This document shows, piece by piece, positions 1 to 64,000 of a stretch of 64,000 bases of DNA. Each line of letters opens with the position of its first letter. Position 1 is the first letter of the stretch. This DNA comes from a virus (lineage: Duplodnaviria > Caudoviricetes): positions 865-64,864 of the IMG/VR virus record IMGVR_UViG_3300030372_002914. The stretch is one strand, 5' to 3'. Both the position numbers and the translations under genes were made by a program. The notes under the pieces were generated by a model. The model made no database searches, was not told the DNA's origin, and saw only the letters and a list, made by a program, of their open reading frames with translations.

Positions 1-2
1 AG

Positions 3-431
3 CAATGGGTACAGGGTTTTTATGTAGATCAAAACTGGTATGATGTTAGTAGCGGTGATTCTATATTAATTGCTACATCAAATGATGAATTTTACAACTG
101 GCATTTTGGAGATGCTGTAGCAAGGTTTAATGCACAAGAATTAGATAAGCTAGGAATGCAGAAAGAGCTTAGCGCTGTTATAGGTTTAGCTTATTATAAA
201 TATACACCAACATTATGGATACACGCATGGTATAATTGTTTACCTTACCATCGTGGTTTAGATGACTACTCATATGATTATGAAGGTAGTACTATAGAAT
301 GGGATGCTGGTTTAGTATTTGGAACTAAAATAACAAAAAACCTTGGTTTATTCGTGGAAGGAACCCACATGAAGTATTGGGGTAAAAAAATATACGAAGT
401 AAAATTTGGGTTTAACTATTTAATATTTTAA
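3..431 (+). CDS. C-terminal part of a putative outer-membrane beta-barrel protein (5' truncated by window edge)
   Basis: Frame is open from base 3 (QWVQGFYVDQNWYD...) through the listed 156..431 ORF; amphipathic aromatic-rich strands; ends EVKFGFNYLIF, resembling a BAM beta-signal with terminal Phe. Confidence 0.55.
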   Translation, partial: QWVQGFYVDQNWYDVSSGDSILIATSNDEFYNWHFGDAVARFNAQELDKLGMQKELSAVIGLAYYKYTPTLWIHAWYNCLPYHRGLDDYSYDYEGSTIEWDAGLVFGTKITKNLGLFVEGTHMKYWGKKIYEVKFGFNYLIF

Positions 432-434
432 GAT

Positions 435-818
435 ATGGCATTTAAAATGAAAGGTTTTTCTGCTTTTACCAAAAAAACAGATAAAGATTATGAACCACAA
501 ACAAAGGCTGGTGGCCGTGAGTATGAAGATAAGGTAAGAAGATCAGATTTAGACGAAGAAGGGAAAAAGATATTTGACAGTAAGGGATATGAACCACAAA
601 CTCAAACTAGAGGTTATAAAGGTAGTGAACATACTGATTCTACACCTCAAACTGAAATGCAAAAAATGCCTTTATATAGATTAGAGGGAGAATTGGACGG
701 AATTATGGATAATGAATATATGGAGGCTAAAGAGAGGGGTGATAAAAGTGAGATAGCAAGGTATGAATCTCAAATGAATAAACTTAAAAAAGAAATAGAA
801 AGAAGAAAAAATAAATAA
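435..818 (+). CDS. Small charged protein with MAFKMKGFSAFTK leader (putative virion internal/cargo protein)
   Basis: N-terminal 13 aa identical to 822..1091; internal repeat K(D/G)YEPQT twice. Confidence 0.75.
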   Translation: MAFKMKGFSAFTKKTDKDYEPQTKAGGREYEDKVRRSDLDEEGKKIFDSKGYEPQTQTRGYKGSEHTDSTPQTEMQKMPLYRLEGELDGIMDNEYMEAKERGDKSEIARYESQMNKLKKEIERRKNK

Positions 819-821
819 GAT

Positions 822-1091
822 ATGGCATTTAAAATGAAAGGTTTTTCCGCGTTTACAAAAACAAACGGAGATGATAAAAAGAAAATAGCTGAAAATCAAG
901 ATCCAGGGTCTGGTAGAAGTAAGAAGGAAGAGATGGCACATGATATGCGGATGACTAGAAAGGAGATAGCTAGATTTGAGAAAGAGGGTAATAACAAGGC
1001 TATAGGCATGTTAAAAAGCGCTTTAGAAAGACAAAAGAAAGCATATATAGAATTATATGGTAAATTACCAGGTATGGGAACATTTGAATAA
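822..1091 (+). CDS. Small basic protein with MAFKMKGFSAFTK leader
   Basis: 5' nucleotide cassette taagatATGGCATTTAAAATGAAAGGTTTTTC shared with 435..818. Confidence 0.75.
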   Translation: MAFKMKGFSAFTKTNGDDKKKIAENQDPGSGRSKKEEMAHDMRMTRKEIARFEKEGNNKAIGMLKSALERQKKAYIELYGKLPGMGTFE

Positions 1092-1106
1092 ATTAAAACT
1101 AAAACT

Positions 1107-1865
1107 ATGAAAAAATACATTATAATATTATTTGCGCTTATAAGCTCGTTCGCTTATTCGCAATACGACTTTCAACAATTATGCTTAGACTGCGCTGAAC
1201 AAAACGGTTTTTATTGTGGAGATGATCCAGCAAACTGGACGCAATATTCTCCAAATGGATGTGTACCTAATGGTTTTCAAGGTTTATTTTATTTAAATGA
1301 TGGATGGGAAGACTGTGTAGATGGATCTGATGAAGCTGAAGCTGTACCAACAGTAGCAACTGATTGTGCTCCTCCACCACCTCCACCATGTGATACGGTT
1401 TACGTAGACATACCAGTTTATATCTATGAAACTTTATTCCAAACAGATACTATATACCAAACGGAGTATATCACTCAAATACTTTTTGATACTATAGTAG
1501 AAATTGAATATGAAACTATATTTGAAGAAATATTTGTTACAGATACATTGTGGATGGACGGGGCTTTAGATACTATGTACATTGATATTATTGAGTATGT
1601 AGATGTATTTGTTTATGATACAATAGTAGAAACAGAGACTGTTTATATAGAGTTTTTTACTACTGATACTATTGTGGAATATGTAGAGATTATAAATACA
1701 GAATATTTAGATTGTGATACGGGCTTACCTTGTACTTCAAATATACCTGAACTTATAAATAAATATAATAAAAATAGTGTAATCTATAATATTAATGGGC
1801 AGGCAATAAAAGAAAAAGAAGGATTGTACATTGAAGATGGTAAAATCAAATACAAACTAAAGTAA
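1107..1865 (+). CDS. Secreted protein: signal peptide + LDL-receptor class A-like domain + poly-Pro + DT(I/V) repeats + T9SS-type C-terminal sorting domain
   Basis: MKKYIIILFALISSFAYS/Q signal; FYC...CVP...NDGWEDCVDGSDE (LDLa-like); C-terminus TSNIPEL...IYNINGQAI...GLYIEDGKIKYKLK resembles a type A T9SS CTD. Confidence 0.7.
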   Translation: MKKYIIILFALISSFAYSQYDFQQLCLDCAEQNGFYCGDDPANWTQYSPNGCVPNGFQGLFYLNDGWEDCVDGSDEAEAVPTVATDCAPPPPPPCDTVYVDIPVYIYETLFQTDTIYQTEYITQILFDTIVEIEYETIFEEIFVTDTLWMDGALDTMYIDIIEYVDVFVYDTIVETETVYIEFFTTDTIVEYVEIINTEYLDCDTGLPCTSNIPELINKYNKNSVIYNINGQAIKEKEGLYIEDGKIKYKLK

Positions 1866-1866
1866 A

Positions 1867-2211
1867 ATGGCAAAAGAAATTTCAGAAGAAAGTAAGTTTC
1901 AAATTAGTATTAAAACATTAATAACTATAGTAGTTGCTGTTGCGACTGTTATATCTGCTTATTTTGGCTTAATGAGTAGTATTAATTCTAAGTTTGTAGA
2001 ACTTGAGGATAAAGTAGAAGAAGCTTTAGAAAAACCTAAACCAGGTACTGGTACTTATACTATAGATATGGGTGATCCAGCCGCTAGTAATTCTTGGCCA
2101 CCAACCCGTATGGAGTTTAATATGAAAGATCAAATGGCTCGTAATCAAATTGATGCGTTAGTAAAGGAGATAGATGAAATGAAAGAGGAAATAAAAGATT
2201 TAAGAAAATGA
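1867..2211 (+). CDS. Single-pass membrane protein with coiled-coil C-terminus
   Basis: Hydrophobic segment TLITIVVAVATVISAYFGLM; heptad-rich C-terminus. Confidence 0.6.
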   Translation: MAKEISEESKFQISIKTLITIVVAVATVISAYFGLMSSINSKFVELEDKVEEALEKPKPGTGTYTIDMGDPAASNSWPPTRMEFNMKDQMARNQIDALVKEIDEMKEEIKDLRK

Positions 2212-2609
2212 TTAAAAGAATAGACGTATCTAATTACCTTTATATACTAATGATGGTGTTCATGTTCTTATGTGGAACAGCATTTAGTCAAGATTTTGTT
2301 ACTGCTGATAACTTTAAAGATAAAATAGCTAAAGATATAACAATCATTGAATTCTGGGCTGAATGGAATCAAATGAATCAGTTTAATGAATTAATTAAAT
2401 TAAAAGGATGTAATGTATATCGAATCGATATTATGTCTTATATGGACATCCAAATGAATTATAACGTTACAGCTATACCAACTGTAATCATATTTGATAA
2501 TGGCGTTGAAAAAGAAAGATTTAATCCTAATGTAATGTTTAAACTAGACGCTGACAAAAAAACAGTACAACACTCGGTTGATACTATAACACTAAATAAA
2601 TTTCAATAA
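2208..2609 (+). CDS. Exported thioredoxin-fold protein lacking the CxxC motif
   Basis: Hydrophobic N-terminus ending AFS/QD; IIEFWAEWNQMN at the WCxxC position; cis-Pro motif AIPTVIIFDNGVEKERF. Confidence 0.7.
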   Translation: MIKRIDVSNYLYILMMVFMFLCGTAFSQDFVTADNFKDKIAKDITIIEFWAEWNQMNQFNELIKLKGCNVYRIDIMSYMDIQMNYNVTAIPTVIIFDNGVEKERFNPNVMFKLDADKKTVQHSVDTITLNKFQ

Positions 2610-2611
2610 TT

Positions 2612-2980
2612 ATGGCATTTAAAATGAAAGCAAAAGGATTTGGTAATAATCCTTTTAAAAAGAATTTTCCTGATTTAACAGGTGATGGCAAGGTAACTCA
2701 AGCTGATGTATTAAAAGGTAGAGGTGTATTTAAAAAAAATGGAAATGATGATAAGGTAGTTCCTAAATTTGAAAAACCTGAATTTATGTCTGATGACTAT
2801 TTTAAAAGTCTTTCTGATAAATATAAATTACCAGTTAGTGATATAAAAAACAAAATTAAATCTTTAAGCGACACTGGAGGCGGTGGAGAAGAAGATGATT
2901 TTGGGCCAGCTGATGTTAATAGCATTATTAGAGATATGGCTAAAGACAAGTACGAAAGCAACGTAGACGAAATAGATTAA
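2612..2980 (+). CDS. MAFKMK-leader protein with DxxGDG calcium-binding-like loop
   Basis: MAFKMKAKGFGNNPFKK then DLTGDGKVTQADVLKGRGV. Confidence 0.65.
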   Translation: MAFKMKAKGFGNNPFKKNFPDLTGDGKVTQADVLKGRGVFKKNGNDDKVVPKFEKPEFMSDDYFKSLSDKYKLPVSDIKNKIKSLSDTGGGGEEDDFGPADVNSIIRDMAKDKYESNVDEID

Positions 2981-2982
2981 TT

Positions 2983-3309
2983 ATGGCTTATGTACAAAAG
3001 AATAATCCGATACCTATAACCGGGTGTGGTAGACGTAGGGCGGAGCAAATGGCTAATCCATTTAAAAAAATAAGCAAAAGATCTTTATCTAAAGTATCTA
3101 CTCAATTAAAAAAAGCTAGTAAACTACACGCTGATCAAGCTAGTAAAATAGATAAAGCTATAGATAGTCCTTTAAAAAAAGGTATTAGCGGACCTTGTAA
3201 GTCTGCAGCAAAAAGAAAATTTAAAGTATGGCCAAGCGCTTACGCTTCTGGATGGGGCGTAAGGTGTACTAAAGCTGGTGGCCCAAGTAAATACGGAGGT
3301 AGTAAGTAA
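2983..3309 (+). CDS. Small basic protein of short modules (KRKFKVWPSAYASG module)
   Basis: MAYVQKNNP leader; NPFKK and SPLKK separators; Cys-flanked basic module of a type I recall from marine phages. Confidence 0.65.
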   Translation: MAYVQKNNPIPITGCGRRRAEQMANPFKKISKRSLSKVSTQLKKASKLHADQASKIDKAIDSPLKKGISGPCKSAAKRKFKVWPSAYASGWGVRCTKAGGPSKYGGSK

Positions 3310-4175
3310 TGTTTAAGGGTTTTAATATAGATAGATTTAAAAGAATGAAACCACCTTCTGACAACTCGTTTAATACGATGCAGGAGGTAAAGCAGCTTAA
3401 TAGTATACCTATGAATAAGTCTTCTGTTCAAAAGTACGATAACATAGAAAAAACCTTTGCTGATATAGCTGCTAAAAATAATATAACTAACTACGACTCT
3501 AAACTAGTAGGTGATTTAATTAAAAAATCAGCACCAATAATAACTAAGTTAAAAAAGCATTTTAATAGACCTAGACCTAAAGTAATGGCTAAAAAATTAG
3601 GTATACGTATGGCAGACTATGAAATGAACTCTATGAAAACACCATCATATCCTAGTGGTCATTCAACTCAAGGCGTTTTAATAGGTAAAGTATTAGCAGA
3701 TAAATACCCTAAAGCAGCCAAACAATTTATTAAGGCTGGTAAAAACATTTCTGATAGTAGAAGAATAGCTAAAGCTCACTACAAATCTGATAGTAAAATG
3801 GGTGAAATGCTAGGTAACGAAATGTACAAACATGCAAAAGCCTCACCATTGAAATGTTGGAAAGGTTACGAAAGAGTACCTGGTACAGCTAAAGGCTCTA
3901 AAGGTAGTTGCCGTAAGTCTTCGCCAATGAAAAAACAAAAAGGTGGTGGTACAACTAAAACTTGTTTACCTGCAGCTAAGATACGTGGCATGAGTAAAGA
4001 AAAAAGGCAAGAGCTAGTTAGCTCTAAAAAGGCAGCTGGTGCACAGGGTAAATATAAAAGATCATCTAAAACAAACGTTAAAGGCGCTAGAAAAAAAGGT
4101 GCTACGTTAAGAGACTGGTTTCAAAAAGAAGACTGGAGAAGAGTAGATGATCCTTCTAAAAAATGTGGAGAATAA
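3309..4175 (+). CDS. Soluble PAP2/acid-phosphatase-superfamily domain fused to basic peptide modules
   Basis: All three PAP2 motifs: KxxxxxxRP (KKHFNRPRP), PSGH (SYPSGHS), SRxxxxxHxxxD (SRRIAKAHYKSD); no TM helices; C-terminal CWKGY and LRDWFQKEDW modules after SPLK and SPMKK. Confidence 0.75.
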   Translation: MFKGFNIDRFKRMKPPSDNSFNTMQEVKQLNSIPMNKSSVQKYDNIEKTFADIAAKNNITNYDSKLVGDLIKKSAPIITKLKKHFNRPRPKVMAKKLGIRMADYEMNSMKTPSYPSGHSTQGVLIGKVLADKYPKAAKQFIKAGKNISDSRRIAKAHYKSDSKMGEMLGNEMYKHAKASPLKCWKGYERVPGTAKGSKGSCRKSSPMKKQKGGGTTKTCLPAAKIRGMSKEKRQELVSSKKAAGAQGKYKRSSKTNVKGARKKGATLRDWFQKEDWRRVDDPSKKCGE

Positions 4176-4489
4176 TGGCATATATACAATCAAATAATCC
4201 TTTTAAAAAATCAGCGGAACCAAGACGTACTATAGGTCCTGGTAAAAATTTTAATAAAGCTAGACCAACTGGAACTGGTGCTGCAGCTGGTGGAGGTATG
4301 ACTCAAAAAGGCGTTGATGAATATAAACGTAAAAATCCAGGAAGTAAATTGCAGACCGCTGTTACTACTAAGCCATCTGAATTAAAACCAGGTAGTAAAA
4401 AAGCTAATCGTAGAAAATCATTCTGCGCTAGATCAAGAAGTTGGAAAAGCGAAAGAGGTAAAGCTGCTAGAAGAAGATGGAACTGTTAA
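4175..4489 (+). CDS. Small Arg/Lys-rich protein (NPGSKLQTAVT...RRKSFCAR...RWNC family)
   Basis: ATG at 4175 overlaps the previous stop; MAYIQSNNPFKK leader; highly basic module. Confidence 0.7.
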   Translation: MAYIQSNNPFKKSAEPRRTIGPGKNFNKARPTGTGAAAGGGMTQKGVDEYKRKNPGSKLQTAVTTKPSELKPGSKKANRRKSFCARSRSWKSERGKAARRRWNC

Positions 4490-4520
4490 AAAAAAAGGGA
4501 GCAATTAAGCTCCCTTTATT
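4488..4520. terminator. Intrinsic terminator between the convergent arms (probably bidirectional)
   Basis: Hairpin AAAGGGAGC-aattaa-GCTCCCTTT (4494-4517); the A9 tract on + gives a U-tract for the minus-strand transcript; TTTATT follows on +. Confidence 0.8.
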
Positions 4521-4522
4521 AT

Positions 4523-4705
4523 TTACATACTATTTTTAGTATGCTGGACTTCAGTTCGAATATTCTGGGCTATACCTTTTATATTCTGCATATGTTTCCT
4601 AACTCTAGTACCAGCTGCTTTATTACCAGCGCTAAACTTATCAGCTTCATGTATTGCTACACTTACCTCATCTTTTATAGTTTCCATTAAATTTCCTAAA
4701 TTCAT
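4523..4705 (-). CDS. Histone H1-like (Hc1-type) nucleoid protein of the Bacteroidota type
   Basis: EADKFSAGNKAAGTRVRKHMQNIKGIAQNIRTEVQ matches the Bacteroidota Hc1-family pattern KF..GN.AAGTRVRK..Q..K..AQ..R..VQ. Confidence 0.75.
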   Translation of the reverse strand: MNLGNLMETIKDEVSVAIHEADKFSAGNKAAGTRVRKHMQNIKGIAQNIRTEVQHTKNSM

Positions 4706-4721
4706 ATTATATTATTTTAAA

Positions 4722-6587
4722 TTAAACAATTTCACAATTTCCACCAGCACAAGCTAACTCGCCTGATAGATCTGTATTATCATCACTTTCAATAACTCTC
4801 GTTAAATCAATATCAGATAACACTTTGGACATTTTGTTGTATTCAGCTTCGTTAATGTCCTCAAACGGAGCCTGAGTGTACGTACCACCATCGTATGGTA
4901 ATACTGATAACCCATTGTAATATTCTCTATTACTCCACATCCATTCCCCAGCTTCATCCCATTCATTTTCTTTAAGAGATATTGTAGCAGATACATTATG
5001 CGTATTACTACCTCGTCTATGACCAGGTTGTATCCATTCTAATGCTACACGTTTTACTCTTTCAAGAGTATCAAATGGTGATTCAGTTCTGAGTATTGAT
5101 TCAGCTGGAGCTTTCTGTGGTACAGAAATAACAGCTGTATCGTGTGGTCTGAAGTACTCATCTTCAATTAATTCAGGGTGTGACTTAGATAAATATTTAT
5201 ATATAGCCTCGTTTTTCCCTACACGCATCCTACGAACATAATAATCATTATGCCAAGCATGAATACCCGATGATGTCCCGAGGACCAGAGATGTTGTCCC
5301 TGCAGGTTTTACGGTTGTACATCTAGCTGATGCTTTTATCCCTATGATCTTTGCTACTCGTGCATTTTCTTTTGTCACGATATTTGCAGCGTCCTTCATA
5401 TCCATTTGGAGCACAGCGGCACTCCCTATTCCTGTCATTGACACACCTATAAGAGCGTCTTTTTCTGTTGTCTCTTTCCATATTTCTCTAAGATAATGAA
5501 AGTCGGTGTATCCAGCTTGCAACGTTCCAATTAACGCAGCAGCTTTTACTCTGTTATTAAAATCATTTTGATCTTCAATATCAGATACATTAACTTCACA
5601 TAGATTACAGAACTGAAATGGTCTAAGTGCTATCTCACAACAAGGATTAGTTCCCCAATCCTTATCGTTATTAAGATATATACCAGGTTCTCCAGCTCCA
5701 GATAATTCAACTCTTTTCCATAAGTCCATAAAGAACTCTTTAGTTACCTTATGTCTCATTAAAACAGCAGAATTATTTGCTCTACCTCTTTGTGGGTTAG
5801 TTTCCCACCAAGATCCAGATTTACACGCTATCATATCATTATCAGTAGCTGTAAACAAACTAATTAATGCAGCTCGTCTAATACCACCAGCTAATACAGC
5901 ATCTGCTATATGGCATATAATATCGTGTACCTCTAATGAAGTTAAAGCTACACCATCTTCTTTAGATTGAAGTATACCTTCAACTTTGGTTAAACATTCT
6001 TTTAAAGGCTGTGGACCAGGTGCCTTACCACCTGATGTCACTAGCCTAGCACCTTTTGGTCTAATACATGTATAATCAAAGTTTACTTTGGAAAGCTTCT
6101 TATTACTAAGATAAGTTTTCATAAGTACTTTAACCGCGTCAGACCAACCTTCAATTGAATCACCTATAACAAACCTTCTAGATCTTTTCATAAAAGGTTT
6201 TGTTACCATAGGTAAATCTTTTATATGATGCTGTTGAACCGAATAACCGACTCCACATCCTGAAAGTAATAGAAACATTATCTCATTGAAAGCATCTACA
6301 CCATCTACAGGTAAGTAAGAACAGTTATATAATCTATTTGGACTCACTTGAATAGGTTTACCAGCAAATTGTAAACTTCTCATTGAAGGTAATACCTTTT
6401 TAGTGAATACATATGTATAAGCTTTTCTTATTTCAATTTCTAATTTTGGATAATTCTTGATATGCATCTGCATATTTCTTTCAACTAGCTCGTCCCAAGT
6501 CTCTCTACGATTTAACTCAGGCATGTACCTAGCATATTTCATATGAACAGTGATATCAGAAAGTATGTTTCTATTTATATCTTTCAT
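4722..6587 (-). CDS. nrdJ: Class II (adenosylcobalamin-dependent, monomeric RTPR-type) ribonucleotide reductase
   Basis: VLPSMRSLQFAG, YNCSY, GCGVGYSV, RRAALISL, TNPCCEIAL, FCNLCEVN, TTVKPAGTTSL, C-terminal ACAGGNCEI; no beta subunit gene nearby. Confidence 0.92.
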   Translation of the reverse strand: MKDINRNILSDITVHMKYARYMPELNRRETWDELVERNMQMHIKNYPKLEIEIRKAYTYVFTKKVLPSMRSLQFAGKPIQVSPNRLYNCSYLPVDGVDAFNEIMFLLLSGCGVGYSVQQHHIKDLPMVTKPFMKRSRRFVIGDSIEGWSDAVKVLMKTYLSNKKLSKVNFDYTCIRPKGARLVTSGGKAPGPQPLKECLTKVEGILQSKEDGVALTSLEVHDIICHIADAVLAGGIRRAALISLFTATDNDMIACKSGSWWETNPQRGRANNSAVLMRHKVTKEFFMDLWKRVELSGAGEPGIYLNNDKDWGTNPCCEIALRPFQFCNLCEVNVSDIEDQNDFNNRVKAAALIGTLQAGYTDFHYLREIWKETTEKDALIGVSMTGIGSAAVLQMDMKDAANIVTKENARVAKIIGIKASARCTTVKPAGTTSLVLGTSSGIHAWHNDYYVRRMRVGKNEAIYKYLSKSHPELIEDEYFRPHDTAVISVPQKAPAESILRTESPFDTLERVKRVALEWIQPGHRRGSNTHNVSATISLKENEWDEAGEWMWSNREYYNGLSVLPYDGGTYTQAPFEDINEAEYNKMSKVLSDIDLTRVIESDDNTDLSGELACAGGNCEIV

Positions 6588-6590
6588 TTA

Positions 6591-6725
6591 TTACTTATTA
6601 TTTATTGTTAAACAAAAATCTACTAGTGGTAGATACATCACATAATTTACTTTTTTCCTTTCAACGTAGGTTCTAAAGCCGAAAAGAAATCCAGGGTAAA
6701 ACCCTATACTAAATTCCCAATCCAT
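6591..6725 (-). CDS. 44-aa aromatic/hydrophobic micro-protein (not in ORF track)
   Basis: MDWEFSIGFYPGFLFGFRTYVEGKKVNYVMYLPLVDFCLTINNK fills the gap between flanking genes exactly. Confidence 0.55.
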   Translation of the reverse strand: MDWEFSIGFYPGFLFGFRTYVERKKVNYVMYLPLVDFCLTINNK

Positions 6726-6726
6726 A

Positions 6727-7173
6727 TTATTTCGTTTTATTAGTTAATAATTCTATTACTTGATCACATTCCTTTTGGTTTTGAGGCTTATATAAAGTCA
6801 CACGTGGATAGCATTTGTTTATAAATCTTTTAAACAATTTCCATCTCATTGGGAAACTTTCATTAGCTCTACCTTTTGTTTCAATTATAAAATCTTCTCC
6901 AATAAAATCTGGAGTATATTTTATAGGTAAAATCTTTTTATTTCCTCTGTCTACAAACTGTCCTTTACCATTAGACTGCCTTTCATAACTTGAGGATTCA
7001 AAGTCAAAACCTTCTATTAAAGTATATGTTCTACCCTCATAATCAGCTTTTATTTTAGCCTTTTTTAAAGCTTGATACATATACTTCTCTAGACCGGACG
7101 CGAAGGTCACACCATCATATGTAACCTTCTTTGATCTTACTGGTCCTTTTTTTCTATTCTTTCGATATTTCAT
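6727..7173 (-). CDS. T7 endonuclease I-like PD-(D/E)xK nuclease / Holliday junction resolvase
   Basis: FASGLE...YTPDF...IIETKG motifs. Confidence 0.8.
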   Translation of the reverse strand: MKYRKNRKKGPVRSKKVTYDGVTFASGLEKYMYQALKKAKIKADYEGRTYTLIEGFDFESSSYERQSNGKGQFVDRGNKKILPIKYTPDFIGEDFIIETKGRANESFPMRWKLFKRFINKCYPRVTLYKPQNQKECDQVIELLTNKTK

Positions 7174-7432
7174 CTAATATATCTTTAAGTTCTTCTTGTG
7201 CTGTCTGTATATACAGAATTGCATCCATAAGCTCTTCTTGAATATCAACTAAATATTTCATTAGACCTTTCATTTTCGTTGTTCTCTCTTCGTGAAGAGT
7301 CGTGCCATATTTTCTAAATCCCTCATCGGATCTAGTTTTAAATTTATCTACTACACGTTTTACAACAGGATCTCTAAACTCGTCTTCATCAACGATAAAA
7401 CCCTTAGCGTCCATAATTTCTCTACTACTCAT
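7154..7432 (-). CDS. Small all-alpha phage protein, possibly MazG-like NTP pyrophosphohydrolase fold
   Basis: RS..G..KYGTTL and QEELMDAILY motifs; EExxD resembles the all-alpha NTP-PPase metal site. Confidence 0.45.
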   Translation of the reverse strand: MSSREIMDAKGFIVDEDEFRDPVVKRVVDKFKTRSDEGFRKYGTTLHEERTTKMKGLMKYLVDIQEELMDAILYIQTAQEELKDILDEISKE

Positions 7433-7433
7433 A

Positions 7434-8231
7434 TTAATTATTTTTTACAAATGTTCCATTAACCATCTTGCCTTGTCTATTAACTATCTCAGCATAAGCT
7501 CTTTCAGTACATTCCTCTATTGTAGTACCACAAAGTTCTGCTAAGTTAGTTAGCACAACTACCATATCACCTATACCGTCCATGATCTCGTCATCGTCGT
7601 CTTTTAATATAGCTCTACCAACTTCACCAGCCTCTTCCATTAGTTTAACGTATTGAGTTTTAGCATCACCGGATTCATATATCCCTCTTTGTTCCGCCCA
7701 TTCTCTAATCATATCAAACATAGGTACATACTCATGTTCAACAGGAGCTTGATTAGGTGTTGGTTTGTTTTTAAAATACTTAAGCATAGCTTTATTATAT
7801 ACATAACATCTATCATTGTTATACATAGAAGTTACTGCATTCTTAACTATCCACTTAGTAAGAGCAGGACCTAATATAACTGTACCATGATCTGTTTCCC
7901 AGCTCATTTCTTGGTTATCCATTAGTTGACCCTTTAATTTATTAAGTGGACATGGAAATGTTGTTGTTTGTTCTGTCACGTTTATCTTCATATTCTTATT
8001 AAATTTATTATTATTAAACAATTCACTATATGGTTTCATATCAACTCTGTAACCATATTCTTTTTGAAGCTCTAGTTCACGTTTAGATATATAATCTATA
8101 TCTTCAGATGATTCTAGAATTTCGTACTCACCTACCTCATATCCTTGTTGACACTCAACTCTATTATATAAGTCATTTGTAACTCCGATTTTTTTACCTG
8201 GTATGTGGTATAATATATATTCTTTATTCAT
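7434..8231 (-). CDS. Fusion: N-terminal GIY-YIG-like nuclease domain + linker domain + C-terminal MazG-like nucleotide pyrophosphohydrolase
   Basis: N-term YILYHIPGKKIGVTNDLYNR...RELELQKEYG; C-term KLMEEAGEVGRAILK...EIMDGIGDMVVVL (EExxE...ExxD MazG motif). Confidence 0.7.
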   Translation of the reverse strand: MNKEYILYHIPGKKIGVTNDLYNRVECQQGYEVGEYEILESSEDIDYISKRELELQKEYGYRVDMKPYSELFNNNKFNKNMKINVTEQTTTFPCPLNKLKGQLMDNQEMSWETDHGTVILGPALTKWIVKNAVTSMYNNDRCYVYNKAMLKYFKNKPTPNQAPVEHEYVPMFDMIREWAEQRGIYESGDAKTQYVKLMEEAGEVGRAILKDDDDEIMDGIGDMVVVLTNLAELCGTTIEECTERAYAEIVNRQGKMVNGTFVKNN

Positions 8232-8883
8232 TTATCTTTTCTATTATATTGTTATACAAATGCAAGTTATGTGCAAAATGGAAATATTCACCAACTAGTA
8301 ATCCAAGTTCATCGGCAACTAATAATTGTAATTTTGAAAAACAATATTGATCGTTGCAGAAACCATACCAGAGGTCATTAGAACGCATCGTAACACACAT
8401 ATTAAGCTTTTGACCTACAATTGTAAATTGTACAGCATAGGTACAAGGAGTATCATACTCATAAGCTTTCCATTCTTTAGCATCATAAATACTAATTGCA
8501 GCTTGTCTGGTTCTAGGGTTGTCTTTTAAAAGTTGAATAACCATATCTAATTGGTCGTTTCTTTTCCATTGCCAACCATAATTAGAATTAACATTGCCAT
8601 CTTCATCAGCCATATGTTTCCATATTTCAGGAACTTTACCATAAAGATCTTCTAACTTATGAACGTTTCTGTTACCAGATAAATACCACTGCCATTCAGC
8701 TTCAGCATATTCCTGTTTCCAGTTTCTAGTTTTAAGTCCGTCATGAATAACATTATCCATTGGTTTTTTTATAGTAAAACCCACATTAAATAATGCTAGT
8801 GTATCATCAAATGGTTTACCAAATGTTAATATCTGATTAACATAGTAATGAAATGCTCCGTCTGCGTTTTTAAAATTTATCAT
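8224..8883 (-). CDS. Thymidylate-synthase-superfamily enzyme most similar to T4 gp42 dCMP hydroxymethylase
   Basis: E63 (AEWQWY), PEIW..MA...GNVNSNYGW, catalytic C147 (TPCTYAVQF), MRSNDLWYGFCND with Asp178 31 residues after the Cys, where dUMP-specific ThyA has Asn. Confidence 0.75.
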   Translation of the reverse strand: MINFKNADGAFHYYVNQILTFGKPFDDTLALFNVGFTIKKPMDNVIHDGLKTRNWKQEYAEAEWQWYLSGNRNVHKLEDLYGKVPEIWKHMADEDGNVNSNYGWQWKRNDQLDMVIQLLKDNPRTRQAAISIYDAKEWKAYEYDTPCTYAVQFTIVGQKLNMCVTMRSNDLWYGFCNDQYCFSKLQLLVADELGLLVGEYFHFAHNLHLYNNIIEKINE

Positions 8884-9218
8884 ATCTTTTTTCTTTTTTT
8901 AGGATCGTATATATCTCCCCAAATTGGTTTACGTTTTCTTCTTGCGGCTTCTATTTGTTTGTTACTATATTTATCATAATAATACTCGCAATATTTGTAA
9001 ACTTTTTCCATGACATCTTTTTTGTCATAAATTTTAGGGTCGAGATTTTTTTTGCCCTTTATTGTTATACCTATTCTCCATTGAGAATCACCATTCACAC
9101 AGTGATACTCTGGGTTTATAATTATATCATTCTCATCACACCAAAAATAAGGTATTAAATCATTATTTTCTCTTGTGTGATCAGGAAAGTCCCAATTATC
9201 ATTATCTAACTTTCCCAT
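8880..9218 (-). CDS. Hypothetical protein
   Basis: Tightly packed ORF in the replication operon. Confidence 0.6.
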   Translation of the reverse strand: MGKLDNDNWDFPDHTRENNDLIPYFWCDENDIIINPEYHCVNGDSQWRIGITIKGKKNLDPKIYDKKDVMEKVYKYCEYYYDKYSNKQIEAARRKRKPIWGDIYDPKKRKKI

Positions 9219-10924
9219 GGCAAATCTCCTACATTAGTTTCTGTTACTATTGGTACATAACTACCAGACTTAGGCTCCCAGTTAAAATGAGCTTCAGCTT
9301 GATTCTCACCAAGGTTTTGAAATTTAACTTTCAATACCTTAACTTTAACGGTTTGAGCTTCATAATCTCTATGAACTAATAAACCGTGGTAACTAGCATC
9401 ATACCATTCACCGCCACCTTTAATGCTGTACATTGTTGGCTCTTCAATTTTACCTTCTTTGTCTCTGTACATTTTAGTAGGGTGAGCAACAACCATAACC
9501 AATACATCATACTTTTTAGCAAACGTCTCGATCTTAGTTAAATACTCCATAGTATAACGATTAACATCTTCTGTCTTGCAGTCAACATCTCTAATCTTAT
9601 TAAAAGGATCAATGACTAAACATTTAATACCTTTACGTTTAACAAGCTCAGCGCCTTTACGTAATACATTTTCTAATGTATACCTATCCATATCAATAAA
9701 ATAGTAATTATCATTAATATGATTTGTGACTTGTTTCCATTTAGCAGAACCAATATCATCTTTTGTTGGCATACCTTCCCATGTCTTACGTATCAACTTA
9801 TGAGCATGCAAAAAATTAGGTTTGTTCTCTGGTGACGCAAAAGCTGTTTTCCATCCGTAGTTTTTATTATAACCTATACACATTTGGTCTACAAAATCTG
9901 ATTTACCTGATGATGGTATACCTGTTACAGTAATAAACTGTGAGGTATATGTAGAAAATATCTTATCGAAATTATCTAAACCAACTTGAAAACCAGGTTT
10001 AAAACCATTGTGTACAAAGTCTAATAAATCAGCTTCTAAGTCTCTAAGAGTTGAAACTCCTTCTAATGGAACTTGAGTAGCAGATGTTATAACTTTTCTA
10101 AGTTCTTCTGCTCCGTGTTCTATTAAAAAGTCATTAGGATCTTTATTACCATTGAAATCTACTAAGTAGCAAACCTCAGCGCCAAGACGTCTAATGAACT
10201 CATATCTTAAAGCTTGTCCAGCCTCATCAGCATCAACTGCTAATATAATCTTTTCTTTATCTTCGAAATAATCAATACAATTATCTAAATAATCTAAATT
10301 ATTATTATTTAACGTAGCGCCGTTAGGAACTGATATCACGTTTTTAATTCCAGCTTCGTGTAATGCTAGAGCATCCATTTCACCTTCTGTGATAACACAC
10401 CAGTCATATCCTACAATACTATTAATATTATAGAATATTTTTTCAGCACCTTTGTACAGTTTAAAGTTTTTTCTACCATCTCTATACTTTATATTAATAA
10501 GTTCTTCACCCATAATATAATTAAATTGTATAGTATTTTCTTTTTGGCCAGTTTGAGGCATATACTCTTCACCTGTGGTAACATTTAAGTCACGAAGGGA
10601 AGCTGGTGATATGCCTCTAGTCTTAAACCATTCAACTGCCTTGTCTTTAACTGGCTCAAATATTTCAACCGGTATTGGTTTTACATATTCTCTAGTCGCA
10701 TTACCTTTACGTTGGTAAGTATGTAATTGAAAACTAGTATCACAGTTATGACAGGTACCGAGACCACGTTCCCAATCGTAAGAAGCGCATTGTGCTGTTC
10801 TGTTTTTAGGTTGTCTATTGTGGGAACACAGAGGACATATCCCCTGCGTTTTACCCGCTTCTAAACCGTGTTGATTGAACTGGTCAATCTTAAATCCATT
10901 GATCTCTGTATTCTCTATATTCAT
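9206..10924 (-). CDS. T7 gp4/Twinkle-type primase-helicase
   Basis: Zn-binding CPLC...CHNC, TOPRIM ITEGEMDAL and AVDADEAG, SF4 Walker A GIPSSGKS, VIDPFN, VAHPTK; start reassigned to ATG 10924 (MNIENTE) to avoid overlap with SSB. Confidence 0.92.
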   Translation of the reverse strand: MNIENTEINGFKIDQFNQHGLEAGKTQGICPLCSHNRQPKNRTAQCASYDWERGLGTCHNCDTSFQLHTYQRKGNATREYVKPIPVEIFEPVKDKAVEWFKTRGISPASLRDLNVTTGEEYMPQTGQKENTIQFNYIMGEELINIKYRDGRKNFKLYKGAEKIFYNINSIVGYDWCVITEGEMDALALHEAGIKNVISVPNGATLNNNNLDYLDNCIDYFEDKEKIILAVDADEAGQALRYEFIRRLGAEVCYLVDFNGNKDPNDFLIEHGAEELRKVITSATQVPLEGVSTLRDLEADLLDFVHNGFKPGFQVGLDNFDKIFSTYTSQFITVTGIPSSGKSDFVDQMCIGYNKNYGWKTAFASPENKPNFLHAHKLIRKTWEGMPTKDDIGSAKWKQVTNHINDNYYFIDMDRYTLENVLRKGAELVKRKGIKCLVIDPFNKIRDVDCKTEDVNRYTMEYLTKIETFAKKYDVLVMVVAHPTKMYRDKEGKIEEPTMYSIKGGGEWYDASYHGLLVHRDYEAQTVKVKVLKVKFQNLGENQAEAHFNWEPKSGSYVPIVTETNVGDLPWES

Positions 10925-10925
10925 A

Positions 10926-11237
10926 TTAAAATGGTAAATCCTCTTTAGCTGCAGCAGAAGCCTGAGGCGCTGCTTGCGGTTGATTATCTCTAGGTGCGGT
11001 ACCAACATTTTCACCGTTTGTCCACACTACTTTTACATTACCCAAGTAAGTCTTAGAAGCCTTAGCCTCTCTTTCTTCCTTCGTTTGCTCAACAACCACT
11101 GGACCTTGATTTCCAAACTGGTCTACATCATCATTAAGCGTTATTGTTATAGGTAGGTATTTACCTTTTTTACCTACAAATATTTTATCTTTCGGTATTT
11201 CAGAAAGATTTATTGAAGCTTTTATTATACTTGCCAT
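10926..11237 (-). CDS. Single-stranded DNA-binding protein (putative)
   Basis: Beta-rich core, Q/A/P-rich linker and acidic DLPF C-terminal tip; adjacent to primase-helicase. Confidence 0.7.
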   Translation of the reverse strand: MASIIKASINLSEIPKDKIFVGKKGKYLPITITLNDDVDQFGNQGPVVVEQTKEEREAKASKTYLGNVKVVWTNGENVGTAPRDNQPQAAPQASAAAKEDLPF

Positions 11238-11239
11238 AT

Positions 11240-11428
11240 TTATCCATTTATTAAGTTAACTAATTCTTTTACTTTATTAACAGACGCTCCCGTTGTACGT
11301 CTAAAATCATCATATTTTTTATGATACGGGTGTAATTTATCAGGAGAGTTAGCATTGTAATAAAAATTATCTTGCGTTGCTTTAAATCTCTTACCTGATA
11401 TCAAACAGGTTTTCATTTTATATCCCAT
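11240..11428 (-). CDS. Small hypothetical protein
   Basis: Packed ORF; KTC...NFY pattern. Confidence 0.55.
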   Translation of the reverse strand: MGYKMKTCLISGKRFKATQDNFYYNANSPDKLHPYHKKYDDFRRTTGASVNKVKELVNLING

Positions 11429-11432
11429 CGGT

Positions 11433-12152
11433 TTATAAGGTTTTTGTTATTAAATATTGCTTACTGTCAAAATCTTCTGTATTAAAGAACAGATCGTACG
11501 CGTCAGTAGCTTTACGTACTTTTTCTTCACCAGATTTATAAAAGTCCGGTGAACAGTCGAACAAACCTATTTGATGCGTTTCTTTGTCTATTACCATAAA
11601 CAACATCTCATAACCAAATAGGTTACTATAGATATAAGCTTGACTATCATAGTTAAACTTAGAGGCTGACCACCTGAATCTATCAAGATCACTAGTTGTC
11701 TTAAGATCTATGACAAGTTTTTCTTCATGGTTAATAATATCTGCTTTACCTTTCCATTTGTTACCAAATATCTCTGTAACACCAGGGACTTCAAAGTCCC
11801 CTTTTATAAGACCTCTACATATATTATTATCCATTACAATCTCTGTCATCAATTCTATTTTATCAACCTCATGCTGTAATAAACAGATCTCTCCTTCAGA
11901 CATTTCTTTATATTTCTTAGTATTTCTAGTGCTAGACTCTATAATCTTAAATCTTTTAAGTTTATCAGGTTCTAGTATTGCTGTATGAAAATAACCACCT
12001 ACAACCATAGCTGTAGTACGTTGTTTTTCTTTATGCAATAATTTAGGGTTTTTAAGTAATATTGATATATCTGAATTACTTAAGAACTGCTTACCATAGT
12101 CTCCATAGTAATGTTCGTCCTGTTTTAATTTCTCAATTATTTTTTTATCCAT
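11433..12152 (-). CDS. RecE/exonuclease VIII-like PD-(D/E)xK exonuclease (DUF3799-like)
   Basis: YY...LSNSDI, G..FHTAILEP, KGKADII...IDLKTT, YDSQAYIY. Confidence 0.8.
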   Translation of the reverse strand: MDKKIIEKLKQDEHYYGDYGKQFLSNSDISILLKNPKLLHKEKQRTTAMVVGGYFHTAILEPDKLKRFKIIESSTRNTKKYKEMSEGEICLLQHEVDKIELMTEIVMDNNICRGLIKGDFEVPGVTEIFGNKWKGKADIINHEEKLVIDLKTTSDLDRFRWSASKFNYDSQAYIYSNLFGYEMLFMVIDKETHQIGLFDCSPDFYKSGEEKVRKATDAYDLFFNTEDFDSKQYLITKTL

Positions 12153-12702
12153 TAACTCCGTTTTTTAATGTTTTCATTTGTTCGGGTGTAACGGTATATT
12201 TAGATTCAATAGCTGTTATGCTACCTCCTCCTTTAACAAAATCAACCGCTTTCTTGTATTGGTCTTCAGTCATTTTAACTTTAGCTTTATTCACAATTCT
12301 GCTTGCTTTCCCATGACTATTAGTCGAGTCAGCATCGGCCGTATCATCAATTAGAAATAAGTTGCCTAATGCATACTTTTTCCCGTAAGATGAAGCCGCT
12401 CCAAATTGTTGTGCGGTTTGCATACCTTTTTGTGTAAGGTCTACACCGACTATTGCTGTTGCTGTGATTGAATTTGCACCATCAGACAAGATGGCTGTTG
12501 ATTTAATTACAGGTACGTGAGTTGTATCAATTAATTCTTCTTCTACTCTAACTGATACTTTCTCTCGTAATAAAAAAGGCTTTACTGCCTCGAGTATATC
12601 TTCTGCTTTTCGGAAATAGTATTTTCCGAAAGAATTATAAGAAGACTTTTTTGCTTTTAGTTCAGTCTGTATGACTGCTAATTTTTGGTTTAAATCTTTC
12701 AT
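12145..12702 (-). CDS. erf: ERF-family single-strand annealing recombinase
   Basis: IQTELKAKK..YNSFGKYYFR.AEDILEAVKP and GAASSYGKKYALGNLFLIDD.ADAD. Confidence 0.85.
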   Translation of the reverse strand: MKDLNQKLAVIQTELKAKKSSYNSFGKYYFRKAEDILEAVKPFLLREKVSVRVEEELIDTTHVPVIKSTAILSDGANSITATAIVGVDLTQKGMQTAQQFGAASSYGKKYALGNLFLIDDTADADSTNSHGKASRIVNKAKVKMTEDQYKKAVDFVKGGGSITAIESKYTVTPEQMKTLKNGVNG

Positions 12703-12723
12703 GGTTTATTGGTTTTGGTCTAT

Positions 12724-12736
12724 AGATATAATTACA
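12724..12736 (-). promoter_or_regulatory. Putative middle/late promoter motif (TGTAATTATATCT)
   Basis: Same TGTAAYTA core as the plus-strand intergenic motifs; lies between the sigma gene and the ERF-to-RNR operon. Confidence 0.55.
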
Positions 12737-12775
12737 TATCTTTGTTAATATTTACATTAGTGGATCGAGTGTAAC

Positions 12776-13540
12776 TTACAGATAGTCAACCACTTGCGAG
12801 TACTCAACTTTCTCGATTAGTTTATCAATTGCAAGTTTTTTTAGCTGTGAAATACGCACGTAAGAGCTACTACCTTTTATCCCTAAAATATCAGCAATAT
12901 CTTTAGCTGAATGCTTTTCGCAGTCAAGCCCGTATGATAGTCTTAATACTTGAAACTCTTTAGGATTTAAGTATTGTAACATTAAAGCTTTTATATACAC
13001 TGATAATAATTGTTTGTTATAATTATTTTTATCTGGTATATTATAAGCAGCATTTTGTTGCTCTGGTGTACCATCATCAAGACTTGTAAACACTGAGTTA
13101 AAAAATAACTCTACAGCTTTTTTATCTTCACCGAAATCTTTTCTGATTTCATTTAGTTTGTGTTCAGGTATTCTCATGCTACCTCTATTGCTATCAATAC
13201 CTCTTCGTATAGCACCTTTAATTCTTTTTGATAGAAAAGATTTTAAAGTTTTTTCTTGATCTTTAGCTACTAATATAGTATCCCAATCTATTCTATCCGC
13301 TCCAGCCGTTAAACCATAATTACCTTCTTGTAAAAGATCATTAATAGTCATAACGCCACTAGCCGCTTGAGCTGTTGAGAATTTCCTAGCTAAATTTTCT
13401 ACAAGCGGTAGAAATCTAGTTATTAATTGATCTCTACTCAACTCTTCATAAGGTAGATCAGGTAATCTTTGTAATTCAGCACTCATATCGTGCTTATATC
13501 TTACATAATTCTGTACATTATACTTTTTCATATTTTTCAT
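12776..13540 (-). CDS. Phage-encoded sigma-70 family RNA polymerase sigma factor
   Basis: Region 2 LPLVENLARKF...DLLQEGNYGL...IKGAIRR...MRIPEH; region 4 LNPKEFQVLRLSYGL...AKDIADILG...RISQLKKLAIDKL. Confidence 0.88.
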   Translation of the reverse strand: MKNMKKYNVQNYVRYKHDMSAELQRLPDLPYEELSRDQLITRFLPLVENLARKFSTAQAASGVMTINDLLQEGNYGLTAGADRIDWDTILVAKDQEKTLKSFLSKRIKGAIRRGIDSNRGSMRIPEHKLNEIRKDFGEDKKAVELFFNSVFTSLDDGTPEQQNAAYNIPDKNNYNKQLLSVYIKALMLQYLNPKEFQVLRLSYGLDCEKHSAKDIADILGIKGSSSYVRISQLKKLAIDKLIEKVEYSQVVDYL

Positions 13541-13964
13541 TTAAGTTTTTAATATATTCTAAACATGCACTCCAGTTTCTATTGTCCCAGTTCTTATTAA
13601 ACCAAAACCAATTACCTTGGAAATCTGGTTGACCTCTGAATCTAGTATCATCTATTAGAACATCACCGATTAATAAATCTTTTCTATGTGTAAGAATTAA
13701 CCTACGTTTTAAGTATGGAAAATGCTCTTCAAGCCATTCTCTTTTATGACCCCATACTTCAGGTCTTGTCCAAGGAGGAGTTGATGCTATAAAAATCTCG
13801 TGGTCTGCATTTAGCTCGGCTAAAACTTCTATAGCACCTTCCATTACTGGTAATGTTCTGTAGTTTACTACAAGATCTGGTCTTTTACTAAGTTTGTAAC
13901 CTTGGTATTCTTGACCTTTTTTAAAGTCAGTAATAACTCCGTCCATATCTATATATATTCTCAT
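13518..13964 (-). CDS. HAD-family 5'(3')-deoxyribonucleotidase (NT5C-like)
   Basis: IYIDMDGVITDF, IASTP, K..W...HF, KDLLIGDVLIDD. Confidence 0.85.
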   Translation of the reverse strand: MRIYIDMDGVITDFKKGQEYQGYKLSKRPDLVVNYRTLPVMEGAIEVLAELNADHEIFIASTPPWTRPEVWGHKREWLEEHFPYLKRRLILTHRKDLLIGDVLIDDTRFRGQPDFQGNWFWFNKNWDNRNWSACLEYIKNLNEKYEKV

Positions 13965-14575
13965 ATTTCTTCGTTTAATCTTTCTTTTTCTTGTTTTAAT
14001 TCGTTATTCATATGACGGTATATTGTTCTTGGTGTCACATTTAACATTTTTGCAAGTTTTGATATTATTATCTTATAACCCTCGTAATTAATTTGTGTCA
14101 TAGCTTCATATATATCTGACTTATCTATACCGTTCATTTTACCTATTAATTGACCTACAATACTCAACTTCTCTGATTTAGTTAACCCACAATCCCATTT
14201 AAATATTATCTTTCTAAGTTTATTTGTTGGTGGATGTTCTAAATCTACAACACTTAAATCATCTATAAGTCTAGCTACATTCCATCTGTTAATATTAAAT
14301 GTTATAAAACCATTTTCTTTGTCAGTTATATACATTGCTATATCCATAGCTTTGTGTTCATCCCAATCAAGATTTAAATGCCATAACACTAACATATGCC
14401 ACTTTAAACTCCTGTAAGTTGTTATTTTAGCTTTACTTCTAAATAGATTATAACACTGGTATGTACCATCTTTGTAGAATAGATACTGATCTGTTTCTAT
14501 ATCTGGCTTGTCTGTAATAGGATCTCTTCTCCATATTACACGATTATTAATTAAGTAATCAAATTTTCTCTCCAT
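13961..14575 (-). CDS. DNA-binding protein with C-terminal HTH (candidate initiator/regulator)
   Basis: C-terminal ISKLAKMLNVTPRTIYRHM helix-turn-helix. Confidence 0.6.
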   Translation of the reverse strand: MERKFDYLINNRVIWRRDPITDKPDIETDQYLFYKDGTYQCYNLFRSKAKITTYRSLKWHMLVLWHLNLDWDEHKAMDIAMYITDKENGFITFNINRWNVARLIDDLSVVDLEHPPTNKLRKIIFKWDCGLTKSEKLSIVGQLIGKMNGIDKSDIYEAMTQINYEGYKIIISKLAKMLNVTPRTIYRHMNNELKQEKERLNEEI

Positions 14576-14583
14576 GTATTATT

Positions 14584-14631
14584 TGTGACATAAGCCTGTT
14601 ACTATTTAGATCTTTTCAGGCTGTTGTCACA
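14584..14631. promoter_or_regulatory. 48-bp dyad site TGTGACA-N34-TGTCACA (copy 1)
   Basis: Perfect 7-bp inverted ends plus inner AGCCTG/CAGGCT; a homologous copy with identical 34-nt spacing lies at 20294-20341. Confidence 0.55.
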
Positions 14632-14730
14632 GTTTGGTTTTAAGGTTCCTATAATAATTCTTTTAGAATTATCTTTTTTGTAGTTTATTTTATTAAACTT
14701 ATCTATTGTTAGTTTTAATCTTTTATTCAT
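14602..14730 (-). CDS. 42-aa basic micro-ORF (not in ORF track)
   Basis: MNKRLKLTIDKFNKINYKK...; start overlaps the ligase stop. Confidence 0.35.
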   Translation of the reverse strand: MNKRLKLTIDKFNKINYKKDNSKRIIIGTLKPNCDNSLKRSK

Positions 14731-15574
14731 AATTTCTTATACATTTAAATAGCGGGTGTCTGTAACTACCTGCTTTAGTTCTTTCAAAAAAAGTGAAGGT
14801 GGCACGTTGGCCCATATATTCATGGACGTTTTGTAACATTAATGCAAGATCTTTATAATTATGACCTTTTCCTGGTGGACAGCCGAACTGATTTCCATCA
14901 TCATCTTGCATTATAAACTTGCCTAACGTACCGGCTCTCTTGCCTTTACCTTCCTCATAACCAACTATGTTAGCTTCAGCATCGCTAAAATCTTTGAACT
15001 TTCTAAGACTATGTGAACGCTTTTGTTGATATGGCGTATTTAGTCTTACAATAGAACCTTCATAACCGTTATTTAAATTAGCTTTATGCATTCCTTTAGC
15101 TTCTTCCTCGTTACTAACAATCCATGCACTAACGTGTTTTACGCAATAACTTTCTGGTAAACAGAACTTTATAAAGTTGTTTCTGACATCGAAACAGTCA
15201 TTGTCAGGATGTATTATATCATAACAATGAAACTGTACCATTTCAACTGAATTAAGCATGTCTATATCATCAGGAGTTTGTCTTCTGACTATAGATATGA
15301 TTTGTTCGAAATCATTTCTTAGATCATGATTATACAGTTCGCCATCAAGTACAACTATTTGGTTATTTTTAAACCACGGTTCTAAATCGTTTAGTATATG
15401 GTCTATGTTTTTCCACACTTTACCTGTACGTGAATAAGCGGTAACTTTACCTTTATCATATTGTATAAGACAACGCACGCCGTCAAGCTTTGGTTGCATA
15501 TACACTTTATCAGTGTAATCTATTGGTTTTGCGCTTACTGGATAAGCTAACATTGGTTTATATTTCATCTTCAT
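14723..15574 (-). CDS. ATP-dependent DNA ligase
   Basis: Motif I QPKLDGVRC, III VLDGELY, IIIa FHCYDI, IV GYEGSIVR, V KFK, C-terminal YRHPLFKCIR. Confidence 0.92.
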   Translation of the reverse strand: MKMKYKPMLAYPVSAKPIDYTDKVYMQPKLDGVRCLIQYDKGKVTAYSRTGKVWKNIDHILNDLEPWFKNNQIVVLDGELYNHDLRNDFEQIISIVRRQTPDDIDMLNSVEMVQFHCYDIIHPDNDCFDVRNNFIKFCLPESYCVKHVSAWIVSNEEEAKGMHKANLNNGYEGSIVRLNTPYQQKRSHSLRKFKDFSDAEANIVGYEEGKGKRAGTLGKFIMQDDDGNQFGCPPGKGHNYKDLALMLQNVHEYMGQRATFTFFERTKAGSYRHPLFKCIRNYE

Positions 15575-15845
15575 CTTCTAAATTTGTTAAATCGGAGTCT
15601 ATATGCATATCTAATCTATCACATAACTCCATAATTCTTATTTTCATTATAGCACATTTTTCATATTCTTCACGATCTAAATATAGATTTTGAAGTGTGA
15701 CACAGCGTGCTAACTCACCTACTGTGTTATCTCTTATATTGGTTTCAAGCCAATCTTCTTGTTGTGTATTTTTAGCTAAATTTATAAGTTCTTCTGCTAT
15801 AAACTTAGCTAATCTTTTCAAATTGTCATCAGATATATTATCCAT
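15558..15845 (-). CDS. Hypothetical protein with UVR-like EEYEKCA helix
   Basis: YLDREEYEKCAIMK; similar motif in 19125..19397. Confidence 0.6.
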   Translation of the reverse strand: MDNISDDNLKRLAKFIAEELINLAKNTQQEDWLETNIRDNTVGELARCVTLQNLYLDREEYEKCAIMKIRIMELCDRLDMHIDSDLTNLEDEDEI

Positions 15846-15866
15846 TACTCTTCGTATTTATTTTGT
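15837..15866 (-). promoter_or_regulatory. Early promoter-like motif E6
   Basis: ACAAAA-TAAATACGAA-N8-GATAAT, embedded across two coding sequences. Confidence 0.6.
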
Positions 15867-16261
15867 AATTTACTTGGTTTACCTACAAATATGCAGTTTC
15901 TATTGTAATCAAATATGCTAATCCATACATCTTTACCTGTATCACCCCACACAACGTATTCATAATCTAACCCACCATGAGGGCAATCTAGATTATCTAT
16001 ATACACATTACCAGCTTCTTCTTTTAGTTCCGCAATTAATGAAGCTGCTAAACAGCCTAATCCATTAAATATACCACCTCTATCCCCACCTAATCCATTA
16101 ACTATTCTCTTACCATCAATATAATCAGCTATTGTCACACCTAAATACTCAGGATAACCATCGTAGTGATGATAAATACTTACTAATTTATTCTCTGGTA
16201 TTTCACTAAACGATACTCCTTCTTCACGTTTAGCAATATGTATTGTTGCTCTTGTTCCCAT
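15845..16261 (-). CDS. Phage early protein of the MGTR...YxHxDGYP type, function unknown
   Basis: MGTRATI...IYHHYDGYPEYLG...FNGLGCLAASLIAELK. Confidence 0.7.
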   Translation of the reverse strand: MGTRATIHIAKREEGVSFSEIPENKLVSIYHHYDGYPEYLGVTIADYIDGKRIVNGLGGDRGGIFNGLGCLAASLIAELKEEAGNVYIDNLDCPHGGLDYEYVVWGDTGKDVWISIFDYNRNCIFVGKPSKLQNKYEE

Positions 16262-16262
16262 A

Positions 16263-16364
16263 TTATTGTCTTTTTATATCTATTATTGCTATTATTATAA
16301 ATATTATTTTTAATACAGCTACCGCTGCAAGTGTTAATCCTGTTTCTGATATAGCCCACTCCAT
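16263..16364 (-). CDS. 33-aa single-TM micro-protein (not in ORF track)
   Basis: MEWAISETGLTLAAVAVLKIIFIIIAIIDIKRQ; translationally coupled to neighbours. Confidence 0.5.
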   Translation of the reverse strand: MEWAISETGLTLAAVAVLKIIFIIIAIIDIKRQ

Positions 16365-16615
16365 TAATCTAATAGTGCCATATAGGCTTTAATATTGTTT
16401 TTCCTGAACCAATCTAATCCTTTTCTAAGATTATCCACATCAGTATCTAATCCCATTTCCATTATAATACTAGCACCTATTATAAAATCATAAATACTAA
16501 GTTCTACGTTATTTAAATAGCAACTGTCACCACCAAATCTATTGGTAACTTCATTTCCTTTTTCGTATATTTGACCGTTAAACCATTCAGGTATTTCTTG
16601 TTTAATCTTCATCAT
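16364..16615 (-). CDS. Hypothetical early protein
   Basis: Packed ORF, coupled stop/start. Confidence 0.65.
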   Translation of the reverse strand: MMKIKQEIPEWFNGQIYEKGNEVTNRFGGDSCYLNNVELSIYDFIIGASIIMEMGLDTDVDNLRKGLDWFRKNNIKAYMALLD

Positions 16616-16841
16616 TTACTAAAAATTTATCACCATATAATAAATCCATATGACTGATAGTCAATAGATTAGTATGGTTGTGCAATATTATGCTATTAAC
16701 ATCATGTACTTTCAAGTCTGACCAAAAATTAACAGATTTTAAACCGTCAATTAAACTCATAGTTGAAGTAGGATATTTCTTTAAATCTTCCTGTATACTA
16801 TCGCGTATTTCAGGTTTTAGTTTATCATATAAGTTTTTCAT
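16602..16841 (-). CDS. Hypothetical early protein (probably leaderless mRNA)
   Basis: ATG lies 6 nt after GATAAT of motif E5. Confidence 0.65.
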   Translation of the reverse strand: MKNLYDKLKPEIRDSIQEDLKKYPTSTMSLIDGLKSVNFWSDLKVHDVNSIILHNHTNLLTISHMDLLYGDKFLVNDED

Positions 16842-16847
16842 ATTATT

Positions 16848-16877
16848 ATTATCTTACTTTATTCGTATTTAATTTGT
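16848..16877 (-). promoter_or_regulatory. Early promoter-like motif E5
   Basis: ACAAAT-TAAATACGAA-N8-GATAAT-N6-ATG. Confidence 0.75.
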
Positions 16878-16881
16878 ATTA

Positions 16882-16966
16882 GCAGCTTGGGGAGGAATCG
16901 AACCTCCCAACCCGTCAGTTAACACTACAGCATTATTATATTGCTTTAGGCACCCAGTTCAAGCTG
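16882..16966 (-). ncRNA. tRNA-like RNA / degenerate class II tRNA (possible Leu-UAA remnant)
   Basis: Perfect acceptor CAGCTTG/CAAGCTG, T-arm GGGAGG-TTCGATT-CCTCCC, variable-arm hairpin TAGT-GTTA-ACTG; anticodon arm AGCAA-TATAATA-ATGCT lacks U33; no D-stem. Confidence 0.55.
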
Positions 16967-17210
16967 ATCAGAGTCGTGAGTGTGGTTATTCCGTTTTATC
17001 TCACATTAGTCCACCTGACTCAAGAGTTATAGTTATTTGTCCGCTAATACTCGTGGTATTGTACACCCTTTCCAGGCGGAGTACTCACTTTTAACTCAAT
17101 TTAGGTATAATAAGAAGGATGTTTCAACCTATCGTTCTAACGGCAAGAAAGTGAGATGACACAAATGTCTACGCGTCTTTCGCCCGTACTTTAGTTCTAC
17201 TTATTATATG
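16967..17210 (-). ncRNA. Candidate array of three structured non-coding RNA domains
   Basis: ORF-free and GC-richer than flanks; closing helices TATAATAAG/CTTATTATA, GAGTTA/TAACTC, GAGTC/GACTC with internal GNRA hairpins and a predicted pseudoknot. Confidence 0.5.
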
Positions 17211-17297
17211 ATAATTATTAGTTTCTGCTGTATACTAGTACAAACATACTTACATCTCCAGCCACGTGAAGGCTATTATTGTTGGAGACTTACGGAA

Positions 17298-17471
17298 TTA
17301 GTTTCCGTATCTTTCGTGCAATGCACCATAATTCTGCATTATACTTACTATTTTATCTTTGCTTAGACCTGAGTAATCTGATACTACACTAGTATTAAAC
17401 ATGTTAGTTACTCCTGATTCTCTTACATCTTCGTAAGCTTGAAAGTCATCTTGTGTTATTTCTATTGTCAT
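17298..17471 (-). CDS. 57-aa DUF5049-like protein (not in ORF track)
   Basis: MTIEITQDDFQAYEDVRESGVTNMFNTSVVSDYSGLSKDKIVSIMQNYGALHERYGN; R.SG.TNMF signature. Confidence 0.7.
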   Translation of the reverse strand: MTIEITQDDFQAYEDVRESGVTNMFNTSVVSDYSGLSKDKIVSIMQNYGALHERYGN

Positions 17472-17487
17472 ATTTACTTATTTTTAG

Positions 17488-17703
17488 TTATTTTAACATA
17501 GTACCATATCCACGTCTACGCGTTTTCTTAAGTATATAAGCAGCATCTTCGCTTGACATGATTTGAATTTCGTTACCGGTCTTGTGATTTGTTATTGGTA
17601 TACAACCATAACGTATCACTGATGAGCAGTTAACGCAAACCTTGTAGCCAAGATCGAGTCGACCTTGTGGCATGGTACTATTACATTTTAAACATTCATT
17701 CAT
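17488..17703 (-). CDS. DksA/TraR-type C4 zinc-finger protein
   Basis: CLKCNSTMPQGRLDLGYKVCVNC matches CxxC..(I/M)P..RL......CxxC. Confidence 0.6.
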   Translation of the reverse strand: MNECLKCNSTMPQGRLDLGYKVCVNCSSVIRYGCIPITNHKTGNEIQIMSSEDAAYILKKTRRRGYGTMLK

Positions 17704-17709
17704 ATTATT

Positions 17710-17739
17710 ATTATCGGATAGTTATCGTATTTATTTTGT
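17710..17739 (-). promoter_or_regulatory. Early promoter-like motif E4
   Basis: ACAAAA-TAAATACGAT-N8-GATAAT-N6-ATG. Confidence 0.75.
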
Positions 17740-17740
17740 G

Positions 17741-17923
17741 TTAGTAACTATCATCTTCTGTTACATTTTCATTTACTATCATTAAAGCGGCTTTTAAACC
17801 ATCAATGTAACCAGATCTATAACACTGAGTTTCATCTTCTGATAAAATTGCTTCTTGATAATGTGAATAATCAAAGCATTGTTCCATTTCTGCTTCAATT
17901 AAATCTTTTATTGCTTGTTTCAT
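17741..17923 (-). CDS. Hypothetical early protein
   Basis: Packed ORF. Confidence 0.6.
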   Translation of the reverse strand: MKQAIKDLIEAEMEQCFDYSHYQEAILSEDETQCYRSGYIDGLKAALMIVNENVTEDDSY

Positions 17924-17924
17924 A

Positions 17925-18518
17925 TTAAGTTAAATTATAACGGTGACCGTTGATTATTACTTGAATATCATCTATATTATCTTCTAATATTCTATTCACT
18001 GCGTTGTCTACAAATGGTAATTGGTTACTCTTTTCGTTTTTCCAATACTCACTTCTATACATATCCATTAGTTTAATTTGATAATCATTTACTCTGTAAA
18101 AACTAGCACCAGTTTGTTTTCTGTAGTAGTTTTTAAGTATATAATTACAAAGGTAAACATAGCGATCTTCGTGAGTATCTATCATTATTCGCTCTTTTCT
18201 TTTGCTTTTACGATACTTACCTGTCCACTCACCTTCATAGTTATAGTCTTTAAGGTATTCGTCATTCACACGAGTTCTATTTAGTTGATAACAACACCAA
18301 CTAGCACCTTTGCTATTAACTAGCATTTTACGTACATAGCCACTTTTGTAAATAGAGAATCTATTTATTTCTTGTTGACCACCGGCGTACATAGTTTTAA
18401 ATGGTAGCTCAAATACTTGAGTACCTTGTTTACTTTGCCAATCTTTAGTGACATCTTTTATACCAAGCAAGTCGAATATCGCTCTTGCTTCGTGTATACT
18501 TTTTACTTTATTTTCCAT
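17925..18518 (-). CDS. Hypothetical early protein
   Basis: 197-aa ORF with phage codon usage. Confidence 0.7.
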   Translation of the reverse strand: MENKVKSIHEARAIFDLLGIKDVTKDWQSKQGTQVFELPFKTMYAGGQQEINRFSIYKSGYVRKMLVNSKGASWCCYQLNRTRVNDEYLKDYNYEGEWTGKYRKSKRKERIMIDTHEDRYVYLCNYILKNYYRKQTGASFYRVNDYQIKLMDMYRSEYWKNEKSNQLPFVDNAVNRILEDNIDDIQVIINGHRYNLT

Positions 18519-18523
18519 ATTAT

Positions 18524-18730
18524 TTAATATTTTAGTGGTTCTGGCAAGTATTTATCATACAAATCATCAGCTTCTTTGCCAAAACCTGCGTCTTTTAATG
18601 CATTTATTACTTTATTTATAGTATTCCAAGCGTTTTGACCACACTCATATACACTATAATCATCACTATATTGGTAAAACCAGTCGTGATTTTGTAGTAA
18701 TTTCTCTAATGTTTGTAATTTTGTTTTCAT
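18524..18730 (-). CDS. Hypothetical early protein (L..HDWFYQYSDD type); start reassigned to ATG 18730
   Basis: ATG lies 6 nt after GATAAT of motif E3. Confidence 0.65.
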   Translation of the reverse strand: MKTKLQTLEKLLQNHDWFYQYSDDYSVYECGQNAWNTINKVINALKDAGFGKEADDLYDKYLPEPLKY

Positions 18731-18736
18731 ATTATT

Positions 18737-18766
18737 ATTATCCACACTCATTCGTATTTATATTGT
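18737..18766 (-). promoter_or_regulatory. Early promoter-like motif E3
   Basis: ACAATA-TAAATACGAA-N8-GATAAT-N6-ATG; begins at the tRNA-Arg discriminator base. Confidence 0.75.
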
Positions 18767-18839
18767 GACTGAGGTAGGATTCGAACCTACACTCCATACC
18801 TTAGAAGGGTATTGCTTTATCCAGTTAAGCTACTCAGCC
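18766..18839 (-). tRNA. trnR: tRNA-Arg(UCU)
   Basis: Acceptor GGCTGAG/CTCAGTC, D-loop with TGG, anticodon arm ATACC-CTTCTAA-GGTAT, T-arm GTAGG-TTCGAAT-CCTAC; CCA not encoded; AGA is the visibly dominant Arg codon in the window. Confidence 0.93.
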
Positions 18840-18950
18840 ATAGTTTTTCCAGTTTTTTATGTAATAAATACACCAAATTATTGCTAAAGGAAATAGTATT
18901 TTTGTAAAAGTACCAGCTTCATTCAACTGACTCACCAATTCTCCTATCAT
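18834..18950 (-). CDS. 38-aa single-TM micro-protein (not in ORF track)
   Basis: MIGELVSQLNEAGTFTKILFPLAIIWCIIYIKNWKNYG; stop overlaps the tRNA 5' end. Confidence 0.45.
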   Translation of the reverse strand: MIGELVSQLNEAGTFTKILFPLAIIWCIYYIKNWKNYG

Positions 18951-18952
18951 AT

Positions 18953-19114
18953 TTAGTCATTTTTACTTGGATCATAATAGTATTCTATTATATATGTTTC
19001 ACCGGTTTCTATATCATAATTGTATTCTATTCTGTAAGGTTCTTCCTCAACCGTTAATCGCTGGCTAGCGCAAGAGCACATTAGTATGCATAAAATTGTT
19101 ATTAATTTCTTCAT
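18953..19114 (-). CDS. Small lipoprotein
   Basis: MKKLITILCILMCSC-ASQ signal peptidase II-type leader; start reassigned to 19114. Confidence 0.6.
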   Translation of the reverse strand: MKKLITILCILMCSCASQRLTVEEEPYRIEYNYDIETGETYIIEYYYDPSKND

Positions 19115-19124
19115 ATTATTTAAT

Positions 19125-19397
19125 TTAGTGGTTAGTAATTCCATTAGCTTCTGCTAAATTATGCAAGAATATATCAAATTCTGCTGTTTCTTTAGCTATT
19201 TTTTCATTTAATAGTTCACCACACTTCTCATATTCTTCGGTATTTTCAAAGTATTCTATTACTTCGTCAATATCTTCATTAGTATAATCAAATGGATCAC
19301 CATAAAACATTGCTTTTTTATTTTTACTTAAAATCTCATCTACAGTAGATTTTAAAGTCATCACTCTATACGAGTTGTTCATGCACTTATCTATCAT
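19125..19397 (-). CDS. Hypothetical protein with UVR-like YFE..EEYEKC motif
   Basis: IEYFENTEEYEKCGELL. Confidence 0.65.
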   Translation of the reverse strand: MIDKCMNNSYRVMTLKSTVDEILSKNKKAMFYGDPFDYTNEDIDEVIEYFENTEEYEKCGELLNEKIAKETAEFDIFLHNLAEANGITNH

Positions 19398-19534
19398 ATT
19401 AATTCTATTATTGCTTCTGGTTTTAGTTGTATGTTATCACTCATTGCACACTCATCTTTCATATATACTAGTTCACTTAATTGTAAAGTGTACAAGTATT
19501 CTTTAGTATAATTAGTGTCAAACTGTAATATCAT
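19394..19534 (-). CDS. 46-aa hypothetical micro-protein (not in ORF track)
   Basis: MILQFDTNYTKEYLYTLQ...; ATGA coupling with the next gene. Confidence 0.45.
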   Translation of the reverse strand: MILQFDTNYTKEYLYTLQLSELVYMKDECAMSDNIQLKPEAIIELI

Positions 19535-19550
19535 ATTTATTATATACTGT

Positions 19551-19697
19551 TTATAATTCATTTACTTTATTTTTAGTAGTGGATTCACTACAACATTTCA
19601 AGTTATGTGTCCATTTCTTGTCACCGTTAAGGTTATCAAGTAATATTAACGCTTGACTTGTTAAGTCTTTTCCACATTTTTTACATATTATTATCAT
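19551..19697 (-). CDS. 48-aa Cys-containing micro-protein
   Basis: MIIICKKCGK...KCC; start reassigned to the ATG just 3' of the minihelix. Confidence 0.45.
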   Translation of the reverse strand: MIIICKKCGKDLTSQALILLDNLNGDKKWTHNLKCCSESTTKNKVNEL

Positions 19698-19699
19698 AG

Positions 19700-19740
19700 T
19701 GGTAATGGTGAGAATCGAACTCACTTGAACCATTATTACC
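19700..19740 (-). ncRNA. tRNA minihelix-like element (acceptor stem + T-arm only)
   Basis: GGTAATA-ATGGTTCAA-GTGAG-TTCGATT-CTCAC-CATTACC-A. Confidence 0.55.
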
Positions 19741-19789
19741 GTTTGTCATTCATATTATTTTAAGTCATTAAATGTTACTCAACGCTGAC

Positions 19790-19900
19790 TTATACAACTG
19801 CATTGTACACTAATAGTCCGAGAAAATACACCAGTGATGAAGTAGTTATAAGTATAACTGATGTTACTATAATTTCCTCGTGTGAAAATTTATATTTCAT
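19790..19900 (-). CDS. 36-aa single-TM micro-protein (not in ORF track)
   Basis: MKYKFSHEEIIVTSVILITTSSLVYFLGLLVYNAVV; start overlaps the upstream stop. Confidence 0.45.
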   Translation of the reverse strand: MKYKFSHEEIIVTSVILITTSSLVYFLGLLVYNAVV

Positions 19901-20136
19901 TATACTATTTCTTCATTTCTCACTGATAATGGTAAGTTATTACTCGCAGTATATGATTTATACTTTGCCCAACACGCCATACTTTCAAGTTTTGATTTCA
20001 TTATTGAAAACACTTTGTCGTGATTATAAGTGGCAGTTTTACCATTTTTGAATTCAACATTGATAGTTACATTTTTACCTACAAGTGATTGTCTCACTAC
20101 AAATCTCTTGGAATTTATTACATTATTATTTGTCAT
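19900..20136 (-). CDS. First gene of the early arm, hypothetical
   Basis: Directly downstream of tandem motifs E1/E2. Confidence 0.65.
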   Translation of the reverse strand: MTNNNVINSKRFVVRQSLVGKNVTINVEFKNGKTATYNHDKVFSIMKSKLESMACWAKYKSYTASNNLPLSVRNEEIV

Positions 20137-20175
20137 AATTATTTATTTTAGTTATTATATTTTAGTTACATTATT

Positions 20176-20205
20176 ATTATCGAAATAGTTTCGTATTTAG
20201 TTTGT
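20176..20205 (-). promoter_or_regulatory. Early promoter-like motif E2
   Basis: ACAAAC-TAAATACGAA-N8-GATAAT. Confidence 0.75.
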
Positions 20206-20293
20206 AAAAGTATATTAATTGTTTATATATTTATTATTGTTAGTATATATTCCGCCACTTCTCTTTGTCCACAATTTGTTTACATAATTATTA

Positions 20294-20341
20294 TGTGACA
20301 TTAGTATGTTAAGTATTAAAGAGTAATAAGCAATTGTCATA
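20294..20341. promoter_or_regulatory. 48-bp dyad site TGTGACA-N34-TGTCATA (copy 2)
   Basis: Same 34-nt spacing as 14584-14631; the reverse complement of its core matches copy 1 at 19/34 positions. Confidence 0.55.
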
Positions 20342-20385
20342 CTTTATTATTATATTATTATTATATTAATTTCGTTTACAGTATT

Positions 20386-20415
20386 ATTATCGAATGAAAG
20401 TAGTATTTACTTTGT
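20386..20415 (-). promoter_or_regulatory. Early promoter-like motif E1
   Basis: ACAAAG-TAAATACTAC-N8-GATAAT. Confidence 0.65.
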
Positions 20416-20575
20416 AATATAATATATATATACTGGAAAATATATGATATATAAATTGCACGAAGAAAATACTTAAATGTATTGATAATATAATTGAATG
20501 TGTTTTTGGAAATGGAAATGCGGAAAAATGAAATATGGTATATGTATGCGGGCTGGCGAAGAGGTTTCAGTTTGA

Positions 20576-20622
20576 GGGGAGGGGTGGGTAGTCTGGGAGG
20601 TAGGGGGAGCACTTTACCCCTA
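20576..20622 (+). other. G-quadruplex-forming tract plus overlapping hairpin at the divergence point of the two arms
   Basis: GGGG-A-GGGG-T-GGG-TAGTCT-GGG-AGGTA-GGGGG; hairpin TAGGGG/CCCCTA (20601-20622). Confidence 0.55.
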
Positions 20623-20657
20623 TATTTATAATACGGCATTAAATATACCAAACACTA

Positions 20658-20670
20658 TGTAATTATGTAA
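20658..20670 (+). promoter_or_regulatory. Putative late promoter motif
   Basis: TGTAATTATGTAA upstream of the first plus-arm gene. Confidence 0.45.
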
Positions 20671-20725
20671 AGTATGGAATAACGGTAAGTAACCGTATAA
20701 TATTAAAGCTTTAAAACAATAGAAA

Positions 20726-21193
20726 ATGAGTAATTACATAAAACCAACTTTAACTATAACGTCAAACGCTAGTTCGGCTACTACAGATCCCGGACCATTA
20801 AGTGTTGCGTTAGCACTTTCTGCTGTCCCAGATGACAGTGGTAGATTAACAGTAGACAAAGTACAATCAAGAACACACACATTCGCAAGTGCAACAGATC
20901 ACTTCACAATAATCGATGCTAGTGCTGAGGATTTAGGATCGCAAGTAGCAGGTTTAAATGGGTGCTTTGTATATGCAAGAAACGCATCGGCCTCTGATTT
21001 AGATGTATATATTGGTAATACACACGATTTAGCGGCAGCAGATTTAGCCGCTAATGAAACTTACGACAGGCTATTTACACTAAGAAAAGGTGAATTTGCA
21101 TTTTTCCCATGGGATTATACTGGTGACCTCACTACAGACGGAGCATCTGGCGCTAAAATAGAGTACTTTGTGTTTAATAGAGCTAACTCATAG
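20726..21193 (+). CDS. Probable virion structural protein
   Basis: Ala/Thr/Ser-rich beta-type composition; first gene of the late arm. Confidence 0.55.
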   Translation: MSNYIKPTLTITSNASSATTDPGPLSVALALSAVPDDSGRLTVDKVQSRTHTFASATDHFTIIDASAEDLGSQVAGLNGCFVYARNASASDLDVYIGNTHDLAAADLAANETYDRLFTLRKGEFAFFPWDYTGDLTTDGASGAKIEYFVFNRANS

Positions 21194-21239
21194 AAATAAT
21201 AAGGAAAATCCTTATACCTAATTAACAAAACCAAATAAC

Positions 21240-21533
21240 ATGACATACATATACTATAAAAGTAGTACATATACTACAGAACCTAAAATTTCAGATAAAC
21301 AATTAGATGAGTGGAAGCACTTAGCTGAAAAAAAGAACTGGAGAATCACTCAATTACCTAATGGTTATTACCAAACAGAGGTAAATGCACCTGAAAATGC
21401 AGAAAAATGGGTTGATATCACCAGAAGAGAGACTCTAGAGGGTGCAGAAGCTGCAATAGAAGGCAGTGTTGAGCATTTTAGTAAAAAACTAGAGTACATT
21501 AAAGGCCCTAAAGTGGTAAAAACTTTTAAATAA
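21240..21533 (+). CDS. Hypothetical protein
   Basis: WRITQLPNGYYQTE...TRRETLEGAEAAI. Confidence 0.7.
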   Translation: MTYIYYKSSTYTTEPKISDKQLDEWKHLAEKKNWRITQLPNGYYQTEVNAPENAEKWVDITRRETLEGAEAAIEGSVEHFSKKLEYIKGPKVVKTFK

Positions 21534-21539
21534 AACTAT

Positions 21540-21896
21540 ATGGCGTTCAAATTAGGTAAAGAAAAGCGAAATTTCAAACATTCTGGTAATGTTAAGCTAG
21601 TTAGGACACCATTAGATAAAGGAACGATAGCAGAAGCCAGAAATGATGGTACTATAGCTGTTAATCCTGATGTAAAACCTAATAGCGCTTTAATGAAAAG
21701 AGTTATTAAACATGAAATGAAGCATCTTCAGGACATGAAAGACGGTAGAGCTGCATATGGAGACAATTGGGTCATGTGGGAAGATAAGATCTACTTTCGA
21801 AGAAATGGTATGATCGACGGTCCAGCGGGTAGATTACCTGAAGGACATAAAGATCACCCATGGGAGCAAGAAGCTATTGCTGCCGAAAAAGAATAA
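21540..21896 (+). CDS. Small zincin-like metallopeptidase with MAFKL leader
   Basis: HEMKH (HExxH) plus downstream PWEQEA third-ligand motif; preceded by G.IAVN strand. Confidence 0.7.
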   Translation: MAFKLGKEKRNFKHSGNVKLVRTPLDKGTIAEARNDGTIAVNPDVKPNSALMKRVIKHEMKHLQDMKDGRAAYGDNWVMWEDKIYFRRNGMIDGPAGRLPEGHKDHPWEQEAIAAEKE

Positions 21897-21927
21897 ATAA
21901 AAAATTAATCGATTAAACTTATAAAAA

Positions 21928-22464
21928 ATGGCATTTAAACTAAAAGGGATGGGATTCGGTGAAGGTACCGGATATAAATCCCCACAAATGATGAAAAAAG
22001 AAGCTGCAATGAAAATGAAAAAAGAAGCAGCTATGAAACTTAAAAAAGATTCAGCGATGGATATGAAAAAAGATTCAGCGATGAAAATGAAGGGGAAGTC
22101 TGCATACAAGAAAAATGGAAACGATAAAAAAATAGTGAACACAAGGACTTTAACAAAAGCTCAGTCAGCGCACCAAAACATAAGGAACATATTAGGACTT
22201 GATAAAAGAAAAAGGGACACCACTATTGGGACTAAAGGTGAAGGCAAATATTATTCCACAAAGGATATAAAGCCGTTAAAACATGAGACTCCTGAGCAAT
22301 TTAAAAAGAGAAAAAAGTCGGTATCTAAGTATATTTCTAAACAACAATTAAAGACACTTTCGGGAGACGGCCCTACAGATGTTGGTAAAATAAAGGATTT
22401 TGAAAAAGGTACAGAAGCTATTCATGCAGTTCAACATATGGCGAACAAAAGAAAAAAGAAGTAG
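21928..22464 (+). CDS. Lys/Met-rich basic protein with MAFKLKG leader and tandem repeats
   Basis: MAFKLKGMGFG; five 8-aa repeats followed by SAYKK-NGNDKK. Confidence 0.75.
   Translation: MAFKLKGMGFGEGTGYKSPQMMKKEAAMKMKKEAAMKLKKDSAMDMKKDSAMKMKGKSAYKKNGNDKKIVNTRTLTKAQSAHQNIRNILGLDKRKRDTTIGTKGEGKYYSTKDIKPLKHETPEQFKKRKKSVSKYISKQQLKTLSGDGPTDVGKIKDFEKGTEAIHAVQHMANKRKKK
21991..22110 (+). repeat. 5 x 24-bp coding tandem repeat (MKKEAAMK / MKKDSAMK units)
   Basis: atgaaaaaagaagctgcaatgaaa and four degenerate copies. Confidence 0.9.
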
Positions 22465-22510
22465 AACTTTAAATCTACAATAAATATAATCTAATTAAAT
22501 TAAATACATT

Positions 22511-24076
22511 ATGGAATACAACTTACCAAGCGAATTGGTTAAGAACTTAGACTTCGGTGGTGAAGCTAAAGATAGAGTTATCACCGGAGTTAATAAGTTA
22601 GCCCAAGCTGTTAAATCAACATTAGGCGCATCAGGTAAATGCGTTATTTACGAAGATGGCAGAGGCAAGCCGGTCATTACAAAAGATGGAGTAACCGTTG
22701 CAGAAAGCGTAGTCTTATATGACCCGGTCGAAAACATGGGCGCGACCTTAATCAAAGAAGCTGCTAGAAATACAGTAAAAGATGCTGGTGATGGCACAAC
22801 AACTGCTACAGTACTAGCTGAAGCAATAATCAAGCAAGTAGACACTGCGATCGCAGATGGTCTTACAATCAGAGAAATTAAAGATGGAGTAACAGAAACA
22901 CTAGATAGTGTCATTGGCTATTTAAATGATATAGCTATTGATGTAGAAGGTGATATGCTTAAATCTGTTAGTGCTATATCTTGTAACAACGATAAAGAGC
23001 TAGGAGCTATTATAGCTGAAGCTTACGATAAAGTTGGTAAAAATGGTGTAGTACTTATGGAAGAAAGCGAATCTGAAGATACATATGTTGACGTAGTTGA
23101 TGGTGTTAAAGTTGATTGTAACTTAACATCACCGCATTTTGTCACCAATACTGAAAAACAAACATGTGAATTAGACAAACCACTAGTTTTTATATGTTCA
23201 TCTGAAATACCTAATGTTCGTAAGATTCAGTCAATATTAGAATATGTTATTAAAAATAACAGAGCTTTATTAATTGTAGCACCAGTAGCACAACAAGTTA
23301 AAGCCGCTTTACTAATGAATAAAGTAAAAGGCACTATAAAGGTTAACGTTATTGATTTACCAGGCTTTGGTCCTACTAAAAAAGATGCCACTGAAGATCT
23401 AGCTATACTTACTGGAGCTACTGTTCTAAATGAAGAACTTGGTGATGATTTAGATCTTATGAAACCAGAACATTTAGGTGAAGCTGAGTTTGCTATAACT
23501 GATGATAAAAATACTGTACTAACTCTAGAAGGTATGACTGAAGGTATCGAAGATAGAATAGATGAGTTAAACAAACATTTAACCGAGGAATCAAACGGTT
23601 TTATTAAAAAGAAACTTGAAGATAGATTAGCTATGTTATCAGGTAGTGTAGGTATAATACGTGTTGGCGCTAATTCTAAAGTTGAACTAAAAGAAAAGAA
23701 AGATAGAGTTGAAGATGCTATATATGCAACTAAAGCCGCATTACAAGAAGGTATAGTACCAGGTGGTGGTATTGCATTACTAAATGCATCTCAAAAAATT
23801 TCGACCAGCAAGGCTGGTGAAGTATTACTTAATGCTTTATCTTCTCCATTTGAAGTAATTATGGACAATGCTGGATTAATGATGAATCCTAGTAATCTAA
23901 AAGAAGGTTATGGTTGTAACGTAATAGATGGAACGTTTCCTAATATGGTACGTGAAGGAATTATAGATCCTGTACTTGTAACTAAGTCTGCACTTAAAAA
24001 TGCTGTAAGTGTAGCATTAACTATTATGTCAGCAGATTGTGTAATCTCAAATATAAGAGTAAATGAAGGCGGTTAA
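22511..24076 (+). CDS. groEL: Phage chaperonin GroEL (Cpn60)
   Basis: [49 protein letters not shown]; lacks the GGM tail. Confidence 0.97.
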
Positions 24077-24320
24077 CGATTACGTAATAGTAGATATAAT
24101 AAAAGAAGGACCAAAAAAAGTTGGTGGCTTTATATTAACAGATGAAACAGATGAAACTAATAGATACAAAAAGGCTAATATCATATCTGCCGGGAATATG
24201 GTGGAAGTGGTTAAAACTGGGGATAGCATATACTATGATGCTGTTGCTGGTCATGATATTAGTTATAATGATAGTATGTACAGGGTAATACGTGCTAGAG
24301 ATATAGTTATAGTAGAATAA
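24063..24320 (+). CDS. groES: Co-chaperonin GroES (Cpn10)
   Basis: [10 protein letters not shown]...GGFILT...VKTGD.IYY...YRVIRARDIVIVE; overlaps groEL. Confidence 0.88.
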   Translation: MKAVNDYVIVDIIKEGPKKVGGFILTDETDETNRYKKANIISAGNMVEVVKTGDSIYYDAVAGHDISYNDSMYRVIRARDIVIVE

Positions 24321-24339
24321 TTACTATTCGCTAAAAACG

Positions 24340-24353
24340 TGTAATTACTATTA
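24340..24353 (+). promoter_or_regulatory. Putative late promoter motif
   Basis: CTAAAAACG-TGTAATTACTATTA, intergenic. Confidence 0.6.
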
Positions 24354-24436
24354 AAGTAGATTATACGTAAACTATAAACCATAAACAATAAACACAAAAT
24401 CAAAAATTAATTATTAATCATTAAAAAAAAATTAAA

Positions 24437-24850
24437 ATGGAAAAATTTTTATATTTTAGAAAGTCTTCGACTTTAACTGAAGATCATGATAACGAGACAG
24501 GTTCTGTTATGTACCCAGTGTCTGCCTTGAGAGGTATGGTTGCTGGTGATACTGACGCTACTGGAACTATTACTGATGATGACAGTAAGTTTTCTCTATT
24601 CTTTACTCCTATGGCAGCTATAGCAGCTGGAGCTGGAGCAGCTGCTGGTGCAGTTGACAATAACCCAGATATTGTAGTTATAGATATAACTACTGCAAAC
24701 ACTCAAAAAGATGTTTACAAAGCATTAGTTGATAAGATCAATGGTCAACCTCATGCTTCTGCTATGATAGACGTTTTCGATGCGGTAAATGGTGTTGGGA
24801 TTGATGGAATATCAGGAATACACGTAATTACAACTGTTGTTAACGACTAA
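24437..24850 (+). CDS. Probable minor virion protein
   Basis: MEKFLYFR start, Ala/Gly/Asp-rich. Confidence 0.55.
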   Translation: MEKFLYFRKSSTLTEDHDNETGSVMYPVSALRGMVAGDTDATGTITDDDSKFSLFFTPMAAIAAGAGAAAGAVDNNPDIVVIDITTANTQKDVYKALVDKINGQPHASAMIDVFDAVNGVGIDGISGIHVITTVVND

Positions 24851-24856
24851 TAACTG

Positions 24857-25297
24857 TTGAGATTAACTAGTCACGATTTACGTGATTTACAAATCCTTAA
24901 GTATTACAGGCTCGTTCGTAAATGGGCCTGTAAAACTTACGGGTTAACAGACGCTGATTTAGAACTTCTTATTTATTTAGATTGTAAAGGAAGATTTACG
25001 CGTCAAGAATTTATCGACGGAACATATACCATGAGTTGGGATAAGAACCGTTGGGAGAAATTAAGGAGGAATGGTTGGATAGAAACGTGGAGACACAGAA
25101 ACAGAACAACCATCAAATACTCAGTATTCAAAACCTCCTTTAAGTGTACACACTTAATTAGTAGAATATATCGAATACTTTTAGGGGAAGAAGATATACC
25201 TACTTCGGAAAGAAGTGTGTTTTTTACTAACCAATCATATACCGATAAGGTCATGAATAAGTCTATCGATGATATGATAAAAGATAATGAAAGATGA
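24857..25297 (+). CDS. Winged-helix (MarR-like) DNA-binding protein
   Basis: GLTDADLELLIYLD...FTRQEF...WEKLRRNGWI; TTG start. Confidence 0.55.
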   Translation: MRLTSHDLRDLQILKYYRLVRKWACKTYGLTDADLELLIYLDCKGRFTRQEFIDGTYTMSWDKNRWEKLRRNGWIETWRHRNRTTIKYSVFKTSFKCTHLISRIYRILLGEEDIPTSERSVFFTNQSYTDKVMNKSIDDMIKDNER

Positions 25298-25722
25298 TAA
25301 AAAATTTAGTAGGTGGCTTATTCGGTAAAGTAGTAGAAAATGCAGAAGGAATACTTGATAAAGTTATTACAACAGACAAAGAGCGAGATGAAGCCAAACT
25401 CGCGCTTAAAAGATTATTACTCGAAGCCGAAGCTGAAGCTTTCGCGAAAGAAGTCGAAGACAGAAAGAGCGCTAGAGATATGTATAAAGACGATGCGCTT
25501 ATTCAAAAGATACTTGCCTCACTCTTCACGATAGCATATTTTGCTTTAAGTTTCGTAATGTTTAGATTCTTCATGATGGGTGATATAGACCTAGGAGAAT
25601 TTGAAATAAGCTTTATATCAACAATATTCGGCGCTATGAGTGCTAAAGTAAATACGGTTGTCGATTTCTTTTTCGGCGGATCGTCTAAGAAAAATGAACA
25701 ACAACAAATAAATAATAAATAA
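25294..25722 (+). CDS. Holin (GTA holin-3TM-like family)
   Basis: G...DK..TTDKER...EVEDRKSAR, two or more TM segments, V..FFFGGS. Confidence 0.7.
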   Translation: MIKNLVGGLFGKVVENAEGILDKVITTDKERDEAKLALKRLLLEAEAEAFAKEVEDRKSARDMYKDDALIQKILASLFTIAYFALSFVMFRFFMMGDIDLGEFEISFISTIFGAMSAKVNTVVDFFFGGSSKKNEQQQINNK

Positions 25723-25724
25723 TT

Positions 25725-26093
25725 ATGGGAATAAATTCACAAGGAGTTGCTTATAACTTCGGACAATTAGGTAGTGCGTTTATGGGTACTGATCACAACA
25801 CGGCGTTAACACCACCTGATGGTATGGTTATTACAGCTATAACAATGGTTGGTGTCGATATAGTATTTGATGAATTAAAAGTTGACACATCTAAAAACTC
25901 ATTAGTATATAGTGGTACTGAAAGCAACAATGCTTATTTTGGCGTAACAAATACAAATACCGGTGGTAACGGTGAGGCTGTATTAGTTGGCACAAAATTT
26001 CCAGCTGGTCTAACTATATATGGAAGATGGACGGAGATTTCTTTACAAGCCCAAGATTTAGATGGTGGTATAATAGCTTATTTCGGGTATTAA
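25725..26093 (+). CDS. Probable virion structural protein
   Basis: FGQLGS...P.G.TIYGRW..I...G..IAYFG beta-sandwich pattern. Confidence 0.6.
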   Translation: MGINSQGVAYNFGQLGSAFMGTDHNTALTPPDGMVITAITMVGVDIVFDELKVDTSKNSLVYSGTESNNAYFGVTNTNTGGNGEAVLVGTKFPAGLTIYGRWTEISLQAQDLDGGIIAYFGY

Positions 26094-26470
26094 TGGCATT
26101 AGGTAATAATTTTAGTTTAGGTCATACTAGAGGTAAAAGTAAAGCTAGGGTTGCAAGCAGAGCTAAAGAATATAGAAACGCAGATGGTTTTCATGCTATA
26201 AGTGGTTCACTTATTGTACCTTCTGGGCCCCCTTGTGATGTTCACAATGGTCAGGTTACGGAAACTTACTATCATAATGCAACAAACGCGGGTATTTCAG
26301 CTTCAGGAGGCGCGATAGCTGGTACACACGTTTTCACGCGAAAAAGAGCTCATGAGGACTATTATTTGCCAAATGGTAATTATAAGGTAACACAAAATGG
26401 AACCAATTATTTTGCTATAATAATTGCAAATGGAAGAATTGTAGCTCCAACGCCAGAGGCTTGTAAATAA
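26093..26470 (+). CDS. Hypothetical protein (start reassigned to MALGNN)
   Basis: TAATG coupling with the previous gene. Confidence 0.55.
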   Translation: MALGNNFSLGHTRGKSKARVASRAKEYRNADGFHAISGSLIVPSGPPCDVHNGQVTETYYHNATNAGISASGGAIAGTHVFTRKRAHEDYYLPNGNYKVTQNGTNYFAIIIANGRIVAPTPEACK

Positions 26471-26497
26471 AAATTAAATTAAATTAAATTAAATATA

Positions 26498-26770
26498 ATG
26501 GGAAATAAAGAAAAGTTGGTTGACTTAAAACCAAAAGTAGACAAAATATCTGAGGAACATTTAAAACAATTACAAGAAATAGTAAACGTAATAAATAATG
26601 TTCAATTCAATATTGGTAAATTAGAAGGACAGAAACATAATCTATTACACGAATTAGGATTATCACAAAAGAAAATTATAGATTTTCAAGATGTACTTAA
26701 TAAAGAGTATGGATCTTTTGATGTTAATATAGCAGATGGAACCATAAACTGGCCAAAAGATGAAAAATAA
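26498..26770 (+). CDS. Small coiled-coil protein
   Basis: Heptad pattern; KEYG...VNI.DG ending. Confidence 0.65.
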   Translation: MGNKEKLVDLKPKVDKISEEHLKQLQEIVNVINNVQFNIGKLEGQKHNLLHELGLSQKKIIDFQDVLNKEYGSFDVNIADGTINWPKDEK

Positions 26771-26984
26771 TATCATAAGAAAAATAACTATAGGTAAAGA
26801 TTACAAGAATGATTCTATGCATTATGCCGTTGATCAGGAAGTATATGGCGGTCATAAAATCTGTGATATAATAGAAGAAGAAGATAAGTACTGTATATAC
26901 ATAAGAAAAGGTGATACAGTTATACCGTGGAAAGATTTCAATAAAAACATGGCTATATCTATTGAGTATAACTTAGAATACTAA
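26760..26984 (+). CDS. Hypothetical protein of the terminase neighbourhood
   Basis: IRKITIGKDYKNDSMHY...WKDFN.NMAISIEY. Confidence 0.7.
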   Translation: MKNNIIRKITIGKDYKNDSMHYAVDQEVYGGHKICDIIEEEDKYCIYIRKGDTVIPWKDFNKNMAISIEYNLEY

Positions 26985-27571
26985 TGAAAGCTTATAAAGA
27001 TTTTATAGTGTCACCTATAGGTGAGAGATATAATAATTCTAAAAAAGTTGATGGTAAAGAATTAATACTTAATACTGAAATTTTTAACCATCAGTTTATA
27101 AACAGATTAGCTTTAGTTCTAGAGACTCCAATACTATTTAATACCTCTATAAATAAGGGAGATGAAATAATAGTACATCATAATATATTTAGAAGATGGC
27201 ATGATGTTAAAGGTAGAGAAAGAAATAGTAGATCTTATTGGAAAGAAGATAAGTATATAATATCACAAGATCAAATTTTTCTTTATAAACAAAAAGAATG
27301 GAAAGCTACACCAGGATATAGTTTTGTTCAACCTATAGTTTCTGATAATAAATTAACTAACGAATCAGAGCAATCATTAGTTGGTATTATAAAATACTCT
27401 GATGGTACATTTAATAAAAATGAATTAGTTGGTTTTACACCTAATAGTGAATATGAATTCATTATAGAAGGTAAAAGATTATATAGAGTTTTAAATAAAT
27501 TTATTACAATTAAATATGAATATCAAGGAAACGAAAAGGAATATAATCCAAGCTGGGCACAAAGCGGTTGA
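26984..27571 (+). CDS. Tandem two-domain GroES-like protein
   Basis: Domain 1 MKAYKDFIVSP...INKGDEIIVHH; domain 2 ATPGYSFVQPI...NELVGF...EFIIEGKRLYRV, each following the GroES strand pattern. Confidence 0.5.
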   Translation: MKAYKDFIVSPIGERYNNSKKVDGKELILNTEIFNHQFINRLALVLETPILFNTSINKGDEIIVHHNIFRRWHDVKGRERNSRSYWKEDKYIISQDQIFLYKQKEWKATPGYSFVQPIVSDNKLTNESEQSLVGIIKYSDGTFNKNELVGFTPNSEYEFIIEGKRLYRVLNKFITIKYEYQGNEKEYNPSWAQSG

Positions 27572-27788
27572 AGAGCTAATTAAAGTTGCTAGAGAAGAGA
27601 TAGTTGATTCAGACGAAGATATATCAGCAGATAGATTAAAGAATGCAGCAGCTACAAAAAAGTTAGCTATATTTGATGCATTCGAAATATTAAACAGAAT
27701 CCACGAAGAAGAGAATATGTTAGAGGGTAAGGTTGAGGAAAAGAAAGAAAACAAGTTTAAAGGATTCGCAGAAGGAAGATCTAAATAA
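27516..27788 (+). CDS. Putative terminase small subunit
   Basis: Small helical protein directly upstream of and coupled to TerL. Confidence 0.5.
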   Translation: MNIKETKRNIIQAGHKAVEELIKVAREEIVDSDEDISADRLKNAAATKKLAIFDAFEILNRIHEEENMLEGKVEEKKENKFKGFAEGRSK

Positions 27789-30022
27789 TGTACGAACAAA
27801 CATTAGTTAAGGTCGTAGAGCCTATAAAATTAAACACCATTAAAAGGCTTAATAAGTCTAAAAAATGGGAGTACGGTTATAATAAAGAAGCTGATATAGT
27901 TTCTATATCTAAAACCGGGCAGATTGGCGAGGTGTTAGAGATACAGGGTTTTCAAATAGCCTTACCTAAGCAACCTAAGGAAATATACTCTTGTAGTAAA
28001 GTTAAGTCAGAACAGAAGTGGAAACAGTTTCCAGTTAATCCTGATTTTAAAAGAATTAAAACGGTATTTGATTGGCAAGATTATCCAGATGATTTTAAAG
28101 AAAAACATTATGGTTATATAGACGAAGAGTTTAGAAGAAGAGAAGAAGGTTTTTGGTTTATGAATAATGGTAAGCCAACATATATAACGGGTACACACTA
28201 TATGTACTTACAATGGAGTAAGATTGATGTTGGGGCTCCAAATTATAGAGAAGCAAATAGACTTTTCTTTATATTTTGGGAAGCTTGTAAGGCAGATAAA
28301 AGAAGTTACGGAATGTGTTATTTAAAAAATAGACGTTCTGGTTTTTCATTTATGAGTTCAGCCGAAACTGTTAATTTAGCTACATTAGCTAGTGATAGTA
28401 GATTTGGGATACTTTCTAAAACTGGTAGTGATGCAAAGAAAATGTTCACCGACAAAGTAGTACCAATTAGTTTAAATTATCCTTTCTTCTTCAAGCCAAT
28501 ACAGGACGGTATGGACCGGCCAAAGTCCGAACTCGCTTATAGAGTCCCTGCTAAAAAGTTTACTCGTAAAAAAATGAGGGAACGTGAAGAGCAAGATGAT
28601 ATGGAAGGACTTGATACAACTATTGACTGGAAAAATACTGGTGATAATAGTTATGATGGTGAGAAGCTTTCGCTATTAGTACACGATGAAAGTGGTAAAT
28701 GGGAGAGGCCTGATAATATAAAAAATAACTGGAGAGTTACAAAAACTTGTTTAAGACTAGGTAGTAGAGTAGTTGGTAAATGTATGATGGGATCTACTTC
28801 AAATGCGTTAGATAAAGGTGGTGATAATTTTAAAAACTTATATAATAATTCAGATGTTACAAAGCGAAACAGAAATGGACAGACTAAGTCAGGATTATAT
28901 TCTTTGTTTATTCCTATGGAATGGAATTACGAAGGCTTCATTGATGAATATGGACAACCTGTATTCAGCACTCCTAGAGAGCCCGCATTTGATCCACAAG
29001 GATTAGAAATAGATTATGGCGTTATAGATCATTGGGAGAATGAAGCACACGGTTTAAAAGATGATCAAGATGCTTTAAACGAATTTTACCGTCAGTTTCC
29101 TAGAACAGAAGAACACGCATTTAGAGATGAGACTGGTAACAGCTTATTCAATCTTGTTAAGATATATGAGCAAATAGATTATAACGAAGGTAATAGAAAT
29201 TCATCTGTATTAACACCTGGTAACTTTCAATGGACAAATGGAGTTAAAGATACTCAAGTTACTTTTAATCCAGATCCAAATGGACGGTTTAAAGTTAGTT
29301 GGGTACCAGGTGGAAAATTACAAAATAACGTTATATTAAAAAATGGCGTAAAATATCCAGGTAATGAACATATGGGCGCGTTTGGTTGTGACTCATATGA
29401 TATATCTGGAACGGTAGATAATAGAGGATCAAAAGGTGCTTTACATGGATTAACAAAATATTCAATGGAAGATGCTCCGGCTAATACATTCTTTTTAGAA
29501 TACATAGCAAGACCTCAAACTGCTGAAATATTTTTTGAAGATATTTTAATGGCATTAGTATTTTATGGGATGCCAATATTAGCAGAAAACAATAAACCTA
29601 GATTATTGTACTATTTACGAAGAAGAGGTTATAGAGGATTTAGCATGAATAGACCAGATAAGATTTGGAACAAACTATCTGTAGCAGAAAAAGAGGTTGG
29701 TGGAATACCCAACTCAAGTGAGGATATAAAACAAGCTCATGCCGCAGCTATTGAAATGTATATTAATGATCACGTTGGATTACTACAAGATGGTACTTAC
29801 GGTACCATGTATTTTAACGAGACATTAAACGATTGGTCAAAATTTGACATAAATAAAAGAACAAAACACGATGCTTCTATTAGTTCGGGTTTAGCAATAA
29901 TGGCTTGTAATAGACATTTATATAGACCTAATCCTAAGCAGAAAAAAGAAGCGTTAAATTTAAGTATATCAAAATATAATAATAAAGGATTTTCATCACA
30001 GATAATTAAAAATAAAATATGA
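27788..30022 (+). CDS. terL: Terminase large subunit
   Basis: Walker A variant KNRRSGFS, Walker B LVHDESGK, MGST coupling motif, RNase H-like GCDSYD, LAENN, HDASISSGLA. Confidence 0.92.
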   Translation: MYEQTLVKVVEPIKLNTIKRLNKSKKWEYGYNKEADIVSISKTGQIGEVLEIQGFQIALPKQPKEIYSCSKVKSEQKWKQFPVNPDFKRIKTVFDWQDYPDDFKEKHYGYIDEEFRRREEGFWFMNNGKPTYITGTHYMYLQWSKIDVGAPNYREANRLFFIFWEACKADKRSYGMCYLKNRRSGFSFMSSAETVNLATLASDSRFGILSKTGSDAKKMFTDKVVPISLNYPFFFKPIQDGMDRPKSELAYRVPAKKFTRKKMREREEQDDMEGLDTTIDWKNTGDNSYDGEKLSLLVHDESGKWERPDNIKNNWRVTKTCLRLGSRVVGKCMMGSTSNALDKGGDNFKNLYNNSDVTKRNRNGQTKSGLYSLFIPMEWNYEGFIDEYGQPVFSTPREPAFDPQGLEIDYGVIDHWENEAHGLKDDQDALNEFYRQFPRTEEHAFRDETGNSLFNLVKIYEQIDYNEGNRNSSVLTPGNFQWTNGVKDTQVTFNPDPNGRFKVSWVPGGKLQNNVILKNGVKYPGNEHMGAFGCDSYDISGTVDNRGSKGALHGLTKYSMEDAPANTFFLEYIARPQTAEIFFEDILMALVFYGMPILAENNKPRLLYYLRRRGYRGFSMNRPDKIWNKLSVAEKEVGGIPNSSEDIKQAHAAAIEMYINDHVGLLQDGTYGTMYFNETLNDWSKFDINKRTKHDASISSGLAIMACNRHLYRPNPKQKKEALNLSISKYNNKGFSSQIIKNKI

Positions 30023-32409
30023 GACTAGAACACTCTATAAATTTCCCATCACAAGCGGTAAGCGATTTAGAAAAACTAAGTGAAGACTACGGTTTAAAAG
30101 TAGCAAGAGCAATAAGACACGAGTGGTTTTCGGGCACTACATCTAAGTATAATAGTCATAGAAATAATTTCCACACGTTAAGACTATACGCAAGAGGAGA
30201 ACAGCCTATACAAAAATATAAAAATGAGTTATCTATAAATGGTGATTTATCTTATTTAAATTTAGATTGGAAACCTGTTCCAATTATTCCTAAGTTTGTT
30301 GATATCGTAGTAAACGGTATGGCACAAAGAAACTACGAAATAAATTGTTTCTCACAAGATGAATATGGAGTTAGTAAGCGTACAAAATATATGGAATCCA
30401 TGTTACGCGATATGCGTGCTAAGGATTTTGATAAAATGGCCTCAGAGCAACTAGGTATAGAATTAAGAGAAAATGACCCGGAAACGTTACCAGATACAGA
30501 AGAGGAATTAGCATTACACATGCAATTAAACTACAAGCAAGCTGTTGAGTTAGCTGAAGAGCAAGCTATAAATGTATTACTAGAAGATAGTGATTATGAT
30601 TTGATAAGAAGAAGAGTATTATATGATTTAACGGTTATTGGTATTGGAGCAACGAAAACTACGTTTGATTTTAGCAATGGAGCTAAAGCACAATATGTTG
30701 ATCCCACTGATTTAGTTTATTCACATACTGAATCACCTTATTTCGAAGACTTATATTATATTGGTGAAATGAAAGAAATACCAATAAATGAGTTAGTAAA
30801 AGAGTTTCCAGAATTAACAGAGTCTGATGTAAAAGATATAGTAGATAAATATTCTTATCCACTAGATTACGTAAACCATAAAGATAAAAACAAAGTTCAA
30901 GTTTTATATTTCAATTATAAAACATACATGAATAATGTTTACAAATTAAAATCAACAGCCTCCGGCGGTGATAGGATAATAGAAAAAGATGATACTTTTA
31001 ATCCGCCCTCTGATATGGAAGGAGATTTTGAGAAGTTAGAAAGAGTTGTTGAGACTTTATATGAAGGTGTTTATATAGTGGGCTCAGATAAAATACTAAG
31101 GTGGAGAATGTGCCCTAACATGATGAGGAGTGATTCTGATTTTGGTAGGGTTAAAATGAATTATCAAATTGTTGCGCCTAGAATATATGAAGGTAGGATT
31201 GAATCAATAGTTAGTAGAATAACAAGTTTTGCTGACATGATTCAGTTAACGCATTTAAAGTTACAACAAGTAATGGCGAGAATGGTACCGGATGGCGTAT
31301 ACTTAGATGCTGATGGTTTAGCTGAAATAGATTTAGGCAATGGAACAAATTACAATCCACAAGAGGCCTTAAATATGTTTTTTCAAACTGGTAGTGTTAT
31401 TGGTAGGAGTTTCACTTCTGAGGGAGATATGAATCCTGGTAAAGTACCAATACAACAAATAAGTAACGGTGTAAATAGTGGTAAATTACAAAGTTTAATT
31501 ACCACTTATAATTATTATCTACAGATGATAAGAGATGTAACCGGATTAAATGAAGCTAGAGATGCTAGTACTCCAGATAGAAACGCTTTAGTTGGTGTGC
31601 AGAAAATGGCAGCAGCTAACTCTAATACTGCAACTAGACATATATTACAATCCATGTTGTACGTTACAGCTGAAGTCGCAGAGTGTTTATCGCTTCGTAT
31701 AGCAGATATAATAGAATACTCTCCAACTAAAGATGCTTTTATTAGAGCTTTAGGTGCACATAACGTTGCCACGTTGGAAGAAATGAAAAATTTACATTTA
31801 TATGATTTTGGTATATTTATAGAGTTAATGCCAGATGAAGAGGAGAAAGCTTTATTAGAAAACAATATACAAGCTGCTTTAGCTCAGCAATTAATAGATT
31901 TAGATGACGCTATTGATTTACGTAATGTTAGAAACTTAAAGTTAGCTAATCAGTTATTAAAAGTAAAAAGAAAAGCTAAGCAAAAAAGAGATCAACAAAT
32001 TCAACAACAAAACATGCAAGCACAGGCTCAGGCTAATGCTCAAGCACAGCAAGCATCTGCTCAAGCTGAGATGCAAAAGAATCAACAAAAAATGCAAATT
32101 GAAGCACAGATAGAGCAAACTAAAAGTCAATTAAAAACACAGTATCTACAAGCTGAAGTTCAAGCTAAAAAAGAATTAATGCAATTTGAGTTTGAATTAA
32201 ACTCACAGTTAGAAGGAATGAAACAGCAAAACAACAATCAAATGGAAGGTATGAGAGAGGATAGGAGAGATCAAAGAGTTGATAGACAAGCAGGTCATCA
32301 AATGCAAATGATTGATAAAAGAAAAGAGGGTGAATCTCTTAAAAAATTCGAATCTTCTGGTAATGATATACTTACGGGAGGAGCGGGCATGGAAGATGTC
32401 CAACTTTAA
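30019..32409 (+). CDS. Portal protein
   Basis: Follows TerL; PVPIIPKFVDIVVNG, RDVTGLNEARD, long Gln-rich C-terminal coiled-coil barrel. Confidence 0.88.
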   Translation: MRLEHSINFPSQAVSDLEKLSEDYGLKVARAIRHEWFSGTTSKYNSHRNNFHTLRLYARGEQPIQKYKNELSINGDLSYLNLDWKPVPIIPKFVDIVVNGMAQRNYEINCFSQDEYGVSKRTKYMESMLRDMRAKDFDKMASEQLGIELRENDPETLPDTEEELALHMQLNYKQAVELAEEQAINVLLEDSDYDLIRRRVLYDLTVIGIGATKTTFDFSNGAKAQYVDPTDLVYSHTESPYFEDLYYIGEMKEIPINELVKEFPELTESDVKDIVDKYSYPLDYVNHKDKNKVQVLYFNYKTYMNNVYKLKSTASGGDRIIEKDDTFNPPSDMEGDFEKLERVVETLYEGVYIVGSDKILRWRMCPNMMRSDSDFGRVKMNYQIVAPRIYEGRIESIVSRITSFADMIQLTHLKLQQVMARMVPDGVYLDADGLAEIDLGNGTNYNPQEALNMFFQTGSVIGRSFTSEGDMNPGKVPIQQISNGVNSGKLQSLITTYNYYLQMIRDVTGLNEARDASTPDRNALVGVQKMAAANSNTATRHILQSMLYVTAEVAECLSLRIADIIEYSPTKDAFIRALGAHNVATLEEMKNLHLYDFGIFIELMPDEEEKALLENNIQAALAQQLIDLDDAIDLRNVRNLKLANQLLKVKRKAKQKRDQQIQQQNMQAQAQANAQAQQASAQAEMQKNQQKMQIEAQIEQTKSQLKTQYLQAEVQAKKELMQFEFELNSQLEGMKQQNNNQMEGMREDRRDQRVDRQAGHQMQMIDKRKEGESLKKFESSGNDILTGGAGMEDVQL

Positions 32410-32435
32410 TATTTAATATTTTATAAAATTTTATT

Positions 32436-33614
32436 ATGATAGAACTAAATGAAGAGGTTACTGAAGAAGTAACTGACTCTGTTGAAGAGACAACAGACGA
32501 AAATCAAGAGCAACCCGTTGAAGAGGTTGTAGAAGAAATAGATGAATCTAAGTTTGATAGTGCTGGTGATCCAGATGTTATTAAAATAGATTTAGACAAA
32601 AAGCCTCAAGTTGAACAAGGGGATAATGTAACAAAAGTAAACATAGACAAAAAGCTTGCTGAAGAAACAGTTGAAACTGAACAACCAGTAATGGAAGAAG
32701 TCACAGAGGAAGAAACACAAGAAGTACAAGAAGTAGTTGAAGAAGCAATAGCTGAATCAGAGGCAACTGGAGAGCCTTTACCAGAAGGCGTGCAAAAGTT
32801 AGTAGAGTTTATGAACGAAACTGGTGGTGATTTAAACGACTATGTAAAATTAAACAGAGACGTTAAAGAAATGGACGACTCTGATGTATTAAACGAGTAT
32901 TATCGAGAAACAAAATCTCATTTAACGCCAGAAGAAAGATCTTTTTTATTAGAAGATAATTTTGGTTATGATGATAGCGTTGATGATGAGAAAGATATAC
33001 GTAAAAAGAAAATAGCCCTCAAAGAGCAAGTTGCCGAGGCTAGAGCCCACTTAGACAGGCAAAGGTCTAAATACTATGAAGAAATTAAAGCTGGGTCAAA
33101 GTTGACCAATGAACAACAAGAAGCAATTAATTTCTATCATAAATACAACAAAGATTCTGAAAAACAGAAGAAGTTATCTGAAAAAAGCAAAAGAACATTT
33201 TTAAATAAAACTAATAGTTTCTTTGGACAAGATTTCAAAGGTTTTGAATACAATGTCGGGGATAAAAAATATAGATTTAATGTTAAAGATGCTGATAAAG
33301 TAAAGACAACCCAAAGTGATATTAATAATTTCGTTAATAAATTTGTTGGCGAAGACAAATCAACTATTGAAGATGCAGAGGGTTATCACAAATCTTTATA
33401 TACTGCTATGAACGCTGATAAGATTGCTAAACATTTTTACGAGCAAGGTAAAGCTGATGCAATCAAAGACAGAGTTGCTAGAGATAAAAATATTAATTTA
33501 GAGCCTAGGAAAACGCACGGCGAAACAAATGTTGGGGGTGTTAAGTATAAGGTTTTAGGTCAATCTTCTTCTGATATTAAAAACAGATCTTTTAAAATTA
33601 GAAAGAAAAATTAA
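32436..33614 (+). CDS. Capsid scaffolding protein
   Basis: Very acidic N-terminus, helical, located between portal and capsid genes. Confidence 0.7.
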   Translation: MIELNEEVTEEVTDSVEETTDENQEQPVEEVVEEIDESKFDSAGDPDVIKIDLDKKPQVEQGDNVTKVNIDKKLAEETVETEQPVMEEVTEEETQEVQEVVEEAIAESEATGEPLPEGVQKLVEFMNETGGDLNDYVKLNRDVKEMDDSDVLNEYYRETKSHLTPEERSFLLEDNFGYDDSVDDEKDIRKKKIALKEQVAEARAHLDRQRSKYYEEIKAGSKLTNEQQEAINFYHKYNKDSEKQKKLSEKSKRTFLNKTNSFFGQDFKGFEYNVGDKKYRFNVKDADKVKTTQSDINNFVNKFVGEDKSTIEDAEGYHKSLYTAMNADKIAKHFYEQGKADAIKDRVARDKNINLEPRKTHGETNVGGVKYKVLGQSSSDIKNRSFKIRKKN

Positions 33615-33633
33615 CTTAAAAAAATTATAAATT

Positions 33634-35133
33634 ATGGCAATTACAGCAGGACTTAATTTGAATAGTGTTCCAGCTCCAATACAGCAAACACTATCTACAA
33701 ATTATATCGATTTTACGAGTACAACCACTGCTGGTTGGGCTCAACAATACCTGCCTGACTTAATGGAGAAAGAAGCTGAAGTTTTCGGACCGAGAACTAT
33801 ATCAGGTTTTTTATCTCAAGTTGGAGCAGAAGAGGCTATGACTTCTGATCAAGTCGTATGGTCTGAACAAGGTAGATTACATTTATCTTATAAGTGTGAC
33901 ATAGACAGTGATCACGTTGTTACTATTCAGCAAGATATTGATGGTAATACGGTAACATCACATGGTGTTAGAGTAAATGATACTGTTATTGTTGCTGCAC
34001 CAACTGGTGTTTACAAAGGTGTGGTAACAAGTATTACTGGTTTAAATTGTACTATTAGAGCGTATGACGGTACTACAATACCAACATCTGGTAACACTGC
34101 AGATTTTGCAACTACTATATTAGTATATGGCTCTGAATTTGCAAAAGGAACTGGTTATTATCAAAATGTTGGTGACGGCGGTAAAACACAAGATTCTAGA
34201 ACAGCTAACGAACCATCATTCAAATCTTTTTCAAATAAGCCAATTATATTAAAAGATTATTACGAGGTATCTGGATCAGACGCTTCAAGAATTGGTTGGG
34301 TAGAAGTTTCGACTGAAATGGGCCAAAATGGTTATTTATGGTACTTAAAAGCTGAAGCTGATACAAGAGCTAGATTTAATGACTATTTAGAAATGGCTAT
34401 GCTAGAAGCAGTTATTGGATCTGACGCTGCTCATAACTATGGTGGTGGAATTGGTACTACTGGTGCTAATGAAGCTGATGCATTCCTTACTGATAATGGT
34501 GATGTTATTGGTACACAAGGTTTATTTGATGCTATTGAAAAAAGAGGTAATGTTACTACTGGTGTTACTGGTGTTAACGCTGCTACTGATTTAGCTGAAT
34601 TTGACGCTATACTAGCAGAGTTTGACAAGCAAGGTGCTATTGAAGAATACATGATGTTTATAAACAGAGCTACTAGTTTAGCAATGGACGATATGTTAGC
34701 TTCAATGAATTCTTACGGAGCTGGAGGTACTTCTTACGGAGTATTTGACAACGACGAAGATATGGCATTAAATTTAGGTTTCTCAGGATTTAGAAGAGGT
34801 TCTTATGACTTTTATAAATCTGACTTTAGATACTTAAATGATTTAGCTACAAGAGGTGGTATTAATGCTGTGGCTGGATCTAATGCTATTAGAGGTGTTA
34901 TGATTCCCGCAGGTGTTTCAACTGTTTACGATCAACAAATGGGTAAAAACATGAAAAGACCTTTCTTACACGTTAGATTTAGAGCTTCTGCTACTGATGA
35001 TAGAAGAATGAAGACTTGGACCACTGGTTCAGTTGGAGCTGCTACATCAGCATTAGATGCAATGCAGTTACACTTCTTATCAGAAAGATGTTTAATCACA
35101 CAAGGTGCGAACAACTTTATGTTAATGAAGTAA
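33634..35133 (+). CDS. Major capsid protein
   Basis: 499 aa after the scaffold; QQYLPDL...W.EQGRLH, GF..F.RG.Y.F, followed by a strong terminator. Confidence 0.85.
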   Translation: MAITAGLNLNSVPAPIQQTLSTNYIDFTSTTTAGWAQQYLPDLMEKEAEVFGPRTISGFLSQVGAEEAMTSDQVVWSEQGRLHLSYKCDIDSDHVVTIQQDIDGNTVTSHGVRVNDTVIVAAPTGVYKGVVTSITGLNCTIRAYDGTTIPTSGNTADFATTILVYGSEFAKGTGYYQNVGDGGKTQDSRTANEPSFKSFSNKPIILKDYYEVSGSDASRIGWVEVSTEMGQNGYLWYLKAEADTRARFNDYLEMAMLEAVIGSDAAHNYGGGIGTTGANEADAFLTDNGDVIGTQGLFDAIEKRGNVTTGVTGVNAATDLAEFDAILAEFDKQGAIEEYMMFINRATSLAMDDMLASMNSYGAGGTSYGVFDNDEDMALNLGFSGFRRGSYDFYKSDFRYLNDLATRGGINAVAGSNAIRGVMIPAGVSTVYDQQMGKNMKRPFLHVRFRASATDDRRMKTWTTGSVGAATSALDAMQLHFLSERCLITQGANNFMLMK

Positions 35134-35145
35134 GACTATTTACTT

Positions 35146-35178
35146 ATAAGGGCGGTCAAGTATCGCCCTTATATTTTT
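35146..35178 (+). terminator. Intrinsic terminator after the major capsid gene
   Basis: ATAAGGGCG-gtcaagtat-CGCCCTTAT then ATTTTT. Confidence 0.8.
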
Positions 35179-35202
35179 ATTAATTATATTATATATTATA
35201 TT

Positions 35203-36054
35203 ATGGCAAAGAAAAAAGTAATAACTAAGGTTGAAGAACCTATAGTTGAAGAAACAGTTGCTGTTGAAGAACAGCCGGTTGTAAAAGAACAACCTAAGGT
35301 TGAAGCTCCTAAAATAAAAGCTAAACAAAAAGACGATTGGGAAATAAAAGAAAGAGTTTATTATTTAAAAGGAAGAAATAAACCATTATCCCACTCTATA
35401 AGAACGTCAAATTTATTTTGGTTTGATGAAAAAAAAGGTTATGAAAGAGAAATAAAGTATTGCCAAAATCAAACAACTTGTTTTGTTGACGAGATGAAAG
35501 GTGTTCAAAGATTAGAGCATATTGTTTTTAGAAGTGGGAGTCTATATGTTCCTAAAGAAAAAGTAACTTTGCAAAAATTTTTATCATTATATCATCCTCA
35601 CAATGGAAAAATATTTTATGAACATAAGCCTGTTGAAATAGCTAAAAATGAAATTGAAATACTAGAAATGGAGGCTGATGCTATATTAATGGCTAGACAA
35701 ATGGATATTGATTTAGCTGAAGCTATTATGAGAGTTGAAAAAGGATCTGAAGTATCTATGATGAGTTCTAAAGAGGTAAAAAGAGATTTATTATTATTTG
35801 CTAGAAGAAATCCAAATTTATTTTTAGAATTAGCTAATGATGATAATGTTCAACTTAGAAACTTTGGTATCAAAGCTGTTGAAGAAGGAATATTAAAGCT
35901 GTCAAGCGACCAAAGGTATTTTACTTGGGGTTCAAATAATAGAAAAATAATGACAGTTCCTTTTGATGAGCATCCATATACAGCCTTAGCGCATTGGTTT
36001 AAAACTGATGAAGGTATGGAAATATACTCAAACATAGAAAAAAGATTTAATTAA
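35203..36054 (+). CDS. Protein downstream of the capsid gene (head assembly associated, function unknown)
   Basis: Position after MCP; N-terminal E/K/P-rich tail. Confidence 0.6.
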   Translation: MAKKKVITKVEEPIVEETVAVEEQPVVKEQPKVEAPKIKAKQKDDWEIKERVYYLKGRNKPLSHSIRTSNLFWFDEKKGYEREIKYCQNQTTCFVDEMKGVQRLEHIVFRSGSLYVPKEKVTLQKFLSLYHPHNGKIFYEHKPVEIAKNEIEILEMEADAILMARQMDIDLAEAIMRVEKGSEVSMMSSKEVKRDLLLFARRNPNLFLELANDDNVQLRNFGIKAVEEGILKLSSDQRYFTWGSNNRKIMTVPFDEHPYTALAHWFKTDEGMEIYSNIEKRFN

Positions 36055-36072
36055 TATCTTTTAACTAATATT

Positions 36073-36105
36073 AATAGCCACTCATTTTTGGGTGGCTATT
36101 TTTAT
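36073..36105 (+). terminator. Intrinsic terminator
   Basis: AATAGCCAC...GTGGCTATT followed by a T-tract. Confidence 0.75.
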
Positions 36106-36131
36106 TTAGGGGCTAACCTTCCGCTTTATTA

Positions 36132-36144
36132 TGTAACTATAATA
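36132..36144 (+). promoter_or_regulatory. Putative late promoter motif
   Basis: TGTAACTATAATA upstream of the tail genes. Confidence 0.6.
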
Positions 36145-36171
36145 TAGTAAAATATATTTAAAAATAAACAG

Positions 36172-36903
36172 ATGGCAGTAGATATAAATAGAGTATATCA
36201 AAAAGTTTTAGCTTTAGCTAATAAAGAACAAAGAGGTTATATAACCCCACAAGAGTTTAACTTATTTGCTGATAAAGCCCAAATAGAGATATTCAACAGT
36301 TACTTTCACGGAATTAAAATGGCAGAACGTAAGCCAAAAAACCAAATGAACTATGCTGACGAGGTGGAGATGTTAGAAGAAAAACTACATTCTTTTCACG
36401 TAGATGAATCTGTTGGTACAGCAACAGCTAGTTTAATACTTCCTACAAATACTCACAAATTAATAGGTGTAACAAGAAATGGTAATAAAGTAACGCAAAT
36501 AAATAAAAGTCAAGTTGCATATACTGAGAATAATCCATTATTAAAAGCTACACTAACTAGATCTACTTTTGTTAGAGAAGATTCTGGTATAGTCACTATA
36601 TATCCAGCCCCTTCTTCAACTACATACGATACTGATACTAACTCTGATAGCGTTTTTGACCAAGAAGTTTTTGAAGTAAGTTACTATAAAAGACCAACCG
36701 TTCCAAATTGGGGATATGTAGTAATTAGTGGTAAGGCTTTATACAATAGTGCAAATAGTACTAATTTTGAATTACACGAATCAGAAGAAGAAGATTTAGT
36801 ATACAAAATATTAATGTTAGCTGGGTTAACAATAAAACAACCTGACGTTCAACAATCAGCGGCGGCAGGTATGCAGCTAACTAAACAAGAACAAAATAGT
36901 TAA
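36172..36903 (+). CDS. Tail ring / adaptor protein (T7 gp11-like tail tubular A)
   Basis: VYQKVLALANKEQRGYITPQEFNLFA, Y.KRP..P.W. Confidence 0.7.
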   Translation: MAVDINRVYQKVLALANKEQRGYITPQEFNLFADKAQIEIFNSYFHGIKMAERKPKNQMNYADEVEMLEEKLHSFHVDESVGTATASLILPTNTHKLIGVTRNGNKVTQINKSQVAYTENNPLLKATLTRSTFVREDSGIVTIYPAPSSTTYDTDTNSDSVFDQEVFEVSYYKRPTVPNWGYVVISGKALYNSANSTNFELHESEEEDLVYKILMLAGLTIKQPDVQQSAAAGMQLTKQEQNS

Positions 36904-36905
36904 TT

Positions 36906-37811
36906 ATGGGATTACTAGACGGAACAACACAAGCTCAATATTATAACTCAAATAATTCTGGTAATTATGGTAATTATCAATTTACTTCTTTAGAGAATAT
37001 AATAAACGCATTTATGTATATTTACGTTGGTGAGGGAAAAATAATATCTAAAGCTAATAGAACTGACGTACAGTTTCACGCTATGAGAGCTATACAAGAG
37101 TTATCATATGATGTGCTAAAATCTTTTAAATCACAAGAGATAGAAGTACCTAACACATTATCTATGGTATTACCTCAAGATTATGTTAACTATATAAAAG
37201 TAGTAAGAATAGGTAGCGATGGTTTAGAAAGACCTTTATATCCAGCTAGAAAAACCTCAGATCCTTTTGCTATAACCCAAAATGATAATGGTGATTATTT
37301 ATTTGAAGATACAGATTTAGATGCTGAATTAGATTCTACAATAGAGCAAGCACCTAGTAATACTTCCGCAAACTTTGAATCACAAACCCCAGTTGATTAT
37401 CAATTATATGATATTAATTATTCGTCTGATATAGAAATATCTACTGAAGGTAGAAGATATGGACTAGAACCAGAGCATTCACAAATAAACGGTAGTTATT
37501 TTATAGATAATTTAAGGGGTGTTATAAAGTTTGGTTCTGCATTAGCTGGTAAAACAATAACACTACATTATGTTAGTGACGGACTAGGAACTGACTCTGA
37601 AATGATAGTACATAAGTTTTGTGAAGAAGCTTGTTATAAACATATAGCATATGGTATAATATCATCTAGATCAAATATACCAGAGTATATAGTACAAAGA
37701 TATAAAAAAGAAAGATTTGCTGAAACTAGAAAAGCAAAAATAAGATTATCAAATATTAAAATAGAAGAATTTACACAAGTACTTAAAGGTATGGGTAAAC
37801 AAATTAAGTAA
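36906..37811 (+). CDS. Second tail ring protein
   Basis: HAMRAIQELSYD, LPQDYVNY, position between ring and nozzle genes. Confidence 0.65.
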   Translation: MGLLDGTTQAQYYNSNNSGNYGNYQFTSLENIINAFMYIYVGEGKIISKANRTDVQFHAMRAIQELSYDVLKSFKSQEIEVPNTLSMVLPQDYVNYIKVVRIGSDGLERPLYPARKTSDPFAITQNDNGDYLFEDTDLDAELDSTIEQAPSNTSANFESQTPVDYQLYDINYSSDIEISTEGRRYGLEPEHSQINGSYFIDNLRGVIKFGSALAGKTITLHYVSDGLGTDSEMIVHKFCEEACYKHIAYGIISSRSNIPEYIVQRYKKERFAETRKAKIRLSNIKIEEFTQVLKGMGKQIK

Positions 37812-37813
37812 TT

Positions 37814-40800
37814 ATGCCGGAAATTAAAAGAACATTTACAGCCGGTAAGATGAACAAAGATCTCGATGAGAGATTAGTTCGTAACGGCGAATATAGAGAC
37901 GCTTTAAACATACAAGTTAGAACCACTAGTGGAGAAGACGGCATTGGTGATGCTGGTGTAGTTCAAAACATTAAAGGTAATAGTTATAAAGGTGTTGCAC
38001 ATATAACTAAGACCTATACGCTTCCCAATGAAGATGATGTTTTATTATACACTAAATTCGTAGGTAGCGTTGCTGATGAAAAAAATGATAAGGCTTATTT
38101 TTTCGCGGCATCACCTTTACCAGAAGGTGGATTTGATTCTATAACGCATACATATATAATGGGTGTATATTCTGGGAATCCAGATTTTTGGAATTCAGGT
38201 GATGGATTAAGACATTGGATAGATAGTATAATTGAATTAGACGCTACAACAGAAACTAGTACACCTATTTTTGTTGATAAATACGGAGTTACTGGTAGAT
38301 TGCATGATGTAATAGGTGCGGACAATGTAACCGCTACATCTATAGGTTTAGAATTAAAAGTATTAGACGGATCGCTGTATAGAATCGGCATGATTGCTTA
38401 TTTCTATAACAATGACGGTGAACATTTATTTGTTAATTCTCAAGGCAATGGGGTTAAAATAATAGATATACAAGAAAATAAATTAATTTTAGAATCAGAG
38501 CAAGACTTAAATTTACAAACTGAATTAACTAACGGCAACATAGATTATAGAAGTGCGTTTAAATTTATATATCCAGAAAGGGTTTTAGAATTTGATTATA
38601 ACTCTTTGATACCAAACATTAATATAATAGACAATCTGTTATTTTATACAGATGGTAAAAATGAGCCAAAAAAAATAAATATTGACAGATCTAAAGCTGG
38701 TACTATTTTTTCATTAATAGAAAGCTATATAGACCCTGACTCACAAGAAGATACTATAATAGAATTTCCAAATATCCAAACAGCTGAATCTTACCTTGAA
38801 AGACCTAAACACACAAAGTTATTTGTTAATAATACTATTATAGATGCTGATCAAGAACTTGTAGAAGTAAAAGAATTAGAATGGGACGTAAAAACATCTG
38901 ATATAAAAAGAGAGCATATTACAGTTATAAGAAAAGCTCCTTTATCACCACCAACATTAGAAATTAGTAACACAGATAGAGAAGGGAGTGTTAGTTTTCC
39001 TTTATCTTATTCTGGTTTTATACAAAATGGAGAACCTATATTTGGGGAAACTAGAGTTATACAAGCTAATATTCTTTTGAATCAAGATGTTAGATTAAAT
39101 GATGTATTAAGATTTACTAGCGATGAAAATAATAATAATCCAGTCACAATTGTAACTAGGGTAATTGGTATTAACGGGCCTAACGCTATAGAAGTTCAAT
39201 TAACTTTCATTGACCCTGATTTAATATCTCAAGAACCATCATTATGGAACGTAGAGGTAGAGCAAGAAAAACCTTTATTTGAAACTAAATTCGGTAGAAT
39301 AGGTTATAGGTATCAATATGAAGACAATGAATATTCTACTTTTTCTCCTTGGTCTGAATTAGCTTTTTTACCAGGGGGTTTTTCATATACACCTAGCAAA
39401 GGCTATAATGAAGGTATGTCTAATAACACTAGAAAACTAGTAATTAGAGATTTTATACCAGATAATTCTATAAGACCTATTGATGTTAAGAAAATTGATA
39501 TACTTTGGAAAACAACAGATGACCAAAATGTATATGTTATAAAAAGTATAACTAGAGGTAGAGATGTAGAGTGGGATGTTCTTGGCCAAGAAACTAAAGG
39601 TGAGCTAACTATGACATCAGAAATGATACATAGAGTGTTATCTAATGAACAATTATTAAGATCTTGGGATAATGTACCTAAAACAGCTTCAACTCAAGAG
39701 ATAACAGGTAGTAGACTTGTTTTTGGTAATTACACACAAGGATATGATATAAATAAAGTAGTAAATTTAGAACAATCATTATTATCAGATACTGTAATTC
39801 CTCTTGAGCCTAAAAAATCTATTAAATCTATTAGGAATTATAAATTTGGAATGGTATTTGGGGATAGATATGGTAGAGAAACGCCAGTGTTAGCAAGAGG
39901 TTATAATATAGGTGTTAATTCTGGCGTAACTGGAGATACTAGTATTGATAAAAGTTTAGCTAGTTTTTCTAATAAATTTAGAGTAAAACAAAATTGGGAG
40001 ACAGAACCAGAGGATTGGATGGAGTACGTAAAGTATTACGTAAAAGAAACTTCTAATGAGTATTATAATTTAGTAATGGACAGATGGTATATTGCTGACG
40101 ATGATAACTCAACAATATGGATGTCTTTTCCATCTGTCGATAGAAATAAAGTTGATGAAGAAACTTATTTGTTGTTAAAAAATGAACATGGATCACAAAA
40201 CGCTGTCGTAGACAGGGCTAGATATAAAATATTAGCAATAGAAAGTGAGGCTCCAGATTTTATTAAAACTGATTATAGAAAATTTGAAAAAGTTTTAATA
40301 GACCCTGAGAATGTTTTTAGTGACACAGATACATCAAGTGGTATTCCAGATAAATTAATTGGGAGTAAAACAATAAGGACAGACACTACTAACTGGGAGC
40401 TCGCTGAAGGTGGCTTGACTCCTGAAATACAAGCTGATCAGTTTAAAGGTACTATTAAAGTAAGAATAGTTGGAGAAGTTGCTGATAACCCAAGTGTAAC
40501 TTTACACACTCGTTGGATAACTGTTGCTAGAGTAAAAAGCGGACCAGGTAATGATAGAGGTTGTGATATGAAAGAAGAGTTCACTACTGAGGAAGCTAAC
40601 ATGTACATAAGGTTAGGTAACATATTTACAATTGACGCTGCGGCAAACGTAGCAGTAAATTATTATATGGAATTTATGGATGAGGTTGTAGAAAATAAAC
40701 CAGAATTTGACGGTAGATTTTTTGTAAAAATAGAAAAAGATCCAATACTAACTGAATACGTAGCGTCTTCTACTTCTGGTACTCAATGGCAACCGGAAAT

Positions 40801-43800
40801 GAGCACTAAAGTAGGTTATATAACCAACAAACCTGAAAATGACGCTTTTATATTACAAACTGGAATGGATGGTTTTCCAAGCGGATTTAATATTGCAAAT
40901 TATACTGAAGATTCAATTGACAATTATTATAGCGCTGTCCAAGCTGTTAACCTTGCTGGAGGAAATAATGATTGGGGTCTTACTGAAACTGGTTCTGGTG
41001 TGGTACCATCTTTTATTTGGGACGGTGGCATTAATGGTAATAGTAGAACTCAAGATTTTTGGAACTGGCACAATACACAAGTTTCAGAAGGAAATGCCCC
41101 TAAAATATTTATTGATGCTATACCTGCTTTCCGTGGGTGGAATAAAGTAGAGTCAGTATCGCTTGGAATTGGTTTTGGTGGAGTTGAAAATGATATACTC
41201 GTAGATCTCCCAAGCCGCTTTGATTCTAGAAATCCTTACGTAGCAGAACATCCAGACTACGAAGTTGACGCTCCTGGTAATTATGATCCGGGAGATCCTC
41301 CTAGATTACCAGTAAGTTTATGGTTTAACGACCAGTTTTATGCAGGAGAAGATTGGATAAATGGGTTTAGTTATATTGGTTCGAACTCTTACGTTTATGG
41401 CGGTGTTCCTTATGGACCGGGAAACAACCCGGAGCAACAAACAAAAAACTATTTACCGCCTGGGTTCTCACAAGGCTCAGGTAGTTCAGGTACTTACAAT
41501 CAATTTTGTTTTTCTGTAGTTGGGGAGACAAGTGGTTTTGGTACCGCCACTAGTAACGAACAAGAGTTCAAATCAAGAATGCAAAGTGTTGGTCAATGTT
41601 TTAGATTTCAAGAGGATGCAGATCAAACTGTTTACAAGATAATAGCAAATACACAACTTGTTAACCCAAATGCACCGGAAAATCAAGCTGCTATATTTAA
41701 TGGAGAAATATCTATAGATAGTATAAATTATCACACAGATAATTATCCCGATGATTTAGTTGCTAAAAGACACTCAATAGTTGTTAGATTTGTGAGATTA
41801 GATACTTTTGGTGGAGAAATGTATGATAATGGCTCGCCAGTTGGTATAGATTATAGTGAGTTTGATCCTAGAGGTTATGTTGGAAGTGATGGTATAGGTA
41901 ATTTTACAATAGAGTTTGTAACGGAATTAAATGAAAGTGAATTAATCGAAGACTCTATAAGAACTGATAAAGCTTGTTGGGAAACCGAACCTAAAAAAGA
42001 CATGGATATAGATATATACTATGAGGCTAGCGGGGCTATACCAATGAACTTAAAAGAAAATAACATACAAATTTATGCTCAACCTTCTAATTCCTTATTA
42101 TTAGAAAAAGCTAAATTAGCTAGTACAGTAGATATTCTTTCTAGAAAGATTGGTCCAGATCAAACTGTAGAAGTAAATATAAATAGTGGTTTAGATTATG
42201 GTTTTAGTAGTATATTTGCTTACGTGTGTAAAACTATAGGTAATAGAGGTATTATGATAGCGCATAATAATGATAATGCGTTCGCTGCTAATAATTTGAT
42301 TACTTTTCCAAGTATTAATGATGTAAATGAAATATATACAAGAAATTACCCAGCTATAGATGACTTTATAACATTCACACATCCAAATGGTTTAATAACT
42401 AGATCAAAAATAATAGATCATTTAGCGGTTAACTCGATAGCTCCTTTTGATAAAACAAACAATATAAGTCCATCATATAGAGACACAATTGATAGTGGTG
42501 CGACATTTAACGTCATAAACGATGGGCAACCTAGAGGTTATTTCTTTGCTCAAACTCCATCACCGCTTCAAGTTGGAATGGAATTAAGGGGAACTTTTGT
42601 TAAACCTGGGAGTTTTATATGTTTTCAAGTTGATTTTGGGTCATTTGGAACGCTTTTTGCTATTAATCAACATTTTAAAGAAGAAGTTGAGGGAATAGCA
42701 TACAACGAAGAATCATTAGTTTTAACAGGTATAGAAACAACAGGTTTTTTTGAAATAGATCCTGAGGTATGGAAGTATGAAGTTGATTTAAACTGGTTTA
42801 ATTGTTATTCATTTGGTAATGGTGTGGAATCAGATAGAATAAGAGATGATTTTAACGCGCCAACTATTGATAATGGTATAAAAGCTTCATCTACGTTTTT
42901 AGATTATAAAGAAGAAACTATAGGTAGTGGATTAATACACTCTTCTGAGCTATATAACGCTATATCTAGTGTTAATGGTTTAAATGAGTTCAGTATGGGA
43001 CAAAAAATAACTAAAAATTTAAATCCAATTTATGGCTCTATACAGGCTTTAAAAACAAGAGACACAAACTTGGTTACCTTCTGTGAAGATAAAGTTTTAA
43101 AAGTATTAGCAAATAAAGACGCTGTATTTAATGCTGATGGTAATCCACAATTAACAGCTACAAATAGAGTTCTTGGGCAAACAATACCATTCGCCGGGGA
43201 TTATGGTATATCTAAAAATCCAGAATCATTAGCTGTTGATCAATATAGAATGTATTTTACAGATAAACAAAGAGGTGCTGTATTAAGATTATCTGGAGAT
43301 GGTTTAACACCTATATCCAATGTTGGCATGAAAACATATTTTAGAGAAAATTTACGAGACTGTAGTTCTATAGTAGGTACTTTTGATGCTGAAAACGGTG
43401 AATACAATGCTACTCTTAATTTTAATGAGGAATCTCAAAAAAATTCTACAACTGTAAGTTTTAATGAAGGGGGTAAAGCTTGGGTTAGTTTTAAATCTTT
43501 TCTACCTAATTGTGGTGTTTCTGTAAGTGGTAAATATTTTACAACACCTACTATAGAACAGTCTTTAAATGCTCAAAACTATATAGCCGCGAGTAGTAAA
43601 ATTTGGCTGCATAATGCTAATGAAACGAGAAATAATTTTTATACAATTGATGAATTTAAATCAACTATAGAAGTCATATTTAATGATATGCCTAGTGTAG
43701 TAAAATCTTTTAAAGCTGTAAACTACGAAGGTACACAGAGTAGAGTTTTAGAAAACACAAGTACGTCGTATGGTGGTGATGGGGAATATTATAATATAGA

Positions 43801-44845
43801 AGGAAAAAATGGTTGGTATGTAAATGCGTTTAATACAAATACTCAATCTGGTAAAGTAAAAGAGTTTTTAGAAAAAGAAGGTAAATGGTTTAATTTTATA
43901 ACGGGTACCGTTGACACATCTGGTGATATAAGCGATTATGTAAATTCTAGTGAGTTTAGTGTACAGGGAATAGGTTTTCCACTATTAATAGGTGAAGGAT
44001 TTGAACAATCGCAGGCTATATTAGAAATAGAAGTACCCCAACCTACTATTGATCCTGTAACAAATGAAGCTGACGAAAACACTGCTGAAATTGAACTTGT
44101 TGAAAATACGGTTAATTATCAAATGCCTCAAGACGATGGTAGTACTATTCCTATGTGGGACTGGGATAGTTATAATATAACAGGAGGCAATTGGAGTGGA
44201 TTTGGTGATCTTTATCCTGAATTAGCTGAAATTTACAACTCTCAGTCTTTAAGATATTATCATGGAATTACAATTGAATTTATTTATAATGGTATAGCAC
44301 CGTTTACAGATGAAGATGGTTTAGAATATTTATATGTTACTATTATGAAAAATGGAGCCGCTTTACCAACATTCGAATTTCTTGACACAACTACGTATGC
44401 TGAATCAGGTTTTAATAATCTAGAATTGAGGGCTTATAGAGTTGAAGGAAGTAATATTTATGAATATGAATTTAAAAATGCTATGAATTCTAGCATGTTT
44501 TCTAATGCGGCAGGTTCAGGCGCTTTTGAAACCAGTGTATTTATTGGTGACACATTCCAATTGATAGTTGAGGATACAAGCAGCAACAAAGGGACAAAAA
44601 CTATAACTTTAACTGGTGATTATATTAACCCTGACCCGGCAGATGTGCCATTAGTAGATTGGAAACCTGGATTTCATGATGGAGATGGTCAAATTACTAC
44701 AGAAGGTACAATAGGTACAGGTGAAAACGATATAAACGATTCATACACTGGACCTTTAGGTGTACAAGTGAACTTAGATTGGAAATTTGGGCCAAATGGA
44801 GATCAAGAAATTACAGATCAAGAACCAACTGATATACTAGATTAA
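37814..44845 (+). CDS. Tail nozzle/muzzle (stabilisation) protein, enlarged by insertions
   Basis: F..GKMNKDLDERL..NGEYRDALN start; NGVESDRIRDDFNAP...; beta-propeller-type C-terminal part GDYGISKNPES...FTDK.RGAVLRLS.DGLTPIS. Confidence 0.75.
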   Translation: MPEIKRTFTAGKMNKDLDERLVRNGEYRDALNIQVRTTSGEDGIGDAGVVQNIKGNSYKGVAHITKTYTLPNEDDVLLYTKFVGSVADEKNDKAYFFAASPLPEGGFDSITHTYIMGVYSGNPDFWNSGDGLRHWIDSIIELDATTETSTPIFVDKYGVTGRLHDVIGADNVTATSIGLELKVLDGSLYRIGMIAYFYNNDGEHLFVNSQGNGVKIIDIQENKLILESEQDLNLQTELTNGNIDYRSAFKFIYPERVLEFDYNSLIPNINIIDNLLFYTDGKNEPKKINIDRSKAGTIFSLIESYIDPDSQEDTIIEFPNIQTAESYLERPKHTKLFVNNTIIDADQELVEVKELEWDVKTSDIKREHITVIRKAPLSPPTLEISNTDREGSVSFPLSYSGFIQNGEPIFGETRVIQANILLNQDVRLNDVLRFTSDENNNNPVTIVTRVIGINGPNAIEVQLTFIDPDLISQEPSLWNVEVEQEKPLFETKFGRIGYRYQYEDNEYSTFSPWSELAFLPGGFSYTPSKGYNEGMSNNTRKLVIRDFIPDNSIRPIDVKKIDILWKTTDDQNVYVIKSITRGRDVEWDVLGQETKGELTMTSEMIHRVLSNEQLLRSWDNVPKTASTQEITGSRLVFGNYTQGYDINKVVNLEQSLLSDTVIPLEPKKSIKSIRNYKFGMVFGDRYGRETPVLARGYNIGVNSGVTGDTSIDKSLASFSNKFRVKQNWETEPEDWMEYVKYYVKETSNEYYNLVMDRWYIADDDNSTIWMSFPSVDRNKVDEETYLLLKNEHGSQNAVVDRARYKILAIESEAPDFIKTDYRKFEKVLIDPENVFSDTDTSSGIPDKLIGSKTIRTDTTNWELAEGGLTPEIQADQFKGTIKVRIVGEVADNPSVTLHTRWITVARVKSGPGNDRGCDMKEEFTTEEANMYIRLGNIFTIDAAANVAVNYYMEFMDEVVENKPEFDGRFFVKIEKDPILTEYVASSTSGTQWQPEMSTKVGYITNKPENDAFILQTGMDGFPSGFNIANYTEDSIDNYYSAVQAVNLAGGNNDWGLTETGSGVVPSFIWDGGINGNSRTQDFWNWHNTQVSEGNAPKIFIDAIPAFRGWNKVESVSLGIGFGGVENDILVDLPSRFDSRNPYVAEHPDYEVDAPGNYDPGDPPRLPVSLWFNDQFYAGEDWINGFSYIGSNSYVYGGVPYGPGNNPEQQTKNYLPPGFSQGSGSSGTYNQFCFSVVGETSGFGTATSNEQEFKSRMQSVGQCFRFQEDADQTVYKIIANTQLVNPNAPENQAAIFNGEISIDSINYHTDNYPDDLVAKRHSIVVRFVRLDTFGGEMYDNGSPVGIDYSEFDPRGYVGSDGIGNFTIEFVTELNESELIEDSIRTDKACWETEPKKDMDIDIYYEASGAIPMNLKENNIQIYAQPSNSLLLEKAKLASTVDILSRKIGPDQTVEVNINSGLDYGFSSIFAYVCKTIGNRGIMIAHNNDNAFAANNLITFPSINDVNEIYTRNYPAIDDFITFTHPNGLITRSKIIDHLAVNSIAPFDKTNNISPSYRDTIDSGATFNVINDGQPRGYFFAQTPSPLQVGMELRGTFVKPGSFICFQVDFGSFGTLFAINQHFKEEVEGIAYNEESLVLTGIETTGFFEIDPEVWKYEVDLNWFNCYSFGNGVESDRIRDDFNAPTIDNGIKASSTFLDYKEETIGSGLIHSSELYNAISSVNGLNEFSMGQKITKNLNPIYGSIQALKTRDTNLVTFCEDKVLKVLANKDAVFNADGNPQLTATNRVLGQTIPFAGDYGISKNPESLAVDQYRMYFTDKQRGAVLRLSGDGLTPISNVGMKTYFRENLRDCSSIVGTFDAENGEYNATLNFNEESQKNSTTVSFNEGGKAWVSFKSFLPNCGVSVSGKYFTTPTIEQSLNAQNYIAASSKIWLHNANETRNNFYTIDEFKSTIEVIFNDMPSVVKSFKAVNYEGTQSRVLENTSTSYGGDGEYYNIEGKNGWYVNAFNTNTQSGKVKEFLEKEGKWFNFITGTVDTSGDISDYVNSSEFSVQGIGFPLLIGEGFEQSQAILEIEVPQPTIDPVTNEADENTAEIELVENTVNYQMPQDDGSTIPMWDWDSYNITGGNWSGFGDLYPELAEIYNSQSLRYYHGITIEFIYNGIAPFTDEDGLEYLYVTIMKNGAALPTFEFLDTTTYAESGFNNLELRAYRVEGSNIYEYEFKNAMNSSMFSNAAGSGAFETSVFIGDTFQLIVEDTSSNKGTKTITLTGDYINPDPADVPLVDWKPGFHDGDGQITTEGTIGTGENDINDSYTGPLGVQVNLDWKFGPNGDQEITDQEPTDILD

Positions 44846-44856
44846 AATTAAAAAAA

Positions 44857-46644
44857 ATGACTAATTATACAGTAACTAAATTCAAAATAATAGAAACTAT
44901 AGGTGACTCTATATTTAATAATAATATGGAGAAAGGTGGTACTTTAATTATAAAGCCTAAAAATAATTATGTTGTTTCAGCATCTGACTTTTCTATAAAT
45001 ACCTTACCAAATGACATAAGCTCCGTTGAGTTTTTTGATACAACTACTCCTGGTAAAATTGGAAACGAAGTTTATGTGTTTGCTGCATTAAAACCTGATT
45101 TTGTTCTTAGTAAAAATACTAAAATAAAACTAAGAATATTAGGTGATGCTAAAGTTTGGCGCGTAGAAGAGCAAAATATTGATATTAATATAAAATTAAT
45201 TGATGATAAAAATGTAAATGAGTTTGGGTCTGTTACAGTAACTAGCTTTGGTGACAATACAGTAGCAACAACTAATAATGTTGGTCGAGATGGAGTTTTA
45301 GATATTATTACAAGTATTATAAAAGGTAACGCAAAAAAAAATGTATCAACAAAAGTTGCAACGATATCAGTCGTGGCTAATGAAAATTATTTCTTTTCAA
45401 GTAAACCTTATTTAAAAAAACTTAATGTTAAAAACGTTTTATTAAAACAAACTAGCGTAACAAGGGATAGCAATAATAAAGCTACAGCATATTACTATGA
45501 TGTAATATTTAAAAGTAACGTTAACACATTTATCGAAGGTCAGCAACCTGTATTTATAGAGTATAAAGCCGTAGAACTACCAATAATAGAGAGTGAAATT
45601 ACACATGTAAGTTTCGGTGATACAATTGTTTCTGAATTAGGAGAAACTAGACCTATAAAAATATTTGGAACAGAAGGCGCTGAGTTCGACTTAACGATAA
45701 CTAAATCCAGTGATAGTGTAAGTTCTATTGTGAGCGGTAATACTAAAACATTTACTCCATATGGTACTATTAGTGCTATTAATAAAAAAATACCAATAAC
45801 ATCTTCAATTATAAAATCTGGTTTTTGTGAGTTTTTACAAGATTTCCCAATGAATATTACAGCAAGTACTACGCTAAGTGGTGCAATGTCTAATACGACA
45901 GCAATGAGTGTTACAAGTAACGCTGGTGTAGCGGTTGGTGATAGAGTCATAATGGGTCAAATAACAGGTGGTAAAATAATAAAGGTTACGGTACTAAACC
46001 CAGCTGGAGCAAATACACTTACTGTTTCAGGCAATATTACAGCTGGCAATAGTTCTAATGTAAAATTTATACGATCAGAAACGTATGATATAAATATATA
46101 CCCTAAATCAGGAACAACTTTAGGTTCTAATATAAATCAAATAAAACCTAATTTTACAATAAAACAACATATTAGCCCAACATTGAAATTGGCTTTAACG
46201 TCTTCTCATTGTACTAATCCAGGTAATGTTAAATACGTTGGTAGAGTAAATAAATTTGGTACAGAATTAAATACTATATCAGGTGCTGTTAGTGGGACGC
46301 ATGCAGTTGTTACTAATTATAGTACAAAAGATCGTTTTAAAATAACATATACTTTAGCAGCGACTAGTAGTATTTGGCGCGTTGCAGATGCTACTTTACC
46401 AAAATGGTCAAGTACTGATTCAACCGCTTCTAGTTGGACTAACTCCGTATATAAAGATACAGTTTCTAAATATGGAGCATCTACTGTAGCTGGGAATGGG
46501 GGTACACATATAGAGATATTCAATATAGCCGCAACTGGCGTAAGTAGCGGTACTTTAACTCTAACAATGGATGTAATAATTAAAAAATGGGGAACTGAAG
46601 ACGTTACTATGACTTTAGATTTAGACCCAGCTTATGACACTTAA
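44857..46644 (+). CDS. Tail-associated structural protein
   Basis: Thr/Ser/Asn/Gly-rich beta composition in the tail module. Confidence 0.55.
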   Translation: MTNYTVTKFKIIETIGDSIFNNNMEKGGTLIIKPKNNYVVSASDFSINTLPNDISSVEFFDTTTPGKIGNEVYVFAALKPDFVLSKNTKIKLRILGDAKVWRVEEQNIDINIKLIDDKNVNEFGSVTVTSFGDNTVATTNNVGRDGVLDIITSIIKGNAKKNVSTKVATISVVANENYFFSSKPYLKKLNVKNVLLKQTSVTRDSNNKATAYYYDVIFKSNVNTFIEGQQPVFIEYKAVELPIIESEITHVSFGDTIVSELGETRPIKIFGTEGAEFDLTITKSSDSVSSIVSGNTKTFTPYGTISAINKKIPITSSIIKSGFCEFLQDFPMNITASTTLSGAMSNTTAMSVTSNAGVAVGDRVIMGQITGGKIIKVTVLNPAGANTLTVSGNITAGNSSNVKFIRSETYDINIYPKSGTTLGSNINQIKPNFTIKQHISPTLKLALTSSHCTNPGNVKYVGRVNKFGTELNTISGAVSGTHAVVTNYSTKDRFKITYTLAATSSIWRVADATLPKWSSTDSTASSWTNSVYKDTVSKYGASTVAGNGGTHIEIFNIAATGVSSGTLTLTMDVIIKKWGTEDVTMTLDLDPAYDT

Positions 46645-46656
46645 AAATAATAAATT

Positions 46657-47085
46657 ATGCCAGATATAACAATGCAATTCGCAAGACAAGTATACCCATC
46701 TTTACAGATTGGTGACAAAGCGTATTATGCTATAATAAAGACTTCTGATGATGATGATTCTGTATTAGATGATATTAAAGGATTTAATATAAACGATCCT
46801 AGTGAAGATTACGTTGAAATAGGGAGTATAACCGCTATAACAGAAGCTTTTTTAGAAGATGGTGTAACACCAACTACTAGTATTACTATTAATGCAAATA
46901 GTAGTGTGGAACCTCCTACTACACAAAATTATATTTTCTTTAAAAAGAAATTTAGTAACTCGGGTTATGATCCTAATATGTCTTCTTTGTTAGGCTATTT
47001 TGGTTCTGCTAAATTTGAAAACAACTCTGAAGAAAAAGCAGAGCTGTATGCTACTAGCTGTGAAATATCAGAAAGTAGTAAATAA
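46657..47085 (+). CDS. Tail-associated protein
   Basis: SLQIGD.AYY...S.L.GYF..AKF.N.S..KAEL. Confidence 0.55.
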   Translation: MPDITMQFARQVYPSLQIGDKAYYAIIKTSDDDDSVLDDIKGFNINDPSEDYVEIGSITAITEAFLEDGVTPTTSITINANSSVEPPTTQNYIFFKKKFSNSGYDPNMSSLLGYFGSAKFENNSEEKAELYATSCEISESSK

Positions 47086-47096
47086 CCACTAAAAAA

Positions 47097-47109
47097 TGTA
47101 ATTATAATA
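47097..47109 (+). promoter_or_regulatory. Putative late promoter motif
   Basis: CTAAAAAA-TGTAATTATAATA upstream of the ejection protein genes. Confidence 0.65.
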
Positions 47110-47128
47110 TTAACAAATAAAGAACAAT

Positions 47129-47812
47129 ATGGACCCAATAACAGCATTAACTTTAGGAAAAGGTCTTTTTGATATAGGATCTAGTATTTTTAAAGGTAGG
47201 AAGGCGAGAAAACAAGAGAAAAAACAAAAAAGAATACTAAGAAAACAAAAAAGAAAGCAAAAAGAATTAGAAAATATTTATAAAAATATAGATACTAGTA
47301 ATCCATATTTGAACATGGAAAATACTATGGAAGACTTAACTGTTAATCAACAACAAGCTGATTTTGAAAGAGAATCGTTTCAACAAACTCAAGCTAATAT
47401 AATGGAAAATCTTAGAGGTGCGGCTGGAGGTAGTGGTATAGCTAGTTTAGCACAATCGCTAGCTCAACAAGGACAAATCCAAGCTCAAAAATCTTCAGCT
47501 AGTATAGGTCAGCAAGAAGCAGCTAATGAAAGAGCTCGTGCGGCTCAAGCTGGTCAAATACAATCAATGGAGAGACAAGGTGAAATAATGTCAAGAGATC
47601 AACAAAGAGATCAAACAGAAACTTTAATGGGATTACAATTACAAAAAATGGGTGGTACTAGCGAAAGATTAGCACAGGCTAGGCAAGCTAAAATGGATGC
47701 GGTATCATCAGGTATGAATGCTGGTTTGAACGCATTAACAGCTAATGTTGGTGGTATGGAGGGCGTTACCGCAGATACTTCCTGGCCCGATTTAGGATTT
47801 GGATCTGAATAA
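47129..47812 (+). CDS. Internal virion (ejection/DNA pilot) protein 1
   Basis: Gly/Ala amphipathic N-terminus MDPITALTLGKGL, basic stretch, Gln/Ala-rich helices. Confidence 0.7.
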   Translation: MDPITALTLGKGLFDIGSSIFKGRKARKQEKKQKRILRKQKRKQKELENIYKNIDTSNPYLNMENTMEDLTVNQQQADFERESFQQTQANIMENLRGAAGGSGIASLAQSLAQQGQIQAQKSSASIGQQEAANERARAAQAGQIQSMERQGEIMSRDQQRDQTETLMGLQLQKMGGTSERLAQARQAKMDAVSSGMNAGLNALTANVGGMEGVTADTSWPDLGFGSE

Positions 47813-47829
47813 ATTAATATTTTATAATT

Positions 47830-48900
47830 ATGGCAGAAGAAAAAATAGATAAAAGAGAAGCATCTAGACAATCGTTAATAAGCGCGGCAGCAGCAGCTGA
47901 AGGCGCTCAAACTAAAGCGCAGGCTAAAGGTATGGAAACTGGTGTTGGAACTTTTTTGAAAAGAAAAAAAGAATATGAAGAAAAGAAAAAAGAGTTTCAG
48001 GATTCAATGGAAGACGCTTTAGAGGTTGGTGAAAATGAAGAGCAAGATTTTAAAGATAAAATAGATCCTGAAGTAGTAGCGTTAAGAGAGGAATATATAT
48101 TAGCCGATACTCCTGCAGATCAAAATAATATAATGAATGATACTAAAAAAAGGGTAGAGGGAGAATTATCTGTAGTAGATGCTAAGAGCGAACTTGCTGA
48201 ATTAGCTTTAGACGAAATGGAGTTTGATGGAGATGATTTTATTTTCGATCAAATTAAAGAATTTACAGATGGTACTGGTACTTATGAGGTAAACCATGAT
48301 GGAAAGGTTGATCTAATTTTTAGTGATGGTAGTAAAATACCATTAAATCAATTTAAAAAAGAGATTAAAGCAAAAACAATAGATAGAGATAGTCAAAAAT
48401 CAATTACAGCTTTAGTAGACAATGTTACTGAACTTGCTGAAACTAGTGGTGGAGAATTTGATTATGCTAAGCATCAAAATAAAATAAATCAAATTATAAA
48501 TAATTCAGATGCTAGTTTACATTCTTTAGCTTCTCATAAACTAATTAATGGAAATTCTTTTAAAGATCACATGACTGAAGCTTTGTCTAAAGGTACTTAC
48601 GAGGATTTAGGTTTATCAACTGCAAAGGCTGAGGAACTAGATCCAACAAAGGAATCACCTATAACACCTGAAGATGCTATTAAAATAACACAAGCGCTAA
48701 TACAAGATAGCGATATGCTTAAAGAATATTTGGTAAAGTACTATACGGATGTTTTACAATTACAATATAATGTAAATTTACCAAAAGCACGAATCAACAC
48801 AAGTAAAAATACAGTAACAGCTGAAAATACTAATATTAATACCGATAATCAGAAAAAAGGACCGTTAAACATATACGATCCTAACACCACCACGCTTTAA
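47830..48900 (+). CDS. Internal virion (ejection) protein 2
   Basis: All-alpha acidic protein between ejection protein 1 and the giant protein. Confidence 0.6.
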   Translation: MAEEKIDKREASRQSLISAAAAAEGAQTKAQAKGMETGVGTFLKRKKEYEEKKKEFQDSMEDALEVGENEEQDFKDKIDPEVVALREEYILADTPADQNNIMNDTKKRVEGELSVVDAKSELAELALDEMEFDGDDFIFDQIKEFTDGTGTYEVNHDGKVDLIFSDGSKIPLNQFKKEIKAKTIDRDSQKSITALVDNVTELAETSGGEFDYAKHQNKINQIINNSDASLHSLASHKLINGNSFKDHMTEALSKGTYEDLGLSTAKAEELDPTKESPITPEDAIKITQALIQDSDMLKEYLVKYYTDVLQLQYNVNLPKARINTSKNTVTAENTNINTDNQKKGPLNIYDPNTTTL

Positions 48901-48936
48901 ATAAAGAATATAAACACGGGTAACTAACGAAACAGT

Positions 48937-51900
48937 ATGGACTTTGGAAAACACTTTGGAAAATTAGGTAAAATATTTAAATTATCTGATGGTAAATTAA
49001 TGACAATTTTGCCAGAAAATGAAAATCATTTTTTAAATCAATTAAAAGAAAAAGGTTTAAAGGCAACTTTAATGCTAGATTCAACTACTAATTTTGATGA
49101 AGTAAAAGGTTATACTAAAAAAACTACTGTATCTAAAGAAAAAGAAGAAAAAACTCAACCGGTAGATTTAACTATAAATCAAGAAGTTAAAACAGATCTA
49201 CCTCCCCCTATTAATTCATATAAATATAACAATCAAGAATACGTAAAATTAAAAACACCTAAAGAAGGTAAGGAGTATTTTGTTTTAAAAAGTGTAGCTG
49301 AAGAATTAGGTTATACTTTTGAAAACATTGATGGCGAGTACGAAAACATACCTACTATTAAAAACACAGATGACTTTATTAAAATACAAGACACTAACTA
49401 TCTTGAAGCAACTAAAGGTAATGAGCTGTTATTTGATAAATATGAAGAAGATTTTGATATTGAGCTTGAGCCTTCAAGCCAAATTGAAGATGAAATAGCA
49501 CCTGATGGGTCAGTTGAAGACTACATAATAGGTGATGGCTTTGATTTTTCAATACAAACTCCAGATAAAATTTTAACATACGAAAATGCTGCTGATTGGT
49601 TTAATTATAGATCTGAATTAGCTAATTATCCTTTTAAAGAAGAAATTATTTCGGAGCAAGGTTTTTTGGAATATACTGAATATAGTGTTTTGGATGATGA
49701 AACAGAAATTACGCCTGAAGGAGCATATTTTAAAAGTGGTTATTTATCAAAAGAAATATTTGGAACTATAAACACTTGGGATGAAAAAACTCATCTTAGA
49801 AACAAAGAAGTAAAAGAAAAAATATTTGCAGGAACTCATGGTTATAACCCTGCAACAGATACGTTATATAAATTATCTAAACCTGTAAAAGTTGATGAAG
49901 CTTCAAAATTATATGCTTTTCATAACCAAACAGAGTTTGTTGATTATGATAAATTTGTTGAGAAGGAAAACACAAAAACTATAGATTTACCACTTGTTCA
50001 AGACTACTTTTCTTCACCTAATGCAATACCAATATCATCTACCGCAAGTGTAGAATATCAAAAGAAACTTATAGATAGCATGGTATTAGATAAAAACGGC
50101 CAAGCAGCAGTTTTTGATGAGCGTTTATTTAATTTATCTTCATCTAATTTTGTAGAAACCGCTAGTGGTTTGTTAATGAAAAGTGGATTTTATATAAACC
50201 AAGGGGGTAAAGGTGTTGAAATTTATTCCCAAGATTACTATGAACATTTGTTAGAAGAAGAATTAAAACGTGTTGATAAAGAATTAGAAGATTTAGGTCC
50301 AAAGCCAACTTTTAGCAGTGCAGGTTTTTCAGTTAGAAATGCAACAACTCTTGATCAATTCGAAAAAATTTTAAATGATTATAATAAAAAATTAGAACCA
50401 TTACTTGAACAGAAAGAAAGTGCTAAGAAAAGAATGGAAGAAAAAGCTACTTTAAGTGTAAACACTTTAAATTATAATATTGAAGACGTAAGAGAGGCTG
50501 TTACAAAATTTAACAATTTTTTAAATACCGCAGGACAATATCATGACGCAGATATTGATACTTGGACTGAAAATTATATAGAGTTTGCTAAAACCAGAAT
50601 TACGAAGGAAGACAAAAAAGAAGCACATTTGAGAGTTGCGGGTGCATATGATTACATTGAATTATTACGTAAAGATTCTTTAACATACGAAATGATGATA
50701 AGCATGAGGATGTCACCTGATGAAATAATATCACTTGTGGAAAATGCTGATGAAAAAACAAAATCTCAAATTAATCGAGATATATTAGAAGTGTACGACC
50801 TTTTAACTGGCCCAGATGTAACAGTTACAGACGCGGAGCTATTAGATTTTTTAGATAGAACTAAACAAATGGAAAAAACCGAAGCAGGTTTTATACTCAA
50901 CGTGCTTAATACATCTATACTAGATCTTGAAAAAGACCACGTTAAAGAAGCTAGAAAAGAACACGCAAAGACATATTTTCCTAATTTAACTCAATCTAGT
51001 ATATTTGAAGACTACACAACGAGAGACGAAGAACTTTTGTATTTAAAATATGGTAGTAGTTATGATGAAAATAAAGCGCTAGCAATTCTTGAACTACAAT
51101 ATCCTGATGGTTTTCCTATTGATTCTACAAAATCAATAAAAATAGATGATGATCTTAGCCAACCTGATAGAGAAGCTATAATTAATACTGATAAATTTAA
51201 AAATTTAGTTAAATCGTTATATGAGACAGAGGGTTATTTAGAAGATAAAAAAAGCGAAGTAGACAAGCAAATGCGTGTAGATAAAGATCTTGAACTATTA
51301 AAATACGCATTAAACGAAGAGGCCACGAAGTTTTCAGCTAAGTTTTTTAGTGAAGGTAAATTAATTGATAATGTTAGCGATGATATAGATTTACAATTAG
51401 AAAATATTGGTGTAGAAAAAGCAAAGATAATTTATCAAATGAATGCAATAGAGGGAACTATGGGAGAACTCACGGTTAACCTTAAAGATTTGGAAGAAGA
51501 AATAAAATACTTTGATAAAAACATGGAAGTTGAAATAGAAAAGATAATGGAAAAATATAATATTGATCCAGAATCTCCAGGCGCGATGGATATGCTTAAA
51601 AAAAATCCAAAAGCTGTAGATGAGTTCAATGGGTTGGGATTGGCAAGAAACAGTCTTTTAAATCAATATAATTTATTGGCAACTGAAACAATACCTACTT
51701 ACGAGAAGTTAAAAGAAGAAATAACACAGGAATATATGACTATATTAAGTACTGAAGATGAGTATGCTTTAGCTAAGAATATAGCAGATAGAAAGCACGC
51801 TACAGGAACTTACTATGCTACAATGTTTGGTACATCTGTATTTGATATTTTTTATGGATCAGCTGCTGCTATTGCGTCTTCTGGATCTAGAACATTACAA

Positions 51901-54900
51901 ACACTAGGTGGTTTCGAGAAAGGTAGTATAGGTTATAGTTTACTACAAGACGTAGCTGAGTTTGGTGATTGGCTAGGAGATGATGTTGACAAAAAAGTTC
52001 AAAGATGGAACAATAGTTTAAGTTTGTCTACTAGATGGGAAGATGTTGATGACGCAGGATCAGCAGTAGATTATTTATTTACTGGATTTACTCAAAACGT
52101 ACCTTATGTTCTGATGATGATAGGTTCTGGTGGTATTGGTGGAGTGAGAGGTGCTACAGCGTTAATGGGTACTATTGCTTATGCTGACGATTTTGATCAA
52201 AAGTACAAAATGAACGAACTTTGGATAGAAAGTGGTGGTATGTATGGACAAGAATTTAGTTTCTTTGAAATGTTTAGTAGTGCTTTAGTATCTGGCGCGG
52301 CTGAAACGTTTTTTGAAAGAGTTTCTTTTGGTCAATTAAAAGCATTAGGTTATTTTGGTAAAACTGGACCAAGATCAATGAAGAATGCTAAAGAAGGTAT
52401 GAAAAAATCTATAAATAAAACATGTAAGTTAGATGTTTCTGAAGGTGGTAGATTAGACCTTTTAAGCAAAGCGTTAAAATATCCTAAAAATTTTGCGTCG
52501 GAAGGTTTTTCTGAGTTTATGACTGAATTTTCTAATAACTTTATGGACGTTATGATTGGTGTTGAAGGTGTTAGCATAGCAGATGGTTTAGACGAGGCAT
52601 TTATAAATGGTGCTTTTTTGTCGTCTATGTTACACGCCCCTGCAATGTTTAAAAAACCTTTTTTAGATGCATTTATATCCCCTGAAACAAATCAAAGGTT
52701 AGCTCAACAGAGTGAAAAAGTACAAAAATTAATGATACAGCTTAATGACGCATCAGTATCTACAAAACAAAAAGAAAAAATTGAAAAAGAAATAGAGCAA
52801 ATTGGTTTAGATATTAATCAAGCGTTAAGTAAAGATTTGTTTAAAGTAGATTTAATGACTAATGAGCAAAAACGTGAGTTACTTGATATACACCAAAAAG
52901 ATATAGATGCTAGAAAAAGAGTAACAGAAATAAATTCAGATAAAAGTTTAACTTCAGAGCAGAAAGCTCAAAAATTAATAGCTATAACAAATGGTATTAA
53001 TAAAAGAGCTGTTGAAAAGAATAAGTTATTAGCTACAGTAGATCCTAAAAAAGCTGAAGAACAGTATCAAAAATCTATGAATTATCATAATGATTTAGTA
53101 GCAATAAGTGTTGGTAAAATTGAAGTAGACATTATAGAAACAAATACTGACGAACAATTTGTTGAAGCTGGAATGGATAATTTAGATAAAATAGTAGAAG
53201 AAACATCTAAAAGTGAGGCAGCTTTAGAAGAAATTGAAAATGATATAAATGATTCTAAACAAAAAATAATTGATGCAAAAACAACAAAAGAAAATATAAA
53301 GATAAATTCAAAAAATAAAAACAAAGATGTTAACACTGATATAAAAGATATAGAACTTGAATCTAATAAAAAAATTGATGAAGCTAATAAAGAAATTAAT
53401 GATACTTTAAATAAAGAAAACTTATCTACAAAACAAAAAGAAAGTGCGGTAAATAGATTAAAGAATAATATTAAAGATTTAATCAATGAAAAAGTTGATA
53501 AAATAAAAGCTAAAAAACTTGAAAAGAAACAAATAAGAGAAGATAGACAAAATAATATTAAAGAACAAAATGATATTATTAATAAAGAGAAAAAGAATAA
53601 ACAAGAAGCTGAAGATGCATTAGCGATAAATGGTTCTCTTGAAACAAACGTTAGAATAGGTGGAAATATTTTAAATACTAATGCGTATGGTAAAATGGTG
53701 CCTATATACGATGGTAAAACTGGAGAAATAGTAAAATTAAAAGTAGTTATAAATAAACAAAAAGCTATAAAAGATGGAGTGTGGACTACAGTAGCACATG
53801 AATTTACACATGCTTTATTTGCTAATACTTTAAAGTCTGATTCTAAAATGCGAGAAGTATTAGGTGAATCAATGGCTGAAATGTTATCTAAAGGTAACTT
53901 AAAATTTAAAGATGGAACAGCTGAAAGTTTATTTTTTGCTAGAGTTGCGGGTTATGATGCTAATAAACAAGGCGAAGAAGCGTTAGCTATTGCGGCAGAG
54001 ATGTTGGTAAAAGGTGATTTAACTATAAAAGAAGGCATATTAAGCAAACTGGGTAACATGTTCAGAAGATGGTCTATGAACAGATACGGCTACGATTATA
54101 AATTTGATTCTACTAAAGATATAGAAAACTTTTTAAAAGACTACAGCTACTCTATTAAAAAACATAAACCTACTAAAGCTTTAGCTAATTTATTAGAAAA
54201 AGGCGCTGAGGGTAAAATGTTTAAAAACGCTAAAACACCTAAAGACAAGAGAGACTTACAAATGTATTACCAAGCCTCTAGCAATTGGATGGCTAGTAAT
54301 CCGGAGATCGTAAATAAATACGATAAGCATACTAGAAACGAGGATGGTTCTAAAAAATATAATAATAAGAAAGAGTGGAAAGAAAGGGGTGAAGTTGATA
54401 ATGTTGCTATATGGCAATATATTATGGAATCTGGTAAAAACTCTTTAGATAGTAGAATATTAGAAGAACAGGGCGATTTTGATCCTAAAGGTTTACCTAG
54501 AGAGGTACAGCAAGATTATATAAGAAAAGTAAAAGAAAATCTTCAAGATAGATGGTTAAAAAACTTTGATCCTAAGGAAAACGAAAGTGCAGCAGGTTAT
54601 TTGTTTGGAAAAAATGGTATATTATATTATGCAAAACAAGATGTTCAAAAAGATTACGTTGAAAAAGAAGGTGGTACAGATAAGCGATCTATAGATAGAC
54701 AAACATCTGATGGGCAAAGTTATGCTGACGTTATAGCTGCTGAAAAAGATAGTGCATTAGATAGAATAGATAATGCTGATTTATCAAAACAAGAAACTAA
54801 AGAACTTAAAAATACTGTTGATGATTTAATAATGGTAATAGAAATGTTAGATTTACCTAACAACACAAAAACAGTAATAAAGCAAACTATAGCAACCGCA

Positions 54901-57900
54901 TCTATACCATTAGATGGTTTAACTTATAAAAGTATTAAAAAGTTATTAATAGAAAAAGAGTTTGATCCTAACGTAAAAAATGAAAAAGGAGAACAAAAAA
55001 AATCATCAGAAGCTGTAATACCAACAGGTCCGTTATTTGAAATATTGAATGCTATATCAGCAGAATTTGGTGTTGATCCACTTAGAATATTAGCTTTACA
55101 AAATTTAGATGGAACGCAAAGAGAAGCTGCACAAAAATATATATTTACTAAATCAGTAAACGAAGACGGTTCATTTAATCCTAGAATTTTTGAAGCATTA
55201 CCAGAAGGTCAAGATCGAGATGGTAGAGCAGTTGGTATTTCTAAATCATTATTAGAAGCGTTTTACATTAAAAGCGGAAGAGTGAAAGTTGGTGAAGGAG
55301 CTAAGAAAAAGCTAGGACAAAAAGCAGCGCAAAATAAAAGAAAAAACGTAACTAAAGAACAATTTTTAGCCACGTTTGGTATAAATCCAGATGGTACGTT
55401 TCAATCAGGTACTGATGCTGACGGAGCTATTAGGGAGTTAATTATACAAATGTCTCAATTAGCTGCTAACCAAGAAATGAGACTAAACGCTATAGAAAAT
55501 AAATTAGAGTCAGCAAACATTATAGCTAAATTAAAAGATGGCACGTCGGAGGTTATGTATAATAAAGTAACTCCTAATGAAAGTCAAGCTAAACAAATAG
55601 GTCAGAAACTCAAAGAAATGTCTCAGACAGATTTATATGCGGTATACGACAGGGTAAGAGCTACAATGGATATACAAGAAGTTGGTAAAGATTCAAGAAT
55701 AAAAGATTTAGGTCAAATATTTGATGAGACTATAGCCTCAAGATATAATAAAGATATAACACAGGGCCAGCATTTAGATAACATAATTAATAGCTTTTTA
55801 GAAACAAATCCTGAATTTTATGATTTAATAATAAACAATAGCACTGGTAATATACAGCGTAGCGTTTATGGTGCTAAGCCGTTTTTTGAAAGTAGAATAA
55901 ACGAAAAACGTGGTAATCAAAAATACAAAAAAAGAAATGCTATATCTGCATCAAATAAACAGGGAGTACGAGTTCAAAATAAAGATTTCATTAAAGAATA
56001 TAATATTAAAGATGGTAAAGAAAGATTAAATATTTTATATCGTTTTGGAAAAGTTTGGGAATCACGTCTTAAAACTGGTAAAAACCCAAAACCGAATGAT
56101 GCTTGGGTTTTAGCTGCTATAATAAATGATACTGTTAATAATCAAAATGGTGGATTTTCTAGAATAAATATACCTTTTAATTTTATCATAAAAAACCCTG
56201 ACGGATCAATTGATATAAACACTCAAGTTATAGAAGAACATTCTACTCCTCAAAAACTAATTGCAACCTTAATATATGAGGGCGCTAGAACTGGTACTTT
56301 AGATAAAATTTGGCCAGTTATAGAAGCTGTAGCGTCCCAAGGTAATTTATCGCATGCTGATGATACTACTGTAGGTGTTAATTATGGCAAAACAATGCCT
56401 GATGTATTTTGGAGCGAGGTTGTACCTTTAATAGTTAGTGGTAAACTTAAATTAGATCAAGGTTTAGTATCCGTTATAAGATATGCTGTACCTCATAAAA
56501 TGAAAGATGGTACTACTGAATATATTAATTTAAATAAATATACTTGGCTTAGTAATGGTAAAACTATAACAGAAATGTTTGGTGTAAATGTAAAAGGAGA
56601 ATTAACAGATTCTATTGTTCAGTTTCAAAATGAACTTATAGTTTTACAATTAACTGGTAAAATAACTAAAGCTGAAGCTAAACAAGCTATACAAGATTTA
56701 AATGTGGATGGTTTAAGAAAGTTAGATAAAACTAAACAAACTAGTATTGTTAGAAATAAACTAGTAGCACTTAGCAATAATATTATGTATAGCAAACCCG
56801 TTGAAGTTAAAGGTATGTCTACTTTTGACTTTGATGATACTTTAGCAAGGACAAAATCAGGCGTTAGATATAGAATTAAAAATGATACAGGATTACCAGC
56901 TACTAGTAGAAAAGTTATATTCTTAGCAGGTAGTGCTGGTAGTGGCAAATCTAATGTTGTAAGGCAATTAGGTTTAGAAGGTCAAGGTTATAAAATGGTT
57001 AATCAAGATATTTCGCTAGAATGGTTAGCTAAGAACAGCGGATTGCCTACTGACATGAGAGACTTTACACCAGAGCAAATGAGTAAATGGGGTAGTTTAC
57101 AATGGGAGGCTAGAGATATAGCACAACGTAAAGCTACTAAATTTAAAGGAAGAGGTGATGGTGTTGTGGTAGACGGGACTGGCGCAAGTACTGTATCAAT
57201 GTTTACTCAGATGCAAAAATACAAAGATGCTGGATATGACGTTCAAATGTTATACGTAGAAAGTTCTTTAGAAACAGCATTAGAAAGAAATAAAGCTAGA
57301 AAAGAAAGATCATTAAAAGATTTTATTGTTGAACGTAATTGGAAGGCTGTACAAAAAAATAAAAAAGCATTTAAAGAAGAATTTGGTAATAACTTTGCAG
57401 AGGTAAATACTGACAATTTAAAACAAGGAGATCCAATGCCTACAGATCTTGTAAACAAGATAAATGACTTTTCAAATGGTTATATCAAAGGTAGATTAAC
57501 GGCTGAAGAGTTTGCTAGTCAAGGTAATACTTTATTAGAAAAAGGAGCTGAGTTTGATTTCTCAGAATTTAATAAAGTTGTAGATGGCACGCCAGGTCCG
57601 TTACTTGAAAAAGCTAGAAATAGAGCTAATAAGTTTGGAACAAAAGATATGTTTGTTTTAACAGCTAGACCAGCTCAATCAGCGTTTGCCATACAGCAAT
57701 TTTTAAAAGGACAAGGTTTAGATATACCTATAGAAAATATAACTGGTTTAGGTAATAGTACTGGAGATGCTAAAGCTCAATGGATGTTAGATAAATTTGC
57801 TGAAGGTTATAATGATATGTATTTTGTTGATGACGCTTTACAGAACGTTGAAGCGGTTCAAGCCGTATTAGGTCAACTTGATATAAAATCAAATGTTGTA

Positions 57901-60306
57901 CAGGCTAAGTTAAAAGAAAACGGTAAAATAGTTGAGCTTGGTGACAATACTATGTATAGTAAAGTTATTAAAGATGATGCTGCTGGTGAAACTAAAGATG
58001 TTAATACAGAGTTTAATGATATAATTGAGCGTAAGAAAAAAATAGGTTCTAAAAAAGTATTTTCATCTGCTGAGGCTAGAAAAAGAGGCGCTAAAATAGG
58101 TAAATTTAGATTTTATATACCACCATCTGCTGAAGATTTTAAAGGTTTAATATATTATTTCTTAGGTAAAGGCAAACAAGGTGATGCTGATATGAGGTTT
58201 TTTGAAAAAACTTTACTAAAACCTTTTGCACAAGGAATAAGATCATGGAATACGTATAAACAAAACATGGTTAATGAGTACCAAGCTTTAAAAAAACAAT
58301 TTCCTAAAGTTAAACGAACTAAAGAGGTGCCTGGTACTAGCTTTACTGTAGATACCGCTATAAGAGTATACTTATGGGATAAAGCAGGTTTTGAAATACC
58401 TGGTATATCAAAAACACTACAAAAAAAATTAGTGGCTTACGTTAATCAAAACGCTAATGTAAAAGGTTATGCAGAAGGTTTATCAACTTTAAGTCGTAGA
58501 AATGAAGGTTATGTTGAGCCTAGTAATAATTGGATGATGGAAAATATATCTTTTGACTTAAGAGATATAGTAGAGAGAGTTGGTAGGCAAGAGTTTTTAC
58601 AAGAATGGCTAGATAATAAAGATATAATATTTTCTCAAGAAAATTTAAATAAAATAGAGGCAGCTTATGGTACTGGTTTTAGAGACGCATTAGAAAATAT
58701 ACTTTTCCGTATGGAAAATGGTACTAACAGAACTTTCGGCCAAGATAAAGTAACGAACAGATTTACTGAATGGATAAACGGATCTGTCGGTGCAATTATG
58801 TTTTTTAATACTAGATCTGCGCTGCTTCAAACTATGTCTACAGTAAACTTTGTTAACTGGTCAGATAATAATCTATTTAAAGCTTCAGCAGCGTTCGCTA
58901 ATCAACCTCAGTTTTGGAAAGATTTTGCAATGATATTTAATTCACCACAGTTAAAGCAAAGAAGAAAAGGTTTACAAACAGATGTATCTGCTTCAGAATT
59001 AACTCAAACATTTGCTGATAATGGTTATAGCCCTAGAACTGTTATTAATTATCTATTACAAAAAGGTTTTTTACCTACACAAATAGCAGATAGTTTTGCT
59101 ATAGCTTTTGGTGGAGCTTCGTTTTATAGAAACAGATATAAAAAATATATAAAAGAAGGCATGTCTTCTAAACAAGCCGGTGATCAAGCTATGTTAGATA
59201 TGCAAGAAATTGCTGAAGAAACTCAACAGTCATCAAGAGAGGATTTAGTATCACAACAGCAAGCTGGACCACTTGGTCGTATAATATTAGCGTTTCAAAA
59301 TGTCACAATGCAATATGGTAGATTAACGAAGAAATCTTTATCTGATATTGTTAACAATAGAGGTGATATGAAAACTAACGTGTCTAAATTAATATATTAT
59401 GGAGCTGTACAAAATGCTATATTTTTATCACTTCAAAGTGCTTTAGCTTTTATGGTATGGGGTGACGATGAAGAAGCAATTGATGATAAAACAACTAGAG
59501 TAGCAAATGGTCTTTTAGATTCATTTTTAAGAGGTACTGGTTTATATGGTGCTGTAGTTTCTACTATTAAAAATACTGTTATACAATGGGATATACAGTC
59601 TAATAAAGGCTATGGACAACAAGATACTGGTAAAATAGCTCTTGAGCTTGTAAATTTATCTCCACCAATTGGTAGTAAAATTAGAAAAATAGTAAGCGCT
59701 TTTAAAACAGAACAATATAATAAGGGTGTTTCAGATGAACTAGGTTTAAGAGTTGAAAATCCTACAATTAAAAAATGGGCTAGTATAATTGAAGCAGCGA
59801 CTAACATACCTTTAGCTAGATTATTAAATAAAGCAAATAATATAGAAGAAGCTATTACGGGTCAACACGCTGTATTAGAGCGTATAGCAATGTTATTAGG
59901 TTGGAATGCTTGGGAATTAGGCGTTAAAGATGAAGAATTAGAAGCTGCTAAAGATGCTGCTGCAGAAAAAAGAGCTGAAGAAAAGAAAAAAGAAAAGGAA
60001 CAGAAAAAATTATTAGAAGAAAAAGAAAAAGAAGAGGAGAAAGAAAAAGAGAAGAAAGAAAAAGAAGAAAAAGGTATTAAAACAGTCAGGTGTTCTGGTA
60101 CTAGATCCAACGGTGAGAAATGTGCTATGACTACTGAAACGGCAGAAAAAACTTGGTTATGTGTTCACCATAGAGAGTTTAAAGATGGTAGTGACACAGA
60201 TGGTGATGGTATAAAAGAATATAGATGCACGGCTACTAAAGCTAATGGTGATAGATGTAAGAACAAAACTGAGAATGAGAACAAAAAATGTTATGCTCAC
60301 CAATAA
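48937..60306 (+). CDS. Giant (3789 aa) polyvalent ejection protein: zincin HExxH, HAD phosphatase with inserted P-loop kinase, helical C-terminal domain, two CCCH zinc-finger-like repeats
   Basis: HEFTH at aa ~1621; FDFDDTL (D2631), GSAGSGKS (G2665), LTARP (T2909), AKAQW, FVDD (D2965); terminal C-x8-C...C-x2-H repeats. Confidence 0.8.
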   Translation: MDFGKHFGKLGKIFKLSDGKLMTILPENENHFLNQLKEKGLKATLMLDSTTNFDEVKGYTKKTTVSKEKEEKTQPVDLTINQEVKTDLPPPINSYKYNNQEYVKLKTPKEGKEYFVLKSVAEELGYTFENIDGEYENIPTIKNTDDFIKIQDTNYLEATKGNELLFDKYEEDFDIELEPSSQIEDEIAPDGSVEDYIIGDGFDFSIQTPDKILTYENAADWFNYRSELANYPFKEEIISEQGFLEYTEYSVLDDETEITPEGAYFKSGYLSKEIFGTINTWDEKTHLRNKEVKEKIFAGTHGYNPATDTLYKLSKPVKVDEASKLYAFHNQTEFVDYDKFVEKENTKTIDLPLVQDYFSSPNAIPISSTASVEYQKKLIDSMVLDKNGQAAVFDERLFNLSSSNFVETASGLLMKSGFYINQGGKGVEIYSQDYYEHLLEEELKRVDKELEDLGPKPTFSSAGFSVRNATTLDQFEKILNDYNKKLEPLLEQKESAKKRMEEKATLSVNTLNYNIEDVREAVTKFNNFLNTAGQYHDADIDTWTENYIEFAKTRITKEDKKEAHLRVAGAYDYIELLRKDSLTYEMMISMRMSPDEIISLVENADEKTKSQINRDILEVYDLLTGPDVTVTDAELLDFLDRTKQMEKTEAGFILNVLNTSILDLEKDHVKEARKEHAKTYFPNLTQSSIFEDYTTRDEELLYLKYGSSYDENKALAILELQYPDGFPIDSTKSIKIDDDLSQPDREAIINTDKFKNLVKSLYETEGYLEDKKSEVDKQMRVDKDLELLKYALNEEATKFSAKFFSEGKLIDNVSDDIDLQLENIGVEKAKIIYQMNAIEGTMGELTVNLKDLEEEIKYFDKNMEVEIEKIMEKYNIDPESPGAMDMLKKNPKAVDEFNGLGLARNSLLNQYNLLATETIPTYEKLKEEITQEYMTILSTEDEYALAKNIADRKHATGTYYATMFGTSVFDIFYGSAAAIASSGSRTLQTLGGFEKGSIGYSLLQDVAEFGDWLGDDVDKKVQRWNNSLSLSTRWEDVDDAGSAVDYLFTGFTQNVPYVLMMIGSGGIGGVRGATALMGTIAYADDFDQKYKMNELWIESGGMYGQEFSFFEMFSSALVSGAAETFFERVSFGQLKALGYFGKTGPRSMKNAKEGMKKSINKTCKLDVSEGGRLDLLSKALKYPKNFASEGFSEFMTEFSNNFMDVMIGVEGVSIADGLDEAFINGAFLSSMLHAPAMFKKPFLDAFISPETNQRLAQQSEKVQKLMIQLNDASVSTKQKEKIEKEIEQIGLDINQALSKDLFKVDLMTNEQKRELLDIHQKDIDARKRVTEINSDKSLTSEQKAQKLIAITNGINKRAVEKNKLLATVDPKKAEEQYQKSMNYHNDLVAISVGKIEVDIIETNTDEQFVEAGMDNLDKIVEETSKSEAALEEIENDINDSKQKIIDAKTTKENIKINSKNKNKDVNTDIKDIELESNKKIDEANKEINDTLNKENLSTKQKESAVNRLKNNIKDLINEKVDKIKAKKLEKKQIREDRQNNIKEQNDIINKEKKNKQEAEDALAINGSLETNVRIGGNILNTNAYGKMVPIYDGKTGEIVKLKVVINKQKAIKDGVWTTVAHEFTHALFANTLKSDSKMREVLGESMAEMLSKGNLKFKDGTAESLFFARVAGYDANKQGEEALAIAAEMLVKGDLTIKEGILSKLGNMFRRWSMNRYGYDYKFDSTKDIENFLKDYSYSIKKHKPTKALANLLEKGAEGKMFKNAKTPKDKRDLQMYYQASSNWMASNPEIVNKYDKHTRNEDGSKKYNNKKEWKERGEVDNVAIWQYIMESGKNSLDSRILEEQGDFDPKGLPREVQQDYIRKVKENLQDRWLKNFDPKENESAAGYLFGKNGILYYAKQDVQKDYVEKEGGTDKRSIDRQTSDGQSYADVIAAEKDSALDRIDNADLSKQETKELKNTVDDLIMVIEMLDLPNNTKTVIKQTIATASIPLDGLTYKSIKKLLIEKEFDPNVKNEKGEQKKSSEAVIPTGPLFEILNAISAEFGVDPLRILALQNLDGTQREAAQKYIFTKSVNEDGSFNPRIFEALPEGQDRDGRAVGISKSLLEAFYIKSGRVKVGEGAKKKLGQKAAQNKRKNVTKEQFLATFGINPDGTFQSGTDADGAIRELIIQMSQLAANQEMRLNAIENKLESANIIAKLKDGTSEVMYNKVTPNESQAKQIGQKLKEMSQTDLYAVYDRVRATMDIQEVGKDSRIKDLGQIFDETIASRYNKDITQGQHLDNIINSFLETNPEFYDLIINNSTGNIQRSVYGAKPFFESRINEKRGNQKYKKRNAISASNKQGVRVQNKDFIKEYNIKDGKERLNILYRFGKVWESRLKTGKNPKPNDAWVLAAIINDTVNNQNGGFSRINIPFNFIIKNPDGSIDINTQVIEEHSTPQKLIATLIYEGARTGTLDKIWPVIEAVASQGNLSHADDTTVGVNYGKTMPDVFWSEVVPLIVSGKLKLDQGLVSVIRYAVPHKMKDGTTEYINLNKYTWLSNGKTITEMFGVNVKGELTDSIVQFQNELIVLQLTGKITKAEAKQAIQDLNVDGLRKLDKTKQTSIVRNKLVALSNNIMYSKPVEVKGMSTFDFDDTLARTKSGVRYRIKNDTGLPATSRKVIFLAGSAGSGKSNVVRQLGLEGQGYKMVNQDISLEWLAKNSGLPTDMRDFTPEQMSKWGSLQWEARDIAQRKATKFKGRGDGVVVDGTGASTVSMFTQMQKYKDAGYDVQMLYVESSLETALERNKARKERSLKDFIVERNWKAVQKNKKAFKEEFGNNFAEVNTDNLKQGDPMPTDLVNKINDFSNGYIKGRLTAEEFASQGNTLLEKGAEFDFSEFNKVVDGTPGPLLEKARNRANKFGTKDMFVLTARPAQSAFAIQQFLKGQGLDIPIENITGLGNSTGDAKAQWMLDKFAEGYNDMYFVDDALQNVEAVQAVLGQLDIKSNVVQAKLKENGKIVELGDNTMYSKVIKDDAAGETKDVNTEFNDIIERKKKIGSKKVFSSAEARKRGAKIGKFRFYIPPSAEDFKGLIYYFLGKGKQGDADMRFFEKTLLKPFAQGIRSWNTYKQNMVNEYQALKKQFPKVKRTKEVPGTSFTVDTAIRVYLWDKAGFEIPGISKTLQKKLVAYVNQNANVKGYAEGLSTLSRRNEGYVEPSNNWMMENISFDLRDIVERVGRQEFLQEWLDNKDIIFSQENLNKIEAAYGTGFRDALENILFRMENGTNRTFGQDKVTNRFTEWINGSVGAIMFFNTRSALLQTMSTVNFVNWSDNNLFKASAAFANQPQFWKDFAMIFNSPQLKQRRKGLQTDVSASELTQTFADNGYSPRTVINYLLQKGFLPTQIADSFAIAFGGASFYRNRYKKYIKEGMSSKQAGDQAMLDMQEIAEETQQSSREDLVSQQQAGPLGRIILAFQNVTMQYGRLTKKSLSDIVNNRGDMKTNVSKLIYYGAVQNAIFLSLQSALAFMVWGDDEEAIDDKTTRVANGLLDSFLRGTGLYGAVVSTIKNTVIQWDIQSNKGYGQQDTGKIALELVNLSPPIGSKIRKIVSAFKTEQYNKGVSDELGLRVENPTIKKWASIIEAATNIPLARLLNKANNIEEAITGQHAVLERIAMLLGWNAWELGVKDEELEAAKDAAAEKRAEEKKKEKEQKKLLEEKEKEEEKEKEKKEKEEKGIKTVRCSGTRSNGEKCAMTTETAEKTWLCVHHREFKDGSDTDGDGIKEYRCTATKANGDRCKNKTENENKKCYAHQ

Positions 60307-60309
60307 ACG

Positions 60310-60322
60310 TGTAATTATAATA
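60310..60322 (+). promoter_or_regulatory. Putative late promoter motif
   Basis: ATAAACG-TGTAATTATAATA upstream of the fibre/lysis genes. Confidence 0.65.
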
Positions 60323-60342
60323 AAGAACCAAAAAATAAAAAT

Positions 60343-60528
60343 ATGGTAAATTGGATAAATTCTTGGAAATCAAGTAATAAAAAAAATAAAATAGATTTTA
60401 CATTCAGATTTGGGTGGTTAACAATATGGGAGATAAAATGGTGTGCTGCTTGTAAAACGGATGATACGTGTTGTAAGAATAAATTTAGATTAATGCTATT
60501 AAACTTTGGATTTGAAATAGGATTATAA
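60343..60528 (+). CDS. Small aromatic/hydrophobic protein
   Basis: DFTFRFGWLTIWEIKW...FRLMLLNFGFEIGL. Confidence 0.6.
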   Translation: MVNWINSWKSSNKKNKIDFTFRFGWLTIWEIKWCAACKTDDTCCKNKFRLMLLNFGFEIGL

Positions 60529-60529
60529 A

Positions 60530-62965
60530 ATGAAATGGATAGGTCAACATATATGGGATTTTATATCTAGGTTTCGTTCTACAGTTTATATTGAGAACTT
60601 AGAAACGTCATCAGAAGAAAATGTACTTGTAGTTGACTCAGATGGTAAAGTAACAAAAAACACTACACTAGGTGGTGCTGACTTAACTTATAACGGATCA
60701 ACAGCTAATGGTATATTGACTTATGGTAGTGCTAGCGTAATTGATGTAGAATCCACCTTTACTTATCAAGGAACTAGTAGCGGTAGTCACTTATTACAAA
60801 GCCCGGTAATTAGTGTAAGTAATAGTATGTTTAACGCGTATGTATTAGACGTTAATGCCGCTTATGCTGGATCTCATACAGTTCAAGGTTTTAACATAGA
60901 TTATGATAAATCAACAGTAACAACTGGATCAGGTGAAGTTAATATAAAAGGACTAACAGTTGATTTAAACGATACTACAACAAACGACGTTGGAACAACT
61001 CATAATTACTTTGGGATAAAAAATATATTAACGCATGCTAACGCGCAAGGTACTATAACACATTACGGTCTACAAAATATTTTATCAGGTGGTGATGTAC
61101 AGTATGCGATCAAAAACTCTTGTGCTGGAGCTACAGCTGCGACAACTTACGGTTTACATCAAACTATAATAGATGGTGGTTATGATTTGTATTTTAGAAG
61201 CTCAGCAGATACTAATGATTATTTTTCGTTAAAAACTGGAGCAAATGGAGAAACAACGTTAACCACTGTAGATGGAGGTGCTACAGCAGGGCATTTAAAT
61301 CTTGTCGCTGACGGGAATATTACAATGAGTTATCCAAGTGAGCGTTTAGTTAATTTAATAAATAGTGGTAGTAGCCCTGGTATTTCCCACTCGTTTACAT
61401 CGGAAACTGGAGCAGAATCTCATTTATACATGTACCCAGGTGGTGATACGTCTACAGACTATTTTCATATAAGTGTTGCTGCAGACGGGGAAACAGCTAT
61501 ATCAACTGTGGATAATGGCCCTGGTCATGCTGCTAATTTAACTTTTAGCATAGATGGTTTCACTAAGTTTGATTCTACTGATGCAAACGGTGGTGGTGTT
61601 GAAATAGAAAATGGATCTGCCTCTGGTAACGCAGCTTTATTAATTGATAATGATGATACGGATCAAGTCGCTTTAGATATCGACGCTGCTAATATAACTC
61701 AGGACATAGTACAAATAGACGGCAGGACGTTAACAACTCATTATGCTATAAATACACCATTAGCAGATATTACAAATACAGGAGGGGGTATGAAGATTAG
61801 TTGGGGTGATGACCAAACAACTGATATGAATAGAACTGGTGGGGGAAGTGCTATGATCCATTTGGATTATGATAAATCTGGAGATGTTGCCGCGTCTAAT
61901 ACTGTTTCTGCTCAAGGGATATTACTCGACATGAGTAATAATGCCACTAATAACGCTGGCCAGATGGATATGTATGGTATGAACTTCAATTTAGCACATG
62001 CTAATGGTAATGGGACGATGAATAGCTATGGTATTAAAGGGGTTGTCACGGGTGGTGATTATAATGTTGGTTTAGAATTGCAATGCCAAGATGATAAAGG
62101 TGAAGACATAAGACTTTTAAGTTCAGCCAACTCATCAGATTACTTTTCTATAGCAACTAGAGACGATGGAGAAACAACATTAACGACATTTGAAAATGGA
62201 GGTGGTAGCACAGCACATATGAATCTTGTTGCTGATGGTAATATTAATTTAGATGCTGTTGGTGTTATGGAAATAAACGCTGATGGAGGTACTATAACAT
62301 TTCTAGATGACACTGCTGTATTAGCTAAAATAAGTAGTACCGGATTAAGTTTTTTAGATAACACTGGTGCTGGCATTGTATTTGAAGGAACCACTGATGA
62401 TTCTTATAATACTACATTAACAGCGGCAGATACAACTAGCTCAAGTAAAACAATAACATTGCCTGATGCTACTGGAACGGTTGCTTTACAGAATAAACAT
62501 TTACAAGTTGTTAGTTCTAACTTTTTTGATGATATAGGAACAACAAAGCACTATATACCAATAAGTTCTCAAAGTACTAGTGAACAAACGTCTGATGGTA
62601 ATACCATTACTGATTTTTTAGCTCCATGTAGTTTAAAAGTTAAAGAAGTTATGGTTAAGCTTCCTGGCACTACAAGTGGTAGTGGAGATTTAACTGTGGG
62701 TATAGAAACATCAAATATAGGTGCGTCTGTGTTTTCAAAATCTATTATAGAAACTGAAACAGTGTCTGTAACAAGTAGTAACGACAACGATATTGTTCAT
62801 TTTATGTTTGATGATACTACTCACGCAACCATAGGTCAAAATTTATCTATAACAATTCAATCCAGCGCGGATTTAAGTGGTTCTCAAAATTGGTATGTAA
62901 CTACTATATTTGAATTTGATTTCACAACAAGACATACTAGCGGTAGCGCTGTACAAACAAGTTAA
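60530..62965 (+). CDS. Tail fibre / receptor-binding-type protein with internal repeats
   Basis: Gly/Thr/Asn/Asp-rich; three ~48-aa repeats (DYF.I....GET...T...G.....H.NL.ADG). Confidence 0.65.
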   Translation: MKWIGQHIWDFISRFRSTVYIENLETSSEENVLVVDSDGKVTKNTTLGGADLTYNGSTANGILTYGSASVIDVESTFTYQGTSSGSHLLQSPVISVSNSMFNAYVLDVNAAYAGSHTVQGFNIDYDKSTVTTGSGEVNIKGLTVDLNDTTTNDVGTTHNYFGIKNILTHANAQGTITHYGLQNILSGGDVQYAIKNSCAGATAATTYGLHQTIIDGGYDLYFRSSADTNDYFSLKTGANGETTLTTVDGGATAGHLNLVADGNITMSYPSERLVNLINSGSSPGISHSFTSETGAESHLYMYPGGDTSTDYFHISVAADGETAISTVDNGPGHAANLTFSIDGFTKFDSTDANGGGVEIENGSASGNAALLIDNDDTDQVALDIDAANITQDIVQIDGRTLTTHYAINTPLADITNTGGGMKISWGDDQTTDMNRTGGGSAMIHLDYDKSGDVAASNTVSAQGILLDMSNNATNNAGQMDMYGMNFNLAHANGNGTMNSYGIKGVVTGGDYNVGLELQCQDDKGEDIRLLSSANSSDYFSIATRDDGETTLTTFENGGGSTAHMNLVADGNINLDAVGVMEINADGGTITFLDDTAVLAKISSTGLSFLDNTGAGIVFEGTTDDSYNTTLTAADTTSSSKTITLPDATGTVALQNKHLQVVSSNFFDDIGTTKHYIPISSQSTSEQTSDGNTITDFLAPCSLKVKEVMVKLPGTTSGSGDLTVGIETSNIGASVFSKSIIETETVSVTSSNDNDIVHFMFDDTTHATIGQNLSITIQSSADLSGSQNWYVTTIFEFDFTTRHTSGSAVQTS

Positions 62966-62969
62966 AATT

Positions 62970-63359
62970 ATGGCATTAACAAATAAAAAATACGAAAGAA
63001 TATTTTCAAAAACAGGTAGCGACGCTGACTTAGTGAGTGCAGATACTTTTGATGAAATGAAAAAAAGCTTTGATGAAAATATGTATTTAAATGACGTTTC
63101 GCAACTTTCTATGCTTGGGCCAGTCTTGTATCAATTACAACAAATGCAAGATGAAATAGATTACCTTAGAACAGAGATATTATCTAATAAAAATAAGGTA
63201 ATACCAAACGTAACAGGCACAGCTAATCATGCTATATCATTTGGAGCATTGACAACAACTTTGGTAAAAGGTAAACCAGTTTACAGCGTTGTTATGACAG
63301 TAACAGATAGCTCAGGTACTAAAGTTGTAGCAAAAACAATAACACTAACACTAGCATAA
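62970..63359 (+). CDS. Probable structural protein (start reassigned to MALTNKK)
   Basis: A-rich TIR aaaattATG; short coiled coil plus beta C-terminus. Confidence 0.6.
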   Translation: MALTNKKYERIFSKTGSDADLVSADTFDEMKKSFDENMYLNDVSQLSMLGPVLYQLQQMQDEIDYLRTEILSNKNKVIPNVTGTANHAISFGALTTTLVKGKPVYSVVMTVTDSSGTKVVAKTITLTLA

Positions 63360-63649
63360 TGGCAATATATAAAAATATATCTTCACCAACTACAACTACT
63401 TTAATAACTAAAGGTGGGAACCGCGCTGGTGGTATTAAAAAAATAACTATAGCTAATAAAGCTACTGCTACATCAAATGAAATATTATTACACTTAGATG
63501 ATGGAACAAATGTTTACACTATTCTAAGAACAGATATGCCACCTAAAACTACTCTTGTTTTAGATGATAATTTAAATTTTGATTCATCAAAATATGATTT
63601 AAAAATAACAACTAGCAGTGTTGCTGATATAACCGTAATAATTAAATAA
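63359..63649 (+). CDS. Small probable structural protein
   Basis: TAATG coupling; beta-sandwich composition. Confidence 0.55.
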   Translation: MAIYKNISSPTTTTLITKGGNRAGGIKKITIANKATATSNEILLHLDDGTNVYTILRTDMPPKTTLVLDDNLNFDSSKYDLKITTSSVADITVIIK

Positions 63650-64000
63650 ATGAATTTAGAAGTAATTAGATTTTCTAGTGGTACTGATAGTACTAACGGA
63701 ATGCTGTTAGAAGCAATAGAACAAGGTAACGATATAGATGGGATGTTCTTTCAAAAAAAATTTTTAGCATATACATTAGAAGATGAAAAAAGAGATACAA
63801 AAGTTCTTGGAGAAACGAGAATCCCAGACGGTAATTATAAACTGGGTCTTAGAAAAGTTGGAGGATATCACGCAAGGTACACGAAAAGATTTCCTCACAT
63901 ACATATTGGTATGTTGCATGTTCTTGATGTTCCTGGCTTTGAGTATATACTTATCCATTGTGGAAACACCGATGAGCATACAGCAGGTTGTTTGTTGGTA
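63650..64000 (+). CDS. DUF5675-like (L,D-transpeptidase-fold) protein, candidate endolysin; 3' truncated
   Basis: T.G.L...F..YTLED...ETRIP.G.Y...L.DVPGFEYILIHCGNT.EHTAGCLLV (IHxGN...GC motif). Confidence 0.75.
   Translation, partial: MNLEVIRFSSGTDSTNGMLLEAIEQGNDIDGMFFQKKFLAYTLEDEKRDTKVLGETRIPDGNYKLGLRKVGGYHARYTKRFPHIHIGMLHVLDVPGFEYILIHCGNTDEHTAGCLLV

Follow-up and report, generated by a model that had tools for sequence, protein, structure and literature searches.

The module described here lies at positions 7154-8883 of the analyzed window, a 64,000-nt stretch of a Caudoviricetes genome (IMG/VR record IMGVR_UViG_3300030372_002914, positions 865 to 64,864), where three genes are tightly packed on the minus strand. 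The gene at 8224..8883 encodes a predicted dCMP hydroxymethylase (5-hydroxymethyl-dCMP synthase) of 219 aa, the gene at 7434..8231 encodes a 265-aa fusion protein with a GIY-YIG-like, a middle and a MazG domain, and the gene at 7154..7432, which comes after the MazG gene, encodes a conserved 92-aa protein with a QEELMD motif. The fusion gene overlaps the hydroxymethylase gene by 8 nt, and 4 nt are shared between the hydroxymethylase start and the stop of a gene for a 112-aa protein immediately upstream (8880..9218, minus strand); overlaps of this size suggest co-translation. Two further minus-strand genes border the module, one for a 148-aa DUF1064 / Holliday-junction-resolvase-like nuclease (6727..7173; Pfam DUF1064 E 9e-9, PHROG 190 E 4e-12) and, upstream, one for a 602-aa Toprim primase / DnaB-like helicase (9206..11014; Pfam Toprim_2 E 8e-14, DnaB_C E 1.4e-7), the sole dedicated replisome component that we found. 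The ribonucleotide reductase and the deoxynucleotidase that the initial annotation reported nearby are both there, again on the minus strand. The former is a 621-aa class II (B12-dependent) enzyme (4722..6587; Pfam RNR domains; PHROG 367, E 9e-133) that is closest to the triphosphate-reducing RTPR type, with an NCBIfam TIGR02505 match (E 2.9e-82) below the curated cut-off, and the latter is an NT5C-type 5'(3')-deoxyribonucleotidase-like protein of 148 aa (13518..13964; Pfam NT5C E 2e-13, with PHROG matches). A 133-aa thioredoxin-like protein encoded on the plus strand (2208..2609; Pfam Thioredoxin E 9.5e-8) is a possible reductant for the reductase. The large terminase has matches only in phages of Flavobacterium, Cellulophaga, Tenacibaculum and Maribacter and in a small number of uncultured viral records, which fits the earlier assignment to a Bacteroidota, and more precisely a flavobacterial, podophage.

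The 219-aa protein has the thymidylate-synthase fold (Pfam Thymidylat_synt, PF00303, E 1.3e-28), and its best PDB match is T4 dCMP hydroxymethylase (1b49, E 7e-19). Cys147, within DTPCTY, and Asp178, within GFCND, are exactly 31 residues apart, as the initial annotation had noticed, and the same spacing separates C146 from N177 in E. coli ThyA and C148 from D179 in T4. The argument that had been built on this spacing, namely that Asn or Asp at this position decides between dUMP and dCMP, is correct: Asp at ThyA position 177 selects dCMP (PMC8670742, PMC13326640), and the published signatures agree when tested residue by residue. The likeness to T4 gp42 that had been noted for several motifs is also found in the alignment, where HMMER places PEIW, GNVNSNYGW, CTYAVQF and MRSND..GF.ND against T4 PKIW, GEINSNYGW, CTNTVQY and MRSNDVVFGFRND (1b49). 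The key residues of the protein are Glu63, Trp88, Met91, Ser100, Tyr102, Arg126, Asp144, Cys147, Thr148, Met166, Arg167, Ser168, Asn169, Asp170, Asp178, His208 and Tyr210, and its signature residues are invariant across 81 homologues of 212-228 aa. The catalytic Cys147 aligns with T4 Cys148, and Asp178, at the position of ThyA Asn177, aligns with T4 Asp179. Cys147 is followed by Thr148 where ThyA has His, and this residue is the second discriminating position in MetaGPA (PMC8670742). Arg126 and Ser168 align with Lys133 and Ala176 of the CMP-specific MilA, as expected of an enzyme that prefers deoxyribose.

The marks of hydroxymethylation are an acidic residue, Asp or Glu, at the third position ahead of the Cys together with a Ser-x-Tyr motif, and the D145N mutant of the T4 enzyme is inactive (PMC6400193), while D169N is the mark of flavin-dependent 5-hydroxy-dCMP synthases (PMC13326640). 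In the phage protein Asp144, part of DTPC, lies three residues N-terminal of Cys147, Ser100-Asn101-Tyr102 align with T4 SNY (Ser94, Tyr96), and the ThyA-type C-terminal tail is absent, the protein stopping 9 residues past His208-Leu-Tyr210. Because of these three features the product should be 5-hydroxymethyl-dCMP rather than 5-methyl-dCMP, and 5-hydroxy-dCMP is dismissed because Asp170, at ThyA position 169, is retained and invariant in the family. Of the two bases proposed at the outset, 5-hydroxymethylcytosine (5hmC) is thus favored and 5-methylcytosine (5mC) is not.

T4 gp42 (EC 2.1.2.8; PDB 1b49, 1b5e, 6a9a) has the same fold, 41% identity over the core and an identical active-site set, comprising the Glu, the Trp, Ser-x-Tyr, the Arg, the Asp three before Cys, Cys-Thr, Met-Arg-Ser-Asn-Asp, the Gly, the Asp177 equivalent and His-x-Tyr. 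Both proteins are without the ThyA C-terminal tail. The phage protein is 27 residues shorter, and it has Cys176 where T4 has Arg177, a contact of the folate glutamate tail, and Met91 in place of T4 Val85. The closest protein from a cultured phage is the 'deoxycytidylate 5-hydroxymethyltransferase' of the gut Bacteroides phage BF486P2 (OP172667; 46% identity over 96% of the length), which is also short (226 aa) and carries the same signature residues; the cluster of BF486P2 has in addition a second thymidylate-synthase-fold gene and a dUTPase, and we found no published base analysis of this phage in the literature. In a phylogeny of the kind that had been proposed as a check, with gp42, dUMP hydroxymethylases and ThyA, the family sits among the hydroxymethylases with 98/98 support against ThyA and PaMx74, outside the clade of dUMP hydroxymethylases and together with T4 gp42, RB69 gp48 and other Asp177 enzymes, although the branches are very long and the Asp177 enzymes taken together are supported at 84/41 only.

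The neighboring MazG-type protein was rightly recognized at the start. The C-terminal all-alpha NTP pyrophosphohydrolase domain (aa 168-265; 7434..7730, minus strand) matches Pfam PF03819 over aa 196-253 of 265 with 26.3 bits (cut-off 22), PHROG MazG-like families with E 2e-32 and 6.5e-29, and the PDB profile of 1vmg with E 1e-6. By fold it resembles 1vmg (Z 9.0 over 81 residues), the S-2L MazG-like enzyme (Z 8.3) and also DCTPP1-type dCTPases, and its acidic metal ligands of the EExxE...ExxD pattern (Glu199, Glu200, Glu203, Asp218, Asp222) are invariant. We therefore consider the domain a plausible candidate dCTPase. The GIY-YIG nuclease that had been listed as a further neighbor is not a separate gene but the N-terminal domain of this same protein (aa 1-72; 8016..8231, minus strand), and it is tentatively classed as GIY-YIG-like (T5orf172-like) by sub-cut-off Pfam matches (GIY-YIG E 0.026, T5orf172 E 0.052) and by fold. 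AlphaFold models the N-terminal ~70 aa as a beta-beta-alpha-beta-alpha unit (pLDDT 83-92), whose best fold matches are GIY-YIG domains with low scores, namely I-TevI (Z 5.5), UvrC GIY-YIG (Z 4.5) and T4 EndoII, that is DenA (Z 3.9), with the 5hmC-specific endonuclease PD-T4-3 (Z 5.0) also among the top matches. GIY-YIG domains are typically longer than this one. Its invariant residues include Tyr5, Tyr8, Gly16, Arg24, Glu35 and Glu52. In the second motif KIG takes the place of YIG, the second Tyr being missing. Between the two lies a conserved alpha/beta domain (aa 80-155; 7767..7994, minus strand), which is modeled confidently by AlphaFold (pLDDT 80-91) and for which a Pfam scan gave no match and the structural comparison none above Z 3.3.

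The pairing of the two enzymes is conserved. A MazG domain follows the hydroxymethylase in 77 of 80 related IMG/VR viral loci, and the pair spans several genome backgrounds, including two others, one of them in the order hydroxymethylase–dCMP deaminase–MazG. In the same set the primase-helicase is found in synteny at 66 loci and the 92-aa gene and the DUF1064 nuclease at 60 each, while the 112-aa gene is present at only 16. At least 507 contigs of IMG/VR carry a relative of the enzyme, and more than 120 protein clusters share at least 74% identity. This kind of module has been described in metaviromes, where MetaGPA found that thymidylate-synthase domains co-occur with the MazG-clan family PRA-PH specifically on cytosine-modified contigs, a coastal sample included (PMC8670742). 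The MetaGPA modules have Asp177, a residue other than His at 147 and the adjacent MazG-clan (PRA-PH) pyrophosphohydrolase in common with the module described here, and some relatives have a dCMP deaminase between both genes. The present genome, in contrast, has neither a deaminase nor a carbamoyltransferase, and in its pyrophosphatase two additional domains precede the MazG domain.

The likeness to the T4 module holds for the hydroxymethylase adjoining a candidate dCTPase, although the latter is a MazG domain and not a homologue of gp56, and it does not extend to the gp1 dNMP kinase, the gp43 polymerase and the alpha- and beta-glucosyltransferases of T4. A search of the complete 64.9-kb genome, which the initial annotation had called for, gave no match to the thymidylate-kinase family, no kinase family by Pfam or PHROG and no recognizable dNMP kinase; P-loop motifs are confined to the helicase, large virion-type proteins or non-kinase contexts, and the sole non-helicase P-loop kinase motif lies inside a virion-type protein of 3789 aa. 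The complete genome also gave no DNA polymerase gene, so that the phage would need host enzymes for full substitution. No glycosyltransferase, carbamoyltransferase or other transferase family was detected in the scanned ORFs, which include all frames of 90 aa or longer that we judged to be genes and many of which are without a family, in agreement with the earlier remark that no glycosyltransferase is visible. For the T4 functions that exclude cytosine DNA, no homologue was established here.

Taken together, we consider the 219-aa protein likely to be a minimal, tail-less counterpart of T4 gp42 that acts as a folate-dependent deoxycytidylate 5-hydroxymethyltransferase. The MazG domain most likely hydrolyzes dCTP, and the phage DNA is likely to carry 5hmC, possibly further decorated. 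As the active-site residues all match the T4 enzyme and a MazG pyrophosphatase is encoded next to it, the phage DNA probably holds this base. By homology with T4, we suggest that Cys147 would attack C6 of dCMP, that Asp178 would read and protonate the N3/N4 edge of the cytosine, and that the methylene group of CH2-THF would then be moved onto C5. A water held by Ser100 and Tyr102 would take away the C5 proton, and a second water, activated by Asp144, would add to the exocyclic methylene; with no hydride transfer, the product would be 5-hydroxymethyl-dCMP. The MazG domain would most likely convert dCTP, which may come straight from the RTPR-like reductase of the phage, to dCMP, and this would both feed the hydroxymethylase and empty the dCTP pool. 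We infer that cellular kinases would raise 5-hydroxymethyl-dCMP to the triphosphate and that the replicase of the host, brought in by the phage primase-helicase, would incorporate it. A cellular polymerase can use this nucleotide, since 5hmdC enters plasmid DNA in E. coli that expresses the T4 dCMP hydroxymethylase together with a kinase. Phage DNA bearing 5hmC, possibly further decorated, would resist cytosine-dependent restriction. How far cytosine is replaced in the virion, and whether it is further decorated, we can only infer, because a dNMP kinase, a DNA polymerase and a glycosyltransferase were not recognized in the complete genome.

A more far-reaching version of this proposal, which we put forward as speculation and think rather unlikely to be right, is that the conserved three-domain protein is a single-polypeptide device for cytosine exclusion, in which a nuclease against unmodified cytosine DNA is fused to a dCTPase, and that together with the minimal hydroxymethylase it would let a phage that has no polymerase or nucleotide kinase of its own replace cytosine by 5hmC across the whole genome, with no kinases or replicase other than those of the host. 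Should this be so, far fewer phage genes would be needed for full base replacement than in the T4 paradigm, and abundant marine Bacteroidota phages would commonly have 5hmC DNA.

There is some chance, though not a large one, that 5-hydroxymethyl-dCMP is made and that 5hmC is an intermediate, which conserved neighbors without assigned function decorate, so that the base in the virion would be a hypermodified cytosine. One or more of them would act in this way, the candidates being the proteins of 92 and 112 aa, the fusion's middle domain and other unassigned ORFs. Most known 5hmC phages do decorate the base, by glucosylation in T4 and by carbamoylation in metavirome phages, and in another lineage the hydroxymethylase–MazG pair adjoins a PLP-dependent enzyme and two unassigned ORFs. 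The 92-aa protein, in spite of its wide synteny, found no match in Pfam and PDB searches and no significant match to the MazG profile (hhalign, probability 0.8%), and the ESM Atlas yields viral hypothetical proteins only; the 112-aa protein had no family match in Pfam, NCBIfam and PHROG scans. Both of these proteins are small, however, and the scanned ORFs gave no match to a glycosyltransferase, carbamoyltransferase, kinase or other transferase family.

We are more doubtful that the module serves to reshape nucleotide pools without genome-wide replacement, with MazG draining dCTP and the hydroxymethylase diverting dCMP, so that host replication is hampered or only partial, low-level 5hmC results. 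In that case no phage kinase or polymerase would drive incorporation, neither a dNMP kinase nor a DNA polymerase having been found in the complete genome, and related hydroxylases or hydroxymethylases, expressed alone in E. coli without the cognate kinase, led to trace incorporation only. On the other hand, a phage that removed dCTP and put nothing in its place would harm itself, because it replicates from the same pools, and Asp177-type enzymes are enriched on metavirome contigs that survived a selection requiring dense cytosine modification.

An Xp12/PaMx74-type dCMP methylase, which would give phage DNA with 5mC, appears improbable. Asp177 alone does turn ThyA into a dCMP methylase, and MazG-clan partners are known in 5mC modules also, but enzymes of this type combine Asp177 with a non-acidic residue 143 and a geometry for hydride transfer, and here the invariant Asp144, water-activating in hydroxymethylases, takes that place, where ThyA has Leu. 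The Ser-x-Tyr motif, the lack of a C-terminal tail that would seal the site for hydride transfer, and the well-supported split of the family from PaMx74 and ThyA argue in the same direction, as does the lack of an associated deaminase, to which 5mC-making homologues are typically linked. We give very little credence to a 5-hydroxy-dCMP synthase that works with flavin, as RB69 gp48 does, and from which glycosylated 5-hydroxycytosine would start: RB69 gp48 and DLP3 gp80 (PMC13326640) are likewise short thymidylate-synthase-fold enzymes, RB69 gp48 with a short C-terminus, and share the Asp177 equivalent and the acidic residue three before Cys (position 143), but they have D169N and bind a flavin, whereas Asp170 stands here in the column where RB69 gp48 has Asn, and no glycosyltransferase or sugar-nucleotide genes were found. 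It is scarcely credible that uracil nucleotides are the substrate and that the enzyme is either an ordinary thymidylate synthase or a dUMP hydroxymethylase, although relatives are automatically labeled 'thymidylate synthase' and NCBIfam thymidylate-synthase models are matched with low scores. These scores lie far below the cut-offs (at most 92 bits against cut-offs of at least 108, and for one model 92 against 327), the Asn177, His147, Leu143 and C-terminal tail of ThyA are all missing (Asp178, Thr148, Asp144 and no tail here), and dUMP hydroxymethylases retain Asn177 and form a separate clade.

Formation of 5hmC by a dCMP hydroxymethylase is a known phage trick, met here in a marine flavobacterial phage whose uncultured ocean group is very common, and as earlier publications cover the chemistry, the rules of specificity and the pairing of enzyme and MazG, little is gained conceptually. 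Should the prediction be right, aquatic flavobacterial phages of a very common uncultured group build their DNA with 5hmC, which would bear on escape from restriction and possibly from CRISPR, on bias in virome library preparation and on enzymatic or bisulfite methylation calling, as well as on the routine mis-annotation of such genes as 'thymidylate synthase'. With the dedicated kinase and polymerase missing, the genome would be a convenient one for testing how much phage machinery base replacement needs. We point out that the enzyme, at about 217-219 aa, would be about the smallest natural pyrimidine hydroxymethylase.

We find that the 219-aa protein encoded at 8224-8883 (- strand) is best called a dCMP hydroxymethylase of the T4 gp42 type, an identity that is strongly supported by sequence comparison. 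The protein matches Pfam Thymidylat_synt (E 1.3e-28), and among proteins of solved structure it comes closest to T4 dCMP hydroxymethylase (1b49, E 7e-19). The initial annotation had pointed to 31 residues between Cys147 and Asp178, and this spacing was borne out: it equals that of Cys146/Asn177 in E. coli ThyA and of Cys148/Asp179 in T4 gp42. The sequence blocks said to resemble T4 gp42 likewise align with the corresponding T4 blocks, and the proposal of a dCMP hydroxymethylase is supported overall; the residue profile is that of T4 gp42 at each catalytic column tabulated.

The ternary complex of the T4 enzyme has defined what marks hydroxymethylation: an Asp at the third position ahead of the catalytic Cys, by which the substrate water is activated, a Ser-x-Tyr pair, and a C-terminus that lacks the ThyA tail; the T4 D145N mutant is dead (PMC6400193). 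The 219-aa protein has Asp144 three residues before Cys147, contains Ser100-Asn-Tyr102, and ends just 9 residues past His208-Leu-Tyr210. As the MAFFT alignment has a gap near position 143, this residue was located by its distance from the Cys, a placement borne out by HMMER alignments to T4 and MilA. In the MetaGPA experiments the thymidylate-synthase domains on cytosine-modified environmental phage contigs carried Asp177 and no His147 (PMC8670742), and homologues with Asn169 have been described as flavin-dependent 5-hydroxy-dCMP synthases in a 2026 paper (PMC13326640). In the 219-aa protein, positions 177, 147 and 169 are occupied by Asp178, Thr148 and Asp170, respectively. The CMP preference of MilA stems from Lys133 and Ala176, and Arg and Ser favor dCMP (PMC6400193); Arg126 and Ser168 are found at these two positions here. 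All of these signature residues are invariant among 81 homologues from IMG/VR contigs.

The residues were tabulated against E. coli ThyA, RB69 Td, T4 gp42, RB69 gp48, PaMx74 and the dUMP hydroxymethylases of SPO1, ViI, M6 and phiW-14, where PaMx74, the presumed product of which was taken from the context of a preprint, served as the 5-methylcytosine (5mC)-type reference in place of Xp12. The profile equals that of T4 gp42 at all tabulated catalytic columns (58, 80, 94, 126, 146, 147, 165-169, 173, 177, 207 and 209) and differs from every other reference class. In a maximum-likelihood tree the hydroxymethylases stand apart from ThyA and PaMx74 (support 98/98), and the dUMP enzymes form a clade of their own (97/96). 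The tree has very long branches (T4 gp42, RB69 gp48 and BF486P2_a) and only its well-supported splits were used; the grouping of the present family with T4 gp42, RB69 gp48, VPE25 and the Bacteroides phage enzymes has modest support (84/41) on long branches. We favor a dCMP hydroxymethylase because the residue profile matches T4 gp42 and the tree separates off ThyA, PaMx74 and the dUMP enzymes, and we read the protein neither as a methylase or 5-hydroxylase nor as a dUMP enzyme or ordinary thymidylate synthase. The initial annotation had left the modified base as either 5-hydroxymethylcytosine (5hmC) or 5mC. As Leu143 accompanies methyl products and an acidic residue at that position accompanies hydroxymethyl products (PMC13326640), the presence of Asp144 speaks against 5mC, and the hydroxymethylation signature supports narrowing the base to 5hmC.

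The hydroxymethylase gene is followed by a gene for a 265-aa fusion protein (7434-8231, - strand), the start of which overlaps the stop of the 219-aa gene by 8 nt, and by a 92-aa gene (7154-7432, - strand), the third of three tightly packed genes in the span 7154-8883; on the other side, a 112-aa gene (8880-9218, - strand) overlaps the start of the 219-aa gene by 4 nt. The 265-aa protein gives a confident AlphaFold model with three domains (mean pLDDT 85). Its C-terminal domain is a MazG-type pyrophosphohydrolase, as had been proposed: it scores above the Pfam cut-off, its acidic ligands are invariant, and in fold it resembles 1vmg (Z 9.0), the MazG-like enzyme of cyanophage S-2L (Z 8.3) and mammalian dCTPases. 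For the N-terminal ~70 residues the Pfam matches to GIY-YIG and T5orf172 are sub-threshold only. When this domain was modeled separately, its best structural matches were all GIY-YIG nucleases, namely I-TevI (Z 5.5), a 5hmC-specific endonuclease (Z 5.0), UvrC (Z 4.5) and T4 EndoII (Z 3.9); this trend was seen only in a wider VIA search, Foldseek having returned no match for the N-terminal two-domain model. We call the domain GIY-YIG-like on the basis of its model, which tentatively points to the fold originally assigned, but it is part of the MazG fusion and not, as had been thought, a separate nuclease gene. No recognizable relative of the middle domain or of the 92-aa protein was found by family, profile or structure searches. 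The 92-aa protein was considered as a second MazG-like protein and rejected (profile-profile probability 0.8%, no PDB match); in the ESM Atlas it matches viral hypothetical proteins only. No Rosetta-stone fusion joining the hydroxymethylase to a partner was found among proteins of 385-2000 aa at E 1e-20, a test that counts as weak evidence.

The IMG/VR record is a complete genome of 64,864 bp with 99-bp direct terminal repeats, of which the window covers bases 865-64864. The module is flanked upstream by a Toprim primase/DnaB-type helicase and downstream by a DUF1064 resolvase-like nuclease and a class II ribonucleotide reductase. Elsewhere there are genes for an ERF recombinase, a PDDEXK exonuclease, a sigma factor, an NT5C-like deoxynucleotidase, a DNA ligase, thioredoxin, a GroEL-like chaperonin (22511-24076, + strand; PHROG 5725, E 4e-132), terminase, portal and structural proteins, as well as two giant ORFs (2343 and 3789 aa). 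We also note a 288-aa PAP2-superfamily (lipid phosphatase-like) ORF (3309-4175, + strand) and, in the early region, a single tRNA-Arg(TCT) gene (18765-18839, - strand). The 2343-aa ORF (37814-44845, + strand) weakly matches the C-terminal domain of a crAss-like phage muzzle protein (E 4.5e-4, below cut-off), and its DNA_pol_B fragment match (15.5 bits) looks spurious. Since all matches of the large terminase are to phages of Flavobacterium, Cellulophaga, Tenacibaculum and Maribacter or to a few uncultured viral records, the sequence supports a flavobacterial podophage as the source, in line with the Bacteroidota podophage first proposed.

Beyond the identity of the enzyme, we infer a pathway in which dCTP would be supplied by the RTPR-like reductase and the host, and the MazG domain would convert dCTP to dCMP and lower the dCTP pool. 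The hydroxymethylase would then make 5hm-dCMP, a nucleotide that cellular kinases and a host replicase brought in by the phage primase-helicase would place into phage DNA. Family scans and motif searches of the complete genome revealed no recognizable dNMP kinase, DNA polymerase or glycosyltransferase, the last as already noted for the window; the genome does have the primase-helicase, ERF, exonuclease, ligase and sigma factor. In published experiments robust incorporation was obtained only when the cognate kinase was co-expressed (PMC13326640). The 3789-aa ORF of the structural module (48937-60306, + strand) contains an AAA_33/Zeta-toxin-like P-loop kinase domain (aa 2657-2806), which has no PDB relative by sequence and is 86% identical in the closest relative. 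A dNMP kinase delivered with the virion was rejected as the required partner because this domain is absent from another, 92%-complete relative that bears the module.

Among the 4-bp palindromes of the whole genome, only CATG falls well short of expectation (observed/expected 0.61, z about -6, Markov model), the other C-containing 4-bp palindromes being at expectation after Markov correction, and GGATCC is observed 0 times vs about 6 expected. Such a pattern would fit modified cytosine without being diagnostic of it.

Relatives of the hydroxymethylase are found on at least 507 IMG/VR contigs, and a large protein collection holds more than 120 clusters at ≥74% identity to it, nearly all of 214-232 aa, with sources that include Tara and other environmental assemblies. 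Among the best 80 loci compared for gene order, a MazG domain follows the hydroxymethylase in 77, and most have the order primase-helicase, hydroxymethylase, fusion protein, 92-aa gene, DUF1064 nuclease and usually then the reductase. In two other genome backgrounds the MazG partner is free-standing (100-104 aa). One of these two (L011:6001-7381) has hydroxymethylase, dCMP/cytidine deaminase and a 100-aa MazG, in that order, matching the triad reported on cytosine-modified metavirome contigs; in MetaGPA it was specifically on such contigs that thymidylate-synthase domains occurred alongside deaminases and a MazG-clan family (PMC8670742). The module type is already known from metaviromes, and what is new here is a minimal and apparently very abundant enzyme of the T4 gp42 kind. 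In the other of the two backgrounds, a Terminase_3-type phage from IMG/VR (L041:3279-6953), a PLP-dependent (PALP) enzyme and two unassigned ~300-aa ORFs precede the hydroxymethylase and a 104-aa MazG, and this cluster may serve further modification of 5hmC.

A search for near-identical DNA among cultured phages gave no match to the genome. The module is accessory within its phage group: of the three sequenced phages that are closest by terminase (Flavobacterium phage elemoF, Cellulophaga phage phi38:1 and Manatee Spring podovirus MW202828), two of which are in culture, none has the hydroxymethylase or the MazG domain. No cultured phage thus emerged that could stand in for this one in a base analysis. 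In the literature we found nothing on base composition for Bacteroides phage BF486P2 or for any Flavobacterium or Cellulophaga phage. In BF486P2 (OP172667: 19770-23283), a dUTPase gene separates two thymidylate-synthase-fold genes, each of which encodes the Asp177 equivalent; in the first (268 aa) our alignment shows Leu where all the other sequences have the Glu58 equivalent. Enterococcus phage VPE25 (LT615366: 31028-33386) has, in this order, an Asp177-type thymidylate-synthase homologue, a dUTPase and an annotated beta-glucosyltransferase, which suggests glucosylated hydroxymethylcytosine in this well-used group of Enterococcus phages.

Follow-up and report, generated by a model that had tools for sequence, protein, structure and literature searches.

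A P-loop kinase nested in a Pnkp-like HAD phosphatase within a giant late protein of a marine flavobacterial phage

An uncultured marine flavobacterial phage encodes a giant late protein with a kinase-phosphatase module in which one domain is nested in the other: a P-loop kinase sits in a surface hairpin of a HAD phosphatase, and relative to homologues it is a true insertion. Judged from the sequence and a structural model, both folds are complete and all catalytic residues are conserved. The module covers aa ~2623-2992 of the giant protein. We lean towards reading it as a bifunctional end-healing enzyme of the polynucleotide kinase-phosphatase (Pnkp) type, a predicted activity, within a giant protein that would be part of the virion or ejected from it.

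The module and its gene

The giant ORF belongs to a complete, 64.9-kb genome with direct terminal repeats; the window, that is, the whole stretch of DNA analyzed, comprises 64,000 nucleotides (Table 1). Terminase, portal and virion structural genes lie upstream. In Elemovirus and phi38:1, the terminal genes syntenic with the ORF are labelled 'structural protein'. However, similarity of the giant protein to Elemovirus gp20 and phi38:1 gp101 was not detected by BLASTP or phmmer, so this label is moved over by position only. A literature search for Elemovirus or Cellulophaga virion proteomics gave no useful result. Besides the kinase and the HAD, the same ORF holds C-terminal Cys/His repeats and, at aa 1621, an HExxH motif. 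In the seven remaining pieces of the protein, Pfam and PHROGs recognize no family and none of the signature polyvalent-protein domains. A Kyte-Doolittle scan of the giant protein (19-residue window, threshold 1.4) finds no transmembrane helix. Neither aa 1-2600 nor the C-terminal 751 aa has a tblastn match in 50,697 phage records.

Table 1. Features of the giant ORF and its nested module (nucleotide positions in the window)
Feature	Position	Strand	Basis or remark
Giant ORF, 3,789 aa	48937..60306	+	Last large gene of the late/structural operon; hosts the kinase-phosphatase module
HAD N-terminal piece: strand 1 and first flap-hairpin strand	56803..56886	+	AF2 strands E9-14, E25-31
HAD motif I, D2631-F-D2633-D-T2635	56827-56841	+	D, D, T invariant in 58/58 nested homologues
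Inserted P-loop kinase, aa ~2651-2848, ~198 aa	56887..57480	+	Pfam and structural matches; missing from the hairpin in kinase-less homologues
Walker A / P-loop, G2665-SAGSG-K2671-S2672	56929..56952	+	K invariant
D2691 (VNQD), candidate general base	57007..57009	+	Aligned to T4 Pnkp D35 (hhalign); invariant in 58/58
D2746 of VVVDGTG, Walker-B-like	57172..57174	+	T4 D85 counterpart by motif order; invariant
Lid, R2784-N-KA-R2788-KE-R2791 (RNxxR)	57286..57309	+	T4 R122/R126 counterpart by motif order; R, N, R, R invariant
HAD C-terminal piece	57481..57912	+	AF2 elements E232-238 to E367-372; VIA alignment to 5uj0_B
HAD motif II, T2909-A-R2911	57661..57669	+	T4 S211-G-R213 counterpart by motif order; invariant
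HAD motif III Lys, K2946	57772..57774	+	Invariant
HAD motif IV, D2965-D2966	57829..57834	+	Present in 57/58 and 58/58

A preliminary description of this DNA had proposed a P-loop kinase nested in a HAD phosphatase, and the proposal holds. All the motifs that it quoted are in frame in the giant ORF: FDFDDT at aa 2630 (nt 56824), IFLAGSAGSGKS at aa 2661, VVVDGTG at 2743, ALERNKARKER at 2781, FDFSEF at 2873, LTARP at 2908, AKAQW at 2945 and FVDD at 2963. It had also suggested an AlphaFold check; in an AF2 model of aa 2618-3005 (pLDDT 84.8, pTM 0.69) both domains are folded. The C-terminal HAD piece contributes the second hairpin strand, a small helical cap element and the Rossmann-like core. Across 58 nested homologues (57-93% identity), the residues D2631, D2633, T2635, K2671, D2691, D2746, R2784, R2788, T2909, R2911, K2946 and D2966 form an invariant catalytic set. 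The four HAD motifs are invariant (motif IV nearly so) in these 58 homologues and in 19 kinase-less ones.

Giant virion proteins of some Bacteroidota phages bear a DFDxD RNAP motif, according to a preprint (bioRxiv 10.1101/2020.03.07.982082). A crAss-like virion RNAP active site was considered here and rejected, its probability being practically nil: the motif is DxDxT, no D[FYWLIV]DxD occurs anywhere in the giant protein, the flanks fold as HAD and motifs II to IV are invariant.

Resemblance of the two halves to Pnkp enzymes

The identity of the phosphatase half is established by the invariance of its motifs, by the alignment of the AF2 model to T4 Pnkp and by homologues in which the same HAD forms a contiguous 168-aa domain. 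Sequence comparison gives little. No Pfam match of the HAD half lies above cut-off; the weak ones are PF12710 (E 0.01-0.09, below cut-off) and DUF2608 (in 17/19 members, best E 8.2e-6), the latter presumably a member of the HAD clan. A 438-aa segment has no sequence match in the PDB at E ≤ 1, and the kinase-less HAD profile finds only non-significant PDB matches, among them ResA (E 0.06) and mammalian PNKP (1yj5, 3zvl; E ~0.4). With T4 Pnkp, hhalign aligns this half only over a 13-column motif I stretch (probability 1.7%), placing DFDDT on D165-V-D167-G-T.

Structural comparison (VIA) is more specific. With 5uj0_B, the phosphatase of T4 Pnkp, the split HAD gives Z 13.2 (rmsd 2.3 Å, 126 of 142 residues), ~2-3 Z more than with other HADs; the alignment covers the model range 6..375 and so continues across the kinase insert. 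For a kinase-less homologue (AF2 pLDDT 83.5), the top three matches are all Pnkp phosphatases (5uj0_B 13.4, 4xrp_A 12.8, 1ltq_A 12.5) and the next HAD follows at Z 10.6; more than 40 of the 50 matches listed are HAD-fold proteins, with Z 8.4-13.4. Across both models, 124-126 residues align to the T4 phosphatase with an rmsd of 2.3-2.5 Å. The HAD half is predicted to be a Mg-dependent phosphatase; in structure, T4 Pnkp and Capnocytophaga Pnkp1 come nearest to it with their 3'-phosphatase domains.

The kinase half is recognizable by sequence. The preliminary description had called it complete and of the zeta-toxin/AAA_33 type, as is borne out by aa 2657-2806, which exceed the cut-offs of both Pfam models: AAA_33 with 46.4 bits (cut-off 27, E 6.5e-12) and Zeta_toxin (PF06414) with 35.7 bits (cut-off 22.3, E 7.6e-9). 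PHROG 505, 'polynucleotide kinase', also matches (2.3e-8). With T4 Pnkp, hhalign gives 80% probability over 35 columns, in which the Lys, Ser and Asp of the phage kinase fall on K15, S16 and D35. The best Foldseek matches are the kinase of Clostridium thermocellum Pnkp (CthPnkp; 4gp7, E 7.6e-8), Pnkp1 and T4 Pnkp. In VIA, the CthPnkp kinase 4gp6_A is again the best match (Z 17.2, rmsd 3.0 Å, 166 of 171 residues); PSTK (Z 16.2) and an uncharacterised kinase (Z 16.1) come ~1 Z below, a closeness that counts against the Pnkp reading. The kinases of T4 Pnkp and mammalian PNKP (3zvl) reach Z 14.3 and 12.5. Because both halves have Pnkp halves as their best structural matches, the PNKP-like composition put forward earlier is well supported structurally.

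The zeta-type signals fit another reading, in which the two domains would be independent effectors: a zeta-toxin/AvrRxo1-like kinase of a small molecule (UDP-GlcNAc, NAD or an immune nucleotide), housed in a hairpin that serves as a permissive slot, and a HAD with an unrelated substrate of its own. The Pfam Zeta_toxin score is above cut-off, zeta/PezT and AvrRxo1 structures match at Z 13.2-14.7, and UniProt homologues carry the automatic name 'UDP-N-acetylglucosamine kinase'. However, the PNK type ranks above zeta in structure (17.2 vs 14.7), as AAA_33 does above Zeta_toxin in bits. The zeta toxins 1gvn_B (Z 14.7) and 2p5t_B (Z 13.4) align over 172-173 of 244-272 residues; the phage kinase is shorter than these proteins, a compact, PNK-like ~198 aa without their extra C-terminal part, and no antitoxin-like partner is seen. 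The Walker-B-like Asp (VVVDGTG) and the RNxxR lid, as we take them, also resemble PNK/AAA_33 kinases more than zeta toxins. On balance we regard a pair of independent effectors as possible though unlikely.

The closest known counterpart by composition is T4 Pnkp (PseT; 1ltq, 1ly1, 5uj0), in which a P-loop 5'-kinase-type domain is likewise joined to a DxDxT HAD phosphatase. The residues K15, S16, D35, D85, R122 and R126 of its kinase and D165, D167, S211, R213, K258, D277 and D278 of its phosphatase have counterparts in the phage module; those in the first motifs were assigned by hhalign, the others from the order of the motifs. Sequence identity is ~14-17%, a motif-level similarity only, which weakens the Pnkp reading. 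T4 Pnkp is a soluble, early protein of 301 aa with an N-terminal kinase and a C-terminal phosphatase in series, whereas the phage kinase lies inside its phosphatase and the two together form an internal stretch (aa ~2620-2990) of a late protein of 3,789 aa; this difference in topology, nested here and serial in T4, had been correctly noted before.

Further differences concern substrate contacts. T4 Arg38 binds the phosphate of the acceptor nucleotide, as mutagenesis of T4 Pnkp indicates, and R41 is its equivalent in CthPnkp. The phage module has no R38 counterpart: the corresponding residue, three after the general-base Asp, is Leu in 58/58 homologues. This invariant Leu speaks against the Pnkp reading and, as the lack of an Arg, for independent effectors. 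After the P-loop Lys, the 58 homologues have Ser in 29 cases, Gly in 27 and Thr in 2, and the Gly found in half of them in place of Ser/Thr is likewise a point against a Pnkp. K2699 is invariant in the nested homologues, a basic residue that might stand in for T4 R38.

Among bacterial enzymes, the kinase of CthPnkp (4gp6, 4gp7, 4mde) is the best structural match of the phage kinase, and Capnocytophaga gingivalis Pnkp1 (4xrp) matches both halves, with Z 13.5 over both domains. Both belong to RNA-repair operons with Hen1 and a ligase, partners absent in the phage; their domain order is linear, and the CthPnkp phosphatase is a metallophosphoesterase, not a HAD. Mammalian PNKP (3zvl, 1yj5) also unites a HAD 3'-phosphatase and a P-loop 5'-kinase in one chain, but it is linear, carries an FHA domain and acts in DNA repair.

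The kinase is inserted in the flap hairpin

The preliminary description had proposed comparing homologues with and without the insertion. This comparison places the insertion point at the tip of the flap β-hairpin after motif I, where the kinase takes the place of the turn; in kinase-less forms it is missing from the same hairpin. Motifs I and II are 79 aa apart in the majority of kinase-less forms, as against 278 aa in the majority of nested ones. The flap hairpin is also where C1 caps insert in the HAD superfamily. The earlier statement that the kinase occupies the HAD cap position is thus right about the site, but the native cap is not replaced: a small helical cap element (aa ~2856-2880), present in kinase-less forms too, is kept. 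The kinase is therefore an extra insert in the hairpin, not a substitute for the cap.

Four arrangements occur in a survey of 264 relatives: nested (178), HAD alone (64), kinase before the HAD (4) and kinase after it (2). The tandem orders mirror those of T4 and mammalian PNKP, the phosphatase-then-kinase order being that of relatives L063 and L064. One relative (P0216) bears an unrelated ~85-aa insert in the same flap hairpin. With the hairpin empty in 64 relatives and filled by something else in another, the kinase might be independent cargo and not a partner of the phosphatase, as independent effectors would be. Against this, in kinase-bearing complete relatives (proteins of 2,000-4,000 aa) the kinase always lies inside or directly beside this Pnkp-like HAD, whichever the order. 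In a quick tree of the HAD the architectures cluster, and one kinase-less group falls inside the nested clade (92% SH-aLRT); a tree of this kind leaves the direction, insertion or excision, undecided.

The family is widespread in environmental sequences. With E ≤ 0.001 as the limit, the module has matches in at least 2,232 public metagenome proteins of 2,083-6,631 residues; relatives are encoded on 265 IMG/VR stretches. In the 50,697 phage records, no counterpart of the module is detectable except kinase-only matches with 25-33% identity. The closest isolate-phage kinases (HTVC008M, Melnitz, Atu_ph07) are stand-alone or otherwise fused, next to DUF6267, a cytidylyltransferase-like protein or an NT5C-type HAD; these neighborhoods are suggestive of nucleotide or nucleic-acid metabolism, though not decisively. 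Neither a nested kinase/HAD nor a Pnkp packaged in virions turned up in literature searches.

Possible role and delivery

Kinase-phosphatase end-healing enzymes are a classic phage answer to anticodon nucleases; those known to us are small and soluble, with two domains in series. If the Pnkp reading holds, the module would act on RNA or DNA ends that host nucleases have produced: the phosphatase would remove the 3'-phosphate or 2',3'-cyclic phosphate, and the kinase would phosphorylate the 5'-OH. The healed ends could then be joined by the ATP-dependent DNA ligase of the phage or by host ligases. This ligase is the sole PF09414 (RNA_ligase) match in the complete 64.9-kb genome, which has no RtcB match, and both facts count against a Pnkp; nor was an Rnl1/Rnl2 partner like that of T4 detected, the T4 Rnl1-family (PF09511) search being uninformative as its control was blank everywhere. 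The preliminary description had seen end healing as consistent with the tRNA content of the phage. With a single tRNA gene in the window, Arg-TCT (ARAGORN), and no RtcB, this link is weak. As far as the sequence goes, the substrate could be RNA ends, DNA ends, a UDP-sugar or a nucleotide.

An encoded DNA ligase, with no RNA ligase detected (the Rnl1-family control being blank), would also suit a role on the phage's own DNA, in which the module heals nicks or ends of the genome, on entry or during replication, for this ligase, as a DNA-repair PNKP and not as anti-defence RNA repair. The direct terminal repeats of the genome fit such a role, as does mammalian PNKP among the kinase matches and, weakly, among those of the HAD profile. 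Nothing, however, supports genome ends or nicks with 3'-phosphate or 5'-OH, or DNA binding by the module, and related giant proteins without the kinase exist, so end processing is not essential for the phage group. We consider this role improbable.

In stringing enzymatic domains along one giant phage protein, the giant protein may resemble the 'polyvalent proteins' (Iyer et al., 2017). Such proteins, presumed to accompany the DNA into the cell, include zeta-like kinases, for which a weakening of the cell wall is proposed (Iyer et al., 2017, PMC5512222); this precedent favors independent effectors. The term 'phosphatase' is missing from the text of PMC5512222, and a HAD phosphatase is apparently not described there. 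The giant protein may be an internal or ejected virion protein of this 'polyvalent' kind. In that case the enzyme would be on hand at the moment of entry. The preliminary description called it an 'ejection protein', probably injected with the DNA, a view that derives from gene position and finds no backing in sequence similarity to the Elemovirus and phi38:1 proteins; a virion location deduced from synteny without such similarity counts against the delivery part of the Pnkp reading. By its gene position alone, the phage may carry the module into the host.

More speculatively, the flap hairpin of a Pnkp-type phosphatase might be an evolutionary 'slot' for enzymes in the giant virion proteins of marine flavobacterial podoviruses, an abundant group, the nested kinase-phosphatase being ejected to heal RNA or DNA ends cut by defence nucleases before phage expression. 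If so, end healing by a packaged enzyme would be without precedent, as would this Pnkp topology; the proposal is tentative, and we would not call it probable. Were the giant protein packaged and ejected, its enzyme would be active ahead of phage genome transcription and, if this is true, the idea of injected 'polyvalent' proteins would extend to nucleic-acid repair. The HAD flap hairpin is shown to tolerate insertion, and the four arrangements within one protein family amount to a natural experiment on how domains are inserted and permuted.

The late operon and its terminal giant gene

The virus record (64,864 bp, direct terminal repeats, rated 100% complete) is covered almost entirely by the window, which has a GC content of ~32%. 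The portal protein shares 41-50% identity with its counterparts in Flavobacterium Elemovirus and in one uncultured Caudoviricetes record, and further portal matches occur in Cellulophaga, Tenacibaculum and Maribacter phages. These matches indicate that the phage is an uncultured marine relative of the podoviruses of Flavobacteriia. The giant protein is encoded by the last large gene of the late operon (see table), the position held by the 'structural protein' genes of Elemovirus (gp20, 3,694 aa) and of Cellulophaga phage phi38:1 (gp101, 1,691 aa). No sequence similarity to either protein was detectable, and both are without the module. Outside the module, the giant protein gave no tblastn match in the phage collection and no Pfam or PHROG family, and the nested module was found in none of the isolates of that collection. 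The designation 'ejection protein' in the preliminary description is therefore an inference from gene position. The protein fits the general picture of phage 'polyvalent proteins', which include zeta-like kinases (Iyer et al., 2017, PMC5512222); in the text of that source the term 'phosphatase' is absent, and a HAD phosphatase is apparently not described there.

Features of the window discussed in the text
Feature	Position	Strand	Remarks
ATP-dependent DNA ligase	14723-15574	-	compact, 283 aa; DNA_ligase_A_M and OB_2
Terminase	27788-30022	+	late operon
Portal	30019-32409	+	late operon
Several late-operon proteins		+	match PHROG 'virion structural protein' families
2,343-aa protein		+	late operon
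Giant ORF	48937-60306	+	3,789 aa
HEFTH	53797-53811		aa 1621-1625
Residue after P-loop Lys	56950-56952		S2672
Cys/His repeats	60091-60300		aa 3719-3788

Two further elements of the giant protein were observed. Its middle contains one HExxH motif (HEFTH), for which Pfam detects no peptidase family; in Elemovirus gp20, HEIFH (aa 1543) occupies a relative position similar to this. At the C-terminus are two repeats on the pattern C-x9-C-x12-C-x2-H, with C-x10-C in the second (CSGTRSNGEKCAMTTETAEKTWLCVHH and CTATKANGDRCKNKTENENKKCYAH), preceded by a Lys/Glu-rich low-complexity stretch; the repeats may be zinc-binding modules.

Fold and nesting of the kinase and HAD domains

The motifs quoted in the preliminary description are all in frame in the giant ORF and at the places assigned to them. 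The zeta-toxin/AAA_33-type kinase that it proposed is recovered at aa 2657-2806, above the Pfam cut-offs of both AAA_33 (46.4 bits, cut-off 27; the only match in the complete genome) and Zeta_toxin (35.7 bits, cut-off 22.3). In PHROGs, the kinase matches the unnamed phrog_12810 (2.9e-20), an 'ATPase' family and the 'polynucleotide kinase' phrog_505 (2.3e-8). The flanks reach no Pfam HAD family above any cut-off, and sequence searches returned no solved structure similar to the module.

Residues 2618-3005 were modelled with AF2 from a 58-sequence alignment (mean pLDDT 84.8, pTM 0.69). The model folds both domains with confident junctions, in the order strand 1, hairpin strand, kinase, hairpin strand, helix, HAD core. 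For the kinase, Foldseek against the PDB ranks the Clostridium thermocellum Pnkp kinase first (4gp7, E 7.6e-8, TM 0.74 on target), followed by Pnkp1 (4xrp) and T4 Pnkp (1ltq). VIA-align against 48,161 representative chains likewise places 4gp6_A on top (Z 17.2, rmsd 3.0, 166 residues), ahead of PSTK (16.2), 2rhm (16.1), zeta toxin (14.7) and T4 PNK (14.3-14.4). The split HAD, aligned across the insert (model range 6..375), matches the T4 Pnkp phosphatase 5uj0_B (Z 13.2, rmsd 2.3, 126/142 residues), with other HADs lower (Z 10.2-10.9). A second model, of the kinase-less HAD of the relative L065 (pLDDT 83.5), has Pnkp phosphatases as its top three matches (5uj0_B 13.4, 4xrp_A 12.8, 1ltq_A 12.5) and the next HAD-fold match at Z 10.6. 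The HAD half is thus complete despite the insertion and nearest to Pnkp-type phosphatases, by a moderate, not overwhelming, margin of 2-3 Z.

Relatives gave the decisive evidence for the phosphatase and its nesting; a scan of IMG/VR yielded 265 stretches encoding one. In homologous giant proteins the two domains occur in four architectures: (a) a contiguous 168-aa HAD without kinase (L065-L080), (b) the kinase directly N-terminal to the HAD (L062), (c) the kinase directly C-terminal to it (L063, L064) and (d) the kinase within the HAD (the window and L001-L061). Domain-level phmmer classification of 264 relatives from two protein libraries, a sample biased towards the nested form used as query, gave 178 nested, 64 HAD only, 4 with the kinase before, 2 with it after and the rest truncated. 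L065 reads DFDDTLARTKSDVLYTTPEG-KKGKLNAEQFAEKGAELLEQGYKFDFSEFNKV where the window has DFDDTLARTKSGVRYRIKND-[198 aa]-YIKGRLTAEEFASQGNTLLEKGAEFDFSEFNKV, the kinase substituting for the turn of the hairpin after motif I. The spacing of motifs I and II is mostly 79 aa where the kinase is lacking and mostly 278 aa (otherwise 276-284) where it is nested. Both this comparison and the model bear out the nesting, of which the literature searched holds no description. When the kinase-less HAD served as profile query in a separate search, at least 1,296 additional proteins (299-2,000 residues) matched, and almost none of the 120 listed matches carries a kinase Pfam call.

The homologous giant protein P0216 (3,627 aa) has an unrelated ~85-aa insert (SQWEFRADGNLYKVSRG...) exactly at this hairpin, after HAD motif I and before the second strand of the hairpin, which suggests that the flap hairpin is an insertion hot spot or 'slot'; it thus occurs empty, kinase-filled and with a third kind of content.

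In a quick IQ-TREE search on the C-terminal part of the HAD (140 columns), architectures cluster strongly. One kinase-less group (L065, L066, L070, L071, L079) lies inside the main nested clade (92% SH-aLRT); the tandem forms group with the other, which is adjoined by L048 and L050, nested forms of slightly longer spacing. The tree favours neither insertion nor excision, and the nested state may have arisen once.

Conservation of the catalytic residues

Across 58 nested homologues (57-93% identity to the window), the invariant residues comprise D2631, D2633 and T2635 of HAD motif I, P-loop K2671, D2691 (placed by hhalign on the T4 general base D35), D2746, R2784, N2785, R2788 and R2791 of the lid, T2909 and R2911 of motif II (compare T4 S211 and R213), K2946 and D2966; D2965 occurs in 57. 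Both domains are clearly under purifying selection. An RNAP DFDxD reading is excluded.

The kinase departs from T4 at two points. Three positions past D2691, an invariant Leu takes the place of R38, an essential residue in T4. The residue following the P-loop Lys, Ser in the window, is Gly (GSGKG) in 27 of the 58 (within L013-L058), which is unusual among PNK-type kinases; the other kinase residues are invariant throughout the 58. Adenylate kinases have GKG-T, and by this analogy kinases with GSGKG may still be active. The missing R38 counterpart, the Zeta_toxin match and a hairpin that is empty or otherwise filled in some relatives speak for the main rival explanation, a rather unlikely one, in which the hairpin does no more than offer a permissive slot and the kinase acts independently, on small molecules, as one of zeta/AvrRxo1-like type.

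Possible partners and the Pnkp-type reading

The complete genome has no RtcB, and its sole nucleotidyl-transferase ligase found is the DNA ligase. That the module acts on DNA ends together with this ligase is a variant of the Pnkp-type reading that we consider improbable. ARAGORN finds one tRNA gene (Arg-TCT) in the window, so that the argument from tRNA content in the preliminary description is weak.

Among kinase neighbourhoods elsewhere, Pelagibacter phage HTVC008M, whose homologue of the kinase is the closest among isolates, encodes two genes upstream a DUF6267 protein (AGE60461, L090:709-1941) whose KWDG motif resembles nucleotidyl-transferase motif I, and directly after the kinase a cytidylyltransferase-like gene. 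In phage Melnitz, an NT5C-type HAD follows the kinase homologue.

The most economical reading, to which we incline by a narrow preference, is that the nested module is a Pnkp-type end-healing unit of nested topology, probably on a virion protein, because each half has Pnkp domains as its nearest match, the kinase is always found with this HAD in whatever order, and the two tandem orders mirror the linear orders of T4 Pnkp and mammalian PNKP. Phage phi38:1, related through its portal, has a gene for RtcB ('tRNA splicing ligase'; gp030, L087:19247-20650) and 16 tRNA genes. RNA damage and repair thus forms a theme of the phage group, but it does not bear on the window's enzyme.
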